Shown here: piece after piece, positions 1 through 64,000 of the stretch
How the letters are laid out: each line of letters starts with the position of its first letter
Position numbering within the stretch: position 1 is the first letter of the stretch
DNA from: an uncultured bacterium
GTDB lineage: Bacteria > Bacteroidota > Ignavibacteria > Kapaibacteriales > UBA2268
Reading direction: 5' to 3'
Assembly: GCA_942492935.1 (NCBI GenBank)
Contig: OW818654.1
Location: 1,515,219-1,579,218 of the forward strand
Length of the DNA stretch: 64,000 nt
Position numbers and translations under genes: made by a program
Notes under the pieces: model-generated
Databases searched by the model: none
The model's input: the letters and a program-made list of their open reading frames with translations, nothing else
What the model was told of the DNA's origin: nothing

Positions 1-2099
1 CTAAACAAGACTTATTATCAGTAGTTGGTGATTGGACAAAAGACTATACAACATTTGGCAATGCACCTTATACTTATAGAGTAAAAAATAGCCCAATGCC
101 TTTAAATTCAATATTGAATAATAGAGGTAAAAATATTGCTGAAAATCCAGTTGATATTGATGGTAATTTTAGAGGTCTTGTTGGCGAACGTTATGATATT
201 GGAGCTGTTGAGTTCTCTGGTATGTCATTATCAAGAGATATGGAAGTAATTGGTATTTCTGAGCCAGGTAGATACAAAGCTACTCCTGGAATGGCTTTTG
301 ACGATGCAGAGTATATCATGACTACTTCTCCTGTTAATGTTATTTCAAACGTTAGAAGTAACGGTTTAATGATTGAAACTAATACAAAAGTTAATCTTAA
401 AATTTACAGACAGAATCCAACTGGTGCTTGGGACCAAGAATTGAATGTTGACTCAAATATTGAAGAATTATTCTTTAGCGATAACGCAAAAATCAACTTC
501 AAACTTGCTGATGGTATTAATAATCCACCATCAAATCCTGAATTTTTCCCAAAAACTTATGGTGACTTGAAGAACTTAAACTATACAATTCCTCCACAAT
601 TCCAATTTATGGTTGCAAACGTTACACCACTTTATAAACTTGTAGTGTCTGTACCGTTTGATGAATATAATGCTAACAATAAATGGGAAAAAGTAGTAAG
701 ATTTTATATTCAAAAATCACCAATTAGCTTGATGGTTTCTGCTGAAAATATTATGCCTATTACAAAAACTTCACCACTTGAAAACATTGCTTCAAACTTA
801 AATCTTGATACTCTTGTTAAAGGTTTTAATTACCTTGGTTGGAGAATTGATTTGAATCTTGAACAACCTAAAATTGACATCGACATTTTTGACAGAATGA
901 AATGGGAACCACGTTCAATTGATTACACAATCTATCGTTCATTATTCTGGGTTGATGCTCACGATACCAAAGCTGATGGTTCTACTTCATTATTGAGAAG
1001 AACTGACAGAGAAAATATCAGCAGTTTCTTAAATTCAGGAAGTGTTGAAGTGAAGAAAAACTTTGTGATTGCAAGTCAGGAAATTGTACGCAATGAAAGT
1101 CAATTAAACGCTCCTTGGGTCAAGAATGTTTTGAATGCTAAAGCTGCTACTCCAAATAATCCTGCAGGACCTAACGGCTCTTATAATAATTTGAGAGTTA
1201 AAGGCGTAAAACTTGCGATTAATCAGTACTTTACTATCAATTCAACTCTATTTGAAAATGATGAATTTCCTAAAGCTGGTTTATTCGATATGAGTAATGC
1301 TGGTTTTGGTGAATCAAGAATCGGTTTCCAATATGAATATCACTATCAAGATGACCCATTAAAGAAAATTGTTGATTCTAAGAGAATTTCTTCAATTGCT
1401 ACTACTACAATTCCTTATAATGTAATTTATTTAGGTATTGATTGGAGACATTGGGGAGATATCCAAAAAGTTCTCAGAGCAATTATTGACTATGTAATTT
1501 ACGAAGGTGGTACTATTGTACCTGTTGAATTACTTTCATTTGATGCAAATCAAGCTGGTAAGAGAGTTGATTTAAGCTGGACTACTGCAAGTGAAAAGAA
1601 TGCTGGATATTTTGAAATTCAGAAAGCAAATGTAAATACTTCTGGAATTACAGAATTTACAACTATTTCTAACGAAAGAGCAATTGGAAACAGTTCAGTT
1701 ACTACTTACTACGGACCAATTGCAGATAAAAATGTTGAATATGGTAATATGTATGCATACAGATTGAAAATGGTTGATAATGATGGTTCATTTAGTTATA
1801 GTGAAACAAAATTTGTATCAGTTAGTGGTTTGTATAGCAATATTCAAATGACTGATGTTACTCCTAATCCAGTTTCTAACAGTTCTACATTTGATTATAC
1901 ATTAACAAATGCACAACCAGTTAAAATTAGTATTTTTGATAATAATGGTAATGAAGTTATGGTATTATTTGATGGAAATCAAAGTGCTGGTACATTTACT
2001 ATGAATATTAAAGCAGCTGATTTAACAAGTGGTACATATACAGTTGTTCTTAATTCAAATGATATCTTACTGATGAAGAGATTTACAGTAATTAAATAA
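1..2099 (+). CDS. Secreted protein of unknown function with a T9SS (Por) C-terminal sorting domain; 5'-partial
   Basis: The reading frame stays open from position 3 to the window edge, upstream of the first ATG at 96. The C-terminal ~80 aa (…ISIFDNNGNEVMVLFDGNQSAGTFTMNIKAADLTSGTYTVVLNS…) fits the T9SS type-A CTD pattern. A rho-independent terminator follows immediately. Confidence 0.7.
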   Translation, partial: KQDLLSVVGDWTKDYTTFGNAPYTYRVKNSPMPLNSILNNRGKNIAENPVDIDGNFRGLVGERYDIGAVEFSGMSLSRDMEVIGISEPGRYKATPGMAFDDAEYIMTTSPVNVISNVRSNGLMIETNTKVNLKIYRQNPTGAWDQELNVDSNIEELFFSDNAKINFKLADGINNPPSNPEFFPKTYGDLKNLNYTIPPQFQFMVANVTPLYKLVVSVPFDEYNANNKWEKVVRFYIQKSPISLMVSAENIMPITKTSPLENIASNLNLDTLVKGFNYLGWRIDLNLEQPKIDIDIFDRMKWEPRSIDYTIYRSLFWVDAHDTKADGSTSLLRRTDRENISSFLNSGSVEVKKNFVIASQEIVRNESQLNAPWVKNVLNAKAATPNNPAGPNGSYNNLRVKGVKLAINQYFTINSTLFENDEFPKAGLFDMSNAGFGESRIGFQYEYHYQDDPLKKIVDSKRISSIATTTIPYNVIYLGIDWRHWGDIQKVLRAIIDYVIYEGGTIVPVELLSFDANQAGKRVDLSWTTASEKNAGYFEIQKANVNTSGITEFTTISNERAIGNSSVTTYYGPIADKNVEYGNMYAYRLKMVDNDGSFSYSETKFVSVSGLYSNIQMTDVTPNPVSNSSTFDYTLTNAQPVKISIFDNNGNEVMVLFDGNQSAGTFTMNIKAADLTSGTYTVVLNSNDILLMKRFTVIK

Positions 2100-2123
2100 T
2101 TTGATTTAATGAAAATTATTATA

Positions 2124-2152
2124 AAACCTCTCATTTCGAGAGGTTTTTTTTT
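2124..2152 (+). terminator. Rho-independent terminator
   Basis: aaacctctcatttcgagaggttt hairpin followed by a T9 run, directly after the stop at 2099. Confidence 0.75.
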
Positions 2153-2212
2153 GTATCTAATTAAAAGCTGTAGCAACATAGGGCTTGCAAAAGTGCGGAG
2201 TTTCGTAAATAT

Positions 2213-2236
2213 TCATTCTGAACTCGTTTCAGAATC
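2213..2236. repeat. REP-like palindromic unit (CATTCTGAAC-N3-GTTTCAGAATCC family), single copy plus a degenerate half-copy at 2250-2266
   Basis: Same 24-26-bp dyad unit as the copies at 11477-11552, 12979-13007 and 15109-15270. Confidence 0.7.
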
Positions 2237-2544
2237 CATTCTTCATATTATGTCATTCTGAACCTGTTATTCCGAACATCGTGAGGAAACCAGAAATTGT
2301 TCATTTATATATTATTACTGGATTTTTCGTAAAAGCTATAAATGAAGAAATGCCATATAAAAATACATCCGTAGGTTGATTTGTTCTTGGATTTTCATGT
2401 TCTACTAAGGTTTATAAGTGCTCAGATTTTTAAATACCTTTATTTTAATTATTAACCTTAGTAGAAAGCAAAAAACCAATGACAATTAACCTTATTATTT
2501 ATATTGCTTTAATTTATTTTCAATTCTTGAAACTAAGAAGTTAT

Positions 2545-2820
2545 TTCGAAAGAAGACCTCAAAGAGGTCGAATGCTTATAGTAACTTTAATTTATATATG
2601 AATTCGACCTCGAAGTGGTCGTATCGTAGTAATTTCAGATTCAATTCTATAATCATTGAATCTCTTTGAGATTAAAAATATTCCTTTGAATAAAGACCTC
2701 GAAGAGGTCAAATGCTTATAGAATGTATAATTGACACATAAATTCGACCTCGCTGAGGTCGTATCGTAGTAATTTCAAATTATTTTCTATAATTATTGAA
2801 TCTCTTTGAGATTTAGTAAG
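2545..2820. repeat. Tandem duplication (2 x ~140 bp) of an intergenic module carrying three short hairpins per unit
   Basis: Two near-identical units. Each contains GACCTC-aaa-GAGGTC, CGACCtcgaagtGGTCG and AATCTC-ttt-GAGATT stem-loops. No ORF covers the region. Confidence 0.7.
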
Positions 2821-2946
2821 AAAATAAATTAAAATATATGCTTTTTGGAGCAGTGAAAATATTTTTTATTTTTTTTCATTCCTATGAAACGAAAAGTACT
2901 TTCATGTGTCATTATATATGTGAGAATTGCAAAGTTGGAAAAAGTT

Positions 2947-4221
2947 ATGAAGAATTTAGTTTTGTTATTAATGCTACTTTTTTGCGGCAGTAGTTTATTT
3001 GCGGAAGAAATCCCAAATGGTGATGGTGACTTGATTTGGGAGCAGGACATTTCGCCCAGATTTGTTAGAGATGCAAAGTTCCATCCTATCACGGGAAATA
3101 TAATTGCTGCTGTGAATCATGAAATATGGGAAATTGATGTGAAAGATGGGCACAAAATCAGAGTTTTTGAAGGTGGACCCGCTACAGGACCTTATGACCA
3201 ATTTGAAAGACTACAAATAACAAGCGATGGAAAGACAATGGTTACTGGCATGGGAGGTGGAATAAAAGGACTAATTATTTGGGATTATGAAAGTGGGAAA
3301 ATTAGACGTGTTTTTGATAAAGTTTTTCCTTGGCAAAAGTGTTTAGGAATCTTTCCTGACAACAATAGGGTTGTTTTATTCTGTACATCAATACCGAATT
3401 CTACTGGAAAGCATTACTTAGTAATTTATGATATGCTAAAAGACTCAATAATTAAATCCGAAAATACTAATTCAAAATTAATACAGCAAATGTCCTTATC
3501 AAAGGATGGTAAATATTTAGCCGTAGGTTGTTGGAATTCAAATGAAAATAAGTACAAAATGGAACTCTGGGATGCAGAAACACTAACACACATAAGAGAT
3601 TTTGGCGAGGCATTTTCTGCAAATGAATTTTGGGACGTAAAAATCTCAAACGATAACAAATATTTTGGGTTCTTGGCGAATAACAAATATTATTTTTATG
3701 ATTTTGATGGAAAAGTTATAAATCTAGCTCCAAATGCAGAAACATACTCTTTTTGTTTCGATGATAGTAATAAATTTATTGTTTACGGTGATGTTATTGA
3801 TAATATATATCAAGTAAATGTGAAACAGATATCTAATAATAAAATTAAGTATCAATATATAAAAACACAACCTTTTTTAAATTTTACATTAAACTCAAAA
3901 AATCAATTTTTTTCTGGATATTCAACTTTGCGTTTGTTCTCAAATCATTGGTTTACAGTAGATGTAAATGAAGAAAATCCAGAGGTATTTAAAATAAACT
4001 ACTTTAATAACAAATTAACAATAGAAAACTCAATTGGTTTAATGATTAATAAAATAAATATTACTGATATTACTGGTAAAATTATCTATTCAAAAAAAAA
4101 CGAACTCAATTCTATAGATATTGTAACATTAGATATGTTATTGAAAAATGGAGTTTATTTTGCAACAATACATACAGCAAATGGAAAGATTTATTCACAA
4201 AAATTTATTGTTATTGAATAG
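2947..4221 (+). CDS. Secreted protein with N-terminal signal peptide and T9SS C-terminal sorting domain
   Basis: The start is taken at the internal Met, MKNLVLLLMLLFCGSSLFA, which is a signal peptide. The C-terminal …ITDITGKIIYSKKNELNSIDIVTLDMLLKNGVYFATIHTANGKIYSQKFIVIE is CTD-like. Confidence 0.65.
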   Translation: MKNLVLLLMLLFCGSSLFAEEIPNGDGDLIWEQDISPRFVRDAKFHPITGNIIAAVNHEIWEIDVKDGHKIRVFEGGPATGPYDQFERLQITSDGKTMVTGMGGGIKGLIIWDYESGKIRRVFDKVFPWQKCLGIFPDNNRVVLFCTSIPNSTGKHYLVIYDMLKDSIIKSENTNSKLIQQMSLSKDGKYLAVGCWNSNENKYKMELWDAETLTHIRDFGEAFSANEFWDVKISNDNKYFGFLANNKYYFYDFDGKVINLAPNAETYSFCFDDSNKFIVYGDVIDNIYQVNVKQISNNKIKYQYIKTQPFLNFTLNSKNQFFSGYSTLRLFSNHWFTVDVNEENPEVFKINYFNNKLTIENSIGLMINKINITDITGKIIYSKKNELNSIDIVTLDMLLKNGVYFATIHTANGKIYSQKFIVIE

Positions 4222-4554
4222 GTGAAATATGAAAAAAATATTAATTTTAAGTGTTATTGCAACAATTTCTATTTGCAATTTAATTTTACAAAATAGTGAA
4301 CTTATACAAATTTGACCAAAAATTAATTATTAATTATGAATAAAATAAATATGTATTCTACAATAGAGAATTATGTGAATTTAACTACAGATAATTGATT
4401 TTTTTATAAATAGTATGATTTTTTTTCTATTTTATTGCTATTTAATGAAATAAGTGAATTTTTTATTTTTCTATTCTAATTGAGTTTGTTAATTTTGTTT
4501 TTTTAAATATAAATTAATTAAATATTAAGTTTTAATAATCATTTTAGGTGTATA

Positions 4555-4851
4555 ATGACAAAAGCAGATATTGTTGATGAAATTGCAAAAGCAACGGGAT
4601 TGACAAAGATCGAAACAAAATCAGTGGTAGATGGTGTATTTTCAAGTATTGTAAATGCTATTGCGGAAGGAAAGAGAATTGAATTACGCGGTTTTGGTGT
4701 TTTCAAACAAAAAAGCCGTAAACCAAGAATGGCAAGAAATCCAAAAACTGGTGAATTAGTGCCATTGGAAAAGAGATTTGTACCGGTATTCAAACCATCT
4801 CCAGAGTTTTTAAATAAAGTAAATGAGAATATGAAAGGTTCTGAAGAATAA
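4555..4851 (+). CDS. HU/IHF-family nucleoid DNA-binding protein
   Basis: MTKADIVDEIAKATGLTK…RIELRGFGVFKQKSRKPRMARNPKTGELVPLEKRFVPVFKPS is a canonical HU fold signature (RNP-G-F arm motif). A terminator follows. Confidence 0.9.
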   Translation: MTKADIVDEIAKATGLTKIETKSVVDGVFSSIVNAIAEGKRIELRGFGVFKQKSRKPRMARNPKTGELVPLEKRFVPVFKPSPEFLNKVNENMKGSEE

Positions 4852-4870
4852 GCTATTCTTTATTAAACAT

Positions 4871-4902
4871 AAAAAAATGCCTCATTTAGAGGCATTTTTT
4901 TT
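4871..4902 (+). terminator. Rho-independent terminator after the HU gene
   Basis: atgcctcatttagaggcat hairpin followed by a T8 run. Confidence 0.75.
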
Positions 4903-4970
4903 AAAATTATGAAACTTTTTTTGCATTAATGTTTAATTAATATTTTGAATCATATATAAATGGTAAAGTT

Positions 4971-6875
4971 ATGAAAAAATACTTAGTTGCTGCTTTATTG
5001 TTCACTTGTTTTTTTGATTTATATTCACAGGATAATGAAAATCCTCTGAAAGAATTCTGGAAAAAAGAAAAAATTAAAATTAATGTGGAAGAAGCACTTA
5101 AAATTATCAATAGTCCTGAATATCAGGCAAATAAGCGACTTTTGGATAAGCGAACGAATAATGATGTATTACAAGCAGATAAATCAATTTTCAATGATAA
5201 TCAATCAAACATACCAGAATCTGAAATTCATTCAGCTATAAACCCAACAGACCCTTTGAACGTTGTAGTATCCCCTATCAGACAAAATCGTTTAGACCCT
5301 ACTGCTTCAATTACATGCCCGATTTATTATACTAAAGATGGTGGCAAAACTTGGAGTTTAAGTTCATTCCAAACTTCTCCTCCTGCTAAAGATTTTATGT
5401 TAGCTGGTGGTGGTGACCCAGTGTTTGCTTTTGATGCTAATGGAGTTTTATTTATGTCTTGGATACATTTGTATTTAACTTTACGAAATGTTGGAGAACC
5501 AAATAATCCAAATTTTACACCTGATTCGTTAATGGTTGGACTTTTTTATGCAAAATCAACTGATGGTGGTGCATCTTGGAATTATACTGGCTCAAGTATT
5601 GAATCAATTCAAAAATCAAAATACACCCAAAACCAAAATCCATCTTGGGATTTTATGCTTGATAAACAATGGATGGCAACTGATTTATCTAATTCTCAAT
5701 ATCGAAATTCTGTATATATGTCTGCTGTAAAAATAAGTTTTAAAACAGGCAAATATCAAATGGTTTTATACAGAAAAGAACCCAACTCAGATGAATTTTT
5801 AACAACACCTACTTTAATTAATACAGCTGGTTTTGCATCAGTTCAGTTTGGAAACGTTGATGTTGACAATGATGGGAATGTTCATTATACTTTTATGGGA
5901 ACAAATAGTTCAAATCAGTTCTTTCTTTATCATTGTATATCTGAAGACGGTGGAGCTACTTTTTCAAATCCTGTAAAAATTACAGAATTTACTGGCTCAA
6001 TGAGGCAATCTAATGGTTTTCAATTAATTGATGGAATCTCTGAAAGTAGATTATACCCTTCACCATATATGGCAGTTGATAAATCAAATGGAAAAAATAG
6101 TGGAAATATTTATATCACATGGACTGCAAATGGAATTACAAGTAATGTAGGCGCTGGTCATGATGTATATTTTTCATTTTCAGAAGACCAAGGAAAAACT
6201 TGGAGCAATCCAAGTGTTGTGAATGATAATTTCCCAAATGACAACACACATAGCTTTTATTCTAATATAGCTGTAAATGATAGTGGAGTAGTTGCAGTAA
6301 CTTTTTATGATAGAAGAAGTGATTTAGTAAATAATGTACAAACCGACTATTATATAGCATTTTCTTTTGATGGTGGAAATACTTTTGATAAAAACATAAA
6401 ATTAACTTCATCACCTTCAAATTTTCTTTATATTGGAAATCAAAATAACGGCTTTGGGATTGGTGAATACAATGGCGTAGTAATGACTGATAAATTTGCA
6501 TATCCATTTTGGGCTGATGGAAGAACCAATAACGGAGAAATTTTAATTTATACAGCTGAAGTTCCTATTGAAAAAAATGCTGGAGCTGTAAACTCATTAA
6601 ATCCAATAAATAATAAAATCAAAATTGATAACATAAGTCCAATTCCAGCAAATTCAAAATTATTGATTGATTTTACATTAGAATCTGAATTAGAATTGTC
6701 TTATGATATTATTGATTTAAAAGGAAATATTATTAAATCATTAGAAAATTCATATTTTAAAACTGGGGTAAATTCTTTTGAAATCAATCTTTTCGATATA
6801 ATTACAGGAACATATTTATTGAGAATAAATTCAAAAGTTGGTTATTTAATCAAAAAATTTACTGTTAAAAAATAA
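4971..6875 (+). CDS. BNR/Asp-box repeat (sialidase-fold) secreted protein with T9SS C-terminal domain
   Basis: Signal peptide MKKYLVAALLFTCFF. There are at least five S-x-D-x-G-x-T-W/F Asp-box motifs (DGGKTWS, DGGASWN, DGGATFS, DQGKTWS, DGGNTFD). The C-terminal region has a CTD-like beta-sandwich sequence. Confidence 0.7.
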   Translation: MKKYLVAALLFTCFFDLYSQDNENPLKEFWKKEKIKINVEEALKIINSPEYQANKRLLDKRTNNDVLQADKSIFNDNQSNIPESEIHSAINPTDPLNVVVSPIRQNRLDPTASITCPIYYTKDGGKTWSLSSFQTSPPAKDFMLAGGGDPVFAFDANGVLFMSWIHLYLTLRNVGEPNNPNFTPDSLMVGLFYAKSTDGGASWNYTGSSIESIQKSKYTQNQNPSWDFMLDKQWMATDLSNSQYRNSVYMSAVKISFKTGKYQMVLYRKEPNSDEFLTTPTLINTAGFASVQFGNVDVDNDGNVHYTFMGTNSSNQFFLYHCISEDGGATFSNPVKITEFTGSMRQSNGFQLIDGISESRLYPSPYMAVDKSNGKNSGNIYITWTANGITSNVGAGHDVYFSFSEDQGKTWSNPSVVNDNFPNDNTHSFYSNIAVNDSGVVAVTFYDRRSDLVNNVQTDYYIAFSFDGGNTFDKNIKLTSSPSNFLYIGNQNNGFGIGEYNGVVMTDKFAYPFWADGRTNNGEILIYTAEVPIEKNAGAVNSLNPINNKIKIDNISPIPANSKLLIDFTLESELELSYDIIDLKGNIIKSLENSYFKTGVNSFEINLFDIITGTYLLRINSKVGYLIKKFTVKK

Positions 6876-7274
6876 ATGAATAATAAGTAAAAAAATTGCT
6901 TTATTGGGATTAATAATTTTTATAGATGGGCGCCACTTCAATAATGGCGTCCATCTGTTCAAAAAAATATCAAAGAACTTCAATATATATTCATCTTCCA
7001 AATTCAATATAAATGATTCAGTGCATATATACGAACAAAATATATCAGTAACTTAGTAATAGTTATGAATCAAATCATTTCAAATATTTCATTGAATTTT
7101 TTGAAATTATGTCATTCAATTCACGTCAATTGTGAATATTTTGTCATAATATATAAAATTAGTTTTGCTATATTAACAATAAGTGCTAATTTTCGTTTTT
7201 AGTTAGTGCAATTTTCAAAAATGTTTTTTGAAATTGCAATTTAAAAGTTATTATTTATATTAGGTATAATTAAA

Positions 7275-8546
7275 ATGCAAATTTCAGGTTTAAGGTACGG
7301 TCAGCAACTATTGGATTTAGTGGAATTTCCACATTCAAAAGTACTGCTTGGAAGTGCCACAAATGAAGATATTGAGCAATTAATGAAAGCTACCGGTAAG
7401 GTAGTAGTTAAACCCTTCTTTTCCGGTGGAGTAGGAAAAAAAGGGAAAGCTGGTTTGGTAAAAGTAGCAAAATCATTGGAAGAAGCTATGAAAGCCAAAG
7501 AAGAGCTTTATTTTGCAAGTCATTTCTATGGTACAAAACCAATAAAATCTAATGGCATTACTTTTGAAGAATTTGTTCCGTCTGATTCTGATATGGAGTT
7601 ATATTTTAGCATAACTGATTCTACTGTCGAACGTAAACCAATCTTTACAATCACTCCTTATGGCGGAGTTGATATTGAAGAATTACCAGCCGATAAAAAA
7701 GCAGTTGTATGGATAGACCCTCTTATCGGAATTAAATCTTTCGATATTACAAACGCATTGAATGACCTTGGTTGTCCTGAAAAATATATTTCTCCTTTGG
7801 TTCAGCATATACCTAAATTATGGGATTTATACTATAATTTCGGTGTTTCAACTCTTGAAATCAATCCATTAAGAATAAAGAAAGTTGGCTCAAATTATAT
7901 TCCTGTTGCTTGCGATTTGAAAGCTTCATTCGACCAAGATAATCCAGATTGGAAACGTATTGGTTTGCCTCCTTCAATTTTTGTTAATGATTCTACAAAA
8001 TTTGAAACTGAAATCAATAAACTACGAACTTATCAAGGTCAAAGCGATGTTGTTGAAATAAATTCTAAAGGTACAATCATTCCTTATATGTTTGGTGGTG
8101 GTGCAAACTCTGCAGCTACTGAAACTCTCGGTGCTAAGGCAATTTTTGCATCTGACTTTGGTGGAAATCCTCCTTATGAAAAGATATATGAAATAAGTAA
8201 AATAGTATTTAATAATTGGATTAATCAGGCAAATGTATTGTTGATTATCGGTGGTAAAGCTAATAATACTGATATTTACGTTACATTGAAAGGTGTATTT
8301 GATGCTTTACGTGATGATATTGCATTAAATGGCAAAAAGCCGATTTATACTGTTATTGGCAGAGGTGGTCCAAATCTTATACAAGGTATGTTTTATGCAA
8401 AAGATATACTTGATACTTTAAAATTGCCATATAAATTCTTTGGATATGATTCTTCAATGATAAAAGTACTTGATTATGCTAAACGAATTGATGACTGGTG
8501 GGGTTTGGAAGGTAAAAATGATTATATCAATAAATATATTTTATAA
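7275..8546 (+). CDS. aclB: ATP-citrate lyase beta subunit-like (ATP-grasp, succinyl-CoA-synthetase-beta-like)
   Basis: ATP-grasp N-terminal pattern (…KVVVKPFFSGGVGKKGKAGLVKVAKSLEEA…) resembling SucC/AclB. It sits immediately upstream of a CoA-ligase-alpha/citrate-synthase fusion gene. Confidence 0.65.
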   Translation: MQISGLRYGQQLLDLVEFPHSKVLLGSATNEDIEQLMKATGKVVVKPFFSGGVGKKGKAGLVKVAKSLEEAMKAKEELYFASHFYGTKPIKSNGITFEEFVPSDSDMELYFSITDSTVERKPIFTITPYGGVDIEELPADKKAVVWIDPLIGIKSFDITNALNDLGCPEKYISPLVQHIPKLWDLYYNFGVSTLEINPLRIKKVGSNYIPVACDLKASFDQDNPDWKRIGLPPSIFVNDSTKFETEINKLRTYQGQSDVVEINSKGTIIPYMFGGGANSAATETLGAKAIFASDFGGNPPYEKIYEISKIVFNNWINQANVLLIIGGKANNTDIYVTLKGVFDALRDDIALNGKKPIYTVIGRGGPNLIQGMFYAKDILDTLKLPYKFFGYDSSMIKVLDYAKRIDDWWGLEGKNDYINKYIL

Positions 8547-8584
8547 TTTCAATTAATTAAGAAAATAATTCAGGTTAAAATAAA

Positions 8585-18670: not shown

Positions 18671-20791
18671 ATGAAAGATATAGATAAAATATTGAATAAT
18701 GTAAAATCATCAAGCATTCCCGAATTTCCATTTTCTGATTCGCAAGTCCGGACTGTGATTGAAAATGTGGATTCTAAAAATAATTTTCAAATAATTAAAA
18801 AAGGAGCAATAATTATGACTTTTCTTATTTCACTTGTAGCATTTATGCTGTATTTGGGAGTCGATTCAGCGTCTGATTTAATAAACAATAAACAGTCGAA
18901 TTTTTTAGATTCACAAACAAAAATCATAACACAATTAGAATCTACTGCAAACATTGATAATGAACAGCAAAAGGAAGAATCTACTTTTAACCAAAATAAT
19001 CAGCAAACTTCGGACATTAAAAAACAATCCAAAATCTATGATATTGCAATGAATGAAGTTCAAGCAGATGCAAAGAATGTTTTTACTATTTTCATTCCAG
19101 ATAAAAGTGAAATGGACAAATTGTTTATTAGAAAAACAAATTGTGGATATGTAATAATGACTGAAGAAAACTATCCAATTAACCAATTTAAAGTGCAAAT
19201 GGAACAAATCTACAAAAATAATTACCCCAAAAAAGGTTACAAAAGAGCAATTCAAGTTTTAAATTTTGATGATATTCAGGAAATTGGAATTGCTAATTAT
19301 ACTGGCTGGGAAATGGATAATTCTGCAGGAATTTTTCCAATTATGGCAAAACTTATCAACATTGATAAAAAATTCAAAAACACCAGAAGGTTTCTTAGCA
19401 AAGCATCCCCCGGTCCAATTGATATTTCAGAACTAAGTGATATTGTCAATAGCAAGTTTTTGAGATTTATTCATAATACACTTGAAAAGTTGGATGATAA
19501 AAATGCTGGAAATGAGTTAAAAATTACTTACAATAAAGATGAAAATGAGTATTTATCGCAGGTAAGTATTGTTCTTTTGGATTTGGATAATGATTCTACA
19601 AGTTCATTTTGGCTGTTGGTTTATCCAAATACGAGAAATTTTGTTAAACTTCTTCCAAATAGATTTAATAAAGAATCAGATTTTGATTTATTTTCAGATT
19701 TTGGAATGGACTATAATGAAAGTGAAATAAATAGTGAAATTAACTTAGCTATTAATAATTTAGATGTAGAATGCAAAAACAAAATAAATGAAATTAAACA
19801 AAATGCACCAAAAACAGTTTCAAAAATTAGTGGTATTGAAAAAATAATATTGACAAATGAAGAAGCAAAACAAATTGGTATTAATATTGAAAAAAGTATA
19901 ATTTCATTCGAAGCAGAAGAATATTCTGATTTGTCAGTTTTACCTGATAAAATTCAAACATATATACAAACTGAGTTTAATTATAATACAACGGGTTTTG
20001 CCCTTCTTAAGGAAAGAATTGAATTTGATATGAATAATACTAACAATATGATAAAACCTGTTGTACAAAAATATTCAGGTTGGGAACATAATTTATGGTC
20101 TAACATTTCTCCGGCTTGCATTACAGTAAATAGAACTCTACAAATCGGCAACATTGTATCGTTAAGCCAAATCTTTCAATCTCCGCATTTAGTTAGAGAT
20201 TCAGCATACTATTATTTAAATAGTGATGATATTATTGTTAGAGATTCATTAGGGAAATACAAAGCAAAGATTCCAAATTTAATTCCTGTCAATTTTAAAG
20301 AAATTTCTTATAATAATAATGGAGATTCAATAGTAAATAACATTGATATCTGGTATGTTATTACAAGAGAATTTGCAAATAGATTACCTAATAGATACAA
20401 ATTACCTTTAATCAAGGAACTCGATTTGCTAAGCAATATTGAAAATGGTTCTACCACTATTGATGATGCTTGTGAGGTATTGAAAGGTGAGAAATCTTAT
20501 TTAGGAATTTGCGAAATTCAAGGTGAATTATCAATTCTAAATATTTTTCCAAATCCAATTACAGAAAGTACAGCCACAATTAAATTTATTCTTAAAAGTG
20601 ATAAAAAATTAAAAATTGAACTTTTCAATTCAAATGGAGAATTATTAGAAACAGTAAAGGACTATTCAGAATACAATACAGGTATCAATAGTGTGAATCT
20701 TGAATTTTTTGATTTATCAAAAGGAGTAGTTTTAATTTCATTGACAGATGAAAGCAATCAAAGAGCAATAATCAAAGCTATTAAAAATTGA
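18671..20791 (+). CDS. Membrane-anchored anti-sigma-factor-like protein with a large extracytoplasmic domain and a T9SS C-terminal sorting domain
   Basis: Its start lies 10 nt after the sigma-factor stop. A ~45-aa N-terminal cytoplasmic segment precedes a single TM helix (AIIMTFLISLVAFMLYLGV). The C-terminus …LSILNIFPNPITESTATIKFILKSDKKLKIELFNSNGELLETV… is a canonical Por_Secre_tail. Confidence 0.55.
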   Translation: MKDIDKILNNVKSSSIPEFPFSDSQVRTVIENVDSKNNFQIIKKGAIIMTFLISLVAFMLYLGVDSASDLINNKQSNFLDSQTKIITQLESTANIDNEQQKEESTFNQNNQQTSDIKKQSKIYDIAMNEVQADAKNVFTIFIPDKSEMDKLFIRKTNCGYVIMTEENYPINQFKVQMEQIYKNNYPKKGYKRAIQVLNFDDIQEIGIANYTGWEMDNSAGIFPIMAKLINIDKKFKNTRRFLSKASPGPIDISELSDIVNSKFLRFIHNTLEKLDDKNAGNELKITYNKDENEYLSQVSIVLLDLDNDSTSSFWLLVYPNTRNFVKLLPNRFNKESDFDLFSDFGMDYNESEINSEINLAINNLDVECKNKINEIKQNAPKTVSKISGIEKIILTNEEAKQIGINIEKSIISFEAEEYSDLSVLPDKIQTYIQTEFNYNTTGFALLKERIEFDMNNTNNMIKPVVQKYSGWEHNLWSNISPACITVNRTLQIGNIVSLSQIFQSPHLVRDSAYYYLNSDDIIVRDSLGKYKAKIPNLIPVNFKEISYNNNGDSIVNNIDIWYVITREFANRLPNRYKLPLIKELDLLSNIENGSTTIDDACEVLKGEKSYLGICEIQGELSILNIFPNPITESTATIKFILKSDKKLKIELFNSNGELLETVKDYSEYNTGINSVNLEFFDLSKGVVLISLTDESNQRAIIKAIKN

Positions 20792-20821
20792 CGAAATGAA
20801 AAGTGGGAAAATTAATATTAC

Positions 20822-20853
20822 AAACTTGGCAAGTCATCATGACTTGCCAAGTT
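20822..20853. terminator. Bidirectional hairpin terminator between convergent genes
   Basis: AAACTTGGCAAGTCAtcaTGACTTGCCAAGTTT has a ~14-bp stem with A/T-rich flanks on both sides. Confidence 0.7.
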
Positions 20854-20938
20854 TATGTAAATATTTTTTGTGATTCTTCAGTAGCTATTATTTATTTTAA
20901 ATTTGCTAATTCAATGAGTGCTATTCACAAAATTTCTT

Positions 20939-21196
20939 TTATTTGAAGAGTTTATTATATTCTTCATGAGTACCTATCCAGAACCATATAATTACATCTA
21001 CGTCTATTGTACCAACTGCTCTATAATGTTCTCCTATTCTTACCGACCTTAGATTATTTCCAACATCTTTATATCGTATTGATGGGTGCAGGTGATTGGT
21101 TTTCCAGAGCAAATAATTTTTATTTGCAAGTCTTTGAATGTTTGATGGCAGTTTGGAAAACAATTTATTAAAATTAGGACTTCTGAAAGATTTCAT
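20939..21196 (-). CDS. Type II toxin of the HigB/RelE superfamily (resembles E. coli HigB/YgjN)
   Basis: …GEHYRAVGTIDVDVIIWFWIGTHEEYNKLFK resembles the …NELRVVAMVFFESQKCYIREVMTHKEYD… C-terminus of HigB-family toxins. The start is taken at MKSF so that TGATG overlaps the stop of the upstream small gene. Confidence 0.6.
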   Translation of the reverse strand: MKSFRSPNFNKLFSKLPSNIQRLANKNYLLWKTNHLHPSIRYKDVGNNLRSVRIGEHYRAVGTIDVDVIIWFWIGTHEEYNKLFK

Positions 21197-21456
21197 CAAA
21201 AACCAAACCCTCCTGGCTCGCATTTTCCTTCTCTAAATTCTTTTTTTGCTTCTTCTGCCATTTGCAATAATAATTTTTTAGATTCAGGACTTGCTAATAA
21301 TTCATCCCAAATTTCATCCCCGCTTTTTTGTCTTTTTGCATGACCGTTTGTGTGAATTTTATTTGATTTTGTTTCTTCTTTTGCTAACACAGTTACACCT
21401 TTAAAAATCAACTTAAATAAAAAATTATTGAATGATGAACAAGAAAAATATTGCAA
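21196..21456 (-). CDS. Putative cognate antitoxin (small acidic protein; the true start is probably internal)
   Basis: Translationally coupled to the toxin with a 1-nt stop/start overlap. The C-terminal …SGDEIWDELLASPESKKLLLQMAEEAKKEFREGK is helical and acidic. No homology is established. Confidence 0.4.
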   Translation of the reverse strand: MQYFSCSSFNNFLFKLIFKGVTVLAKEETKSNKIHTNGHAKRQKSGDEIWDELLASPESKKLLLQMAEEAKKEFREGKCEPGGFGF

Positions 21457-21473
21457 TATATAATAAAAACAGG

Positions 21474-21557
21474 TTTAATAGTCTGTTGATAAAATAAAAA
21501 TTTAATCTTCTATCAAGTGGTTAAAGCACCTGAAAGATGATTAAATTTATACTTTAT
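21474..21557. other. Candidate attL of the integrated element (imperfect copy of the 62159-62254 sequence; 21-bp identical core at 21537-21557)
   Basis: tttaaTagtctgttg … gtggTtaaagcac … ATGATTAAATTTATACTTTAT is matched in the same order at 62159-62254. Confidence 0.55.
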
Positions 21558-21881
21558 CAACAATTATTTAATTTATTAATGATATAAGAATCATTTTGAA
21601 TTTAATTATTAGAAAAGTAATAAACAATTTTAATTTTCATAACATCTTTGGGATATGTAGGATTAATAGGAATAGTATTTCGATAATCTATATAAATATA
21701 ATCATCATCATTTGAATACCAAATTTCATCAGTATATAGGGTGCCATCATCAAAGCAAAATTTTTTGTGGGGGGGGGTGGCTTCCCTATGTTTTTTTTTA
21801 TAAAAAAAAAAAATAATAAAATAATAATATTATAAAAAAAAAGTTATAAAAAAAAAAAAATATTTTTTTTTATATAATATA

Positions 21882-22037
21882 TGTTGTGTTGTTTTAATGG
21901 TTTTTTGGATAAAGTGTTACATATTCGACCCTAATATCTTCATTATCATCAATATAAGTTGGATTTTCAATTGTACATGAATTGATTATTATTGAAACAA
22001 AAATTATGAATCCTAACAAATATAAATTCTTTTTCAT
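21882..22037 (-). CDS. Small lipoprotein (51 aa), possibly the N-terminal part of a gene disrupted by the homopolymer tract at 21760-21900
   Basis: MKKNLYLLGFIIFVSIIINSCT… is a lipobox-like signal. A coding-looking fragment (…FCFDDGTLYTDEIWYSNDDDYIYIDYRNTIPINPTYPKDVMKIKIVYYFSNN*) continues downstream at 21602-21770 after the G9/T11/A13 tracts. Confidence 0.35.
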
Positions 22038-22234
22038 TTTTCATTCTCCAAATTAATAAACAAACATACTTACGTTACAAACAGTAATTATATTGTGTTA
22101 TAATTTTTTGTGTGGCTTGTATGTCTGCAATATCCGCATCTATTCTATGTTTTGTATTTTTTTTGTTCTGTTATTATACGTTGTTATTCGTTACTCTGTG
22201 TTTTGGTCGTTGCAATTACGTTGCAATTATTTTT

Positions 22235-23344
22235 TCAATTTACATATTTCCCGAGTTCATCACTATCTGTATAAGCATAATATTTCATTACTGTATCTAA
22301 ACTATCTCTTGATAATTTGCTAACTATTTGAGGAGTTAATTTTTCTGTATATAACCATTCTGATATTCTTGTTTTTCGCAAAGTATGAATACAACGACCA
22401 TAGACTGCTTTTCGTTTTCTTTCTATGCCTGATATATTCATTTGTTTTGTGTTCCCATCTCCTACGGTATATTTTGGAATATTTAATGCTTCCAATCCCT
22501 TATTAAACCTATAGTCAATCGTTCTTGAATAATCTGATATGTTGAATATTTTACCTTTGCTTTCTTTCCTACTTTCTACTTGGTCAAATATATTTTTCAA
22601 TTTATCTGTCAATGGAAATTTGTCGGGCTTGTTACCAAATTTTGATTTTTCAAACATTATACTTTGTCTGTAATCACCATCTGTATTTAAGACTTGGTCC
22701 CATTCCATATTAACCGCTTCATTTTTACGCAATGCACAAATATAGATAGTTTGTATTAATAGATAAAATTGATAATTCTTTTCTTGCCAATAATCAAATA
22801 TTTTTTTTATTTCCTCTGGAGTATATATTTCAATTATTTTTTCTGTTTTTTTAGGTTTTAATGTTTTAATAATTGGATTTTTCCGCATCCATTCTCTTTC
22901 GATACAGTAATTGAAAAAACTTGATAACCTAATTAAATTAACCGTTGCCGTTTTTGAAGCGTGATTTCGTTTCAATAAATTATTTTCTATATGCAGAGTA
23001 ATTTTATTATCGTCATTCAAAATTAAATCTTCTGTAATATATGATTTGAATGAATAAATGTATTGCTGAAGTGTGTTTTTATGCTTAGTATTTTTCGATT
23101 GCTCAATGAAGATTTTGAACGCTTGAATGATTGTTACAGGATGATTTTCATTTCTGAAATGTTCTGGGCTTTCACTTTCTGCAATTATATCACCTGCGAT
23201 TTTACGATTTTTACGATTATAAATCAAACCGCAGGATTTCATTCTATTGCCTACTTTGTACCATATAATGCTCTTTTTACCACGAACAAAAAACCGTCCT
23301 TTACAGCCGGGCATTGAGTACGGTTTTTCTGGTGCTTTTTCCAT
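22235..23344 (-). CDS. int: Tyrosine site-specific recombinase (phage integrase family)
   Basis: The C-terminal catalytic region contains …GRCIHTLRKTRISEW (the H-x-x-R box) and …LDTVMKYYAYTDSDE, which carries the catalytic Tyr. An N-terminal SAM-like domain is present. 369 aa. Confidence 0.85.
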   Translation of the reverse strand: MEKAPEKPYSMPGCKGRFFVRGKKSIIWYKVGNRMKSCGLIYNRKNRKIAGDIIAESESPEHFRNENHPVTIIQAFKIFIEQSKNTKHKNTLQQYIYSFKSYITEDLILNDDNKITLHIENNLLKRNHASKTATVNLIRLSSFFNYCIEREWMRKNPIIKTLKPKKTEKIIEIYTPEEIKKIFDYWQEKNYQFYLLIQTIYICALRKNEAVNMEWDQVLNTDGDYRQSIMFEKSKFGNKPDKFPLTDKLKNIFDQVESRKESKGKIFNISDYSRTIDYRFNKGLEALNIPKYTVGDGNTKQMNISGIERKRKAVYGRCIHTLRKTRISEWLYTEKLTPQIVSKLSRDSLDTVMKYYAYTDSDELGKYVN

Positions 23345-23802
23345 TATATGTAATATACTTTAACAGTTATATCATACCATATATTATTCTTTTTAAATAT
23401 ATAAAATATATGATAATTAGAAGAATATTTATCATACAGTTTATAATTTACACGAGCAATATATTTGATATCTTCATATATTAACTTCCCCTCCGAATAT
23501 TTCAATTCAGAGAATCTAACATCAACACCACAATATTGATTTCCTACAAAAGAATATATTTTTTTTGCAACTTCCTGCGTTAATTCATCGCCAATTAAAT
23601 TGGATGTATCTATCAGTGAATTTAGATATTTACTTAGTGATATATCCCAATAACCAGAATAACCTGTCGCAATTAATTCTTTTTTTTGTATTTCATATTC
23701 CTTAGCATCCAAGTCCATTTGTGATACATTTGGACCCGTTGCCTCTTCCGAGCAACTAATAAACATTACTGCTATTGCAATAATTAGTAACAACTTTTTC
23801 AT
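23344..23802 (-). CDS. Prophage-encoded lipoprotein (moron; possible superinfection-exclusion candidate)
   Basis: MKKLLLIIAIAVMFISCSEE is a lipoprotein signal with a Cys lipobox. It lies between the integrase and the repressor-like genes. Confidence 0.5.
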   Translation of the reverse strand: MKKLLLIIAIAVMFISCSEEATGPNVSQMDLDAKEYEIQKKELIATGYSGYWDISLSKYLNSLIDTSNLIGDELTQEVAKKIYSFVGNQYCGVDVRFSELKYSEGKLIYEDIKYIARVNYKLYDKYSSNYHIFYIFKKNNIWYDITVKVYYI

Positions 23803-24188
23803 TGTTTTAAATTCCTATATGTTTTTAAAAACTCTAATAATTGACGAATTTCATTTTGATACATTTTTATTTTTTCTTCTACTTTTTTCTCAATTTCATC
23901 ATCGTAATAATCACCTTCACGCATCATTAAATTACTATCTGGAATAGTTTGCTCTTCATAATTTGCAACTGCACTATTAAATCTTTGTTCTGTCTGATAA
24001 CGATTTAATAACCAATTCATATCCAATTTTGGTGCTATTTCTGCTATTCTCACTAAATCAATATTATTTTTTTTAATCCAAGAATATAGAGTGCTGTTAG
24101 ATATATTCATCATCTCTGCTAATTGAGCTGGATTATCACAATCATAATATTTATATAATTTATTCACTATGGAAATTGTTTTTATCAT
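23799..24188 (-). CDS. HTH DNA-binding regulator, repressor-like; paralog of the next gene
   Basis: …NPAQLAEMMNISNSTLYSWIKKNNIDLVRIAEIAPKLDMNWLL is a helix-turn-helix with the same layout as 24185-24586. It is transcribed away from the Xis-like gene. Confidence 0.55.
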   Translation of the reverse strand: MIKTISIVNKLYKYYDCDNPAQLAEMMNISNSTLYSWIKKNNIDLVRIAEIAPKLDMNWLLNRYQTEQRFNSAVANYEEQTIPDSNLMMREGDYYDDEIEKKVEEKIKMYQNEIRQLLEFLKTYRNLKQ

Positions 24189-24586
24189 TTCATTTCGCTA
24201 TATGTTTTTAAAAAATCTTTTAAGGTTTTTATTTTCGCTTCTAAAATTAAAATTTCATTTTGAATAGATTTTTCAACACTATTTTCTGAATTTTTTAATT
24301 GCTGTAAATTCTCTTCCATATTATCTATTTCACGTTTGTAATACTGTTGAGTAGGATTTGTCGATACATAAACATCATTCTTCACTGGTTCTATTCCCAT
24401 TAACCAATTTAAATCAATCTTATTATTAATCTGCATTATTCGCATTAAATCAATATCCCTTTTTTTTGTCCAAGTATAAATTGTACTGACAGGAATATTC
24501 ATTTTACGTGATAAATCTGTTGGATTATCGACTTCATAAAGCGTAAATAACCGTTCTAATACCTTTTTAAATTGTTCCTCGTTCAT
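24185..24586 (-). CDS. HTH DNA-binding regulator, repressor-like; paralog of the previous gene
   Basis: …NPTDLSRKMNIPVSTIYTWTKKRDIDLMRIMQINNKIDLNWLMG. It is the first gene of the leftward operon at the divergent switch. Confidence 0.55.
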   Translation of the reverse strand: MNEEQFKKVLERLFTLYEVDNPTDLSRKMNIPVSTIYTWTKKRDIDLMRIMQINNKIDLNWLMGIEPVKNDVYVSTNPTQQYYKREIDNMEENLQQLKNSENSVEKSIQNEILILEAKIKTLKDFLKTYSEMK

Positions 24587-24812
24587 TTTATACCTCGTAA
24601 ATAAAAAAAATTTTCTTTTTTTTAAAATATTTTTACGATTTTGTTTGGAAAACTCGTAAAAACGTTTTAATTTTAAATGTTGTTAGTTTTCAATTCTTAA
24701 AATTCTTTTTTGTTCTTTAACAACTTTTGTTTTCACGAAAATATACGATAATTATTTTTAGATTTTTCATAATTATAATTTATTTTTTCAAAACTATTTT
24801 AGGAGTTCACAA
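24587..24812. promoter_or_regulatory. Divergent promoter/operator region of the lysogeny switch
   Basis: 226-bp ORF-free AT-rich spacer between oppositely oriented regulator genes. It contains reiterated TTTACGA/ TCGTAAA-containing motifs (cctcgtaaat, ttttacgatttt, actcgtaaaaacg, cacgaaaatatacgataa). Confidence 0.5.
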
Positions 24813-25100
24813 ATGAGTGAAATTATTAGATGGTACAGCATACCAGAAGCAAGCAAAATGACAGGTCTTGATGATGAATTTATTCGTCAAGCAATTGCTC
24901 AAAAGCTACTTATAACCGCTAAGACAGGGCGTCTCGGTAGTAAGGAAATTATTTCTAATGTTGAATTGAATCGTTTTTCGATGCAACTTCAATATGGTAA
25001 AAAATTCAAAAATGCAAAATTACAGGCAAGGGAAAACACGAATATTCAAAACGAAAATGCGTTTCATAAGCAACTCGATGATTTATTAGCAACAGTATAG
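24813..25100 (+). CDS. Excisionase/MerR-type HTH protein (Xis-like)
   Basis: …WYSIPEASKMTGLDDEFIRQAIAQKLLITAK… is an excisionase-family HTH pattern. It is the first gene of the rightward early operon and is preceded by the SD-like sequence TAGGAG. Confidence 0.5.
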   Translation: MSEIIRWYSIPEASKMTGLDDEFIRQAIAQKLLITAKTGRLGSKEIISNVELNRFSMQLQYGKKFKNAKLQARENTNIQNENAFHKQLDDLLATV

Positions 25101-25459
25101 GTGATGATATGAATGAGAAAATTTTAGCAACAATATTACTTTTCAGTTTTTTTTTAATAATTGTATTTGCTTATTGTTTTTCGATGTATTTGGAATATTT
25201 GGAATATAAAGAATTAAATAATTTTAAAAAAGAATATTATATTAAATTTATTAAAGAGAAAATAAAAGATGATACAAAATAATCAAAAACCTGTGTTAGA
25301 CTTCCCGAAAATGAAAGAACTGAAGCAAGAGCATTTTGATTGGCAAACTATTAATTTTTTTCATAATATGTCAATCTGTGCTATTAGTGAAACACACAAG
25401 AAAATTTATGCTCAAGTTTATAAATTACTCAATCCAGTAAAAAATTTATAGGTGAGAAA

Positions 25460-25747
25460 ATGAAAATTAAATTTGAAATAAAGAAAGAAATTGAAGTTGA
25501 TTTCTATGGGCAACATTGCAATTCTCAAAGTGGATTTTGTCAGTATTTGTTCGTATCACATATAACTACGCAAGCTCAATGTTTGTTGTTTACTAATACT
25601 TTGCATTACGAACCTGCAAATTACATTAAACGATGTGAAAAATGTATCAGATATTTTGATACTGAATTAATGACAATTAACATAGAAAAAGAAAAAGATG
25701 TGTTATTTACTGAAATGAGTAAAATAGAAATTAAAAAATCAACATAG
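25460..25747 (+). CDS. Hypothetical early protein, Cys-rich
   Basis: ORF in the compact co-directional early operon. An SD-like sequence is upstream. Confidence 0.4.
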   Translation: MKIKFEIKKEIEVDFYGQHCNSQSGFCQYLFVSHITTQAQCLLFTNTLHYEPANYIKRCEKCIRYFDTELMTINIEKEKDVLFTEMSKIEIKKST

Positions 25748-25926
25748 CCGAAGGAGTGAGAAAATGAATGACAAAATTGAATCTGAAATGAAGAAAAATA
25801 AAGAGACAATAATACGTATCGGAAAAAATTTGAAAGATTTAGGAGTGATTAAAATGCAAATCAAAGGAATCAAAAAAAACACAATTGTAAAAAAAATTAT
25901 CAAATAAAGAGCCGAAGGAATAAATT

Positions 25927-26115
25927 GTGAAACTCACTTGTGAAACTTGCAATAAGCAATATGAATTTGAAGATGATATGGATAAATTTCCATTAGAAAT
26001 GAAATGCAATTGGTGTCCAGTTTGTGAAGATACTGCTACAGATGTTTATTTTGAGTGGTATGTAGATATTAACAAGCAAATTACAGATGATCCAAATCAA
26101 ATAGGTTTGTTTTGA
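25927..26115 (+). CDS. Small zinc-ribbon protein
   Basis: CETC…CNWCPVC is a pair of CxxC motifs. Confidence 0.45.
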   Translation: MKLTCETCNKQYEFEDDMDKFPLEMKCNWCPVCEDTATDVYFEWYVDINKQITDDPNQIGLF

Positions 26116-26153
26116 TTATGAATTATTGATTATTAATTATTTCGGAGTTAGAA

Positions 26154-26546
26154 ATGTTTGAAATAAAATCTTATGAAGAGATGGAAAGACTTCCTCTCTC
26201 AAAAAAATATGAATATGCTGCATATTGGCAGGCAAAGTTAGAAGATGGAAATAAATTAATTACAAGAGATTTTAATAAAATTGATTGGTATGATGTTCTT
26301 TATTATGTTGAGACAGGTGCTATCTATGATTTAAAACTTACACAAAATTTAATTCCACTTGATGACAGCGACCAGTTGATTGGTGAAATTATTGTTGATC
26401 CACGTTCTAATGAACGGTTTATGATTATAGAACAAGATAAACTATTTGTACACGTAAAAAATTATATAATATCGTATCGTTATCTTCAAGAATATTACAC
26501 CCGCCTTGATGGTTCACGTTTTGAAAAATTAGCAGTGGAAGAATAA
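26154..26546 (+). CDS. Hypothetical early protein
   Basis: ORF preceded by an SD-like sequence, in the operon. Confidence 0.4.
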   Translation: MFEIKSYEEMERLPLSKKYEYAAYWQAKLEDGNKLITRDFNKIDWYDVLYYVETGAIYDLKLTQNLIPLDDSDQLIGEIIVDPRSNERFMIIEQDKLFVHVKNYIISYRYLQEYYTRLDGSRFEKLAVEE

Positions 26547-26759
26547 CCTATGGAAAAATATATAATTACAGAAGGGCAATTATCAATGTTAAGAAGTAGA
26601 TATTTAATACTTGCAGAACAATTAGAAAATGCAATTAACAGTGATAAAAGTGGTTTAGCATTAGGTTTTGAACTTGGTAGGATACACAGAAACATTTTTT
26701 TATATTGTTCGGAAATTCTTGATATTCAATTTGAAAATATTTTTACAGAGGAATAATCT

Positions 26760-27104
26760 ATGCAAAAACTAAAAATATATATTTCCGGCAAAATGAATGG
26801 TCTTAATAAAGAGCAATATTTTATGCTGTTTTTTGATAAGTATAATGAATTAAGAAAAAAATATCCTGATGCAATTATTATCAATCCTGTTTTTGTGGGC
26901 TACGAACTTGAATTAATTATTGAATTGAAATATGGTCGCAAGCCCACATACAGCGAATATTTGATGTATGATTTATATTATTTGTCAATGTGTAATGCTA
27001 TTTATATGCTATCTAATTGGCATAATTCAAATGGTGCTAAGACAGAGCTTGCTTATGCTCAAGCGTGTAATTTCCAAATTTACTATCAAGACTTGGAGGA
27101 GTGA
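26760..27104 (+). CDS. DUF4406-family protein (nucleoside 2-deoxyribosyltransferase-like fold)
   Basis: IYISGKMNG near the N-terminus and …NWHNSNGAKTELAYAQACNFQIYY at the C-terminus match the DUF4406 pattern common in phages. Confidence 0.55.
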   Translation: MQKLKIYISGKMNGLNKEQYFMLFFDKYNELRKKYPDAIIINPVFVGYELELIIELKYGRKPTYSEYLMYDLYYLSMCNAIYMLSNWHNSNGAKTELAYAQACNFQIYYQDLEE

Positions 27105-27289
27105 TGTACTTATCATTCAAAGACAAAGAACGCAGGGACAACCAAAATAGAATTAACCAAACTGTTACAAAATTAGTTACTGTTAAATCTAAATGTTGCA
27201 ATGCCAAAATTATTTATTACGATAAACAAAATTTCGCATATACACAAGATAGAATTTGTTCAAAATGCAAGGAGATTGTTTCTATATGA
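27101..27289 (+). CDS. Small zinc-finger protein
   Basis: CCNAK…CSKC. ATGA-type overlaps occur at both ends. Confidence 0.4.
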   Translation: MMYLSFKDKERRDNQNRINQTVTKLVTVKSKCCNAKIIYYDKQNFAYTQDRICSKCKEIVSI

Positions 27290-27741
27290 GAAAGACTGAA
27301 TATCACGATTCGCACTTGCAAGCATTTGAAAATGTAGTAAATTATGTTTGCAAAAATTTAAAGTTAGACAGACAGAAATTATTTTCTAAAGGTCGTTATC
27401 GTTACAGTACTTTTGGTAGATATTTCATAGCTTATTTGTTGAATAAAAAAGAAAAATTAGATGTATCATTAATTGCAGATATGATGAATACGGATAGAAC
27501 AAATATTTACGATTTTGTTTTATCGGCAGAATATAATTGTAAGCAAATTGAAAAATATAAAAAATTAATTAATGATTATATTCCAATTATGCCAATTAAT
27601 GTGTATTGCACAGTATTTCTAACAAATGATAGATTGTTTATTCAGAAAAAAGTGTGTACAGATGATGTAATATTGAGACATACAATTGAAAAGATTGAGG
27701 AGCAGGTTGATATTTATAATTTAATACAGAGTGCAAAATGA
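27286..27741 (+). CDS. Hypothetical early protein (possible DnaA-C-terminal-like HTH)
   Basis: Start chosen at the ATGA overlap with the upstream gene. …RYSTFGRYFIAYLLNKKEKLDVSLIADMMNTDRTNIYDFV is HTH-like. The similarity is weak. Confidence 0.35.
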   Translation: MRKTEYHDSHLQAFENVVNYVCKNLKLDRQKLFSKGRYRYSTFGRYFIAYLLNKKEKLDVSLIADMMNTDRTNIYDFVLSAEYNCKQIEKYKKLINDYIPIMPINVYCTVFLTNDRLFIQKKVCTDDVILRHTIEKIEEQVDIYNLIQSAK

Positions 27742-28082
27742 AAGATTTTTATGTAGAAGAATTAAAAGTATGTGTAGGTGCAATTCTGGCTGATATTCGT
27801 TTGCATCCACATACTTCATTGGAATATCGGTTTACAATTGTATTTGGTTTGTTAGATATGCTAATGTTGATTGACACAGATAATGAATATTTGTACAGCA
27901 AAGATTATGGAGTTTGTTTGCAAACTTCAATGAAACGACAGAAGGATTTTACACGATTACGTGATGAATGTCATTTGTATAATTACTATTCACAAACAGG
28001 CAGGAGTGATAGAGTTATGAATTACTTAGCCGAAAGATTACAAAATTTTCAATTAATATGGTTTCAGCAATGGCAAAGGTAG
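27738..28082 (+). CDS. Hypothetical early protein
   Basis: ATGA overlap with the upstream gene. Confidence 0.4.
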   Translation: MKDFYVEELKVCVGAILADIRLHPHTSLEYRFTIVFGLLDMLMLIDTDNEYLYSKDYGVCLQTSMKRQKDFTRLRDECHLYNYYSQTGRSDRVMNYLAERLQNFQLIWFQQWQR

Positions 28083-28422
28083 AAAAATGGTAACAGTTAC
28101 TACAACAACGACTGGGACAAGCCCAACATCACCAAGCATTGATATAAATTTTAGGTATGAAGAAATTTATAAAACTCGTGGTTTTTGGTGTGGGACAGGA
28201 ATATGGAACTCCCAAAATAATCACAAGAATACAAAAGTTTCGATTGAAAAATTAATTAAAAGAAATAAGCAAAAATTTAAAAAAGGGTAGAAAAATGTTT
28301 GTAATTAATATGATTTTTGTATTTGCTTTGGGATTGGCTTTTATATTTACAGCTTACAAAATAGGTCATTATTTTTTGAAGGAAAAACCTCAAAAAAAAA
28401 AAAAAAAGAAAAAAAGCAGGAA

Positions 28423-28893
28423 TTGACTGAAGCAGAGGATTATGTTAGTGAAGATGACAAAAATTTAACTCGTGAGATAACTCGGGCTTATTCAAATTAT
28501 CTTTTTGAATTAGCAGAAATTGAGAAGCAAAAGAGATTAGCATTAGAAGCAGAGAAATTACAAAAGAAAAAAAATGATGTAGAGAACAATCCTGATTTAT
28601 GGGAAAGAGTATTAATTGAAAACAGGGATATGATGTTTGATTTACGTGGTTACGGTGCGTGTAGTGGTTTCAGTGCAATTGGTAATTATAATTATAATCC
28701 AATAGGTGGTTACGATGAAATGTTTATTAAAAAAGATAGTGCAGAGTATGAGCTGTACAAAACATCTAATATATGCTTGGACTTTCATAATGCAGATAAT
28801 GTACTGTATATTCGCTTTATTCCAAGCAATACAAGGGCAAGAGATATACACACAATTACTGGGAGTGGTTGTGTTTTTCGTCCTTCGCATTGA
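28423..28893 (+). CDS. Hypothetical early protein
   Basis: The ORF follows an A15-rich homopolymer at 28389-28413 that ends a small membrane ORF. Confidence 0.4.
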   Translation: MTEAEDYVSEDDKNLTREITRAYSNYLFELAEIEKQKRLALEAEKLQKKKNDVENNPDLWERVLIENRDMMFDLRGYGACSGFSAIGNYNYNPIGGYDEMFIKKDSAEYELYKTSNICLDFHNADNVLYIRFIPSNTRARDIHTITGSGCVFRPSH

Positions 28894-28934
28894 ATTAAAA
28901 ATTAATGATTTAAATAATAAAATGGAGCTTAAAA

Positions 28935-29189
28935 ATGACTGAATTGGATTTTTATAAATTTATCACTAAAAACAAACTTGAATATCATTGGGAAATAAAT
29001 GCAGGTTATGAAGATGTTATTTTATTTCTTAATTATTCACAGTTAAAAGATATTGATAAACTTCTTTCACGTGATTTATTTGATGAAGGTGGTATAATAT
29101 GCCATTGGACGAATGGCTGTATAGGTTTTTGGGCAAGTGTTATTGCGGATCATTATGATTTAGATTTAACAAAAATTTTCGAAAAATAA
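28935..29189 (+). CDS. Hypothetical early protein
   Basis: ORF in the operon. Confidence 0.4.
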   Translation: MTELDFYKFITKNKLEYHWEINAGYEDVILFLNYSQLKDIDKLLSRDLFDEGGIICHWTNGCIGFWASVIADHYDLDLTKIFEK

Positions 29190-29636
29190 TAGGAAAAGGG
29201 TAGAAAAATGATAACAGTATATATAATAACACATATCATATTTTCAACATTTGTGTTTTTTGTGATGATAAATATTAACTATACAAAAGAATTTGCTTGG
29301 AATTATGATGATAAGAAAATATTAATATGGACTATCATTATAACAGCATCTATTGCAGGACCAATATTTTTAGTAATAGCAATATTTAATAAAATAATTA
29401 AACACGTAAGGAGCAAAAATGTGTAATGAATCTGAAATACCAGAAGAATTAATTGCTAAATATATAGTTGAATTGATGAGAGAAGATCCAATAAAATTAA
29501 CACAGTATGTATTAAGTGTAATTGCACAAGATATTTACAAAGCTAATGTAGGTACATTTACTTTTTCTCAAAATATGGATTTAGACGGCAAACGAATTAA
29601 TGTAAAAATTGTTGGTAAAATTAAGGAATTATAAAA

Positions 29637-29927
29637 ATGACTGAATTAATTCAATTAAGGCATAATGTTATCGGCACAAATGAAGCTGATAAAATAATGG
29701 AATTAATATTTCTTACTCACGAAATGGAGTATGAAATGAAATTTAATAAAGATGACAAAGTTGAAATTGTCAAAAAAAATAAGTGTAAAACACATAGGTT
29801 TATGGCTTCTTATGATGCTCTTGTTTCAGTAATGTTAGAAATTGGAGCATTAATTGAACAAGAATTTCCTGAACAATATAAAAAAGCATTTGAAAAAAGT
29901 AAAACTCAAACTAATTTGGAATTATAA
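29637..29927 (+). CDS. Hypothetical early protein
   Basis: ORF in the operon. Confidence 0.4.
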   Translation: MTELIQLRHNVIGTNEADKIMELIFLTHEMEYEMKFNKDDKVEIVKKNKCKTHRFMASYDALVSVMLEIGALIEQEFPEQYKKAFEKSKTQTNLEL

Positions 29928-30139
29928 ATATGCGTACAGATATTTATGAATGTCCTGATACACTTGTTTCTCTTTTGAATAGAATTAAAAAGATTAACAA
30001 GAAATTGCAAGAGCATTACGAACCAGATTCACCTCTGATTGATATAATGCTAAGATTATCATTTGAGCTTTTGGATTTAAAGTACAAACAGTATCAGAAA
30101 AAATAAACAGTATTTGAACACACTTTTTTTGAGAATAAT

Positions 30140-31078
30140 ATGAATAATTGGATTAAATTATACAGAGCATTAAATAAGCATTGGGTTTTTGATAATTCCG
30201 ATTATTTAAAATTGTGGATTTATATACTGACTACTTGTGAGTATGAAACGGCGATCCGTAATTCTAATACTAAAAAAATAGAACTTCAACCGGGACAAAT
30301 GCTTTTCACTTTGGAAAATATGAGTGAGGTTTGCAATATGCCATACATAAAAATCAGACGGTTTATTGACAGGTGCATAAAGGACGATATGATAAGTATT
30401 AAGCTAAATTGTAAACAAAATTCAGTGCTAAGTGTTTTAAATTGGGAGACTTACCAATCTGTAAATGTCAATGAAAATAACGAAAAAACATTGAGCAGTC
30501 ATTTGAGCAGTCATTTGAGCAGTCATTTGAGCAGTCATTTGAGCAGTCATTCTGACGTTGTAAATGATGAAATACCAAAGAGTTATAAAGATGACGAAAA
30601 TAATTTGAGCAGTCATTTGAGCAGTCATTTGAGCAGTCATTTGAGCAGTCATTTGAGCAGTTCATATAATGATAAAGAGAATCCTAAGAATCCTAAGAAT
30701 AAAAAGAAAGAAGAAATAACTACTTTCTCTACTGCAAAAATGAATTTTTTAAATTTTGATTTTGTTTTGGAATTTGTAATTAATTCAATTCCAGAATCAA
30801 AAGTAATTTCAGAAGAGAATTTAAAATTTTCAGTAGAGAAGTGGTTAAATCTTAGAACTAATTCCGAATGGCGAAATAAAAATGGTGTTTTGATTTCCGA
30901 TTGGAAACAGGACATTAAAACTTGGATCAAAAATGAAATTATTTATCAACAAAATTTAAAAGGAAATAAAAATGATAGAAGCACAAGAGCTGGCAAGCAT
31001 ATTGACGAACCACAACAGGTCAATATCGAAGACACACTCCGAAAATTCGAGCAATGGAGAGAGAAAAATAACACTTGA
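30140..31078 (+). CDS. Replication initiator/replisome-organizer-like protein with internal (SSHL)n repeats
   Basis: N-terminal winged-helix-like segment (…LKLWIYILTTCEY…QPGQMLFTLENMSEVCNMPYIKIRRFIDRC…). Two blocks of 5 x 12-bp direct repeats lie within the ORF. Confidence 0.45.
   Translation: MNNWIKLYRALNKHWVFDNSDYLKLWIYILTTCEYETAIRNSNTKKIELQPGQMLFTLENMSEVCNMPYIKIRRFIDRCIKDDMISIKLNCKQNSVLSVLNWETYQSVNVNENNEKTLSSHLSSHLSSHLSSHLSSHSDVVNDEIPKSYKDDENNLSSHLSSHLSSHLSSHLSSSYNDKENPKNPKNKKKEEITTFSTAKMNFLNFDFVLEFVINSIPESKVISEENLKFSVEKWLNLRTNSEWRNKNGVLISDWKQDIKTWIKNEIIYQQNLKGNKNDRSTRAGKHIDEPQQVNIEDTLRKFEQWREKNNT
30487..30663. repeat. Iteron-like tandem repeats (two clusters of 5 x AGCAGTCATTTG separated by ~55 bp) inside the replication-initiator-like gene
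   Basis: Perfect 12-bp direct repeats at 30487-30546 and 30604-30663. Confidence 0.8.
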
Positions 31079-31586
31079 ACAGTGGTTTATGGATATAGTT
31101 TTCAAAAAACTACCTCTTTATCAAGCTGTAACTTGCGATGAAGCAACTGCATTTGCTATTCTTGAAGAGTTACGCAGACAAGATTTTCAAGATTGGCAAC
31201 GTGAAGTAGCTGAATGTTGGATATTGCAAGGTAATTGGCAATACAAAAGCCCAAAAAAATTAACAGTAAAAGATTTTTTTCCATCAGAAAAAGAAATCGC
31301 TGGTTTTGATGCTTTTATGTCCGTTGAGGTCGTTCAAGCAAAGTTACGAGAACTTGGAAACTACTACAAACAACAGTACGTGGCGAGTATCAGAGCAGAG
31401 ATTGAAGAAAAAAATTTAAAAGAATATGTTAATTTAAGAAAAAACTATTTGTCATTGTGGAAAAAAATCGTAAGTTTGCAATTTGATAATTCTACATTGC
31501 AAGATGAAATTATCACTTTAAAAAATTTATTAGAAACAGCAAAAAATAGAATTTCAAATTTAGAGGAGAGACTAAAAAATGACTAA
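30972..31586 (+). CDS. Hypothetical protein with C-terminal coiled coil (alternative start at 31089)
   Basis: As drawn, it overlaps the upstream gene by 107 nt. The internal Met at 31089 lies 10 nt after that gene's stop. …LQDEIITLKNLLETAKNRISNLEERLK is coiled-coil-like. Confidence 0.4.
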   Translation: MIEAQELASILTNHNRSISKTHSENSSNGERKITLEQWFMDIVFKKLPLYQAVTCDEATAFAILEELRRQDFQDWQREVAECWILQGNWQYKSPKKLTVKDFFPSEKEIAGFDAFMSVEVVQAKLRELGNYYKQQYVASIRAEIEEKNLKEYVNLRKNYLSLWKKIVSLQFDNSTLQDEIITLKNLLETAKNRISNLEERLKND

Positions 31587-32202
31587 TCCAGAAAAATATA
31601 AAAACATTTTCGGTTGGTTTAATTTTGAAGCAGTTTATGATATGATTTATAATTCAATCGTAAATAATGGCACGTTTATTGAAGTTGGAGTTTTTGAAGG
31701 TAAATCTCTTTGCTATATGGCGGAGTTAAACCAGATTTACGGCAAAAACTTGTCAATCATTGGAGTAGATCATTTTCGAGGAAGTGATGAGCCACTTCAC
31801 CATTTAATGTTAGCTAACAGTCAGATTACACTTGCAGATAAGGCATATCAAAATCTTCAGAACGCACAAGTTTTGAGGGATATTGTTTTGTTGCCGTTTG
31901 CTTCAGAAGAGGCGAAAGACTTGTTCAATGACAACAGTGTTGATGCTATTTTCATTGATGCAAGCCACGATTACGAAAATGTGAAAGCTGATATTCTTCA
32001 TTGGTTGCCAAAAGTCAAGGACGGCGGAATACTTGCGGGACACGATTATTACGGAAATCATAAAGAAGTGAAATTAGCTGTAGATGATAGCTTGCACAAT
32101 TACGAAATTTTCAGTTCTGTACAAACGGAGTGCTGGTGGATTTATAAAACGCCAAAAAATCAAACTTCTGCAAGCGTGGTTAAACGTTCTTGTTGTAATT
32201 AG
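31579..32202 (+). CDS. Class I SAM-dependent methyltransferase, TylF/Methyltransf_24-like
   Basis: …GTFIEVGVFEGKSLCYMAEL… is the SAM motif I region. …DAIFIDASHDYENVKADILHWLPKVKDGGILAGHDY matches the conserved C-terminal block of TylF-type O-methyltransferases. Confidence 0.6.
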   Translation: MTNPEKYKNIFGWFNFEAVYDMIYNSIVNNGTFIEVGVFEGKSLCYMAELNQIYGKNLSIIGVDHFRGSDEPLHHLMLANSQITLADKAYQNLQNAQVLRDIVLLPFASEEAKDLFNDNSVDAIFIDASHDYENVKADILHWLPKVKDGGILAGHDYYGNHKEVKLAVDDSLHNYEIFSSVQTECWWIYKTPKNQTSASVVKRSCCN

Positions 32203-32246
32203 TATAAAATATCAAAAAAATTTTAAAAATTCAACAGAGAGGATTT

Positions 32247-33392
32247 ATGACAGAAATAATTAATTTAAGAGAAGACCTTTTAAGGCAAATTGAAAATAAT
32301 GAAGTAATTAAGCCGAAAGTTACTGTAACTGCTTATACTTCAACGAGAGACAGACATTTTACAACTTTACCATTGTTGCTGTTTGGTTTGCTTCATCAAA
32401 CACGGAAGCCCGACAAAATCGTTATTTATGACGATAGCCCGAACAAACCTGACTTGCAAAATCATTGGATGTTCAAACATATTTTTGGAATTTGCAACAT
32501 TTTGAATGTTCCGTATTACGTTTTTTACGGACAGGGAAAGGGACAAGTTCTAAACCACCAGCACGCATTAATGACGGCTGATACAGACATTGTGTGGCGA
32601 TTAGATGATGATAATTATCCAGAGCCGAATGTATTGGAAACACTTTTACGAAAATTAGAAGATGACACAGTAGGTGCGGTTGGTTGCAATGTTTGGCATC
32701 CTGACCGTCCAATTTATCCTGTTCCGAGCTATGCGTTTGGAAAAATGACAAAAGGTGTATTTCACCAAGTGCCTGAATGGTTTTATATTCAAGATGGGCA
32801 AGATAGATTTACAGAACATTTATATTCAACTTTTGCATATAAAACCAAAATAGCACGAACTACACCGGGTTATCCAATGGATTTAAGCCCAGTTGGGCAT
32901 CACGAAGAAACAATTTTCTCGCATCAAATTTACAGAACAGGGCATAAATTAGTTGTTACTCCCGATTGTAAAGTTTGGCATTTACGCAATCCAGAAGGTG
33001 GAATAAGAGCTTACAGAGACGAGTTTTTGTGGAAGCACGACCAAGACAAGATGGATGTTTATATGAAAAATTGGGGTTACAACGATAAACCGACAAAATT
33101 TGCAATACTGAAAAATGGTATTGGCGACCAATTTGCATTTAAAACCATTTTACCAGAGTTTGTTGCTAAATACAAAGATACTCACGACTTAGTAATTTCG
33201 AGCAGTAATCCAGATGTTTTCCACGATTCAAAGGATGTGTTTGTAATGAATTTGAATGAAGTTACTTACTTTGTACCTCAAGACAAATGGGAAGAATACA
33301 ATGTTTACAGAATTATGGCAGAACAGGAAAGTAAAGGACAAGTGTTAAATTTAATTGACAGTTATAGAAAATTATATCAATTGGAAAATTAA
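32247..33392 (+). CDS. Family 2 glycosyltransferase (GT-A fold)
   Basis: VTVTAYTSTRDRHFTTLPLLLFGLLHQTRKPDKIVIYDDSPNKPD matches the GT2 N-terminal signature. The DxD region is …DIVWRLDDDNYPEPNVLETLL. Confidence 0.6.
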   Translation: MTEIINLREDLLRQIENNEVIKPKVTVTAYTSTRDRHFTTLPLLLFGLLHQTRKPDKIVIYDDSPNKPDLQNHWMFKHIFGICNILNVPYYVFYGQGKGQVLNHQHALMTADTDIVWRLDDDNYPEPNVLETLLRKLEDDTVGAVGCNVWHPDRPIYPVPSYAFGKMTKGVFHQVPEWFYIQDGQDRFTEHLYSTFAYKTKIARTTPGYPMDLSPVGHHEETIFSHQIYRTGHKLVVTPDCKVWHLRNPEGGIRAYRDEFLWKHDQDKMDVYMKNWGYNDKPTKFAILKNGIGDQFAFKTILPEFVAKYKDTHDLVISSSNPDVFHDSKDVFVMNLNEVTYFVPQDKWEEYNVYRIMAEQESKGQVLNLIDSYRKLYQLEN

Positions 33393-33940
33393 AATGTGTG
33401 AAATAAAACAAATCAATAAAGAAGAAGTAATTTTTTTACAGCAAAATGCAACTTATTCACTTGTGGAGTTCATTGATATATTTAAAAAGTCGCTTGGGTA
33501 TGGTGGACAGCAAGTATTAAGCCCAATAGTTCTTAGCAATGGAAAAATAATGTTTACTTTTAATGTAATAAATACAAATAAACCTTTATCAAAAATATTA
33601 TTAGAGCAAAATGGATTAATGCAGGGAAATTCTAAATGAGTGAAGAATTAAAAGTAAAAAGTCAAATTCATATTGCTTTGATGGAAAATAACACAATTCA
33701 AGTTTCTCACGATGAAATTGAGAAAGCGGGAGTTGCTACTGAATTGCTATTTGGAGCATTAGTTTTATTTTGGCAGTATTCGGAATTTAAAGAAATAGAC
33801 GGATTTGTTGATCATTGTGAGAAAGCAAAAGAATTATTCCAAAGTAATTTTGTAGAATATTTGGAAAATTATCTCACAAAAAGAAATCATAAAGTTGAAT
33901 TAGTAAATAAATTTTTCAATCAATTGCAGGAAGTGAAGTA

Positions 33941-34414
33941 ATGAATACTATCATCATCAGTCCATTTTCAAACAAATTGGGCGATAAACAAAATGCAAAA
34001 AATTATCCATATTGGCGAGAGCTTGTAGGCAGGTTGCGTCTTGCGGGTATGTACGTGATACAGTTGGGTGCAGGTGATGAACCCAAAATAGGTGCAAATG
34101 GTTACTTGTATAATCAGAAATTTGATGAAATTGCAAAGTTAATCAGAAACAGTCATTTGTGGTTATCTGTAGATAATTTTTTGCATCATTTGGTAAAAGC
34201 GGAATGTCCCGAGAAACCGGGCATTGTCATTTGGGGTCCATCGGATCCCGAGCTGTTTGGTTATCCAGAGCAGATTAATGTTTTGAAATCACGTGCTACA
34301 TTAAGACCGAGACAATGGGCTATTTGGAATGAATGTGAGTTTAATCCAGATATATTTCCCGATTATAACGAGATAATGGATATAATTAAAAACAAATTAT
34401 TTGCTACTGTTTAA
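33941..34414 (+). CDS. Possible glycosyltransferase-9 (heptosyltransferase)-like C-terminal-domain protein
   Basis: …LIRNSHLWLSVDNFLHHLVKAECPEKPGIVIWGP… weakly resembles the GT9 donor-binding region. It lies downstream of the methyltransferase and GT2 genes. Confidence 0.3.
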   Translation: MNTIIISPFSNKLGDKQNAKNYPYWRELVGRLRLAGMYVIQLGAGDEPKIGANGYLYNQKFDEIAKLIRNSHLWLSVDNFLHHLVKAECPEKPGIVIWGPSDPELFGYPEQINVLKSRATLRPRQWAIWNECEFNPDIFPDYNEIMDIIKNKLFATV

Positions 34415-34555
34415 TTTCAATATGTGCAGGCGATACAAAGGGAAAGTAAACTATTGTAAGACAAATTTGCACGAAATACTCATAATTCAAGCTAATTAAC
34501 TACGAATTAAGAGAAAATAAGAGTAAACATAAATACAAGGTAAACAAGGTAAATT

Positions 34556-34861
34556 ATGAAAGAAAAAACAAATAAAAAAACTTCAAAAACGGCATCTAAT
34601 CAAGAAAAATTAGCTTTTGAAGATATAGATGGAAATACTTTTGCAAAGGTAGTAAAGAGAATTGGTTTTCATTACTCCGAGTTTAGCCGTTCAATTGGTT
34701 ATTCGGGAGGATATTTGTATAGAATGATAAGGTTTAAAAAGCAAGTGCCAATCAAGTTTATAAGGGAATTACAACTACAAGTTGGTTACGAAGATTTGTT
34801 ACTTGCATACAATCAAGTTATAGAAGAAATTGAAAAAAATAACGTAAGGTATGAAGATTAA
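34556..34861 (+). CDS. Hypothetical protein (possible HTH)
   Basis: ORF after a 140-bp gap. Confidence 0.35.
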   Translation: MKEKTNKKTSKTASNQEKLAFEDIDGNTFAKVVKRIGFHYSEFSRSIGYSGGYLYRMIRFKKQVPIKFIRELQLQVGYEDLLLAYNQVIEEIEKNNVRYED

Positions 34862-35306
34862 TTATAGATTTGTAGTTTAAATATGAATATAGTAAAATGC
34901 AATAATGGTGCTTGCAGTCGCAAAAATAAATGTTATAGGTACAGTATGCCTACTATATTTCCCGTTATTGCAAAAACAATCATACCTACCTATTGGAAAG
35001 GTAAATTTCACTGTAAATATTTTATGAAACTTAAAAAAGAAGTGAAAGATGGAGTTTGAATTTATTTATAATTTTTATAACAAAGAAGCCATTGCTATAA
35101 AAATTGATGGAATCAAACCGGAGGAGATTACGGACAGAGAGATGATTTTCCAATTGGGCTTAACACTGTTGAGCAGAATTGAAAAAAATCATTTGAAAAG
35201 TATGAATTGTACTTTTTTATATCACAGTGACCGCCCAAATGAACTCAAGCAATTGCCACGTACATATTGGGAAGAATCACATTTTTATCAAAAAATCAGA
35301 GGAAAT

Positions 35307-35502
35307 AATGAACACAGTTAGAACAGGTTGGGAATGCCCTCGTTGCAATGCTATACTAAGCCCAGACGCAACATTTTGTACTGTTTGTCAAGACAAAAAG
35401 AAAACAGCACCAAAGCCACAGGAAAGCCCAAAAGAGACTATTGCACCAGCAACAAAACCTATTCCAAAAAAGAAACTTGAAAAACCAAAAAGTAATTGGT
35501 AA
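35307..35502 (+). CDS. Small zinc-ribbon protein with a Lys/Pro-rich tail
   Basis: MNTVRTGWECPRCNAILSPDATFCTVCQDKK. It is the last gene before the GC-rich terminator element. Confidence 0.45.
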
Positions 35503-35573
35503 ATCCCCCTGCCCCCTTTTAAAAAAGGGGGAAAAGAAAAATCCCCTTAGAAAAAGGGGGAAGGGGGATTTCC
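35501..35573. terminator. GC-rich three-hairpin element (copy A), probable bidirectional terminator at a convergent junction
   Basis: aaatccccctgcccccttttaaaaaagggggaaaagaaaaatccccttagaaaaagggggaagggggatttcc contains three C5 and three G5 runs that can pair as a Y-shaped junction. A near-identical copy is at 39713-39785. Confidence 0.6.
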
Positions 35574-36098
35574 TAAACTGTGTGTATTACCTGCACTCCA
35601 TTTTCACTGAATTTTATTTTTACTTTTTCATTCAAAAAATCGTAAACCTCTATCAAAAAACCGATATAAAATTGATTTATAGGATTGTTTATATTTACTT
35701 TATTTTCTAAAATATTTGCAAATTGCAAAGTGTCAAGCTCCGAATTAATCGGAGCATATTTTTTATAAATATTGATAGTATCAAATAATGTTTGGTAGTA
35801 TAACATTTTTAAGCACCTTTTTTGATAAAATAATAATTTGCAATATTGCTAATTTGTTCTTGTGGAGTTAAAAATTTGAAACTGTTTTCATTCCATAAAT
35901 CAAACGTCTCAATGTAAATATCGGAGTAATTTTCTTGAGTTTGTTTAAAGAAATTATAAACTATGTTTATATCGTAAATTTCTTGATTTTCCTGCGTTCT
36001 AATAGCTTTATTTGTTCTATTTGATTGAATGTAATATAATAGAAAATTTAAAAATATTTTACTTTTATTCTTAAAAATATATTCTTTATGAATTAAAT

Positions 36099-36587
36099 CT
36101 AATAATGTTTGGTCATCATAAGACCAAGTTTATCAATTGAATGCTCAATCATATATTTAATTTCTGGAATAGTAATTTTAAAGAATTTTAATTCATTTAT
36201 CAAAAAATCTAATGTTTTTTGATATTTGTAATTAGATATTTTTTCAATCTTTATATCTGGGAGATTTAATTCATTTTTATAGCTATTATAAATTTTCAAA
36301 ATTTTGTCAATAGGTCCGATATAGCAATTTTTTCTATAAATAAATTCAATAAAAACATTTTCATAATTATCAATTGTAATTTGTTCAAATTCAATTTGAA
36401 ATTGATAATTATTAAAAGCATTATAGCGACTAACATTTTTTTCTTGAGTAGGAATTTTAGTAATTACATCACTACTCCAAATTTGATTTTCTTTAGTATT
36501 GATAAGCAAAAATATTGCTAATCTATAGTTTTTAAAAGCAACGTTTTGCAACGTTGCTATTACTTTTTTAGTTTCATTTAAATTCAT
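36099..36587 (-). CDS. Hypothetical protein
   Basis: ORF abutting the J-domain gene, separated from it by 1 nt. Confidence 0.4.
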   Translation of the reverse strand: MNLNETKKVIATLQNVAFKNYRLAIFLLINTKENQIWSSDVITKIPTQEKNVSRYNAFNNYQFQIEFEQITIDNYENVFIEFIYRKNCYIGPIDKILKIYNSYKNELNLPDIKIEKISNYKYQKTLDFLINELKFFKITIPEIKYMIEHSIDKLGLMMTKHY

Positions 36588-36588
36588 T

Positions 36589-37140
36589 TTAAGCTCCTTT
36601 CAATTCTTTTTTTGAATAACTATTCATAATTTTTGAACCGTATTTATTTCTAATATCAATAATGTTTTGTGGTTTACTTTTAAATGATTTTTTCAATTCA
36701 TTAGGACGCCAAAACCACATTTTTTTGCCCGGAGCAAATAAAAACCCAATTTCTTTTAATTCGTTTTTAATTGGAAAAGTAGCACCACTTAACCAAATCC
36801 ACGAGCCGATTAATTCAATAATTACAAATTCAAAATTGATAATTTTATTAATAATTTCTTTATATTCCATTTCTAAATCAATATCAATAAAATCATTTTC
36901 TACATTTGAATTATTCATAGTAGCAATATTTAACAATAAATATTCATATTCATTATTTATTTGTTGCATTATTGAAGTAGCTTGAGGATCTTTATTTATA
37001 TCGGGATGCCAAATTTTAGCGAGCCGTTTATATTCATTTTTCAATGAATTTAAATCATAGCAATTTTTTAAATATTCAATTTCAATCTTTTTCATTTTTT
37101 TATTCCTATATCTAAATTTAAATTTTCTTTTTAGTAACAA
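36589..37140 (-). CDS. J-domain (DnaJ-like) protein
   Basis: …YKRLAKIWHPDINKDPQATSIMQQINNEYEYLL shows the HPD tripeptide inside a helix II/III J-domain context. Confidence 0.65.
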   Translation of the reverse strand: MLLKRKFKFRYRNKKMKKIEIEYLKNCYDLNSLKNEYKRLAKIWHPDINKDPQATSIMQQINNEYEYLLLNIATMNNSNVENDFIDIDLEMEYKEIINKIINFEFVIIELIGSWIWLSGATFPIKNELKEIGFLFAPGKKMWFWRPNELKKSFKSKPQNIIDIRNKYGSKIMNSYSKKELKGA

Positions 37141-37493
37141 ACTTTGTTACAAATATAGTAACGTATTAGTTTCAAAAAAGTTTCAAAGAAAATAAAAATA
37201 ATTTTCAAAAAAAATATTTTTAAATCTTAATCCTATGAAAAATATAATACTTAGTATTAGAAAATAATTTTTAAGAAAAAAAAATAAAAATAATTTGAAA
37301 CATTTTGAAACTAAAAACGTATATATAAATGTAATCAAAATGATTACAAAAAAAATAAAGTAAATAATTTTATGAATAAAGTAATATTTCAATAAAATAA
37401 TTTGCAACAAATTGAAACTAAAATCGTATATAAAAAAGTAACAAAGTATGTTACGGAAAAGAATTTTTAAAATTAATATAAGGAATTAAAAAA
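37141..37493. promoter_or_regulatory. Divergent regulatory region with three copies of a TTTGAAACTAA(A/T)ACGT(A) motif
   Basis: The motif occurs at 37165-37180 in inverted orientation and at 37305-37322 and 37410-37426 in direct orientation. GTAAC/GTTAC dyads are also present (gttacaaatatagtaac). Confidence 0.5.
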
Positions 37494-37754
37494 ATGTATA
37501 GCTATGAATTATTAGAAAATGGAATTTTTATCAAGGGAGATTTTTCGCAATATCTAACCGGACCATACTTAGATTTAGAATTTAGTTTGATTGAAATTAA
37601 CGGAGATTCGGGGATAGAATATACTCCAGAAGGTTTGTTTGTTTATAATATTGTGGATAATAATCCAGAATATTTTTACATAATTGAAAAAAATTCAATA
37701 GGTGAAACTATTGCAAAAATTACAATTGAAAATAATAAATTATTAATTATTTAA
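37494..37754 (+). CDS. Hypothetical small protein (first of four cassette-like genes)
   Basis: ORF followed by the conserved hairpin-SD cassette. Confidence 0.4.
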   Translation: MYSYELLENGIFIKGDFSQYLTGPYLDLEFSLIEINGDSGIEYTPEGLFVYNIVDNNPEYFYIIEKNSIGETIAKITIENNKLLII

Positions 37755-37797
37755 ATCATCGCCCGGCTCGTGCCGGGCTATATAAGGAGCAGAAAAA

Positions 37798-38031
37798 ATG
37801 GAATATTTAATTAATGAAGATGACCATGTTTTAATAGAATTTGATAATTCTATCACAGTAGATATGGATTTAAGAATAGATTATAAAGATTCAAACGAAG
37901 GAGTTGGATTTTGGAATATCGAAATTTTAACTCCAGATTTTAAAATTCTTTTAGAAGATGACACAAAAGAAAATGCACTCACAAAATCATTAAATATGGT
38001 TAAAAGTTTAAATTATTATTATAGTCTTTAA
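37798..38031 (+). CDS. Hypothetical small acidic protein
   Basis: Starts at the ATG of cassette 1. Confidence 0.4.
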   Translation: MEYLINEDDHVLIEFDNSITVDMDLRIDYKDSNEGVGFWNIEILTPDFKILLEDDTKENALTKSLNMVKSLNYYYSL

Positions 38032-38078
38032 TTTAATCACCGCCCGGCTCGTGCCGGGCTATATAAGGAGCAGAAAAA

Positions 38079-38432
38079 ATGAAATCCAATTTAGATTTTT
38101 TAATAGGTGTTTCAATTAGAAAAAACACAAATACCACAGATGTATTTAAGATCTTAAAATTTATTTGGTCAGAGGATGATAAAATTTGCTGGGTTTGGGG
38201 TGAAATAAGCGATTTTAAAACCTCAATTGTAAGTAGTTATGTTAAATTTGCTATATTTACGGAATCATCTATTTCAAGCGAAGAGTTTGATTTTTTGTCG
38301 GAACAATCGGAAGCAATAAACGTTGCAACAGATATAAATGAAACTATTACATTGATAAAAATTTTAGTATGGGCGGAAAGTGATTGTTTTAATGAAGAAA
38401 GATCATTTTATCATATTGTAAATAATATTTAA
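38079..38432 (+). CDS. Hypothetical small protein
   Basis: Starts at the ATG of cassette 2. Confidence 0.4.
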   Translation: MKSNLDFLIGVSIRKNTNTTDVFKILKFIWSEDDKICWVWGEISDFKTSIVSSYVKFAIFTESSISSEEFDFLSEQSEAINVATDINETITLIKILVWAESDCFNEERSFYHIVNNI

Positions 38433-38474
38433 TCACCGCCCGGCTCGTGCCGGGCTATATAAGGAGCAGGAAAA

Positions 38475-38885
38475 ATGGAAATCATTTTAGATAAAACTTT
38501 GATTAAAGATGTTCCAAATACACAGTATAAAATTAGTATTACAAGAGACAAAAATGTTAGATTTAGCAAATATTTGTCTCAAGAATTAAATTATAAATTT
38601 GCTATTACTAAAAATGGAAATGATTTATTTCTTTTCAGTATAGGAAGTGGTTTAGAAATTGCAAATAATCACTATTGCAAGGTAAAAATCGCAGGTGAAA
38701 TTCTTTTAGAAAATTCGAATTTAAGAGATTACGGTGCTTGGGATCTATTGGCAGAAAAAACGGAAATTGACAATGAAACTTATTGGAAATTATCAATTCC
38801 AGAATCAACATTAGAACTATATAGAGAAATTGACGCAAGAAATGAAGAGTGGGCAAAAGACGAAGAGACAGAAGAGGCAGAATGA
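38475..38885 (+). CDS. Hypothetical small acidic protein
   Basis: Starts at the ATG of cassette 3. Confidence 0.4.
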   Translation: MEIILDKTLIKDVPNTQYKISITRDKNVRFSKYLSQELNYKFAITKNGNDLFLFSIGSGLEIANNHYCKVKIAGEILLENSNLRDYGAWDLLAEKTEIDNETYWKLSIPESTLELYREIDARNEEWAKDEETEEAE

Positions 38886-39397
38886 ACTACATTAGAACCG
38901 CAGAAACTTTAGAGCCGGAGTATAATGACCCGGCTCTCGGAGTATATTATCATTTAGAAAATGATGAATCAGCTTATATTGAAATTAAAATGCAAAAAAA
39001 AGCTACTCAATACTACTTTTCAGGGCTTGTTAGTATTCCAAATTTGCTCCATATTTTGCATTGGTTGCATTCTGGAGTTGATAACGTGAAAAAGTTCTAT
39101 GAAATGCTAAACAGTGGGGAGATTGAAGTTTTCCCGCAGGAAATGCTCGAATATATGCAAGAAGAAAACGAATTATTTGGTGATGATGATAATTTCCCGC
39201 GATGGATTAAGGATTATAATTTATGTGAAGATGTGGAATTTCCAGAATTTGAATCTAAAGAAATAATATTAAGTTTACCACCAAAACCAACTGAAAAAAA
39301 ATATTCACGTTCAGATTGGGGTAGTATGAGTGGTATAGGTACTGAAGAATTTTATAATTTGTATCTCAAAAAAAATGAAAAAGTATCAACAAAATAA
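38882..39397 (+). CDS. Hypothetical protein
   Basis: Start chosen at the ATGA overlap with the upstream gene. Confidence 0.4.
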   Translation: MNYIRTAETLEPEYNDPALGVYYHLENDESAYIEIKMQKKATQYYFSGLVSIPNLLHILHWLHSGVDNVKKFYEMLNSGEIEVFPQEMLEYMQEENELFGDDDNFPRWIKDYNLCEDVEFPEFESKEIILSLPPKPTEKKYSRSDWGSMSGIGTEEFYNLYLKKNEKVSTK

Positions 39398-39463
39398 TTT
39401 AGAAGCATACACAGTAATATTTCTTATTGTGGTTGTCGGATATTTGATTTATAAACTATTTGA

Positions 39464-39709
39464 ATGGATTTTAAAATGAGAAATGATATATTTTTGAAAG
39501 GGAAATATAGAGGTTTACTGACTAAGCTATCAAAAGAATACGGCAAAACAAGACCATATTTGAGGAAGTGTTTTTTCACTCCCGAAAATGATAATATGCT
39601 CGAAATAAAAGCAAAAATTATTGAAGAAATGAAATTGATAAATGAAGATAACAGTTTTGCAGATAAAAATAAAGAGCTTGACAAAGTTGTAAGCTCGCTG
39701 ATGAAGTGA
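39464..39709 (+). CDS. Hypothetical small protein
   Basis: Last rightward ORF before GC-rich element copy B. Confidence 0.35.
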   Translation: MDFKMRNDIFLKGKYRGLLTKLSKEYGKTRPYLRKCFFTPENDNMLEIKAKIIEEMKLINEDNSFADKNKELDKVVSSLMK

Positions 39710-39712
39710 GGA

Positions 39713-39785
39713 AATCCCCCTGCCCCCTTTAATAAAGGGGGAAAAGAAAAATCCCCCTTAGAAAAAGGGGGAAGGGGGATTTTTC
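39713..39785. terminator. GC-rich three-hairpin element (copy B), probable bidirectional terminator
   Basis: ggaaatccccctgccccctttaataaagggggaaaagaaaaatcccccttagaaaaagggggaagggggattttt is near-identical to 35501-35573. Confidence 0.6.
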
Positions 39786-40111
39786 TATATTTTCTTTATA
39801 TAATGGCTGGCAACGTTGTCAAAAAACGCATTGAATATGCTTTTTGCGAAGTTCCCGCCTGTTTCTTTCAATTCCATTTCAGTCTCTTTTGTCATACGTA
39901 TTCGCTTGCGTTTACGTTTCATTTGAGTTTCAATTTTCGTTTCTTTTGCTGGAAATTCTATATCTTTGATTACTTGAGCATACTCAACATTAATCTCTGA
40001 CATAATTTCATTGCTACCACCTTTGTCTGGGTGATGTTCCTTTGCTAATGTCCTGTACAGTTCATCGGCTTCAGTCAATGTTTTGACCATTTTGAAATAT
40101 TTATAATCCAT
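39785..40111 (-). CDS. J-domain (DnaJ-like) protein, second copy
   Basis: …YRTLAKEHHPDKGGSNEIMSEINVEYAQVIKD is an HPD motif in J-domain context. Confidence 0.65.
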   Translation of the reverse strand: MDYKYFKMVKTLTEADELYRTLAKEHHPDKGGSNEIMSEINVEYAQVIKDIEFPAKETKIETQMKRKRKRIRMTKETEMELKETGGNFAKSIFNAFFDNVASHYIKKI

Positions 40112-40131
40112 TACTCCTCCGGTTTGTTAAA

Positions 40132-40413
40132 TCAATCTGCGAATCTACCACGACCACGGCTTAATGCTTTTTTCCTTAGCAATTGTTTTTTAGTCATACG
40201 CTTTGCTTTACCCGCTGATTTCTTATATTTTTTCTTGATAAATGCACTTAACTGTGTATCATAAGGTTGAGCTTTTTCAATTCCCATACCTTTTACACGC
40301 TTTTTAGCAAATTTTCCTTTTTTCCATAAATCACCGTTCCACTGCATACGAGCTGCTGCTGCTCTTTGTTGCGTTTTTGGAATTTTGCCAAATTTTCTAC
40401 CTGTCTTAGCCAT
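40132..40413 (-). CDS. Very basic Lys/Arg-rich small protein (histone-like or DNA-condensing candidate)
   Basis: 93 aa, about 35% K+R (…KKGKFAKKRVKGMG…KKKYKKSAGKAKRMTKKQLLRKKALSRGRGR…). Confidence 0.45.
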   Translation of the reverse strand: MAKTGRKFGKIPKTQQRAAAARMQWNGDLWKKGKFAKKRVKGMGIEKAQPYDTQLSAFIKKKYKKSAGKAKRMTKKQLLRKKALSRGRGRFAD

Positions 40414-40437
40414 TTTACTGCTCCGAATAATGAATTA

Positions 40438-41061
40438 TTAATTATTAAAGATTGGAAATTCCATATCTTTTTTGATTTTTTTGTAAAGATAACGATTTTT
40501 GGTATGACAATCTGCAATACCATCTTCTGCGTGAATAACAACTTCAGCTAAATGCAGAACGTCATTTTCACCTTTAAAACTTTTTCCACCTTTCAATGAG
40601 AACAAAACACTTATAAAACTAATAGCTTGCTCTTTATAATCATTGTGAAGCATAAACAGATCCATTACAGTTTTTTGGTTAAACATAGCAATTTTTGAAA
40701 TACTGTCCATAATTACAAACTTATATTTGCCTGTATCAATCTGCTGTTTGATTGAATTTAATTCGCAATTATCCCAAAAATGAATTGTAGGACTGCTGAT
40801 TTTCAAAGCCCTTGCTTTACTTTGAATTGTACCACCTGCGAGGTTTTCCTCCGCATTTATGTACAAAACCCTGCCACTCCTTGAAAGCATATCAGCAAGT
40901 TTTAAAGCAAATGATGATTTACCTCCAAATGATGGACCAGTTAATAACATTGTCCATTGAACATTTGAAGGAATTTGACCTAAGAATTTGTTCCATTTTA
41001 ACGGCATATTCAGAGGTTTTACTTTGTAACCAATTGTATGAGATAATGGTGTTGCTTTCAT
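40438..41061 (-). CDS. RecA/KaiC/DnaB-C-terminal-like P-loop ATPase (207 aa)
   Basis: Walker A LLTGPSFGGKSSFALKL. Walker B …YKFVIMDSISKI (hhhhDS type, RecA-like rather than FtsK/HerA DE type). Confidence 0.55.
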   Translation of the reverse strand: MKATPLSHTIGYKVKPLNMPLKWNKFLGQIPSNVQWTMLLTGPSFGGKSSFALKLADMLSRSGRVLYINAEENLAGGTIQSKARALKISSPTIHFWDNCELNSIKQQIDTGKYKFVIMDSISKIAMFNQKTVMDLFMLHNDYKEQAISFISVLFSLKGGKSFKGENDVLHLAEVVIHAEDGIADCHTKNRYLYKKIKKDMEFPIFNN

Positions 41062-41669
41062 AAATATTTCTTATAAAGTGCATAAGCTGTTGTAATACCT
41101 ACAGTTGCTATTGTAGCACCTGCAATTCCCAATGTAACATCTTCAAACCCTGCCATAAACTCATACAAAAATCCCGGCAAGTTATATGAAATTTGTCCTT
41201 CATCGGCTCTACCTTGTATTTTGGGCATTTCTTCAGTGTGAATAAATTTATATCCAGACAATGAAGAATGACTTGCCCAAGTTACTGAATCATTATTATT
41301 TCCTTCAATACATTTAATAGTGCCGTTTCTGACTTCTACTACCAAACCAACGTGTCCGCCACCACTACGAGTACGAAAGAAAATTGATCCGGGCTTAGCT
41401 GTTGTATCAACACGCAAACCCTTTTTGCTTGCAGAATTAACCATCGTTACTGTAGATGCGGTTTTTGGTAGTAAATTTTTAATTCCAAAATCCTTTGCAG
41501 TCAAATCAGCTACCATCCAAACGAACTTTGCACACCAATGCTCATTAGTTTGCTTTCCGTTGAAATACTCTGTAATTTCATTCAAGCAAGGAGATGAACC
41601 CGCTAATTTCAATTCTTTACAGCCAAGCCACAATTCCGCTTTTTTAGTTAATCCTGTTGCAAAATTCAT
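41058..41669 (-). CDS. CHAP-domain peptidoglycan hydrolase with C-terminal TM anchor
   Basis: Cys context …HWCAKFVWMV…. His context …GGGHVGLVVEVRNGTIKCIEGNNNDSV. The C-terminus VTLGIAGATIATVGITTAYALY is hydrophobic. Confidence 0.55.
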   Translation of the reverse strand: MNFATGLTKKAELWLGCKELKLAGSSPCLNEITEYFNGKQTNEHWCAKFVWMVADLTAKDFGIKNLLPKTASTVTMVNSASKKGLRVDTTAKPGSIFFRTRSGGGHVGLVVEVRNGTIKCIEGNNNDSVTWASHSSLSGYKFIHTEEMPKIQGRADEGQISYNLPGFLYEFMAGFEDVTLGIAGATIATVGITTAYALYKKYL

Positions 41670-41866
41670 ATTAATTTTTTCAACCCAAATTTTTTGTAAT
41701 ATTTAGTTTTAAAAACTTTGTGAATACCAGCACTCAACAAACCAACAATTGCACCATTTCCAATTGACTTCGGGATAGAATTTTTTGCAATTAAATTAGA
41801 TGCCACCGCTGTAATTCCACCGCTTATAACTGGTGTTTGTACATATTCGCCAACTGATTTAGACAT
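41666..41866 (-). CDS. Small membrane protein
   Basis: 66 aa with one or two TM helices. Overlaps with neighbours indicate translational coupling. Confidence 0.4.
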   Translation of the reverse strand: MSKSVGEYVQTPVISGGITAVASNLIAKNSIPKSIGNGAIVGLLSAGIHKVFKTKYYKKFGLKKLI

Positions 41867-42404
41867 TTTGCCCTCCTAAATTGCACTTTAATCTATCAAT
41901 CATATTTGGTTGTAATACTTGAACTACTGTACCTGCCAATATGCTTGCACCAAAACCATAAAGAACAGATTTTCCTGTTGATTTTTTATATTTCTTACTT
42001 GCAACTATACCTGTACCTACGCCTGCAATCAGAGGAACTAAAGTTAATAATTTATCTTCAGTAGAATAATTACATTTGTTTTGGCTGTACGATGGACTTA
42101 ATGATATATTCGCCGCTTCCAATAATTGCACTTCGCTTGGAAGACCGTAATTGTGTTTAATTTTTAACCAAGACATTACACTTTGTCTGAAAATTATATC
42201 ACTTGTTAAAGCTGTTATAAGCTCTGATTGCGATAATTTTTTTTGATCAACGGCTGTCATTGCTACTAAAACATCTGTTCCTTTCACTCTTATATTTAAT
42301 TTATCAATTGTCCTGATAAATAAAGAAACGTCTGCTTTTTGAGGTACAATTTGTTCACTTGGTAATGTGTCCCAAACTGTTCCATCTTGTTTTGATTGGA
42401 TCAT
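41859..42404 (-). CDS. Membrane protein
   Basis: 181 aa. The C-terminal region has TM helices (…LTLVPLIAGVGTGIVASKKY… and …SVLYGFGASILAGTVVQVL…). Confidence 0.4.
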   Translation of the reverse strand: MIQSKQDGTVWDTLPSEQIVPQKADVSLFIRTIDKLNIRVKGTDVLVAMTAVDQKKLSQSELITALTSDIIFRQSVMSWLKIKHNYGLPSEVQLLEAANISLSPSYSQNKCNYSTEDKLLTLVPLIAGVGTGIVASKKYKKSTGKSVLYGFGASILAGTVVQVLQPNMIDRLKCNLGGQNV

Positions 42405-42766
42405 TTCTTTCTCCCTGCATAATAACCAATAATTCCACCCAAAATCATTGAACCACCGAACAATGCTAATAAAGTGGGTAAATAAATTCTAATTGCATCA
42501 TCTGTTACTTCTTTTCCAGCTGATGATAATACTCTGCTAATTGTATCATACTTACTGAAAACGGCTTCACCTGTGATTTTATACCAATCTTGAGCCGATA
42601 ACGTAGATAATTTTTCTTTCAATGTTTGAACTGCACTTTCACTCAACAACTGATTTTTGTTTTGAATGAATTTGGGCAATTGTATTTCTTTTTTCTGCTC
42701 TGTCATCTTGTAACCGCAATAATAGTGAATATCTGAACTGCTGTTCCCGCTGTCCACCATACCCAA
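42401..42766 (-). CDS. Membrane protein
   Basis: 121 aa with a C-terminal TM helix (…LPTLLALFGGSMILGGIIGYYAG…). Confidence 0.4.
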   Translation of the reverse strand: MGMVDSGNSSSDIHYYCGYKMTEQKKEIQLPKFIQNKNQLLSESAVQTLKEKLSTLSAQDWYKITGEAVFSKYDTISRVLSSAGKEVTDDAIRIYLPTLLALFGGSMILGGIIGYYAGRKK

Positions 42767-43323
42767 CCTTTTTCATACCACTTGTCCTCTTTAATTGTAG
42801 TGTCTTGATATGGAATATATTTGTGTAGCACTACTGAATCAATAGAAGAATTAATTCCCCATTCAAACCTATTTGATGGATATGAAAAACGTGAGAAAGC
42901 TGTATCGTGTTGAGTAAAACTTAATTCAACATTATCTGTTTTAATTACACTTTTTCTGTGTAGAATTGTATCCACATTTGATAGAAATGGAACAATTCGC
43001 TGTATGATTGTATCTCTCAAACTATCTTTCACAATTATAACTGTATCAAGAACTGTTTTATTATCGTAAATGATTTTTGTAGTACCAGTTACATAATATG
43101 GTTCTTTCACAATTACAATTCGAGTAGTATCGTAAATATAACCTTTTGTCTTTTCAATTACAACTGTTTCTGATTTATTGAAAAAAACAAGATATGCAAT
43201 TAAAGCAATTATAAAAGTTGCCATAATTACAATTATATAATTTTTAAAATCTGTCATCACCATTTCCCAATTGGACATTTTTGAGATTGAACTTTTGTTT
43301 TTAACTGTAAAAAACACCCGCAT
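42703..43323 (-). CDS. Membrane-anchored protein
   Basis: 206 aa with an N-terminal TM helix (…IIVIMATFIIALIAYLVFF…). Confidence 0.4.
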   Translation of the reverse strand: MRVFFTVKNKSSISKMSNWEMVMTDFKNYIIVIMATFIIALIAYLVFFNKSETVVIEKTKGYIYDTTRIVIVKEPYYVTGTTKIIYDNKTVLDTVIIVKDSLRDTIIQRIVPFLSNVDTILHRKSVIKTDNVELSFTQHDTAFSRFSYPSNRFEWGINSSIDSVVLHKYIPYQDTTIKEDKWYEKGWVWWTAGTAVQIFTIIAVTR

Positions 43324-43563
43324 TTTCTACATTGAACAGTTGAATTATTAATATTTCCCGAAACGTGAATACACAAAGCACAAATTGACAACCTTTGCAA
43401 CCTGCGTTGATTAATTTCTTGTGTATTTCCTGTAATATCCCCGAAAAAGCTCACTGTATCAACCTTTTAAATATGACTTTCATAAATCAATTCTAAGCAA
43501 CGTTTTGAGGGTAAGCATACATTAACCTACCCCCAATTTTATTAGTTTCAGCTAAAATTATTA

Positions 43564-46500
43564 TTAAGCACCAATTGACCACTTATTAACTGGTGCGGCT
43601 TCATTGTAAACGATATTGCAAGCATTAAGCAATGCAACTAATTCCACACAATTATAGCAACAACCACTCGCACCACTCGCACCATCTAAACCATTTTGTC
43701 CGCTGTAACCAGAAATTCCATCTGCACCATTTTGACCACTGTAACCTGATGCACCATTAATTCCACTAAACCAGCCACTATAACCTGAAATTCCACTCGC
43801 ACCATCTTGACCATTTTGACCGCTGTAACCTGAAAGACCATCTAAGCCATTTAGACCGCTGTAACCCGAAATTCCATTGCTTCCATTTTGACCACTGTAA
43901 CCTGAAATTCCGTTTGTACCATTTTGACCACTGTAACCTGAAATTCCACTTTGAGCTTGACCATTTGCACCCGAATAACCACTTAGTCCATCTGTACCAT
44001 TTTGACCACTTATTCCTGATTCGCCTTTTGCACCACTCGCACCTGACGCACCCGAAAAACCACTTTTTCCTGATGCTCCACTCCAGCCCGAATAACCACT
44101 GTAGCCACTAAGTCCTGATTTGTCCACCCACAATTTTAATGAAATATCGCCTGTGAATCCTGATATTCTTGTGTAGTCTTCAGTAGCTCCACTATATCCC
44201 GAAATTTGCCATTGTCCGTAAACTGTGAGAGGTTCTGCAACTGTACCCGAGAAGTCTTTGAAGTTTGCAGTTTGCCAATTCTTTTTACTGTCAATAATTG
44301 TATTGTTATGTCTCAATGTATTTGTTTGCATTGTATTTGGAATAATCGGATGCGAGAAATATGGTGTAATTAATGGATCTGTTGAATTACCAACTTTAAA
44401 TCCAGTAACTCCACCTGTTTGCTCAACTTTTACAACTAATCTGTGTCCGCTTTCCCAACTGAAACAACTTAAATCTGCTAAAAATGTATATATGCCACTA
44501 ACCGGTAATGTATCGGTAGAAATTTGACCTTTGTATGTTTCAGTACCATCTGCTTCTAAAGCATAGAATTTAAATGTTAAATATGCACTTCCTGATGAAG
44601 TAACATTCAAATTGAAAAACCATTTACCAAATGGGAAAATATCACCTGCTGGCTCAAAAGCATTTGCTAAGAATTTCAAATTTGTGAATGATGTGAAATT
44701 CACTTCTGCGTGAGATGGTTTACAACGTGAAATTACACGGAAACCTGCTTTGTCTGATGCGTCATTTGTGAAGAAAAATGTTTCATTTCCTGCACCGCCA
44801 TCACTACTTGCTCCACTATAACCACTATATCCCGATGCTCCCGCTGTACCTGTATCGCCTTTTGGTCCAGTTGCTCCACTTGTTCCAACTCCACTGTAAC
44901 CCGAAATCCCGTCTTGTCCTGAATAACCGCTGAATCCACTTCTTCCCGAAAATCCTGATGTTCCTTGTGTGCCTTGCTGTCCCGAATAACCACTAAATCC
45001 CGATGTTGATTGTCCCGAATAGCCACTAAATCCAGAAGTTCCAATTCCTGATTTACCACTCCAGCCCGAGAAACCACTTTTCCCTGACCAGCCCGAAAAT
45101 CCAGAAGTTCCAATTCCTGAATAACCTGATATACCACTTTCGCCTTGAATACCATTTTGACCACTGAAGCCCGAAGTTCCAATACCTGAATAACCACTAA
45201 AGCCCGATGTACCTACTCCAGAGAAACCGCTATAACCACTATATCCTGATGTTGAAGTTCCTGAATAACCACTAAAGCCCGATTCGCCCGGAATACCAAT
45301 ACCTGAACCATCTTGACCGCTGAAGCCCGAAAGCCCACTTTCGCCTTGAATACCTTGCTCACCTTTTTCGCCACTGTAACCACTAAAGCCCGATATTCCC
45401 GGTACGCCAATACCTGAACCATCAAGTCCACTATATCCACTATAGCCCGATGTTCCAATACCACTGTAACCCGAGAAACCGCTTATTCCTTGCGTTCCAA
45501 TTCCCGAAAATCCGCTGAACCCACTTGTTCCAATTCCCGAGAAACCACTTAGTCCTGATGTTCCAATTCCCGAATAGCCACTAAATCCTGATGTGCCTAC
45601 TCCCGAAAATCCACTTAGACCTTGCTCACCTTTTTGACCGCTGAAACCTGAAAAACCACTTATTCCCTGCGTTCCAATTCCCGAAAATCCACTAAGACCT
45701 GTATCGCCTTTTTGTCCACTGTACCCAGAAAAGCCCGAACTTCCAGCTCCACTAAACCCGCTATAGCCACTTGTTCCAATTCCTGAATAACCACTGAACC
45801 CACTTCTTCCCGAAAATCCTGATGTTCCAATTCCTGAATAGCCACTTTTGCCACTCCATCCACTGAAGCCCGAAGTTCCAATTCCCGAAAAACCACTTAT
45901 ACCTTGATCGCCTTTTTGTCCGCTGTAACCACTAAACCCGCTTGTTCCTATTCCCGAATAACCACTTTTGCCACTCCATCCACTGAAGCCCGAAGTTCCA
46001 ATTCCTGAATAACCACTAAAGCCCGATTCTCCCGGAATACCAATACCTGATCCATCTTGTCCTGAATAACCACTTTTGCCACTCCAACCACTGAAGCCCG
46101 AAGTTCCAATTCCGCTGTAACCCGAAAATCCACTTAATCCATCTTGACCACTGTAGCCCGATGTAGAAAGTCCTGAATAACCCGAGAAACCACTTGTTCC
46201 CGGAATACCAATACCTGAACCATCTTGTCCTGAATAACCACTTACGCCACTCCAACCACTGAAGCCCGAAGTTCCAATTCCAGAATAGCCACTGAATCCG
46301 CTTGTTCCAATTCCCGAATAACCACTGAACCCACTTGTTCCAATTCCCGAATAGCCACTGAATCCACTTGTTCCAATTCCTGAATAACCCGAAAATCCGC
46401 TTGTTCCTTCTGCACCATCTTGACCGCTGAAGCCCGAAATTCCACTTTCGCCATCTGTTCCATCTTGACCTGAATAACCTGATATTCCACTTTCGCCATC

Positions 46501-47475
46501 TATTCCATCTTGACCGCTGAAACCACTATAACCCGATGTAGAATTTCCCGAATAGCCACTAAATCCCGATGTTCCCGGAATACCAATTCCCGAACCATCT
46601 GCACCTGAATATCCCGAAAATCCACTTTCGCCTTGAATACCTTGATCGCCTTTCTCGCCACTGAAGCCCGAATAACCACTCAAACCTAAGCCCGAATAGC
46701 CACTGAAGCCCGAAGTTCCAACTCCACTGTAACCCGAAATTCCTCTCGAACCAACTGCACCCGAAAAACCGCTATATCCACTTGCACCATCTGAACCCGA
46801 ATAACCAACTCCCGAAAATCCACTTAGACCTTGCTCGCCTTTTTGTCCGCTGTAGCCACTAAATCCTGATGTTGCAATTCCCGAATAACCACTGAATCCA
46901 CTTGTTCCCGGAATACCAATACCTGAACCATCTGCACCCGAAAAGCCCGAATAACCACTGAAGCCACTTGGTCCATTTGCACCAATAATTCCATCTTGTC
47001 CCGAATAACCGCTGTAACCCGAAACTGAAATTCCCGAATAACCACTATACCCTGATGTAGAAACTCCACTGTAGCCCGAAAATCCACTTGTTCCCGGAAT
47101 ACCAATACCCGAACCATCTGCACCCGAATAACCGCTGTATCCACTTTCGCCAGAATAACCAACTCCCGAATAACCACTGTAGCCCGAAGTTGATAATCCA
47201 GAATATCCGCTGAAGCCACTTTCACCCGAAAATCCAAGTCCGCTGAAACCCGAAAAGCCCGATGTTCCCGGAATACCTACACCTGAACCATCAAGTCCAC
47301 TATATCCTGACATCCCAGAAAATCCTGAAAAACCACTGAACCCCGATCCTCCAGAATAGCCACTGAAACCGCTTTCTCCGTCATAACCACGTGGACCAAT
47401 TGGACCAACTGAACCACCGCCACCACCGCCGAAGCCGTTACCTTCTGTCCCAATTGGGATTGTTGAGCAACTCAT
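43564..47475 (-). CDS. Giant collagen-like repeat protein (1303 aa), candidate fibre/spike
   Basis: Hundreds of SG(F/Y/W)SG and G-X-Y units (…GFSGYSGIGTSGFSGYSGQKGEQG…, …GPKGDTGTAGASG…). A ~230-aa non-repetitive central domain lies around 44.1-44.8 kb. The C-terminal tail CCYNCVELVALLNACN is Cys-rich. Confidence 0.75.
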   Translation of the reverse strand: MSCSTIPIGTEGNGFGGGGGGSVGPIGPRGYDGESGFSGYSGGSGFSGFSGFSGMSGYSGLDGSGVGIPGTSGFSGFSGLGFSGESGFSGYSGLSTSGYSGYSGVGYSGESGYSGYSGADGSGIGIPGTSGFSGYSGVSTSGYSGYSGISVSGYSGYSGQDGIIGANGPSGFSGYSGFSGADGSGIGIPGTSGFSGYSGIATSGFSGYSGQKGEQGLSGFSGVGYSGSDGASGYSGFSGAVGSRGISGYSGVGTSGFSGYSGLGLSGYSGFSGEKGDQGIQGESGFSGYSGADGSGIGIPGTSGFSGYSGNSTSGYSGFSGQDGIDGESGISGYSGQDGTDGESGISGFSGQDGAEGTSGFSGYSGIGTSGFSGYSGIGTSGFSGYSGIGTSGFSGYSGIGTSGFSGWSGVSGYSGQDGSGIGIPGTSGFSGYSGLSTSGYSGQDGLSGFSGYSGIGTSGFSGWSGKSGYSGQDGSGIGIPGESGFSGYSGIGTSGFSGWSGKSGYSGIGTSGFSGYSGQKGDQGISGFSGIGTSGFSGWSGKSGYSGIGTSGFSGRSGFSGYSGIGTSGYSGFSGAGSSGFSGYSGQKGDTGLSGFSGIGTQGISGFSGFSGQKGEQGLSGFSGVGTSGFSGYSGIGTSGLSGFSGIGTSGFSGFSGIGTQGISGFSGYSGIGTSGYSGYSGLDGSGIGVPGISGFSGYSGEKGEQGIQGESGLSGFSGQDGSGIGIPGESGFSGYSGTSTSGYSGYSGFSGVGTSGFSGYSGIGTSGFSGQNGIQGESGISGYSGIGTSGFSGWSGKSGFSGWSGKSGIGTSGFSGYSGQSTSGFSGYSGQQGTQGTSGFSGRSGFSGYSGQDGISGYSGVGTSGATGPKGDTGTAGASGYSGYSGASSDGGAGNETFFFTNDASDKAGFRVISRCKPSHAEVNFTSFTNLKFLANAFEPAGDIFPFGKWFFNLNVTSSGSAYLTFKFYALEADGTETYKGQISTDTLPVSGIYTFLADLSCFSWESGHRLVVKVEQTGGVTGFKVGNSTDPLITPYFSHPIIPNTMQTNTLRHNNTIIDSKKNWQTANFKDFSGTVAEPLTVYGQWQISGYSGATEDYTRISGFTGDISLKLWVDKSGLSGYSGYSGWSGASGKSGFSGASGASGAKGESGISGQNGTDGLSGYSGANGQAQSGISGYSGQNGTNGISGYSGQNGSNGISGYSGLNGLDGLSGYSGQNGQDGASGISGYSGWFSGINGASGYSGQNGADGISGYSGQNGLDGASGASGCCYNCVELVALLNACNIVYNEAAPVNKWSIGA

Positions 47476-47478
47476 AAT

Positions 47479-47748
47479 TTACCTTCCCTTTTCAATATCA
47501 ATTATTCTTTTTTCGTGATCCGTAACGATAGTTGTTAATTTTATCACAGATTCAGTAAAACTTTTGTGGTCGTGCTTGTTATCGTTGAACTGCAATACAA
47601 ACTTATTATTTGCATTTAAAATTCCTTCTAACAAGGTTACAATTTTATTAAAGCCTGCTATTGTTATTTTCCATAATATTACAGCTAAAATAATAAGCCC
47701 AATTATCAATGCGGGCTTTGATATTTGTTGTAATAAATTATCTTCCAT
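47479..47748 (-). CDS. Small membrane protein
   Basis: 89 aa with the TM helix ALIIGLIILAVILWKITIAGF. Confidence 0.4.
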   Translation of the reverse strand: MEDNLLQQISKPALIIGLIILAVILWKITIAGFNKIVTLLEGILNANNKFVLQFNDNKHDHKSFTESVIKLTTIVTDHEKRIIDIEKGR

Positions 47749-47823
47749 TTCTTTATTCCTGTTTTAAAAGCCCGCTTTCACGAGCTTATTATAATTTATG
47801 TTTTTATCAAATTGTAATCTGTA

Positions 47824-48150
47824 TCAACAATCTACCCATCCAGTAAATATATCATTTTTCAAAGCCGTATAAGCTGCATTGAACATAGCTTGTTTTGTAG
47901 ATTCTAAACCGTTTGGCAAAACAGCCAACGCATCGTTAATGTGTCCATAGCCGTTATACTGTCCTTGTTTGTATTTTTCGTACTCACTTAATCCTGCATC
48001 ATATCTTTGCCTTTGGTCTGCATTTGCAAAAATCAAAAAAGTTATATGATGATTACCCTTTGCAAAATCATATTGCATAGAGGTTATTTTTAAATATTCG
48101 CCTGTTGTTGCGTTTTGAATAGCCATTATAATCTTGTCTCCGTTGCCCAA
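47824..48150 (-). CDS. Hypothetical protein
   Basis: 108-aa ORF between the two collagen-like genes. Confidence 0.4.
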   Translation of the reverse strand: MGNGDKIIMAIQNATTGEYLKITSMQYDFAKGNHHITFLIFANADQRQRYDAGLSEYEKYKQGQYNGYGHINDALAVLPNGLESTKQAMFNAAYTALKNDIFTGWVDC

Positions 48151-49523
48151 ATATTTAATGAAAATCTTACTGAATTTGCACTATCGTGCTTCACTTCAAT
48201 CTTTAATGATTCGTTTGTATCGTCAGCTGTAACTTGACAATCCCAATTTGTAGTTCCACTATCAGCACCAACTACGGTTTTTGTTACAGAACCGACTAAT
48301 GATGTGTTATTACTTGCATCTCTTTTAATAGCACCAATTAACTCCCAAGTTTTCACACTAAAATCAGTTGCGTCAATAGCATTTAATTGTATTCTGAATT
48401 GATAAACTGAACTTGCAATTATTGTTAATCTTGCACTTGTAGCATCAACGAATAATTCTTGCCAAGCTGCCGAATTAGTAGTTAAATCTTTACTTGCATA
48501 TTTTTGCACAGCCAAATAAGACTTCCCATTAGCAATATAATCACCATTAATAGCCAATTCATTCGCTCTTTCGTTTACAGAATACGCTCCAAAAGCTATA
48601 GCACCTGGTCCAACTCCATTATAATTTGCTGATTTGCCTATAGCTACATCTCCACTGTTTGTGCCAGTATTTGCACCTATAGACACACCTTCGTTATATC
48701 CGTACGCACTTTTTCCAATAGCTACTCCATAGTTAAAAGATTTTGCACTGCCCCCAATCAACACTGACTCTTTATTTGCAAATACCCAATCTGTCCCATC
48801 ATAATAATATGTGCGTATTGCACCAGACCCCAAAGTATCAACTGCATTTCCTACACTTTTATAAACATACAATGCACTATTGGAATCAGCGTTATTATTC
48901 ATCACCGTAATTTTGTACCCTGCGGTGATACCTGTCGTTGGCAAATAAACATACTTGTCTGAGGTATTGTTCGGATTTAATATCTGTATTGTCGGACTAC
49001 TCGAAGTTAGTGTCTTATCAGCAGACAATGTTTCAATATTTACAGATTCACCGCCATTATTGCCACTATATCCACTGATTCCTGATGTTCCTATTCCACT
49101 ATATCCACTAAATCCCGATGTTCCTATTCCACTATAACCACTGAAGCCCGAAGTTCCTACTCCAGAATAACCTGAAATACCACTATCGCCTTGAATACCT
49201 TGTTCGCCATTTTGACCACTATATCCACTAACATTTGCACCACTATATCCACTAAATCCTGATATGCCCGGAATACCAATACCTGAACCATCTGCACCAG
49301 AATAACCTGATGTTCCACTTTCGCCTTGAATACCTTGTTCGCCTTTTTGACCACTGTAACCACTAAAGCCAGATGTTCCTACTCCCGAATAACCACTTAT
49401 TCCACTTACCCCGAAGCCCGAAAATCCAGAAAAACCAGATCCGCCACTAAATCCACTGAATCCACTCCAGCCCGAAAAACCCGATGTATCAGCCATTTGT
49501 CCTCCTAAATCCAACAAGCCCAC
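48126..49523 (-). CDS. Collagen-like repeat protein 2 (465 aa), paralogous N-terminal GYSG-repeat shaft plus a C-terminal globular domain
   Basis: The N-terminal ~190 aa carry the same SGFSGYSG/GxxGxQG repeats as the 1303-aa protein. The ~270-aa C-terminal domain is non-repetitive. Confidence 0.7.
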   Translation of the reverse strand: MGLLDLGGQMADTSGFSGWSGFSGFSGGSGFSGFSGFGVSGISGYSGVGTSGFSGYSGQKGEQGIQGESGTSGYSGADGSGIGIPGISGFSGYSGANVSGYSGQNGEQGIQGDSGISGYSGVGTSGFSGYSGIGTSGFSGYSGIGTSGISGYSGNNGGESVNIETLSADKTLTSSSPTIQILNPNNTSDKYVYLPTTGITAGYKITVMNNNADSNSALYVYKSVGNAVDTLGSGAIRTYYYDGTDWVFANKESVLIGGSAKSFNYGVAIGKSAYGYNEGVSIGANTGTNSGDVAIGKSANYNGVGPGAIAFGAYSVNERANELAINGDYIANGKSYLAVQKYASKDLTTNSAAWQELFVDATSARLTIIASSVYQFRIQLNAIDATDFSVKTWELIGAIKRDASNNTSLVGSVTKTVVGADSGTTNWDCQVTADDTNESLKIEVKHDSANSVRFSLNIWATETRL

Positions 49524-50082
49524 GAATCCGCAAGCTCAATAATGGATGATAAATATTTCTCTGTCTTACAAATACTCCGTTGCCGTTGCTTTGTGAACCA
49601 GCTTTTCCGTTTGATGTATTAAATGCAATTGTTTGAACCCATCCAGCTTTTCCAACTTTGATAACTCTTTCGATATGTCCATTGTAGCTTTTTGGATTAA
49701 TCCAAGTAATTAAATCGTGAATATTTGCTATGTAATTTGTTCTGTAATTGAATTTCTTCGCATAATTAAACGCAGAATTTGCCATTCCAGATTTTGGAAT
49801 AGGAATAGAATTTCTGTTTAATTTTAATTGATTTATAGCTTGTAAAAATGCCCAATATTGACCTGCATAACAGTACGGATTACCTTTTTTTAATCCTACT
49901 GAATGTAAGTATTTTTCAACTTCACCATCATTTTTATTCGTTTTTTCTGTAATTCCAATTTGAGAAATAGCAAAATCCTCTGAAATTTCAAGAATTTCAA
50001 AGTTACTAATTGGAATTTCATAACGAATTTGTGAAAATAAGTTGGCAGTAAGCAATAATATGAAAAATAATGACTTTTTCAT
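49489..50082 (-). CDS. Secreted CHAP-like cell-wall hydrolase candidate
   Basis: Signal peptide MKKSLFFILLLTANLFSQ. Cys context …KKGNPYCYAGQYWAF…. His context …NGHIERVIKVGKAGWVQTIAFNT…. Confidence 0.4.
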   Translation of the reverse strand: MKKSLFFILLLTANLFSQIRYEIPISNFEILEISEDFAISQIGITEKTNKNDGEVEKYLHSVGLKKGNPYCYAGQYWAFLQAINQLKLNRNSIPIPKSGMANSAFNYAKKFNYRTNYIANIHDLITWINPKSYNGHIERVIKVGKAGWVQTIAFNTSNGKAGSQSNGNGVFVRQRNIYHPLLSLRIRGLVGFRRTNG

Positions 50083-50090
50083 ATTTTAAC

Positions 50091-50426
50091 CTACATTTTA
50101 AATTGTGCAATATAAATGCCCAATACGACAATACCGACCAGTAGATGAACGGCTATCCAGACATTTCCTATCATTTTTACGAAACTGTGTTGCTCGGTTG
50201 AGCTTAGTTTTGAATCTGTACCATAAACTATTGCCTGAATGAAAGCAAATTTGGAAATTAACCAAACATTAAGCAATGACAAACCAATTGCCAAACTCTC
50301 AAAAAACAGAACATACACGATTGTACGTTGCTCTTCAATGAGTGGCTGTAAGAAAATTAGTGCTATTGTGGCGATTACTATCCACGTTAAATTCTGCACT
50401 ACCCAAGTTGAAATATCTTTTATCAT
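50091..50426 (-). CDS. Holin-like small membrane protein (3 TM helices)
   Basis: 111 aa with three hydrophobic helices. It is adjacent to the hydrolase genes. Confidence 0.4.
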   Translation of the reverse strand: MIKDISTWVVQNLTWIVIATIALIFLQPLIEEQRTIVYVLFFESLAIGLSLLNVWLISKFAFIQAIVYGTDSKLSSTEQHSFVKMIGNVWIAVHLLVGIVVLGIYIAQFKM

Positions 50427-50728
50427 TTTAATAATCCATTTTTATATAAATATGCTTCAATATATCCAATTGCAATTTTTTTTGTAATTGAACCGTATTT
50501 TGAGAAGTCTAAACCTGAAATTAATGTTGCCAATTCTTGCGGACAGCCCTGTAATTCTAATTGAATTGGAATAGCTTTTCCTACTCGTTTTGGTATGTTG
50601 TAACGTATGACTAATTGCTTAATCTGTTCAATTTTAGTTGCTACCTGTTGTTTTGGAACTCTCGAAAAATCTATTTTCTTAGCAAGTTCCAACAGTTCTT
50701 TAGGTAAATCAGATGCAATACTTATCAT
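50423..50728 (-). CDS. Hypothetical protein
   Basis: 101 aa. Start/stop overlaps on both sides. Confidence 0.4.
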   Translation of the reverse strand: MISIASDLPKELLELAKKIDFSRVPKQQVATKIEQIKQLVIRYNIPKRVGKAIPIQLELQGCPQELATLISGLDFSKYGSITKKIAIGYIEAYLYKNGLLK

Positions 50729-51510
50729 TAGAAAACCTCATTCTGATTTGTAGAATATTGCGGAGGAGCTTGTGGAATTTGTTGCGTTTGTGGTTGTGGT
50801 GCTGGTTGCCCCACATTCCAATCACGCATTTTCTTTTCTGCAAATGCTCCAAGTATTTGACCACCTAATGACAATATTCCTGCAACTGCGGGATGTGCTA
50901 AACCACTCGAAAGAGCATCAGCAAGAGCTTCACCGTCCTGTTGCTTGTCAATTACTGACTGAAATCTTGCTTTGAAATCTTCAAATTCTTTATTTCTAAG
51001 TTCCAATTCCTTGAGTATAGCTTCTTTTTCACTTTGTAATTTTATAATTTGTCTATCAGAATCCAAAATATGATCCCGAAGTTCAGTTTCTGTTTTTTCA
51101 AGATTGTAAATTCTTTTTTCTTTAATTGATAATTGTTCTTTTATTGTCTTATTATGTTCAATATTAGCTTTGTTGTCGCTGTAATTGTATGCGGAAGGTA
51201 CGAAAGAACTACCATTATCAGCTAAGCCCTCTGGCTTAGGATTGAACGGCATCGGCATACCTTCACCAATATATTTCCTGTCCCCATTTTCAATTTGGGA
51301 AACAGTAATTTTGTCCCTTGCAGAATATTTGCAGGGATTTTTTTCCAAGAACTCCTCGAAATCCGAAACATTAAATCTATCCAATAATTGTTGTCCGCTG
51401 TAGCTATAATTCATAGGATTATTGGTATATTCCACATTATGATTATTGGTACAGTTTAATTTTCTTTTACCAAATGAATAGGTTTTTTCTGGATTAAATG
51501 TAAGTGGCAT
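50728..51510 (-). CDS. Coiled-coil protein with a Q/P-rich C-terminus
   Basis: …KEQLSIKEKRIYNLEKTETELRDHILDSDRQIIKLQSEKEAILKELELRNKEFEDFKARFQSV… is a coiled coil. The tail PAPQPQTQQIPQAPPQ is Q/P-rich. Confidence 0.45.
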   Translation of the reverse strand: MPLTFNPEKTYSFGKRKLNCTNNHNVEYTNNPMNYSYSGQQLLDRFNVSDFEEFLEKNPCKYSARDKITVSQIENGDRKYIGEGMPMPFNPKPEGLADNGSSFVPSAYNYSDNKANIEHNKTIKEQLSIKEKRIYNLEKTETELRDHILDSDRQIIKLQSEKEAILKELELRNKEFEDFKARFQSVIDKQQDGEALADALSSGLAHPAVAGILSLGGQILGAFAEKKMRDWNVGQPAPQPQTQQIPQAPPQYSTNQNEVF

Positions 51511-52196
51511 TAGTAAAACTCCTTATAAGTCGCTGTAGAACTATCAAAATTTAATTTTGATGATGTTTTTTCATTGGATGCAAGATTACCACCGGGAACA
51601 AAACCAAGTGAAGCAAATACTTTGTCTTTATATTTTGCACCTTCTTTTTTGTTACCACCGGGAAAACTGCCTTGATTATAAGCTGTAACTGCTTTAGTCA
51701 TATCGTTTTTGTAACGTTTAGTCTGATAAGCAAGTTCGTAAACTGACAACATAATTGCATAATCGGGATCGTTCAAAATACGGTCCTGATTTTCTGCAAC
51801 TGTTGATGTTGGATAGACTTTTGAACAACTAAACATAGCTGGAGCAAATTCTACCTTGAGTCTTTTCTTTTCATTTTCACGTTGAGTACAAATTAGCATC
51901 TGCATAATTCCACGTGCTGTGCTTTTTTTATTACGAGCCGTAGTATTATAGCTTGATTCTACATTTGCAATAGCTACAACGTGAGAAGCAATTGTTTCTG
52001 GTTTAATTCCATACGTGCCTGCAATGTTTTTTGCGTGCTTTAATGCAATGGAATATACTGTATTTTTATCCATTTTTGGCATTGACTGTACCTGTTCCTG
52101 TCCAAAAAGTAACGACACAAATAATTGGGTATCTCTGAAGATGATTATAAGCATCACGTAAATCAATTCTTTGCCATACTGCTCCGTGTGCTTCAA
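51510..52196 (-). CDS. Lytic transglycosylase (SLT domain); the start is probably internal, near 52073-52082
   Basis: …IANVESSYNTTARNKKSTARGIMQ… carries the catalytic E-S and the A-x-G-x-MQ motif. …TAYNQG is also present. The protein ends in …TYKEFY. Confidence 0.7.
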   Translation of the reverse strand: MKHTEQYGKELIYVMLIIIFRDTQLFVSLLFGQEQVQSMPKMDKNTVYSIALKHAKNIAGTYGIKPETIASHVVAIANVESSYNTTARNKKSTARGIMQMLICTQRENEKKRLKVEFAPAMFSCSKVYPTSTVAENQDRILNDPDYAIMLSVYELAYQTKRYKNDMTKAVTAYNQGSFPGGNKKEGAKYKDKVFASLGFVPGGNLASNEKTSSKLNFDSSTATYKEFY

Positions 52197-52866
52197 CAGT
52201 ATTCACTTTGCCAAGTTCTCTGTCCAAATTAACACAAAATGGTAATGGTAAACCAATTGACATATCGCCTTCATTGCCTTTATTCCCATAATTTGAACTT
52301 GTCATTCCTTTTAGAATAAATTGGTCATTGATAATTATTTGCGGTCTAAATCCGTTAGGTTGCCAATTTACAGATAATAAACCGTTTTTATAAACAGACT
52401 GTGCATAAGTTTTTGAGTACAATGGCGGTGGAGTTTGCTCTTCACCGGGTCCGATTTGTTGCGGAAAACTTTCATCTGCTGATGTAGGAATCCTACTTGC
52501 TTTAATTACATTCCAAAGGTCTTCATTTTGATATGTAGAACCTTCATACATTGAATCATAAGCGTAAAATTCTGCTTTTTCAATATACACTTTCTGTGCT
52601 TTGAAAATTTCACTCAAGTCTGTTAGAGGTCGTAAATAAGTTGAATAAGGATTATTACCTGCGTGATTATTTTTTCTTGTGGGAATTGAATCACTGTCCT
52701 GTCCGCATTTATTAAACTCGTTAATATAACCTAATGGATTACTTGTAATAAAATAATCTTTGTCATCATCAGTAACAACAATATTATTTTCTGTACTTGA
52801 CGCAAATATAGCAACTACCGTCTCTGGATAGAACCTTCTTATTTCACTATTTAATCCACAATCCAT
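52066..52866 (-). CDS. Hypothetical structural-module protein
   Basis: 266-aa ORF. Confidence 0.4.
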   Translation of the reverse strand: MDCGLNSEIRRFYPETVVAIFASSTENNIVVTDDDKDYFITSNPLGYINEFNKCGQDSDSIPTRKNNHAGNNPYSTYLRPLTDLSEIFKAQKVYIEKAEFYAYDSMYEGSTYQNEDLWNVIKASRIPTSADESFPQQIGPGEEQTPPPLYSKTYAQSVYKNGLLSVNWQPNGFRPQIIINDQFILKGMTSSNYGNKGNEGDMSIGLPLPFCVNLDRELGKVNTVEAHGAVWQRIDLRDAYNHLQRYPIICVVTFWTGTGTVNAKNG

Positions 52867-52867
52867 A

Positions 52868-53329
52868 TTATTGTATTCCTAATAATCTATATCCAATGAA
52901 TGAAATATAAACATTGTAAGGTGCAGTACCTACGGCTGATGTTGGTTTTCCATCGCCTGTAACTTCTACATTAATTTTAGTTCTTGCTGGGAATATCCAA
53001 CCTTTAAATCTAATTGAATGAACAAGATTTTTTAAATTTTCTAAATTAATTGGTTTATTAAAATAGCTTTCACCATCTTCATTTTTCAATTGCATTAGGA
53101 AATTTTGTGCTTGTTCTCTGTCTTGCAATTTATAACCACTTGCATCAGTAATATGAATTTGCAAATCTTCTACCCAAAAATCATCACTACCAATTAATAA
53201 ATCTTCACTTTGATTATCAGTAACAGTTGCTAAATCCAATCGCATATTATAAGCAAATGGGTCGTTATAATTCACTCTTGAAGCTAATTCGTTAGCTTGA
53301 ATTACTCGCCTTGCTGTTCTATTTGACAT
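52868..53329 (-). CDS. Hypothetical structural-module protein
   Basis: 153-aa ORF. A terminator lies between it and the upstream gene. Confidence 0.4.
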   Translation of the reverse strand: MSNRTARRVIQANELASRVNYNDPFAYNMRLDLATVTDNQSEDLLIGSDDFWVEDLQIHITDASGYKLQDREQAQNFLMQLKNEDGESYFNKPINLENLKNLVHSIRFKGWIFPARTKINVEVTGDGKPTSAVGTAPYNVYISFIGYRLLGIQ

Positions 53330-53356
53330 TTTAATTTCCTATTTAATTAATTATTT

Positions 53357-53405
53357 AAAAAAGTAGTGAGAGCTGGGAGTATCCTATAATCGTCAGCTCT
53401 CACTT
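53357..53405 (-). terminator. Strong rho-independent terminator on the minus strand, immediately after 53437-54072
   Basis: AGTGAGAGCTG…CAGCTCTCACT has an 11-bp stem and is followed on the minus strand by a T6 run. Confidence 0.7.
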
Positions 53406-53436
53406 GCCACACCGGAGGAGTTCCGGTAAATTTTCC

Positions 53437-54072
53437 TTAGCCGTTTACTTTAGATTTAACGCCTTTAAATTCTACCATAATATAATTGCCTTGATCAGCT
53501 GTTGAAAGAGCTGAACCTGCTTTTTTAATATATGGTGAAAGAGTAGCACTATAAGCGGCTGTAGATACTTCTTTAGCTGGAACGATTTTAACATCTGGTC
53601 TGCCACCTGCTGGCACGATAACGGGCTTAGCAAGTTTGAAAATATTGTTAAATTTATCTCTAATTCCGTAGAAAGAAGCTGTACCATTTTGATTGTCTGC
53701 CTGACGAATTTCAAAATTCACCAATTCATACAATGGAATCTTAACAACATCATCACCTTCATTTGAAATATGAAGTACAGAGTTGTTTAAGAAATATTTC
53801 AATTTAGCATTGTTCAACAATGGATCAGTATTACTAAATAAAATACCAAAATCAATGCGTAAATGAGTTAATGCAAATGCTTGAGTGTTTGATGGGAAAA
53901 CCTTACTTTTCCACATTTCATCTTTTGCATCGTTACCAAAGAAATCCATATCAACTAATGCTGTAGATGGATTAATAAACACTGTATCTCTTATCCATAC
54001 TTCATCGTTCTGGAATTGAGCGCCGTTTGAGCTACCAACGGCTTGCAAAGTTTGTTTTGCTTGAAATGACAT
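53437..54072 (-). CDS. Candidate major structural (capsid-like) protein, 211 aa
   Basis: Predicted beta-rich protein. A dedicated strong terminator follows it, which is typical of abundantly expressed structural genes. It is adjacent to a second protein of similar size. Confidence 0.35.
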   Translation of the reverse strand: MSFQAKQTLQAVGSSNGAQFQNDEVWIRDTVFINPSTALVDMDFFGNDAKDEMWKSKVFPSNTQAFALTHLRIDFGILFSNTDPLLNNAKLKYFLNNSVLHISNEGDDVVKIPLYELVNFEIRQADNQNGTASFYGIRDKFNNIFKLAKPVIVPAGGRPDVKIVPAKEVSTAAYSATLSPYIKKAGSALSTADQGNYIMVEFKGVKSKVNG

Positions 54073-54126
54073 TTTTTTGTCCTTATGAATAATTTTAAAA
54101 TAAATAAATAAATTTCTTTGTCGTGC

Positions 54127-54789
54127 TTACAGAGTTATATTTCCATAAGCTACACCATTAGCAAATTCTTCCCAATCGTCATTCAAGGATGCGGCATTGA
54201 ATCCTGCGAGATTGAAAGGATTATTTGAGTAATCAGCGAGTGGATTTGGACCATAACGAACATTCGCACTTGCAACATTAGCTGGTTCAAGCTGTAAAGG
54301 CATTGAATCATTTACAGTTTCACCACTTGGACCCGATGACACTAATATTTTAGTTCCATCTGGTCGAGTAACATATTCCATACCCGCAGGTGCAGGCATA
54401 TCATCTTGTACACCTACCGCAGGCAATGAAGCACTCACTTGAATAGAGTTCTTTGTTGCTGGTGGAATAGGTGAATTAAAAATCTTTGCTATGTATGGAT
54501 TTCCATAAACATATAACAATTTAGTACCTTTTGTAATCAAAGTACCAAGAGCAATGTAAGGTTTATCGAAGCCCAAGCCAATAGCTGTTACAATTGAACC
54601 CGAAGCAAAGTTTCCTAATGCTCCTGACATATCAATTCTGTAATTTCCATCTTCTTTACGTCCTCCCAAGCCCTGAATCATTGCGGGCAATACTTCACCT
54701 GCAACTGCACCAAGAGCCGTATAACCTGCTTTAGACCAAAATTCCTTTTGCCCTAAATAGCGACCAATCAGTTTAAAGTCAAATTTCAT
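54127..54789 (-). CDS. Candidate structural protein, 220 aa, Gly-rich N-terminal region
   Basis: Located immediately upstream of the 211-aa candidate. Confidence 0.35.
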   Translation of the reverse strand: MKFDFKLIGRYLGQKEFWSKAGYTALGAVAGEVLPAMIQGLGGRKEDGNYRIDMSGALGNFASGSIVTAIGLGFDKPYIALGTLITKGTKLLYVYGNPYIAKIFNSPIPPATKNSIQVSASLPAVGVQDDMPAPAGMEYVTRPDGTKILVSSGPSGETVNDSMPLQLEPANVASANVRYGPNPLADYSNNPFNLAGFNAASLNDDWEEFANGVAYGNITL

Positions 54790-54800
54790 TCTTCTTATCC

Positions 54801-55253
54801 TTATAATAGTTTTTTAACTGCATAGTGAGACGCAAAGCCTGTTCCTGTACCAACAAGCAAAGATGTTATCCACCCTGTTTTAAATCCATATTTAGCAATA
54901 GCTGTTGCACCTGCACCGAGAGCAACTGAAGTAATCATTTTCATATCATCGGGCATAGAAAGGGATGAAAACTTTGCCACTTGTGGTGCTGGTTCACCTG
55001 TAACCGGCGGGTAGTCCGGTGTTGGTAAATTATTAACCGGTACTGCTTCCTGCGGTCCATATACTTGCGGTGCATTATTCGGATTGGCTGGAGATTTTAT
55101 TCCAATTTGATCCTGAACCCATTTATCACCTTCATTTATGATACCACCAGCGATGTTGTTCCCGGCTTTTTCTATTCCACTCCAAATGTTATCGAAGAAA
55201 TTTTCCTCATCTTGCAAGGAAAATACTTCTGGAGTATTAGAAAATCTGTTCAT
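54801..55253 (-). CDS. Membrane protein (C-terminal TM helices), proline-rich centre
   Basis: …MITSVALGAGATAIAKYGF…WITSLLVGTGTGFASHYAV is hydrophobic. Confidence 0.4.
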   Translation of the reverse strand: MNRFSNTPEVFSLQDEENFFDNIWSGIEKAGNNIAGGIINEGDKWVQDQIGIKSPANPNNAPQVYGPQEAVPVNNLPTPDYPPVTGEPAPQVAKFSSLSMPDDMKMITSVALGAGATAIAKYGFKTGWITSLLVGTGTGFASHYAVKKLL

Positions 55254-55269
55254 TTTTAAACCTCATAAA

Positions 55270-58200
55270 TTAACAATCATTACAATCACAATCATCTGAA
55301 TTGCAGTCGCAATCACAATTTTTTCTTTTTCTATTTTCAGTAACCGGTGCATATTCAAATACAGTTTTTTTGTATTCTTCAACCATTGCCGGAATTTTCT
55401 TTTTATCACAATCAGTACATTCACCACTAATATTACTTTGTGGCATATATGGATCTACACTTGGTATATTTGGAGTAACTTGTGGAGCATAAGGAGTAAC
55501 ATCTGGTACATAAGGAGTTCCTTGTGGTACGTAAGGTGGTATAACATCTGCTGGTACGTAAGGAGTAACTTGCGGAACATAAGGTTCTACAGTAGGTACA
55601 TAAGGAGTAACTTGCGGAACATAAGGCTCTACATTTGGTACATACGGAGTTACTTGCGGAACATAAGGTTCTACAGTTGGTACATACGGAGTTACTTGCG
55701 GAACATAAGGTTCTACAGTAGGTACATAAGGAGTAACTTGCGGAACGTAAGGTTCTACAGTTGGTACATAAGGAGTAAAACCACTTTGAGCTACAAAACC
55801 GCTATTACTTTCTTTAATTATAATTACACAATTTGCAGTATCTACCTCGTAAGCTGTACCATTAATCACCACAAAATACTTGCTTGTACCTCCAACTTGT
55901 CTATATGCTTTAATTCGTGTAGTTGGCTGTTCATCATTCAATGTTACTTTGAATGGTGGCAATGTTGGCATTGCTCTGTTTTGTGTATCTGTCGGACTTG
56001 GCATTAACACATCTTGCGGAGGAGTGATGAACAAATTAGTATTTGGATTTGCTGGAGATTTAATTTCCGGCATAACTCTATTTGTATTGTCCGCAGGAAT
56101 AATATTAACAGTTGGAAATACGCTTGTAACGGGATTATTTACTGGACTTTGCATAATTTCATTGCCTACTGATTGAGTAAACAATGGATTAGTTGGAATA
56201 ATCGGCATTGTTGTTAAAGTTGCTTTCGCTGACTTTGGAACAAACCAATATTGACCATCAATAATTTCAATACAAGGAGGTAAATTATAATCTACACTAC
56301 CTGAATAGCCACTAAATCCACTTTGTACCAAATAACCGCTGTTACTTTTTACATCAAAATTATTAACATCCTTACTTGAATATCCTGATACATTTGTATT
56401 AGTGTTTGTATTAGTATTTGTATTTGTATTAGTATTTGTATTAGTATTTGTATTGGTGTTTGTATTAGTATTTGTATTGGTATTTGTATTGGTATTTGTA
56501 TTAACATCTTTATCAATACGAATATCTTTATTTACAGTAACCGTTGTATTTTCACTAACACAAGACCGTTTCATTGCATCATAAGTATATCCCGGAGGAC
56601 AGTAAATGATTTTCTTCTTAACTTCTTTTTCTAATTCAATTTTAAAACATTCTGCTTCTTCTGGACAGATATTTGGAGGAAGAATAAATATATCAGTTGA
56701 AGTACCTAAAGCATTTGCTTGACTTTTTAATGAATCATATAAAAATGGTTTAAATATTGAATTATTTGGAATATGCCCGAATACACTTTGAATTAATCCT
56801 GCGTGAATTTCTGCGTTACTACTGCCATCTTTCCATCCTAAATTTGTATCGTAAGCATTTTTATTCCCAAGTATAGCAATTGCAAATTTATCTATACTCG
56901 GCATCATTGGTAATATAGTTTGATTTGAGCCAGCAATAAATAAATCTCTTACAATTGGAATATCAGTAATAAATTGTTGGTCTGCAATTGCACTTACAAG
57001 AGTTTGAGAATCTAAACTTCTACCTATTTTATTAATCATTTGCATAGTTTTAGTATTTTCAACTAATTTCTGCACATATTTAAAACTTTTAGAATCAGTA
57101 TATTGTGATAAATCAATATTAATGGCATTACCAATATTGCTATAAGCATTTCTTATAGCTAATCCTAATTCTTCATTTATACCTAATTTCTCAAATTCTA
57201 CTACTGAACCTTTCCATATTTTATCTAATGCCACTTGTGCATCTTGAAGTATTGGACCAAATGTTGTTTTCAATGATTTACCAACACCATCAGCCCAAGT
57301 CATAATCCCACCTTTAATATTTTCTGGAATTATATAATCTGCTGTTTGAGCAAGTGTTGTAATTGCACTAAAGGCGTTTATTTCACCACCATTAGCATAA
57401 TTTTGTAAGTTTTGAGATATTCCTTTTAAAATAGCAGGGTCAAACGCATTAGCTAACCCGGGTATTCCGGGTAATATACTTGCTACAGTTGAAATAACAG
57501 TTGCTAACTCCCTTTTCCACTTGTCGCCATCTTGCTTGTTAATAACCCAAACGAAATTAAATGGTATTTTCTTTTTAAACTGATAGCCCATTGTAAATAG
57601 TTCTACTTGTTTAATCATACCCGGCAAATTTCCTCTTTGGCTCATAATCATATCTTTTAATGCTTGAGCTTTTCCTTTCTCCCAACCAATTGATACTGCT
57701 TTCATATATGGATTTCTTGTATTTCTATCATCCATAGACAATGCAAATGAACCTGAAGAGCTAAATGCTTCGTAACCACCAATACGGTCAGCCATTCTTT
57801 CTGCCCAACCGTTACCAGTACTGCTATCCCAATTTAATTCTACTAAACAAAAATCTGGACCAATTAAACCACTTTCTACTAAATATTTAGTTTGTGCATT
57901 TGGCTGTGATAATATGAAATGTAAATTTCCATAATTATCTTTAAATATTCCAAATCCCGTATGTGTTTCTGATGGTCTTTGGCTATTGAAAACAGCACCA
58001 CGAGGATCACCACCTGCATAACTATTGCTTGCTTTTGTTATATCAGCTAATACTCTTTTATTTTTTAATTGTGAATAATGCAATAAATTACCAGTAGATG
58101 GTACTTTAATTGTATATTCTTTACAATTCGGAATAGGCGGACAAGGTATTGGCTCTTTCGCTGGTGGAGGTGGAGGAGGAGTTTCAACTACATCAGTTGT

Positions 58201-59004
58201 GCCACTATAACCACTATAAACATTTATTCCACTATAGCCACTACTGCCCGATTTGCCAACATTAATTTCATCTTTTACAATTTCACTTTCAGTAATTTTT
58301 GCTTGAAAACAATCACGACCTTTGTAAGGTTTGTATGTTCCTGAACAATTTTGCTTTTCAATATGTGAAAATAATATGCCTGTTGTTCTTTGATAGCAAT
58401 GTGAGATTGGATATTCATAAACTGCAATACCATCTTGAGTAGTATCGCCATCACCAGACAAGCCCGTAGTACCAACTTTTACATTACCTTCAACTGTAAT
58501 AAATCTTGCATCATCAACATAAATCACTATTCCCATATGTCCCGAATTGTTTGAACTTGTAGAATAACGATAAAATATTGACCCAACAGCTGGGTAGTAA
58601 TCTGTTTGATAAACTGATTGTAATTTTTTAATGGTATCGAATGCGTTACCTGATAAGTTTCTTGGGAATTTATCAATTGATTGGCAACCTATTAATTTTG
58701 TTGCTTCTCTAATTACATAAGCTGGAAAATAAACACACCACGCTTCGCCTTTAGCTTTTTCACTTGGGGTTAAGCCCTTATAATCTCTAATAAATGTTTC
58801 TACACAACTATTTGGCTCTGTAAAATTTCCATTTCCGTCATATTTTTCATAACATTGTGCTTCCGCCCACCAACGAGCTACGCAAACTATTTGATTACCA
58901 ATTTCTGACTGTGTTTTCTTGGTAAAAAAATACTTGCTCAATAGTGTATTATCTACAAGAGCAATGCTTTTAGCTAAATTACTTGGGTAAGCTGAATAAG
59001 CCAT
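55270..59004 (-). CDS. Giant multidomain protein (1244 aa) with N-terminal CHAP peptidase domain, poly-Pro linker, large central domain, (TN)~20 and 14-aa PYVPxVxPYVPQVT repeats, and a Cys-rich tail
   Basis: CHAP Cys context …GEAWCVYFPAYVIREATK…. CHAP His context …NSGHMGIVIYVDDARFITVEGNVKV…. PPPPPPAKEPIPCPPIP. NTNTNT… x20. Five to six PYVP repeats. C-terminal CDCDCNSDDCDCNDC. Confidence 0.7.
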   Translation of the reverse strand: MAYSAYPSNLAKSIALVDNTLLSKYFFTKKTQSEIGNQIVCVARWWAEAQCYEKYDGNGNFTEPNSCVETFIRDYKGLTPSEKAKGEAWCVYFPAYVIREATKLIGCQSIDKFPRNLSGNAFDTIKKLQSVYQTDYYPAVGSIFYRYSTSSNNSGHMGIVIYVDDARFITVEGNVKVGTTGLSGDGDTTQDGIAVYEYPISHCYQRTTGILFSHIEKQNCSGTYKPYKGRDCFQAKITESEIVKDEINVGKSGSSGYSGINVYSGYSGTTDVVETPPPPPPAKEPIPCPPIPNCKEYTIKVPSTGNLLHYSQLKNKRVLADITKASNSYAGGDPRGAVFNSQRPSETHTGFGIFKDNYGNLHFILSQPNAQTKYLVESGLIGPDFCLVELNWDSSTGNGWAERMADRIGGYEAFSSSGSFALSMDDRNTRNPYMKAVSIGWEKGKAQALKDMIMSQRGNLPGMIKQVELFTMGYQFKKKIPFNFVWVINKQDGDKWKRELATVISTVASILPGIPGLANAFDPAILKGISQNLQNYANGGEINAFSAITTLAQTADYIIPENIKGGIMTWADGVGKSLKTTFGPILQDAQVALDKIWKGSVVEFEKLGINEELGLAIRNAYSNIGNAINIDLSQYTDSKSFKYVQKLVENTKTMQMINKIGRSLDSQTLVSAIADQQFITDIPIVRDLFIAGSNQTILPMMPSIDKFAIAILGNKNAYDTNLGWKDGSSNAEIHAGLIQSVFGHIPNNSIFKPFLYDSLKSQANALGTSTDIFILPPNICPEEAECFKIELEKEVKKKIIYCPPGYTYDAMKRSCVSENTTVTVNKDIRIDKDVNTNTNTNTNTNTNTNTNTNTNTNTNTNTNTNTNTNTNVSGYSSKDVNNFDVKSNSGYLVQSGFSGYSGSVDYNLPPCIEIIDGQYWFVPKSAKATLTTMPIIPTNPLFTQSVGNEIMQSPVNNPVTSVFPTVNIIPADNTNRVMPEIKSPANPNTNLFITPPQDVLMPSPTDTQNRAMPTLPPFKVTLNDEQPTTRIKAYRQVGGTSKYFVVINGTAYEVDTANCVIIIKESNSGFVAQSGFTPYVPTVEPYVPQVTPYVPTVEPYVPQVTPYVPTVEPYVPQVTPYVPNVEPYVPQVTPYVPTVEPYVPQVTPYVPADVIPPYVPQGTPYVPDVTPYAPQVTPNIPSVDPYMPQSNISGECTDCDKKKIPAMVEEYKKTVFEYAPVTENRKRKNCDCDCNSDDCDCNDC
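55440..55800. repeat. 42-bp tandem repeat, about 6-8 units (encodes the PYVPxVEPYVPQVT repeats)
   Basis: ggttctacagt(a/t)ggtacata(a/c)ggagt(a/t)acttgcggaac(a/g)taa units. Confidence 0.8.
56395..56520. repeat. Hexanucleotide (TN-dipeptide) tandem repeat, about 20 units
   Basis: (gtattagtatttgtattggtatttg…), period 6. It encodes (NT)n in the 1244-aa protein. Confidence 0.85.
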
Positions 59005-59378
59005 TAATAAAATTCCTTATAAGTTGAAATTTTTTCATTGTGGGCTTTTTTGTCCGAACTACGTAAAATTCTTGTAGGAACAGATGGATTAAATCCCGTT
59101 CTGTCTGCCCAAACTAATAAATCTTCTGGATCGCTACCTACATTTTTAATTACAGGATATGGAACACCAACTTTCTTCTCAACAGGTACGTGAACAATTT
59201 GTGTTTCTTTGTTCTGACCTTGATTTTCAACCGAATTTTCATAATTAGAATGTAAAATATCGTTACCAATATTGATTACATTATAATTCCCTGAATTTTT
59301 ATCATTACAATTTTTGCAAGGTGGTTTTTTCGTGCCACACCCGCAATCCTCTAATGTATCTACCTGTAAATTTGCCAT
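59004..59378 (-). CDS. Small Cys-rich protein ending in …TYKEFY
   Basis: N-terminal …DCGCGTKKPPCKNCNDKN. The C-terminal STYKEFY is shared with the SLT protein (…ATYKEFY). Confidence 0.45.
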   Translation of the reverse strand: MANLQVDTLEDCGCGTKKPPCKNCNDKNSGNYNVINIGNDILHSNYENSVENQGQNKETQIVHVPVEKKVGVPYPVIKNVGSDPEDLLVWADRTGFNPSVPTRILRSSDKKAHNEKISTYKEFY

Positions 59379-59445
59379 TTTATTTATACCTTTTTTCTCT
59401 AATTACTTTTAATTCCTGACCACCAAAACCCTGTGCTTTTTTAGA
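59378..59445. repeat. 68-bp direct repeat, copy 1; copy 2 is at 59811-59880
   Basis: gccattttatttatacctttttttctctaattacttttaattcctgaccaccaaaaccctgtgctttt. Copy 2 spans the last 19 codons of the transglutaminase-like gene plus the start codon of the next gene. Confidence 0.85.
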
Positions 59446-59604
59446 TTTTAGATTTACAATATTCATTTAATTGTTCACCAAGCGTAATTAAACCAACACC
59501 AATAATTCCGTTTAATTCTACAATTATATCAATCAAATCAGTAATTGTTAATCCTTTTTCTAAAATAAGTTTCTTTAATTCTTCTTTGTCCATTTTGGTA
59601 TAAT

Positions 59605-59814
59605 TTAATAAGTAAAACCAATTTCTACAATTCTGTCCGTTTTTGTGGTATGGTAATCGTTAGAATCATCATCAGCGTAATAGTGGAATCCTCTAACCTT
59701 GCCACCACCATCAAACTTGTAAACTTTACGTTTGCCTACAAATCTAAACCACTCACCTCTTTTCAGTTTAGAAAATCTACTTTCTTGCAGTTCGACTGCG
59801 AATTTTTTTGCCAT
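59605..59814 (-). CDS. Hypothetical small protein
   Basis: 69 aa. Its start codon lies inside copy 2 of the 68-bp repeat. Confidence 0.4.
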   Translation of the reverse strand: MAKKFAVELQESRFSKLKRGEWFRFVGKRKVYKFDGGGKVRGFHYYADDDSNDYHTTKTDRIVEIGFTY

Positions 59815-59815
59815 T

Positions 59816-60319
59816 TTATTTATACCTTTTTTCTCTAATTACTTTTAATTCCTGACCACCAAAACCCTGTGCTTTTCTCGTTGCATCAAGTACAATCCAT
59901 TTTCCACTTTCAAATTCTGCTTCACATACAACGTGAGTGTAACTGTGTTTTCGCCACGCAATAGTTTTGATTAAACAATTAATTCCATTAGCTTTCAGAA
60001 GTGAGCAAATCAATGTAACCATCTCATCGCAATCCATATATTGAGTTTGTACACCCGATAATATATGAACAGGTGCGGTTAAATGTTCAATTCCTTGAGG
60101 ATCAGCTTTATATGGAAAATTTTGCCAAACATAATCATAAACCGATTTAATAGTGTCGAATTTATTACCTTTTTTCAAACTTTGTGCTAATTGCTTCACA
60201 ATCGGAGCAGAATAATCTCTATTAATCAATTTCCATATTTTCGCAACAATTTTATCAGTAATTTCATCTTGTGAACCTGTTAAAATATCCGTTGTTTTCT
60301 GTGGTGATGTTTGAGACAT
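59816..60319 (-). CDS. Transglutaminase-like cysteine peptidase domain protein
   Basis: …YMDCDEMVTLICSLLKANGINCLIKTIAWRKHSYTHVVCEAEFESGKWIVLDAT gives a Cys…His…Asp spacing and context typical of the transglutaminase-like core. Confidence 0.55.
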   Translation of the reverse strand: MSQTSPQKTTDILTGSQDEITDKIVAKIWKLINRDYSAPIVKQLAQSLKKGNKFDTIKSVYDYVWQNFPYKADPQGIEHLTAPVHILSGVQTQYMDCDEMVTLICSLLKANGINCLIKTIAWRKHSYTHVVCEAEFESGKWIVLDATRKAQGFGGQELKVIREKRYK

Positions 60320-60323
60320 TCAA

Positions 60324-61004
60324 TTAATCCGTTAATTTCTTAGATACATTTCTTAATGCTGGTCCAAAATAGAATAATCCACCCAAAACAACAGCACCAC
60401 CCAAAACCCAACCAATATTATTAAAACCCCAGCCAAGAGCATTAGTTATATCCCAATTTTTATAACTGTCTGCATCGGGAGGCGTATCTCTCATTTCAAC
60501 ATTAGCTTTAGCATTTCGAGGATTTATTATTTCATTTGTTGGAATTGTGCCGTCATCAGTCGCCCAAGCAAGATGATCCAAAATTATTCTAACTTGATTA
60601 TCTTTATATGTAGAAATTTGAGCAACTTTTTTTATCATATTCCAAATAGCTTTATCGCCATTTTTGGCAAGCCACGAATGATATACAGGCATTGATGAAT
60701 CTTTTTGTTGAAGATTGACATAAGCATTAATAACTTTTTGTACTGCTTCTAATCGTTGTTCACGAGGACTAACAGGAGACCAAAATACAATTTTATCTAC
60801 CCAACTAAGTGAGTTCCATTCTACCCTTGCCCATACAGTACAAATAGCTTTATCATAAGTGGTAATAGTCGCATAAGCAACACCACATTCTAATTCAGCT
60901 TTAAATGGATAATCAGCTAAACCATTGAAAGGAGCATTTTCAAACTGCCTTGCAAAGATCGCTAAATTTTGGTTTTCTTGACCGTTCATTTCTTGGTAAT
61001 TCAA
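60324..61004 (-). CDS. Hypothetical protein with C-terminal TM helix
   Basis: …IGWVLGGAVVLGGLFYFGPAL is hydrophobic. Confidence 0.4.
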   Translation of the reverse strand: MNYQEMNGQENQNLAIFARQFENAPFNGLADYPFKAELECGVAYATITTYDKAICTVWARVEWNSLSWVDKIVFWSPVSPREQRLEAVQKVINAYVNLQQKDSSMPVYHSWLAKNGDKAIWNMIKKVAQISTYKDNQVRIILDHLAWATDDGTIPTNEIINPRNAKANVEMRDTPPDADSYKNWDITNALGWGFNNIGWVLGGAVVLGGLFYFGPALRNVSKKLTD

Positions 61005-61104
61005 GCCCGTAATCCTTCAACTGTTTACGCAATTCCCTTTCGTGATTTTTCTCACTTTTGGCAATTGCATCATATTTTTTAACTTTACTCACACTTATAA
61101 GTAG

Positions 61105-61440
61105 TTAGAAAATATTTGTTGAATAGTCGTAATCTTGTAACTCTTCTGGAATGAATGACTTAGAATTTTTTTCTGTGTGAATTTTTGTGAATTTATTCCT
61201 AAACTGTCTAAGATTGGAATAAAATTTGTCGGGAGAATTAAGAATGAAACCGCAGTTAGCTTTTTTCTTTTTGCACTTATGATAAAATTGAAAACAAGCG
61301 TCTTTCAGAGACAGATATTTGCCGTCATTAATCCACTCATCAATAATGGCTACAGTAGTTATTTTTAATCGAAAAGTAACAGGATTCTCTGACTTCATTG
61401 TAAAAACCGTTGCAATTCCGTTGCAAAAAAGTAATTGCAA
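61105..61440 (-). CDS. Hypothetical protein, the first gene of the long leftward block
   Basis: 111-aa ORF. No ORF lies upstream for about 1.5 kb. Confidence 0.35.
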   Translation of the reverse strand: MQLLFCNGIATVFTMKSENPVTFRLKITTVAIIDEWINDGKYLSLKDACFQFYHKCKKKKANCGFILNSPDKFYSNLRQFRNKFTKIHTEKNSKSFIPEELQDYDYSTNIF

Positions 61441-61462
61441 AACTACAACGAAAAAACAAAAA

Positions 61463-61494
61463 AAGCAAGTAGAATTTTCAACTACTTGCTTTTT
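61463..61494. terminator. Hairpin with A-run and T-run flanks (bidirectional terminator-like) at the edge of a 1.5-kb non-coding tract
   Basis: AAGCAAGTAGaattttcaaCTACTTGCTT followed by TTTT. Confidence 0.5.
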
Positions 61495-62158
61495 AATGAC
61501 TTACAATTTTTATTTTTTATTTTTTAATGCCGTTTTTTGTACTTTACGAGTAATATTCACTACAGTAATTATGTTTCAAAATAAATTGTGTAATTCGTAA
61601 CTACCCAGTCCCTAAATGAAAAAATTACGTGCTATTTACGGCTAACTATTTTATAAATCATCCAATGTTTTGAAAAAATAGGATATTTGACTACAAGATT
61701 TGATTAGAAAGATGTATTCTTATAATTGAATTTTTATTATGAAAAATCCTTGAACATCCCAGCGGGATTGAATAGTTCAAATACATATTCATCACCTACG
61801 GTGTTGCAGGAGGCGATGGGAGATTCTTCAGTTAAAAACATTAATTCCCTACGGGAATTTCAAGGAATTTTTAAAAAATAACAAAAATTCTAAATGATCT
61901 ATAAGCGACTGAGTGGTTACAATTTATTTTGTTAAAAATTATAAAAATTTAAAATATTCCTTGAAAATCCCATAGCGTTTAAATTACTTTTAAATAATTT
62001 CAGGAAAAGGTAACTCGTAGGGACAAGTCGCGACCTGTCTTAACAAAAGACCTGTCTCTACATAAGACCAATCCTGCATTTTATTATTTTTACAAAAATC
62101 CAAGTTGGGTATTCATGGAATTTTTTTTATTTTTTTCAGAAATTTAGTATTATTAGTT

Positions 62159-62254
62159 ATTTAACAGTCTGTTGCTCAAGTAATATAGAAATGCTCTTGT
62201 TCGTGGCTAAAGCCACGAGTTGATTACTGAATCTGAAACACGTGGCTTTAACCA
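62159..62254. other. Candidate attR (longer version of the 21474-21557 sequence; two internal hairpins; 21-bp identical core at 62233-62253)
   Basis: tttaaCagtctgttg…CGTGGCtaaaGCCACG…CACGTGGctttaaCCACGTG…ATGATTAAATTTATACTTTAT. It is bracketed by AACAGTCTGTT at 62163 and AACAGACTGTT at 62287. Confidence 0.55.
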
Positions 62255-62954
62255 CGTGAATTATGATTAAATTTATACTTTATAAACAGACTGTTTACGA
62301 GCAAATGCTTAATAAATTAAATCTTCATAGTAGTTTCATTTTAAGTTTTATACTTAAAAAGTATAGTTGCACTCTAATTTGTTGATAAATTGCAATACAT
62401 AATTTATATTATAAAAAATTACATAATATTTGAATTGATTATGTTAAAATTTTAAATAACATCTTTATATATTAATCAAAAATATTTTTTGAGGTGAAAT
62501 ATTTTTCTTGGATATTTCATTGAAAATTGAAATTGTTGATTGTAAGCAAGTTTCAAAAATAACAATTTCCAAAATGCTGATTGAATGGGCATTTTGAGGT
62601 ATGAATGAAGAGATATTTTTACTAATAGTGATAACTTATTGAATTTAAAACAAGTAATCAATTGTTAAAAAAAAGTTAAAAAATGATTAACTTATAAGTC
62701 TTTGTATAACTAATACTTAAAATATCCAAAAGAAAAAAGTTCAAAAAAAAAATTAAATTTGTTGTATTATTTGAAAAAAAATTGGAAATTTAAATAAGGA
62801 AAAAAATGAAATTTTAAAAAAGTTATTTGATTGATTTCATTTTTTACAATGATGAGAGAGATGATTATTGCCCAAATTTATTTTGGGTAATAGAATTTTC
62901 GGGGAAAATATTTTAATAAAGGAAGAGAAAGTGAATTATACTAACAGTATTACA

Positions 62955-64000
62955 ATGGATTTGTTTACTTTTACAAGTACGGCAGAGAGTACTCTGACAA
63001 AATCAAGTTGTACTGATAAGATTCAAAAACCAGCTACAGCATTATGGAACAAATGCCTGAAAATTATCAAAGATAATGTAAATGATTCAGTTTATAAAAC
63101 TTGGTTTAAACAGATTGAAGCTCTTAAGTGGGAAAGAAATAGATTAACCCTTATGGTACCAAGTCAGTTTTTTATTGAATGGATAGAAGAGCATTATTAC
63201 GATTTGTTAAAGAATACTGTGTCGAAAGTCTTAGGGGATGATGCAGGTATTATTTACCAAATTGTAATTGATGATAGTAGTAATGACTCACTCGAAGAAA
63301 GAACTATTAAGGTGCCAGGTTTTAAATTTAATCCCAAAACCACTCAAAATAGTCTTCAATTTGCAGACCCCAAACCAGAACCTCCGTTTGAGACTAATTT
63401 GCAAGCCAGATACTCATTTGAGAATTTTGTAACAGGTGATAGTAATCAATTAGCATCATCGGCTGCAATTGCTGTAGCTCAGAAACCAGGCGGAACTAAA
63501 TTTAATCCATTGGTAATTTATGGCGATACTGGTCTTGGCAAAACACATCTTGCACAAGCTATAGGTAATTATATCGCTCACAATAGCCCTAAATTAAGAA
63601 TATTATTTACTAATAGCGAGAAATTCTATTTTGATTTTATCAATGCTATTCAAAATAATAAAACTCGTGAATTTGTAAATTTTTATCGTTCTATTGATGT
63701 ATTGATTGTTGATGATATACAGTTTTTTGCAGGTAAAGGTAAAACTCAGGATAATTTTTTCCATACTTTCAACGCATTGCATCAAGCTGGTAAGCAATTG
63801 ATATTTACATCCGATAGACCGCCAAGAGAACTAAAAGATGTTGATGACAGACTTATATCACGCTTTCAATGGGGTTTAACTGTTGATATTCAGCCACCTG
63901 ATCTTGAAATGCGTATGGCTATTTTGCAAAAGAAGAGTTTAGATGAAGGTATTGAAATTCCACATGATATCATCGACTACCTTGCAAGAAATGTCAATTC
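62955..64000 (+). CDS. dnaA: Chromosomal replication initiator DnaA (3'-partial; runs off the window)
   Basis: The N-terminal region …LWNKCLKIIKDNVNDSVYKTWFKQIEALKWERNRLTLMVPSQFFIEWIEEHY… is DnaA-like. The AAA+ Walker A is NPLVIYGDTGLGKTHLAQAIG and the Walker B region is VLIVDDIQFFAGKGKTQDNFFHTFN. Confidence 0.9.
   Translation, partial: MDLFTFTSTAESTLTKSSCTDKIQKPATALWNKCLKIIKDNVNDSVYKTWFKQIEALKWERNRLTLMVPSQFFIEWIEEHYYDLLKNTVSKVLGDDAGIIYQIVIDDSSNDSLEERTIKVPGFKFNPKTTQNSLQFADPKPEPPFETNLQARYSFENFVTGDSNQLASSAAIAVAQKPGGTKFNPLVIYGDTGLGKTHLAQAIGNYIAHNSPKLRILFTNSEKFYFDFINAIQNNKTREFVNFYRSIDVLIVDDIQFFAGKGKTQDNFFHTFNALHQAGKQLIFTSDRPPRELKDVDDRLISRFQWGLTVDIQPPDLEMRMAILQKKSLDEGIEIPHDIIDYLARNVN

Follow-up and report, generated by a model that had tools for sequence, protein, structure and literature searches.

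A 211-residue jelly-roll protein as the proposed major capsid protein of an SSIP-1-like prophage of the Bacteroidota

Tailed phages of the Caudoviricetes are recognised by an HK97-fold capsid protein, a portal and a large terminase. When a prophage carries a long block of late genes in which none of these is detected, the question arises as to which of its proteins builds the shell. Such a prophage lies in the 64,000-nucleotide stretch of DNA analysed here (the window), which comes from an uncultured bacterium of the Bacteroidota. A first-pass annotation, made from the DNA letters, had pointed to two adjacent genes for proteins of 220 and 211 residues, followed by a strong terminator, and had proposed that they encode a pair of small jelly-roll capsid proteins resembling that of the sphaerolipoviruses. 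We examined which parts of this proposal hold and what kind of virus the element may represent.

The limits of the element were given by a 21-bp exact direct repeat, which occurs in two copies in the window, with 0 expected by chance. The repeats bracket an integrase-like gene together with all of the phage-like genes, and the element measures about 40.7 kb. The integrase-like protein scored slightly below the Pfam cut-offs, with 25.6 bits for Phage_integrase (cut-off 27.1) and 21.9 bits for a SAM-like domain (cut-off 22.3). The flanking genes outside the prophage encode proteins with T9SS sorting domains, which places the host in the Bacteroidota.

21537..21557, plus strand: left copy of the 21-bp exact direct repeat, probable att site
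22235..23344, minus strand: tyrosine-integrase-like gene at the left prophage end, with weak Pfam support
62263..62283, plus strand: right copy of the 21-bp exact direct repeat

The late block extends from 40.4 to 61.4 kb on the minus strand, and all of its genes are intact and tightly packed. It encodes three CHAP-domain proteins, one SLT transglycosylase and two collagen-like proteins. The collagen-like proteins resemble tail fibres and point against a tailless reading of the element; tailless phages carry spikes too. Scans of late-block proteins against Pfam and PHROG detected neither a terminase nor a portal nor an HK97 capsid protein, in agreement with the earlier description of a module lacking an HK97-type capsid gene. 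Most of the early region and four late-block ORFs (121, 108, 111 and 101 aa) lay outside these scans, and none of the unscanned ORFs is long enough for a portal or a large terminase. A tailed prophage with an undetected HK97 capsid was rejected because all ORFs of a fitting size are accounted for and neither terminase nor portal was found, and a Microviridae-like provirus was rejected because the element is a 41 kb dsDNA with an integrase and its jelly roll is free of insertions of the microvirus type.

The genes that bear on the question are listed below in the direction of transcription. [quoted passage not shown]

59816..60319, minus strand: 167-aa transglutaminase-like protein (Pfam Transglut_core, 6.9e-9), homologue of SSIP-1 gp34
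55270..59004, minus strand: giant virion protein of 1244 aa that carries tandem repeats and, at its N-terminus, a CHAP domain
54801..55253, minus strand: 150-aa protein with a Gly-rich hydrophobic C-terminus, candidate virion membrane protein
54127..54789, minus strand: conserved protein of 220 aa, rich in Gly and Ala and ending in a low-complexity tail, putative virion protein at the membrane or beneath the capsomers
53437..54072, minus strand: 211-aa single jelly-roll protein, proposed major capsid protein
53357..53428, minus strand: two hairpins 3' of the 211-aa gene, the second a putative intrinsic terminator or attenuator
52868..53329, minus strand: second jelly-roll protein (153 aa), candidate for the penton (vertex) or for a second capsid protein
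52066..52866, minus strand: 266-aa conserved protein, mean column identity 49% across 8 loci
51510..52196, minus strand: SLT lytic transglycosylase (Pfam SLT, 1.6e-12), conserved in related loci
40438..41061, minus strand: 207-aa P-loop ATPase, homologue of SSIP-1 gp40 (predicted packaging ATPase)

The structure of the 211-aa protein was predicted with AlphaFold2 from a 58-sequence alignment, and the model reached a pLDDT of 90.8 and a pTM of 0.83. It starts at the N-terminus with a helix and continues as a beta sandwich into which one further helix is inserted, the sandwich being eight-stranded and of jelly-roll topology. The protein had earlier been called beta-rich, and an AlphaFold prediction had been named as the check for a jelly roll; the model bears out the first and shows the second. 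The best structural matches of the model were capsid proteins, namely those of SPV1, the sphaerolipoviruses, P23-77, STIV, PRD1 and, by our assignment, SSIP-1. In the Foldseek search against BFVD, the clear top match was I1ZBH9 (211 aa, E 5.7e-6, TM 0.51), with I1ZBI0 (256 aa) lower in the list. From their lengths and consecutive accessions, these two entries would be gp46 (211 aa) and gp47 (256 aa) of SSIP-1, which are consecutive and annotated as structural proteins; no atomic structure of the SSIP-1 capsid is among the solved-structure matches. The 153-aa protein encoded on the other side of the hairpins, modelled from a 5-sequence alignment, was also predicted to be a jelly roll with capsid-type structural matches, and the matches of the jelly-roll models were mostly vertical jelly-roll proteins. 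The broader class is that of the vertical single jelly-roll dsDNA viruses, and the model and its matches suggest that the 211-aa protein is the major capsid protein of the element.

The sequence searches placed this protein in a family of uncharacterised relatives. The 211-aa protein matched nothing in Pfam, PHROG or NCBIfam, searching PDB sequences with profiles of the 211-, 220- and 266-aa families gave nothing meaningful, and a tblastn search of 50,697 phage records (INPHARED) with the 211- and 266-aa proteins returned no match at E <= 1. Pattern scans with the capsid alignment found no relatives of the 211-aa family in IMG/VR or the GTDB representative genomes, and one 2.2-kb fragment in the JGI metagenomes. 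Three close relatives were present among 5.8 billion proteins, and a profile search of 1.84 billion cluster representatives recovered 65 clusters with lengths of 184-264 aa, all except two falling within 196-228 aa. All of the relatives found were on uncharacterised metagenome contigs.

Eleven related metagenome loci were fetched (L001-L012, with the SSIP-1 record left aside), and a single gene of the 211-aa family is present in the window and in every related locus. Nine of the eleven share the order transglutaminase, giant protein, ~150 aa, ~215 aa, jelly roll of ~210 aa, ~150 aa, ~245 aa, SLT, ~270 aa, ~100 aa and CHAP, and the short fragments L004 and L007 are consistent with it. The transglutaminase-like gene is conserved in L008, L009 and L011, and the giant proteins at the same position range from 1147 aa (5'-truncated in L012) to 1620 aa. 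The position of the 150-aa gene is held by a gene of 136-169 aa, with sequence similarity only to that of L003 (E 4e-5); apart from one weak sub-threshold Pfam match, the 150-aa protein had no match in Pfam or PHROG. Of the four module families aligned, the 266-aa family was the best conserved (mean column identity 49%), and the 266-aa protein had no match in Pfam, PHROG, the PDB or the phage database. The 153-aa protein likewise matched nothing in Pfam or PHROG. As the SLT ORF overlaps the 266-aa gene, its true start is probably internal.

Intrinsic terminators combine a GC-containing stem-loop with a U-run directly after it, downstream of a stop codon. The 220-aa ORF (54789..54127, minus strand) lies upstream of the 211-aa ORF (54072..53437, minus strand) at a spacing of 54 nt, so that the adjacent, similar-sized gene pair described at first is present as stated. 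Past the 211-aa stop, a first hairpin has a 7-bp stem (53428..53410), and a second, located 33 nt past the stop codon, has an 11-bp stem (53404..53365) followed by ACTTTTTT, with a T6 run at 53362..53357. The second hairpin combines all of these features and is a putative terminator, with a loop of 18 nt that is longer than usual; a simple consensus terminator scan, which allows loops of up to 8 nt, left it out of its minus-strand list. The gap 3' of the 211-aa gene (about 106 nt) folds at -29.1 kcal/mol, which none of the 200 shuffles equalled (z = -3.6).

The 11-bp stem, the T6 run and this z-score bear out a terminator-like structure where the first-pass annotation had placed it, right after the 211-aa gene. 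Its description as the strongest of the late block is defensible; the word dedicated is an interpretation, since other terminator-like hairpins stand on both sides of the 1303-aa gene, at ~47.78 kb and 43.5 kb. The hairpin after the 211-aa gene is strong, yet it is not the sole such hairpin in the late block. A strong hairpin directly 3' of the jelly-roll gene was also seen in seven of the nine related loci that span the gap (-16.5 to -31.9 kcal/mol), ranking first among the gap structures in five of them and second or third in two; in L009 and L011 it was weak. The hairpins keep their position while their sequences are unrelated from locus to locus, a pattern that argues for function. In the related loci, the spacer between the jelly-roll gene and its 220-like neighbour is usually unstructured.

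According to reviews, SSIP-1 (GenBank JN880423; 43,788 bp, circular) is icosahedral and tailless and has a T = 49 capsid, an internal membrane and two types of capsid protein. Both SSIP-1 and the element studied here have dsDNA genomes (43.8 kb in SSIP-1 and 40.7 kb here) and hosts classed as Bacteroidetes, and in neither was a gene for a terminase, a portal or an HK97 capsid found. In SSIP-1, the transglutaminase-like gp34 is followed by several genes, the ATPase gp40, gp41, ORF42 and the giant gp43 (2319 aa), and then by gp44 (241 aa, Gly/Ala-rich), gp45 (210 aa), gp46 (211 aa), gp47 (256 aa) and gp48 (132 aa). In the window, the transglutaminase-like gene (167 aa) is followed by several genes, the giant gene (1244 aa) and the genes for the 150-aa, the Gly/Ala-rich 220-aa and the 211-aa proteins, after which come the 153-aa and 266-aa genes, SLT, further genes and the ATPase. 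The two therefore agree in the succession of a transglutaminase-like protein, a giant structural one, one of ~220-240 aa rich in Gly and Ala, and one of ~211 aa; the structural protein gp43 holds the position of the 1244-aa protein, and gp44 is like the 220-aa protein in composition and position only. The ATPase position aside, the two share homologous virion proteins, a collinear structural module and a similar genome size.

At the sequence level, the 167-aa protein matched the SSIP-1 structural protein gp34 (BLASTP 6e-13), and the 207-aa ATPase matched gp40 (BLASTP 1e-10 over 173 aa, Walker A and B included). Both of these matches involve domains that are widespread. No significant match was obtained when the 211-, 153-, 220- and 266-aa families were compared with every SSIP-1 protein by hmmsearch and hhalign. 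The alignment of the 211-aa family with gp45 and gp46 was nevertheless collinear over ~150 columns, nearly the full length, with a pairwise E of 0.006 and a probability of only 6%. The two viruses also differ in several respects. SSIP-1 encodes two paralogous proteins of ~210 aa, gp45 and gp46 (26% identity, E 1e-12), the only paralogous structural pair found, whereas the present lineage has one such protein together with an unrelated 153-aa jelly roll, and its upstream gene of ~215 aa belongs to an unrelated Gly-rich family. An adjacent pair of similar-sized structural genes, of the kind that had been proposed for this locus, thus exists in the relative SSIP-1 and not in this element. In SSIP-1 the ATPase gene precedes the giant gene, whereas here it stands at the distal, downstream end of the late block. 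The element further carries an integrase-like gene, has a GC content near 30% and encodes proteins of non-halophile-type composition, whereas no integrase is annotated in the record of SSIP-1, which was reportedly described as lytic.

These comparisons bear on the best-surviving alternative, namely that the element is an SSIP-1-like virus in which the 211-aa protein is a minor virion protein, such as a spike, a receptor-binding lectin or a cement protein, and another protein, for example the 266-aa one, builds the shell. We consider this unlikely. The top structural matches of the 211-aa model are themselves shell proteins, the length of the family is nearly constant across 65 divergent clusters, and a strong hairpin directly follows the gene in most relatives. 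The gene also stands at the position of gp45/gp46, the one paralogous structural pair found in a phage that is reported to have two capsid protein types (PMC6356626).

The original pairing of the 220- and 211-aa proteins as two single jelly-roll major capsid proteins, in the manner of the sphaerolipoviruses, was weighed against the features of the 220-aa family. The genes are adjacent, of similar size and apparently co-transcribed upstream of the terminator, the 220-aa family lies directly upstream of the capsid gene in every related locus covering that position, and SSIP-1 provides a precedent in gp45/gp46. However, the two proteins are similar in length alone and not in sequence (BLASTP E = 13; hhalign probability 0.6%), and hhalign detected no paralogy of the 153-, 220- or 266-aa families with the 211-aa family. 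The 220-aa protein, which has no match in Pfam, PHROG or NCBIfam, contains 30% Gly+Ala+Pro. Its residues 20-90 hold two to three conserved, moderately hydrophobic Gly-rich segments (19-residue Kyte-Doolittle maxima of 1.2-1.8 in the family), followed by a short conserved PAGM..TxPDG..LV motif. The C-terminal half is of low complexity, with 37% Asn/Ser/Pro/Asp and PLxDY tandem repeats, and it varies in length through large insertions and deletions between homologues. The Gly-rich segments and the variable C-terminal half leave no room for a conserved eight-stranded sandwich, so the 220-aa protein is presumably not a jelly roll, and its earlier description as a non-membrane protein is doubtful. 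Judged by composition, it is probably a Gly/Ala-rich virion protein associated with the membrane or lying beneath the capsomers.

A pair of 220- and 211-aa capsid proteins is therefore unsupported, though not refuted, and we regard it as very improbable, the more so as another protein, that of 153 aa, models as a jelly roll. The 211- and 153-aa genes are neighbours with the terminator between them, and in the models it is these two that form the adjacent jelly-roll pair, not the 220- and 211-aa proteins. The first interpretation was right in kind and displaced by one gene. Its core idea, a non-HK97 module with a small jelly-roll capsid protein and a strong terminator at the major capsid gene, agrees with the 211-aa model and its capsid matches.

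In the Helvetiavirae (Singelaviria; Sphaerolipoviridae, Simuloviridae and Matsushitaviridae, including P23-77, HHIV-2 and HCIV-1), two single jelly-roll capsid proteins are encoded side by side. In the models the element has two adjacent jelly-roll genes (211 and 153 aa), of which the 153-aa product may be a second major capsid protein or a penton. The element shows no sequence similarity to this group, whose genomes measure 16-31 kb as against ~41 kb here. The two Helvetiavirae capsid proteins form heterohexameric capsomers and are present in comparable amounts, whereas here a terminator splits the jelly-roll genes. An FtsK/HerA (A32-like) ATPase gene adjoins the two capsid genes in that group and is not found beside them here. 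The 207-aa protein is the only ATPase of the late block, and its gene lies ~12 kb from the capsid gene; in contrast to the adjacent arrangement of the sphaerolipoviruses, this distance counts against the reading proposed here. By sequence, the 207-aa ATPase matched the RadA/Sms, AAA_24/25 and Sak4-like families, and an exact-sequence look-up returned no record. Among the 50,697 phage records, 10 matched it, and SSIP-1 was the best cultured match by coverage; its gp40 is the predicted packaging ATPase (PMC4124505). We propose that the 207-aa protein is the genome-packaging ATPase of the element. The double jelly-roll phages (Tectiviridae PRD1, Corticoviridae PM2, Finnlakeviridae FLiP and Autolykiviridae) differ in that a lone capsid protein of 269-395 aa fuses two jelly rolls and in that their genomes measure 9-15 kb, as compared with single jelly rolls and about 41 kb here.

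By analogy, the best structural counterpart of the proposed capsid design is SPV1, in which VP4 forms hexamers and VP10 forms pentamers (PMC8459092). The 153-aa protein would then most likely be the vertex (penton) protein. Under such a scheme, transcription would be strong across the capsid gene and its two upstream neighbours (150 and 220 aa), and the hairpin with its T6 run would act as a partial terminator or as a 3' stabiliser of the mRNA, ending most transcripts or shielding their 3' ends. The genes past the hairpin, namely those for the 153-aa jelly roll, the 266-aa protein and the lytic transglycosylase as well as the later virion and lysis genes, would be expressed in lower amounts by read-through, and the terminator would in this way control stoichiometry. 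If the lattice were T = 49, as in SSIP-1, and built from homohexamers, 2,880 hexamer copies would be needed against 60 penton copies. A steep drop in expression at the hairpin fits this hexamer-to-penton ratio of the SPV1 scheme; it fits the Helvetiavirae scheme less well because the two capsid proteins occur there in comparable amounts.

We consider it likely, taking these points jointly, that the element is a tailless, SSIP-1-like prophage, that the 211-aa protein is its single jelly-roll major capsid protein, that the hairpin is a partial terminator or stabiliser, that the 220-aa protein is not a jelly-roll partner and that the 207-aa ATPase packages the genome. The virion would also be expected to contain an internal membrane, and the Gly-rich hydrophobic segments or transmembrane helices seen in several late-block proteins fit this expectation.

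It might still be argued that the element is non-functional, either a decayed prophage or a non-viral integrative element whose jelly rolls are carbohydrate-binding or secreted proteins, given that no relatives were found in IMG/VR and that genes such as those for the three CHAP, the SLT and the collagen-like proteins occur in non-viral elements too; this is highly doubtful in view of a late block of ~20 kb with all genes intact, tightly packed and on one strand, an intact integrase-like gene and att repeats, a module conserved with amino-acid divergence in many independent metagenome contigs, and two proteins homologous to virion proteins of a cultured phage.

The preferred reading of the 211-aa protein as the major capsid protein allows a wider proposal, which we offer tentatively and hold to be possible rather than probable: that the prophage and the 65 related clusters represent an unrecognised, widespread group of temperate, tailless, membrane-containing dsDNA phages of mesophilic Bacteroidota, with SPV1-style homohexamers and a jelly-roll penton. 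If true, the group would be a bacterial counterpart of the state proposed to have preceded the capsid-gene duplication in SSIP-1 and the Helvetiavirae, SSIP-1 would no longer be an orphan, and a link would be made between the single jelly-roll dsDNA viruses of bacteria and those of archaea. To our knowledge, SSIP-1 has stood alone of its kind since 2012, and in the literature outside subscription journals we found no paper on SSIP-1-like proviruses or on the 211-aa family. The group is invisible to Pfam, PHROGs and NCBIfam (211- and 220-aa proteins) and to IMG/VR, INPHARED and the GTDB representatives (211-aa family). The profile of the 211-aa family offers a new marker for non-tailed prophages.

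An open question is whether a common origin unites dsDNA viruses that have one jelly-roll capsid protein, two of them or a fused form (PMC8812541), and the element would add a bacterial data point. With integrated relatives in ordinary Bacteroidota of low GC content, viruses of this type would become open to experiment through prophage induction from a sequenced strain. One of the related loci also carries an integrase and a CI-like repressor.

[quoted passage not shown] The two proteins are paralogues with 26% identity (E 1e-12), and both are structural proteins of the phage. Presumably they correspond to the two types of capsid protein in SSIP-1; a published statement equating gp45 and gp46 with these types was not found in the accessible literature.

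The integrase and every phage-like gene of the element were enclosed by two copies of a 21-bp exact direct repeat, ATGATTAAATTTATACTTTAT, which extends imperfectly to ~35 bp:

21537-21557, forward strand, first copy of the direct repeat
62263-62283, forward strand, second copy of the direct repeat

These copies are the probable attL and attR, which would give a prophage of ~40.7 kb.

Three genes of the late block encode the following proteins:

43564-47475, reverse strand, collagen-triple-helix protein of 1303 aa
48126-49523, reverse strand, collagen-triple-helix protein of 465 aa
55270-59004, reverse strand, giant protein of 1244 aa with an N-terminal CHAP domain

The stretch carrying both collagen-triple-helix genes has a GC content of 43%, compared with ~30% in the remainder of the element, and the longer gene is bounded by terminator-like hairpins at ~47.78 kb and 43.5 kb. 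Both products are candidate vertex spikes or fibres. The giant protein contains a (Thr-Asn)n run derived from a 6-bp tandem repeat (56392-56502), units of PYVPQVTPYVPTVE encoded by ~8 copies of a 42-bp repeat (55447-55778), and a C-terminus rich in Cys and Asp. Giant proteins of 1147 aa (in L012, a related metagenome locus, where the gene is truncated at the 5' end) to 1620 aa were located in the matching position among the relatives, and in SSIP-1 the equivalent position is occupied by gp43 (2319 aa).

Cell-wall-active domains were unusually numerous for a single late block: CHAP occurs three times, and SLT and a transglutaminase-like cysteine protease fold once each. In addition to the giant gene, they were encoded at:

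41058-41669, reverse strand, cell-wall-active domain protein
49489-50082, reverse strand, cell-wall-active domain protein
51510-52196, reverse strand, SLT lytic transglycosylase
59816-60319, reverse strand, transglutaminase-like protein

As mechanically called, the SLT open reading frame starts with TTG at 52196 and overlaps the 3' end of the gene for the conserved 266-aa protein by 131 nt (52066-52196, reverse strand). Given that its homologues measure 177-197 aa, the true start is probably an internal ATG.

The early region of the prophage encodes a methyltransferase, a GT2 glycosyltransferase and a DnaJ-domain protein (31579-33392, forward; 36589-37140, reverse), and its GC content falls to 21% at 36-38 kb (36001-38000). 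The host flank (96-20791) encodes a series of large proteins, five of the seven scanned having a T9SS C-terminal sorting domain, as well as a 908-aa fusion of succinyl-CoA ligase alpha subunit-like and citryl-CoA lyase-like parts.

Follow-up and report, generated by a model that had tools for sequence, protein, structure and literature searches.

Putative IS66/ISBst12-type MITEs and palindromic elements between a prophage and dnaA in a Kapabacteria-like genome

Insertion sequences of the IS66 family have ends that begin with GTAA and produce 8-bp direct repeats (PMC11946415). ISDge4 is a member of the ISBst12 group of this family, with the TIRs GTGACTACTCAGCA and GTAACTGCTCAGCA and an 8-bp direct repeat (PMC12898284). 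A search of the literature returned no paper that joins a MITE with ISBst12 or with Ignavibacteria, and none was found that describes an IS66/ISBst12-type MITE for Kapabacteria or Ignavibacteria. A second point of reference is provided by the lambda-type and tRNA-targeting phages, in which tandem repeats lie on both arms of the attachment core, near the integrase gene.

The window analysed here is a stretch of 64,000 nucleotides from an uncultured bacterium (contig OW818654.1). As described in an earlier note on this DNA, a prophage-like region lies just upstream of dnaA. The genes of the prophage include a tyrosine integrase, CI-like repressors, a DnaD-like helicase loader, tail fibres and an endolysin-like domain, and it is syntenic with an unintegrated relative, the phage contig L077. 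Between its last gene and dnaA lies a tract with a local repeat family. The best explanation of this tract as a whole, with a probability of roughly 0.78, is a patchwork of selfish DNA and palindromic elements and not a phage control region. The annotation is thereby corrected, as the seeming phage arm sites, origin or non-coding RNA would instead represent a MITE family of the IS66/ISBst12 type.

The gene-free tract and its putative MITEs

The features of the tract, and a related fragment elsewhere in the window, are:
61105–61398, minus strand: last phage gene, 97 aa from ATG 61398
61462–61494: hairpin with a 13-bp stem (AAAAAGCAAGTAG...CTACTTGCTTTTT) and flanking A and T runs, read from the sequence
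61597–61920, minus strand: putative MITE copy 1, complete, 324 bp, with TIRs GTAACTACCCAGTC (61597–61610) and GTAACCACTCAGTC (61907–61920, minus strand)
61921–~62185, plus strand: putative MITE copy 2, degenerate, 5′-truncated by ~58 nt with loss of the TIR at that end, and arranged in tandem with copy 1
15325–15350, minus strand: solo B-module fragment of the putative MITE family (motif copy 4), downstream of norB

The absence of genes from the tract was seen again. The longest stop-to-stop frame in 61441–62930 spans 62 aa and no conserved ORF is present. The GC content is 24.6% for 61441–62954 and 19.5% for the host side (62300–62950), in agreement with the extreme AT-richness described before. 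Other intergenic DNA is likewise about 22% GC. For the last phage gene, ATG 61398 is the most likely start (giving MKSENPVTFRL, as in its homologue in L077), and the 111-aa ORF from TTG 61440 is probably over-extended, so that the non-coding tract would begin at 61399 and not at 61441. In tblastx the gene shows 39.6% identity over 96 aa to the gene after attP in L077, and it has a weak match to phrog_35398.

Hairpins were confirmed at 61462–61494, 62202–62217 and 62239–62258. The first of these looks like a bidirectional terminator, and the attP of L077 carries an equivalent hairpin, followed by TTTTTTTGTTTTTG, in the same place. A search of the whole window against Rfam 15 at gathering thresholds gave no matches, and relaxing the search to E ≤ 10 for 61300–63000 gave only chance-level matches to snoRNAs and sRNAs. 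There are no tRNAs within the window.

The repeated motif was queried as TCCTTGAA(M)ATCCC with up to 2 mismatches allowed. All three copies reported earlier are present, at 61747–61760 (plus), 61853–61866 (minus) and 61958–61971 (plus), with starts about 2 nt away from those first given. A fourth match lies at 15334–15347 (minus). The window therefore holds 4 matches against 1.04 expected, a count reached in 1 of 100 shuffles. The perfect inverted copy about 46 kb away also exists, with a length of 26 bp and not 25 (61744–61769 against 15325–15350), and its continuation, ACATATTTGTA, is that of the B-type consensus. Copies 1 and 2 contain a hairpin of 5–6 bp (ATCCC-AGC-GGGAT and ATTCCC-GTA-GGGAAT), which is degenerate in copy 3 (ATCCC-ATA-GCGTT). 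The consensus, AATTCCTTGAAAWTCCC-N3-4-GGGAWTA...TTTGTAA, describes a module of ~40 nt that occurs once near each end of a larger element, in inverted orientation and as the two subtypes A and B. This module is the best-conserved part of the element and may serve as a promoter or bind the transposase. Between the modules, the sequence of the centre is weakly kept and its length differs from copy to copy.

Judged from sequence comparison, the motif is the subterminal module of a putative small non-autonomous transposable element bounded by TIRs, a MITE of the IS66/ISBst12 type. The element would be a MITE of 325–350 bp with the 14-bp TIRs GTAACTACTCAGCC, and its insertion would generate an 8-bp target-site duplication. 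From these two features, its movement would presumably depend on a DDE transposase of the ISBst12 group of the IS66 family, supplied in trans from elsewhere in the genome. The units that were recovered measure 324–350 bp and contain no transposase ORF, and the lone transposase in the window belongs to the IS110 family. A peptide encoded in the MITE was considered and rejected, as the reading frames are not conserved across six copies. Similarly, Pfam gave no match for a 51-aa ORF spanning the motif pair, and the frame is not kept in the other copies.

The order TIR, module, hairpin-rich centre, inverted module, TIR is common to the window and to units on four other contigs (L016, L019, L020 and L025). 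Full copies lie in intergenic host DNA from at least three further sources, and an nhmmer profile detected a further full copy (E = 3e-61) on L080, a contig fetched for an unrelated reason. Perfect 8-bp target-site duplications flank the copies on L025 (AATTCAAA) and L020 (AATTAGTG), and 6 of 8 positions agree on L016. No duplication was found at the complete copy of the window (TGTAATTC vs AATTTATT), nor at L019, L080 and L017. The genes next to the copies encode an amidohydrolase and an AhpD-like protein (L020), a histidine kinase (L025) and an ECF sigma factor (L080). The copies are dispersed, with the element on four contigs of the MAG RXS1_metabat.bin.37; the window itself carries one full copy, one truncated copy and the solo fragment 46 kb distant. 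A metagenome scan covered 55 loci, of which only L025 and L058 are relevant. TIRs of the family type begin with GTAA or GTGA, and the TIR consensus agrees with the TIR of ISDge4 at 13 of 14 bases, as does that of L058 (GTGACTACTCAGCC). Among the phages of IMG/VR and INPHARED no relative of the MITE was found.

Copy 1 holds motif copy 1 (B module, 61744–61769) and motif copy 2 (A module, 61843–61869). Its TIRs are the sole matches in the window at ≤1 mismatch. It aligns with four other units (nhmmer E = 1e-70) and is 86.6% identical to the L025 unit over 134 nt, with about 55 nt of the centre missing. An internal deletion of this length would have created motif copy 1. Copy 2 holds motif copy 3 (61955–61984), a decayed A module (~62098–62135) and the two GACCTGTCT repeats noted before, which lie 17 nt apart at 62032 and 62049. 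Its local alignment to positions 59–341 of the L019 unit reaches a score of 107, where shuffled sequences reach 80 at most; the alignments of L020 and L025 are similar, and blastn matches were obtained as well. No significant similarity to the lost left end of copy 2 was found to the left of copy 1 or near the integrase gene.

The right junction of the prophage

The features that bear on the junction are:
22235–23344, minus strand: tyrosine integrase of the prophage (phrog_1, 1.2e-32)
22208–22229, plus strand: candidate P′ arm sites, two perfect tandem copies of CGTTGCAATTA, 5 nt past the integrase stop codon
61408–61442, plus strand: candidate P arm sites, CGTTGCAATTC and CGTTGCAAAAA followed by an inverted ATTGCAA, 10 nt upstream of the ATG of the last phage gene
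61562–61572, plus strand: favoured attR core candidate, ACAGTAATTAT, with its partner at 22081–22091
21480–21565: palindromic element PE-L, with the 21-mer at 21537–21557, an inverted 18/21 copy at 21489–21509 and the stem TGTTGATAAA/TTTATCAACA
62163–62297: palindromic element PE-R, with an 11-bp closing stem (AACAGTCTGTT/AACAGACTGTT), hairpins at 62202–62217 and 62239–62258, and the 21-mer at 62263–62283

The Pfam domains Phage_integrase and Phage_int_SAM_5 fall slightly under their cut-offs in the integrase. No relatives of the protein were found in IMG/VR or INPHARED, and none of a 226-aa protein in IMG/VR. As arm-type integrase sites of the phage itself, the most likely candidates are the 11-nt tandem repeats CGTTGCAATTA, which lie by the integrase stop and by the start of the last phage gene. 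The P arm candidate matches 22208–22226 over 19 nt, the best local alignment between the two ends of the prophage. Of the 4 occurrences of CGTTGCAAT in the window (0.71 expected), 3 fall at the ends of the prophage. A tandem repeat with an 11-nt period follows directly after the integrase stop in 5 of 5 integrase relatives (L077, L078, L079, L081 and L082), each with 11-nt repeats of its own, and a second set precedes the next gene in L077 and L081.

The earlier note had placed attR about 700 bp from dnaA, at the right-hand copy of a 21-bp direct repeat. The repeat is real: ATGATTAAATTTATACTTTAT occurs exactly at 21537–21557 and 62263–62283, and at ≤3 mismatches the window holds 3 copies against 0.07 expected. 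As an attachment core, the repeat has the drawback that it lies within paralogous hairpin elements and implies an attP about 6 times the length of those of the relatives. The distance between the arm sites is ~1504 bp with the 21-mer and 259 bp with the 11-mer ACAGTAATTAT; in L077 and L081 it is 240 and 206 bp. An attP of ~1.5 kb against these values indicates that the MITEs are probably host DNA. The 11-mer is the longest direct repeat between the arm-flanking zones; taken by itself it lacks significance, as 29 of 300 shuffles equal it. The right junction is thus placed, with fair but not firm confidence, near 61562–61572, with the MITEs, the hairpin element that contains the 21-bp repeat and everything further right being host DNA. 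This places attR probably ~1.37 kb from dnaA.

The two palindromic elements each fold as a hairpin of their own and resemble each other on both flanks of the 21-mer. The DNA fold has an energy of −27.5 kcal/mol (z = −5.95) for PE-R and −19.3 kcal/mol (z = −5.6) for PE-L, and the two align over 58 nt with a score of 59 against a shuffle maximum of 35. The 11-mer AACACGTGGCT of PE-R is also present on L014, a contig without phage genes, where it lies in the end of a palindromic element situated ~600 bp upstream of dnaA. A comparison of 61921–62300 with the DNA upstream of dnaA in L014 and L017 gave no significant alignment, merely this shared GC-rich 11-mer.

The alternative that survives best keeps the MITE reading and takes the 21-bp repeat as the true att core, the phage or prophage having acquired two MITE copies and small cargo ORFs. 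This is considered unlikely, although it deserves attention. The 21-mer is statistically solid, and its perfect identity within copies that are otherwise ~68% identical is a classic signature of a recombination core, which counts against the compact junction. MITEs can insert anywhere, and cargo genes often adjoin att sites. The hairpin of the reconstructed attB is also good (−21.1 kcal/mol, z = −7.3). Against this, the reconstructed attP folds worse than the observed units; the comparison of observed and recombinant configurations is not decisive. The arms must have grown to 650 and 850 bp, with MITEs in one only, and the CGTTGCAATTA repeats would be too distant from the core, so that the prophage may be fixed at its site. 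PE-L and PE-R show homology throughout, including the supposedly phage-derived and host-derived sides, and the GC-rich 11-mer of PE-R recurs in the same-place L014 element with no phage genes nearby.

An empty attB or an excised attP was not found in the following searches. Exact look-ups of the window proteins and of an identical integrase (P0121) gave nothing on record. Among the DnaA relatives, L013 ends 420 bp upstream of dnaA and the synteny of L014 and L017 differs, as it does on L080, which carries a homologue of the 706-aa T9SS protein. The 21-mer has 0 matches in IMG/VR. Under the compact junction, the prophage boundary probably shifts by ~700 bp and the likely true arm-type sites can be named. 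This matters for tools that predict prophage boundaries because a significant direct repeat can pass for an att site.

Other readings of the repeated motif

The paired modules may be convergent promoters, or pairs of a promoter and a terminator, which produce a small sense or antisense RNA or drive the flanking genes. Each would have a hairpin operator set between a TTG and a TTTG element, the transposable element having been co-opted for regulation, a reading compatible with a MITE. The arrangement TTG-N18-nAnnTTTG resembles the −33/−7 promoter of Bacteroidetes. Conservation within the transposable element is highest in the module, whose hairpin pairing survives an A-T to T-A swap; the covariation is a single event that divides the two subtypes. 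In L017 a module lies ~185 nt upstream of, and is aimed at, a DNA methyltransferase gene within TIRs. The orientation of the modules has no consistent relation to the adjacent genes, and TAnnTTTG is not enriched upstream of the window genes (7 sense vs 9 antisense vs 5 in shuffles). With no match in Rfam and an inter-module centre that is poorly conserved and variable in length, this explanation is regarded as improbable.

The motif was first proposed to be a set of integrase arm-type sites, a phage origin or packaging site, or a non-coding RNA. In the fullest version of this proposal, the 21-bp repeat is the att core, 61441–62262 belongs entirely to the phage, and the TCCTTGAA-hairpin motifs serve as arm sites for integrase or excisionase, or as a phage origin or packaging site. 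The exact direct repeat does flank a region of 40.7 kb, with the integrase at one end and the tail and lysis genes at the other, and the three motif copies are spaced ~105 nt apart. The motif is not specific to phages. It is found within TIR-bounded units in the host intergenic DNA of other genomes, prophage-free ones among them, and one copy lies 46 kb off in the host DNA of the window; the family is thus spread, qualitatively, beyond this spot. Arm-type sites would be expected on both arms within ~150 bp of the core, and to be particular to the phage and co-vary with the integrase among relatives. The motifs stand 300–520 bp away from the 21-mer, all to one side of it. The attP of related phages measures only 266–289 bp and holds different tandem repeats at the arm positions. 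In IMG/VR the motif gives only chance matches in high-GC coding DNA and is absent from low-GC contigs. The proposal is now very hard to sustain, and the MITE reading is preferred.

Least credible of all is an inverton, with the inverted modules or TIRs as recombination sites like those of the invertible promoters of Bacteroides: inverted repeats do flank a short segment and invertons are common in the FCB group, to which the host belongs, but no recombinase gene adjoins the copies on L020, L025 and L080, the 60–130 bp between the modules are very short for inversion, and the perfect 8-bp direct duplications flanking the TIRs point to transposition and not inversion.

The dnaA upstream region and comparison with known systems

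The remainder of the window consists of:
62298–62930, plus strand: AT-rich region upstream of dnaA, ~20% GC, compared in a four-genome alignment
62931–64000, plus strand: dnaA, with its start at GTG 62931 or ATG 62955, continuing past the window end

The dnaA product matches the Pfam families DnaA_N and Bac_DnaA (2e-66), with homologues in Kapabacteria/Ignavibacteria. In the four-genome alignment, the upstream region is kept in the relatives from ~62520 and includes a near-invariant block at 62688–62795. The claim that only degenerate DnaA boxes are present stands in substance. From the 21-mer to dnaA, a single 9-mer comes within 1 mismatch of a DnaA box: TGTTGATAA, at 62380–62388, one base from the position given before. 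No cluster of boxes was found in 62284–62954. The window as a whole contains 30 DnaA-box-like 9-mers against 24.75 expected, and the GC skew inside it just tracks gene orientation. An oriC, as presumed in the earlier note, would be expected to combine a group of DnaA boxes with an AT-rich unwinding element where the GC skew of the whole replicon switches.

In the relative L017, a TIR-bounded cassette with an orphan DNA methyltransferase lies ~590 bp upstream of dnaA. A speculative extension, given rather little weight, is that the A and B modules act as mobile regulatory units, either a promoter with its hairpin operator or a terminator, which this MITE family brings next to genes, with the region upstream of dnaA as a recurrent landing pad. 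It draws on the prophage, the two MITE copies and the hairpin element of the window, together with the methyltransferase cassette of L017. If true, insertions of this kind might affect the expression of dnaA or the working of the origin. The dnaA upstream region of this lineage appears to collect mobile DNA, which is relevant to the prediction of origins.

With regard to known phages, the candidate arm sites follow the lambda-type arrangement, as tandem repeats on both arms of the core and near the integrase gene. The relatives L077 and L078 are similar to a lambda-type attP with arm-type sites, and have a 3′ tRNA fragment within or next to attP. Unlike the tRNA-targeting phages, the phage of the window carries no tRNA fragment, and it has inserted into AT-rich intergenic DNA upstream of dnaA.

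The putative MITE resembles the ends of ISDge4 of Deinococcus geothermalis in its TIR (13 of 14 bases against GTGACTACTCAGCA) and, at the copies on L025 and L020, in a perfect 8-bp target duplication. The absence of an internal transposase, the length of 325–350 bp and the dispersed intergenic copies are those of an ISBst12-group MITE. It differs from ISDge4-type relatives in its Kapabacteria/Ignavibacteria-like lineage and in the conserved 40-nt hairpin module, of which the subtypes A and B are placed one at each end, and in that a full-length cognate IS was not seen. The Correia elements of Neisseria are similar in that they are short intergenic repeats bounded by TIRs, with internal conserved sites, and may provide their neighbours with promoters or RNA hairpins. 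They differ in their TA duplication and in belonging with another transposase family.

Motif copies and the element that carries them

The motif and hairpin features reported by the earlier note for the gene-free tract upstream of dnaA are present, with coordinates shifted by 1-2 nt. With up to two mismatches allowed, the pattern TCCTTGAA(M)ATCCC has four matches in the window, against a shuffle mean of 1.04:

61747, + strand: motif copy 1
61853, - strand: motif copy 2
61958, + strand: motif copy 3
15334, - strand: motif copy 4

The stretch 15325-15350 is a perfect 26-bp inverted match of 61744-61769. Short hairpins are present in copies 1 and 2, while that of copy 3 has decayed. Several hairpins lie in the tract too, as does a GACCTGTCT pair at 62032 and 62049. 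It has no reading frame longer than 62 aa, and its GC content is 24.6%, with 19.5% for 62300-62950. To judge from DnaA homologues and T9SS sorting domains, the host is a Kapabacteria/Ignavibacteria-like bacterium.

A pattern scan for the extended motif, covering one genome per species, located it on four separate contigs (L016, L017, L019 and L020) of the low-GC MAG RXS1_metabat.bin.37. The flanks of these loci reveal the common architecture of a small non-autonomous transposable element (MITE). It begins with a 14-bp terminal inverted repeat (TIR), GTAACTACTCAGYC, followed by 40-95 nt of subterminal sequence and a module of ~40 nt, AATTCCTTGAAAWTCCC-N3-4-GGGAWTA(A/C)AT(G/A)TTTGTAA. The centre consists of 60-130 nt of small hairpins, beyond which lie an inverted ~40-nt module, further subterminal sequence and the inverted TIR. 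Each complete unit contains one module of subtype A (ATTCCC/GGGAAT, then AATGTTTGTAA) and one of subtype B (AATCCC/GGGATT, then ACATATTTGTAA). In the window, only copy 2 belongs to subtype A; copies 1 and 4, and in decayed form copy 3, belong to B. Pairing in the module hairpin holds in 94% of cells. Its sole covarying pair (AU in seven sequences, UA in six) divides the subtypes and so is counted as a single event.

TIR matches with up to one mismatch occur in the window only at 61597-61610 (+) and 61907-61920 (-), a pair that encloses motif copies 1 and 2. Two further loci, L025 and L058, were added by a metagenome scan, with 86.6% identity between L025 and window 61888-61756. By comparison with L025, the window copy is missing ~55 nt of its centre, a deletion by which a central hairpin became joined to the right-hand module, giving rise to motif copy 1. 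The adjoining stretch 61923-~62171/62185 can be aligned with positions 59-341 of the L019 unit, at a score of 107 where shuffles reach at most 80. On this alignment it is a second, decayed copy in tandem, without its first ~58 nt, and it includes a degenerate A module (~62098-62135) as well as motif copy 3 and the GACCTGTCT repeats. When five units were made into a profile, it picked up a complete copy (E = 3e-61) on L080, a contig originally retrieved for a T9SS-protein homologue, independently of the MITE search. The copies are neighboured by ordinary host genes, those compared have no conserved reading frame, and an Rfam search returned no family match. The proposal that the motif is a phage site was not borne out, as it is a MITE module in the host DNA of other contigs.

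At ~4342-4409, upstream of the HU gene, a weak remnant is similar to the MITE's outer end (79% identity over 72 nt to L025 471-542). Adjoining the solo module (motif copy 4), 15100-15290 contains 4-5 copies of a palindromic repeat of another kind, GGATTCTGAAACAAGTTCAGAATGA, which looks REP-like and lies where the T9SS-protein and norB genes converge. Host positions 12008-12973 carry a transposase gene of the IS110 family (DEDD_Tnp_IS110 and Transposase_20). Arrays of 21-nt tandem repeats, such as ATTAACGGACTAACAATAATT, stand beside the MITE copies on the JADHED01 metagenome contigs (L025:620-850 and L058:2090-2380).

Candidate integrase arm sites and the probable right junction of the prophage

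The features that bear on the junction are as follows:

22235-23344, - strand: prophage integrase, with a 44%-identical relative on L077
21480-21565: PE-L, a shorter paralogue of PE-R (z = -5.6), with one 21-mer and an inverted 18/21 copy
62163-62297: PE-R, a hairpin element holding the other 21-mer (-27.5 kcal/mol, z = -5.95)

The L077 contig is a phage in attP form, in which 289 bp separate the integrase from a homologue of the window's last gene, and the genes beyond are homologous to the window's next ones, with their order kept. The tandem repeat TTTGTACCACA x2 occurs twice in the 289 bp, immediately past the integrase stop and immediately ahead of the next gene, and the interval also has a tRNA 3' fragment and a terminator hairpin. 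A second relative, L081, has a similar layout with a repeat of its own, and three others (L078, L079 and L082) each have a tandem repeat of 11-nt period immediately 3' of the integrase stop. The window shares the L077 layout, with CGTTGCAATTA x2 at 22208-22229 and CGTTGCAATTC/CGTTGCAAAAA at 61408-61429 beside the equivalent terminator hairpin. By analogy, these repeats are plausible candidates for the arm-type sites, rather than the TCCTTGAA motif.

The arm sets are 240 bp apart in L077 and 206 bp apart in L081. In the window they would be 259 bp apart with a junction at the 11-mer ACAGTAATTAT (22081 and 61562), the longest direct repeat between the arm-flanking zones, which alone is not significant (29/300 shuffles do as well). 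Because the inter-arm distance is short in both relatives, geometric analogy favours a compact attP with its junction at this 11-mer, to which a probability of roughly two in three is given. The segment 61573-62262 would then be host DNA.

The earlier note had taken the 21-mer (21537-21557 and 62263-62283) as the att core, which would set the arms ~1504 bp apart. The perfect 21-bp identity of its copies is left unaccounted for by the compact attP, but an att core here is unlikely. PE-L and PE-R are alike on both flanks of the 21-mer, and the GC-rich 11-mer of PE-R, AACACGTGGCT, recurs (P ~0.01) in a palindromic element of a relative (L014), at the same place upstream of dnaA with no phage genes nearby. 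A TIR-bounded element of the MITE family also lies ~590 bp upstream of dnaA on L017, which again supports a host origin for 61573-62262. Weighing against the compact attP, no empty attachment site was found. Placement of the prophage next to dnaA stands, while the attR position previously assigned is probably wrong, given the arm spacing, the PE likeness and the L014 and L017 evidence. PE-L and PE-R, which enclose the prophage plus about 1.2 kb and have the perfect 21-mer in common, may represent an older element's ends, a REP-like family or the true att sites.

PE-L is adjoined on its left by a ParE-like toxin gene (PF24732) and a likely antitoxin ORF (20939-21456). The low-complexity stretch 21770-21900, in which long A and T runs come after a run of eight G, separates a 47-aa lipoprotein-like ORF (21894-22037, minus) from an ORF remnant that has no start. 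Within the prophage, the genes at 43564-47475 and 48126-49523 (GC markedly higher, up to 47%, with many degenerate 33-nt repeats) encode collagen-like Gly-rich tail-fibre proteins, the second with PHROG tail-fibre matches. The 1244-aa protein of 55270-59004 is endolysin-like at its N terminus and also has PYVP(T/Q)V(E/T) repeats and a long run of (NT)n, for which the gene carries tandem repeats of 42 nt and 12 nt. Tandem 12-nt repeats, TTTGAGCAGTCA, occur at 30459-30673 within the DnaD-like helicase loader gene (30140-31078).

DNA upstream of dnaA

The gene itself is placed as follows:

62931 (GTG) or 62955 (ATG): start of dnaA (Pfam Bac_DnaA, 2e-66)

Its upstream DNA is kept from ~62520 in three relatives. 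A non-coding block at 62688-62795 (...TTAAAATATCCAAAAGAAAAAAGTTCAAAAAAAAAATTAAATTTGTTG...), ~140-240 bp upstream of dnaA, is near-invariant across four genomes, against just 76-82% identity in their dnaA coding DNA, and it is probably a dnaA promoter, regulatory or origin element. With regard to a possible oriC, between the 21-mer and dnaA there is one DnaA-box-like 9-mer (up to one mismatch), not kept in relatives; over the window there are 30, not above the chance expectation of 24.75. GC skew within the window tracks gene orientation, with no switch at dnaA.

The L014 contig, which lacks phage genes and encodes an 84%-identical DnaA, has its 157-nt palindromic element (1388-1544, CACGTGGCTGAAG ends) ~600 bp upstream of dnaA, the position of PE-R. 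In L017:1609-3669 (JANJUO010000048.1), MITE TIRs surround a 2-kb segment containing one module and then a gene for a 529-aa N6/N4 DNA methyltransferase (Pfam N6_N4_Mtase, 4e-49). This segment looks like a MITE-type cassette with an orphan methylase.

Transposition and relation to known insertion sequences

Perfect 8-bp direct duplications touch the TIRs in L025 (AATTCAAA) and L020 (AATTAGTG). The 8-mers flanking the L016 TIRs match at 6/8 positions, and no target duplication was seen at the window copy, L019, L080 or L017. The ends of IS66 elements begin with GTAA and yield 8-bp repeats (PMC11946415). ISDge4, of the ISBst12 group of the IS66 family, has the ends GTGACTACTCAGCA and GTAACTGCTCAGCA and an 8-bp direct repeat (PMC12898284). 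The TIR consensus of the present element is identical to the first end of ISDge4 at 13 of 14 positions. From this match and the 8-bp repeats, the unit is classed as a putative MITE of ISBst12-type origin.
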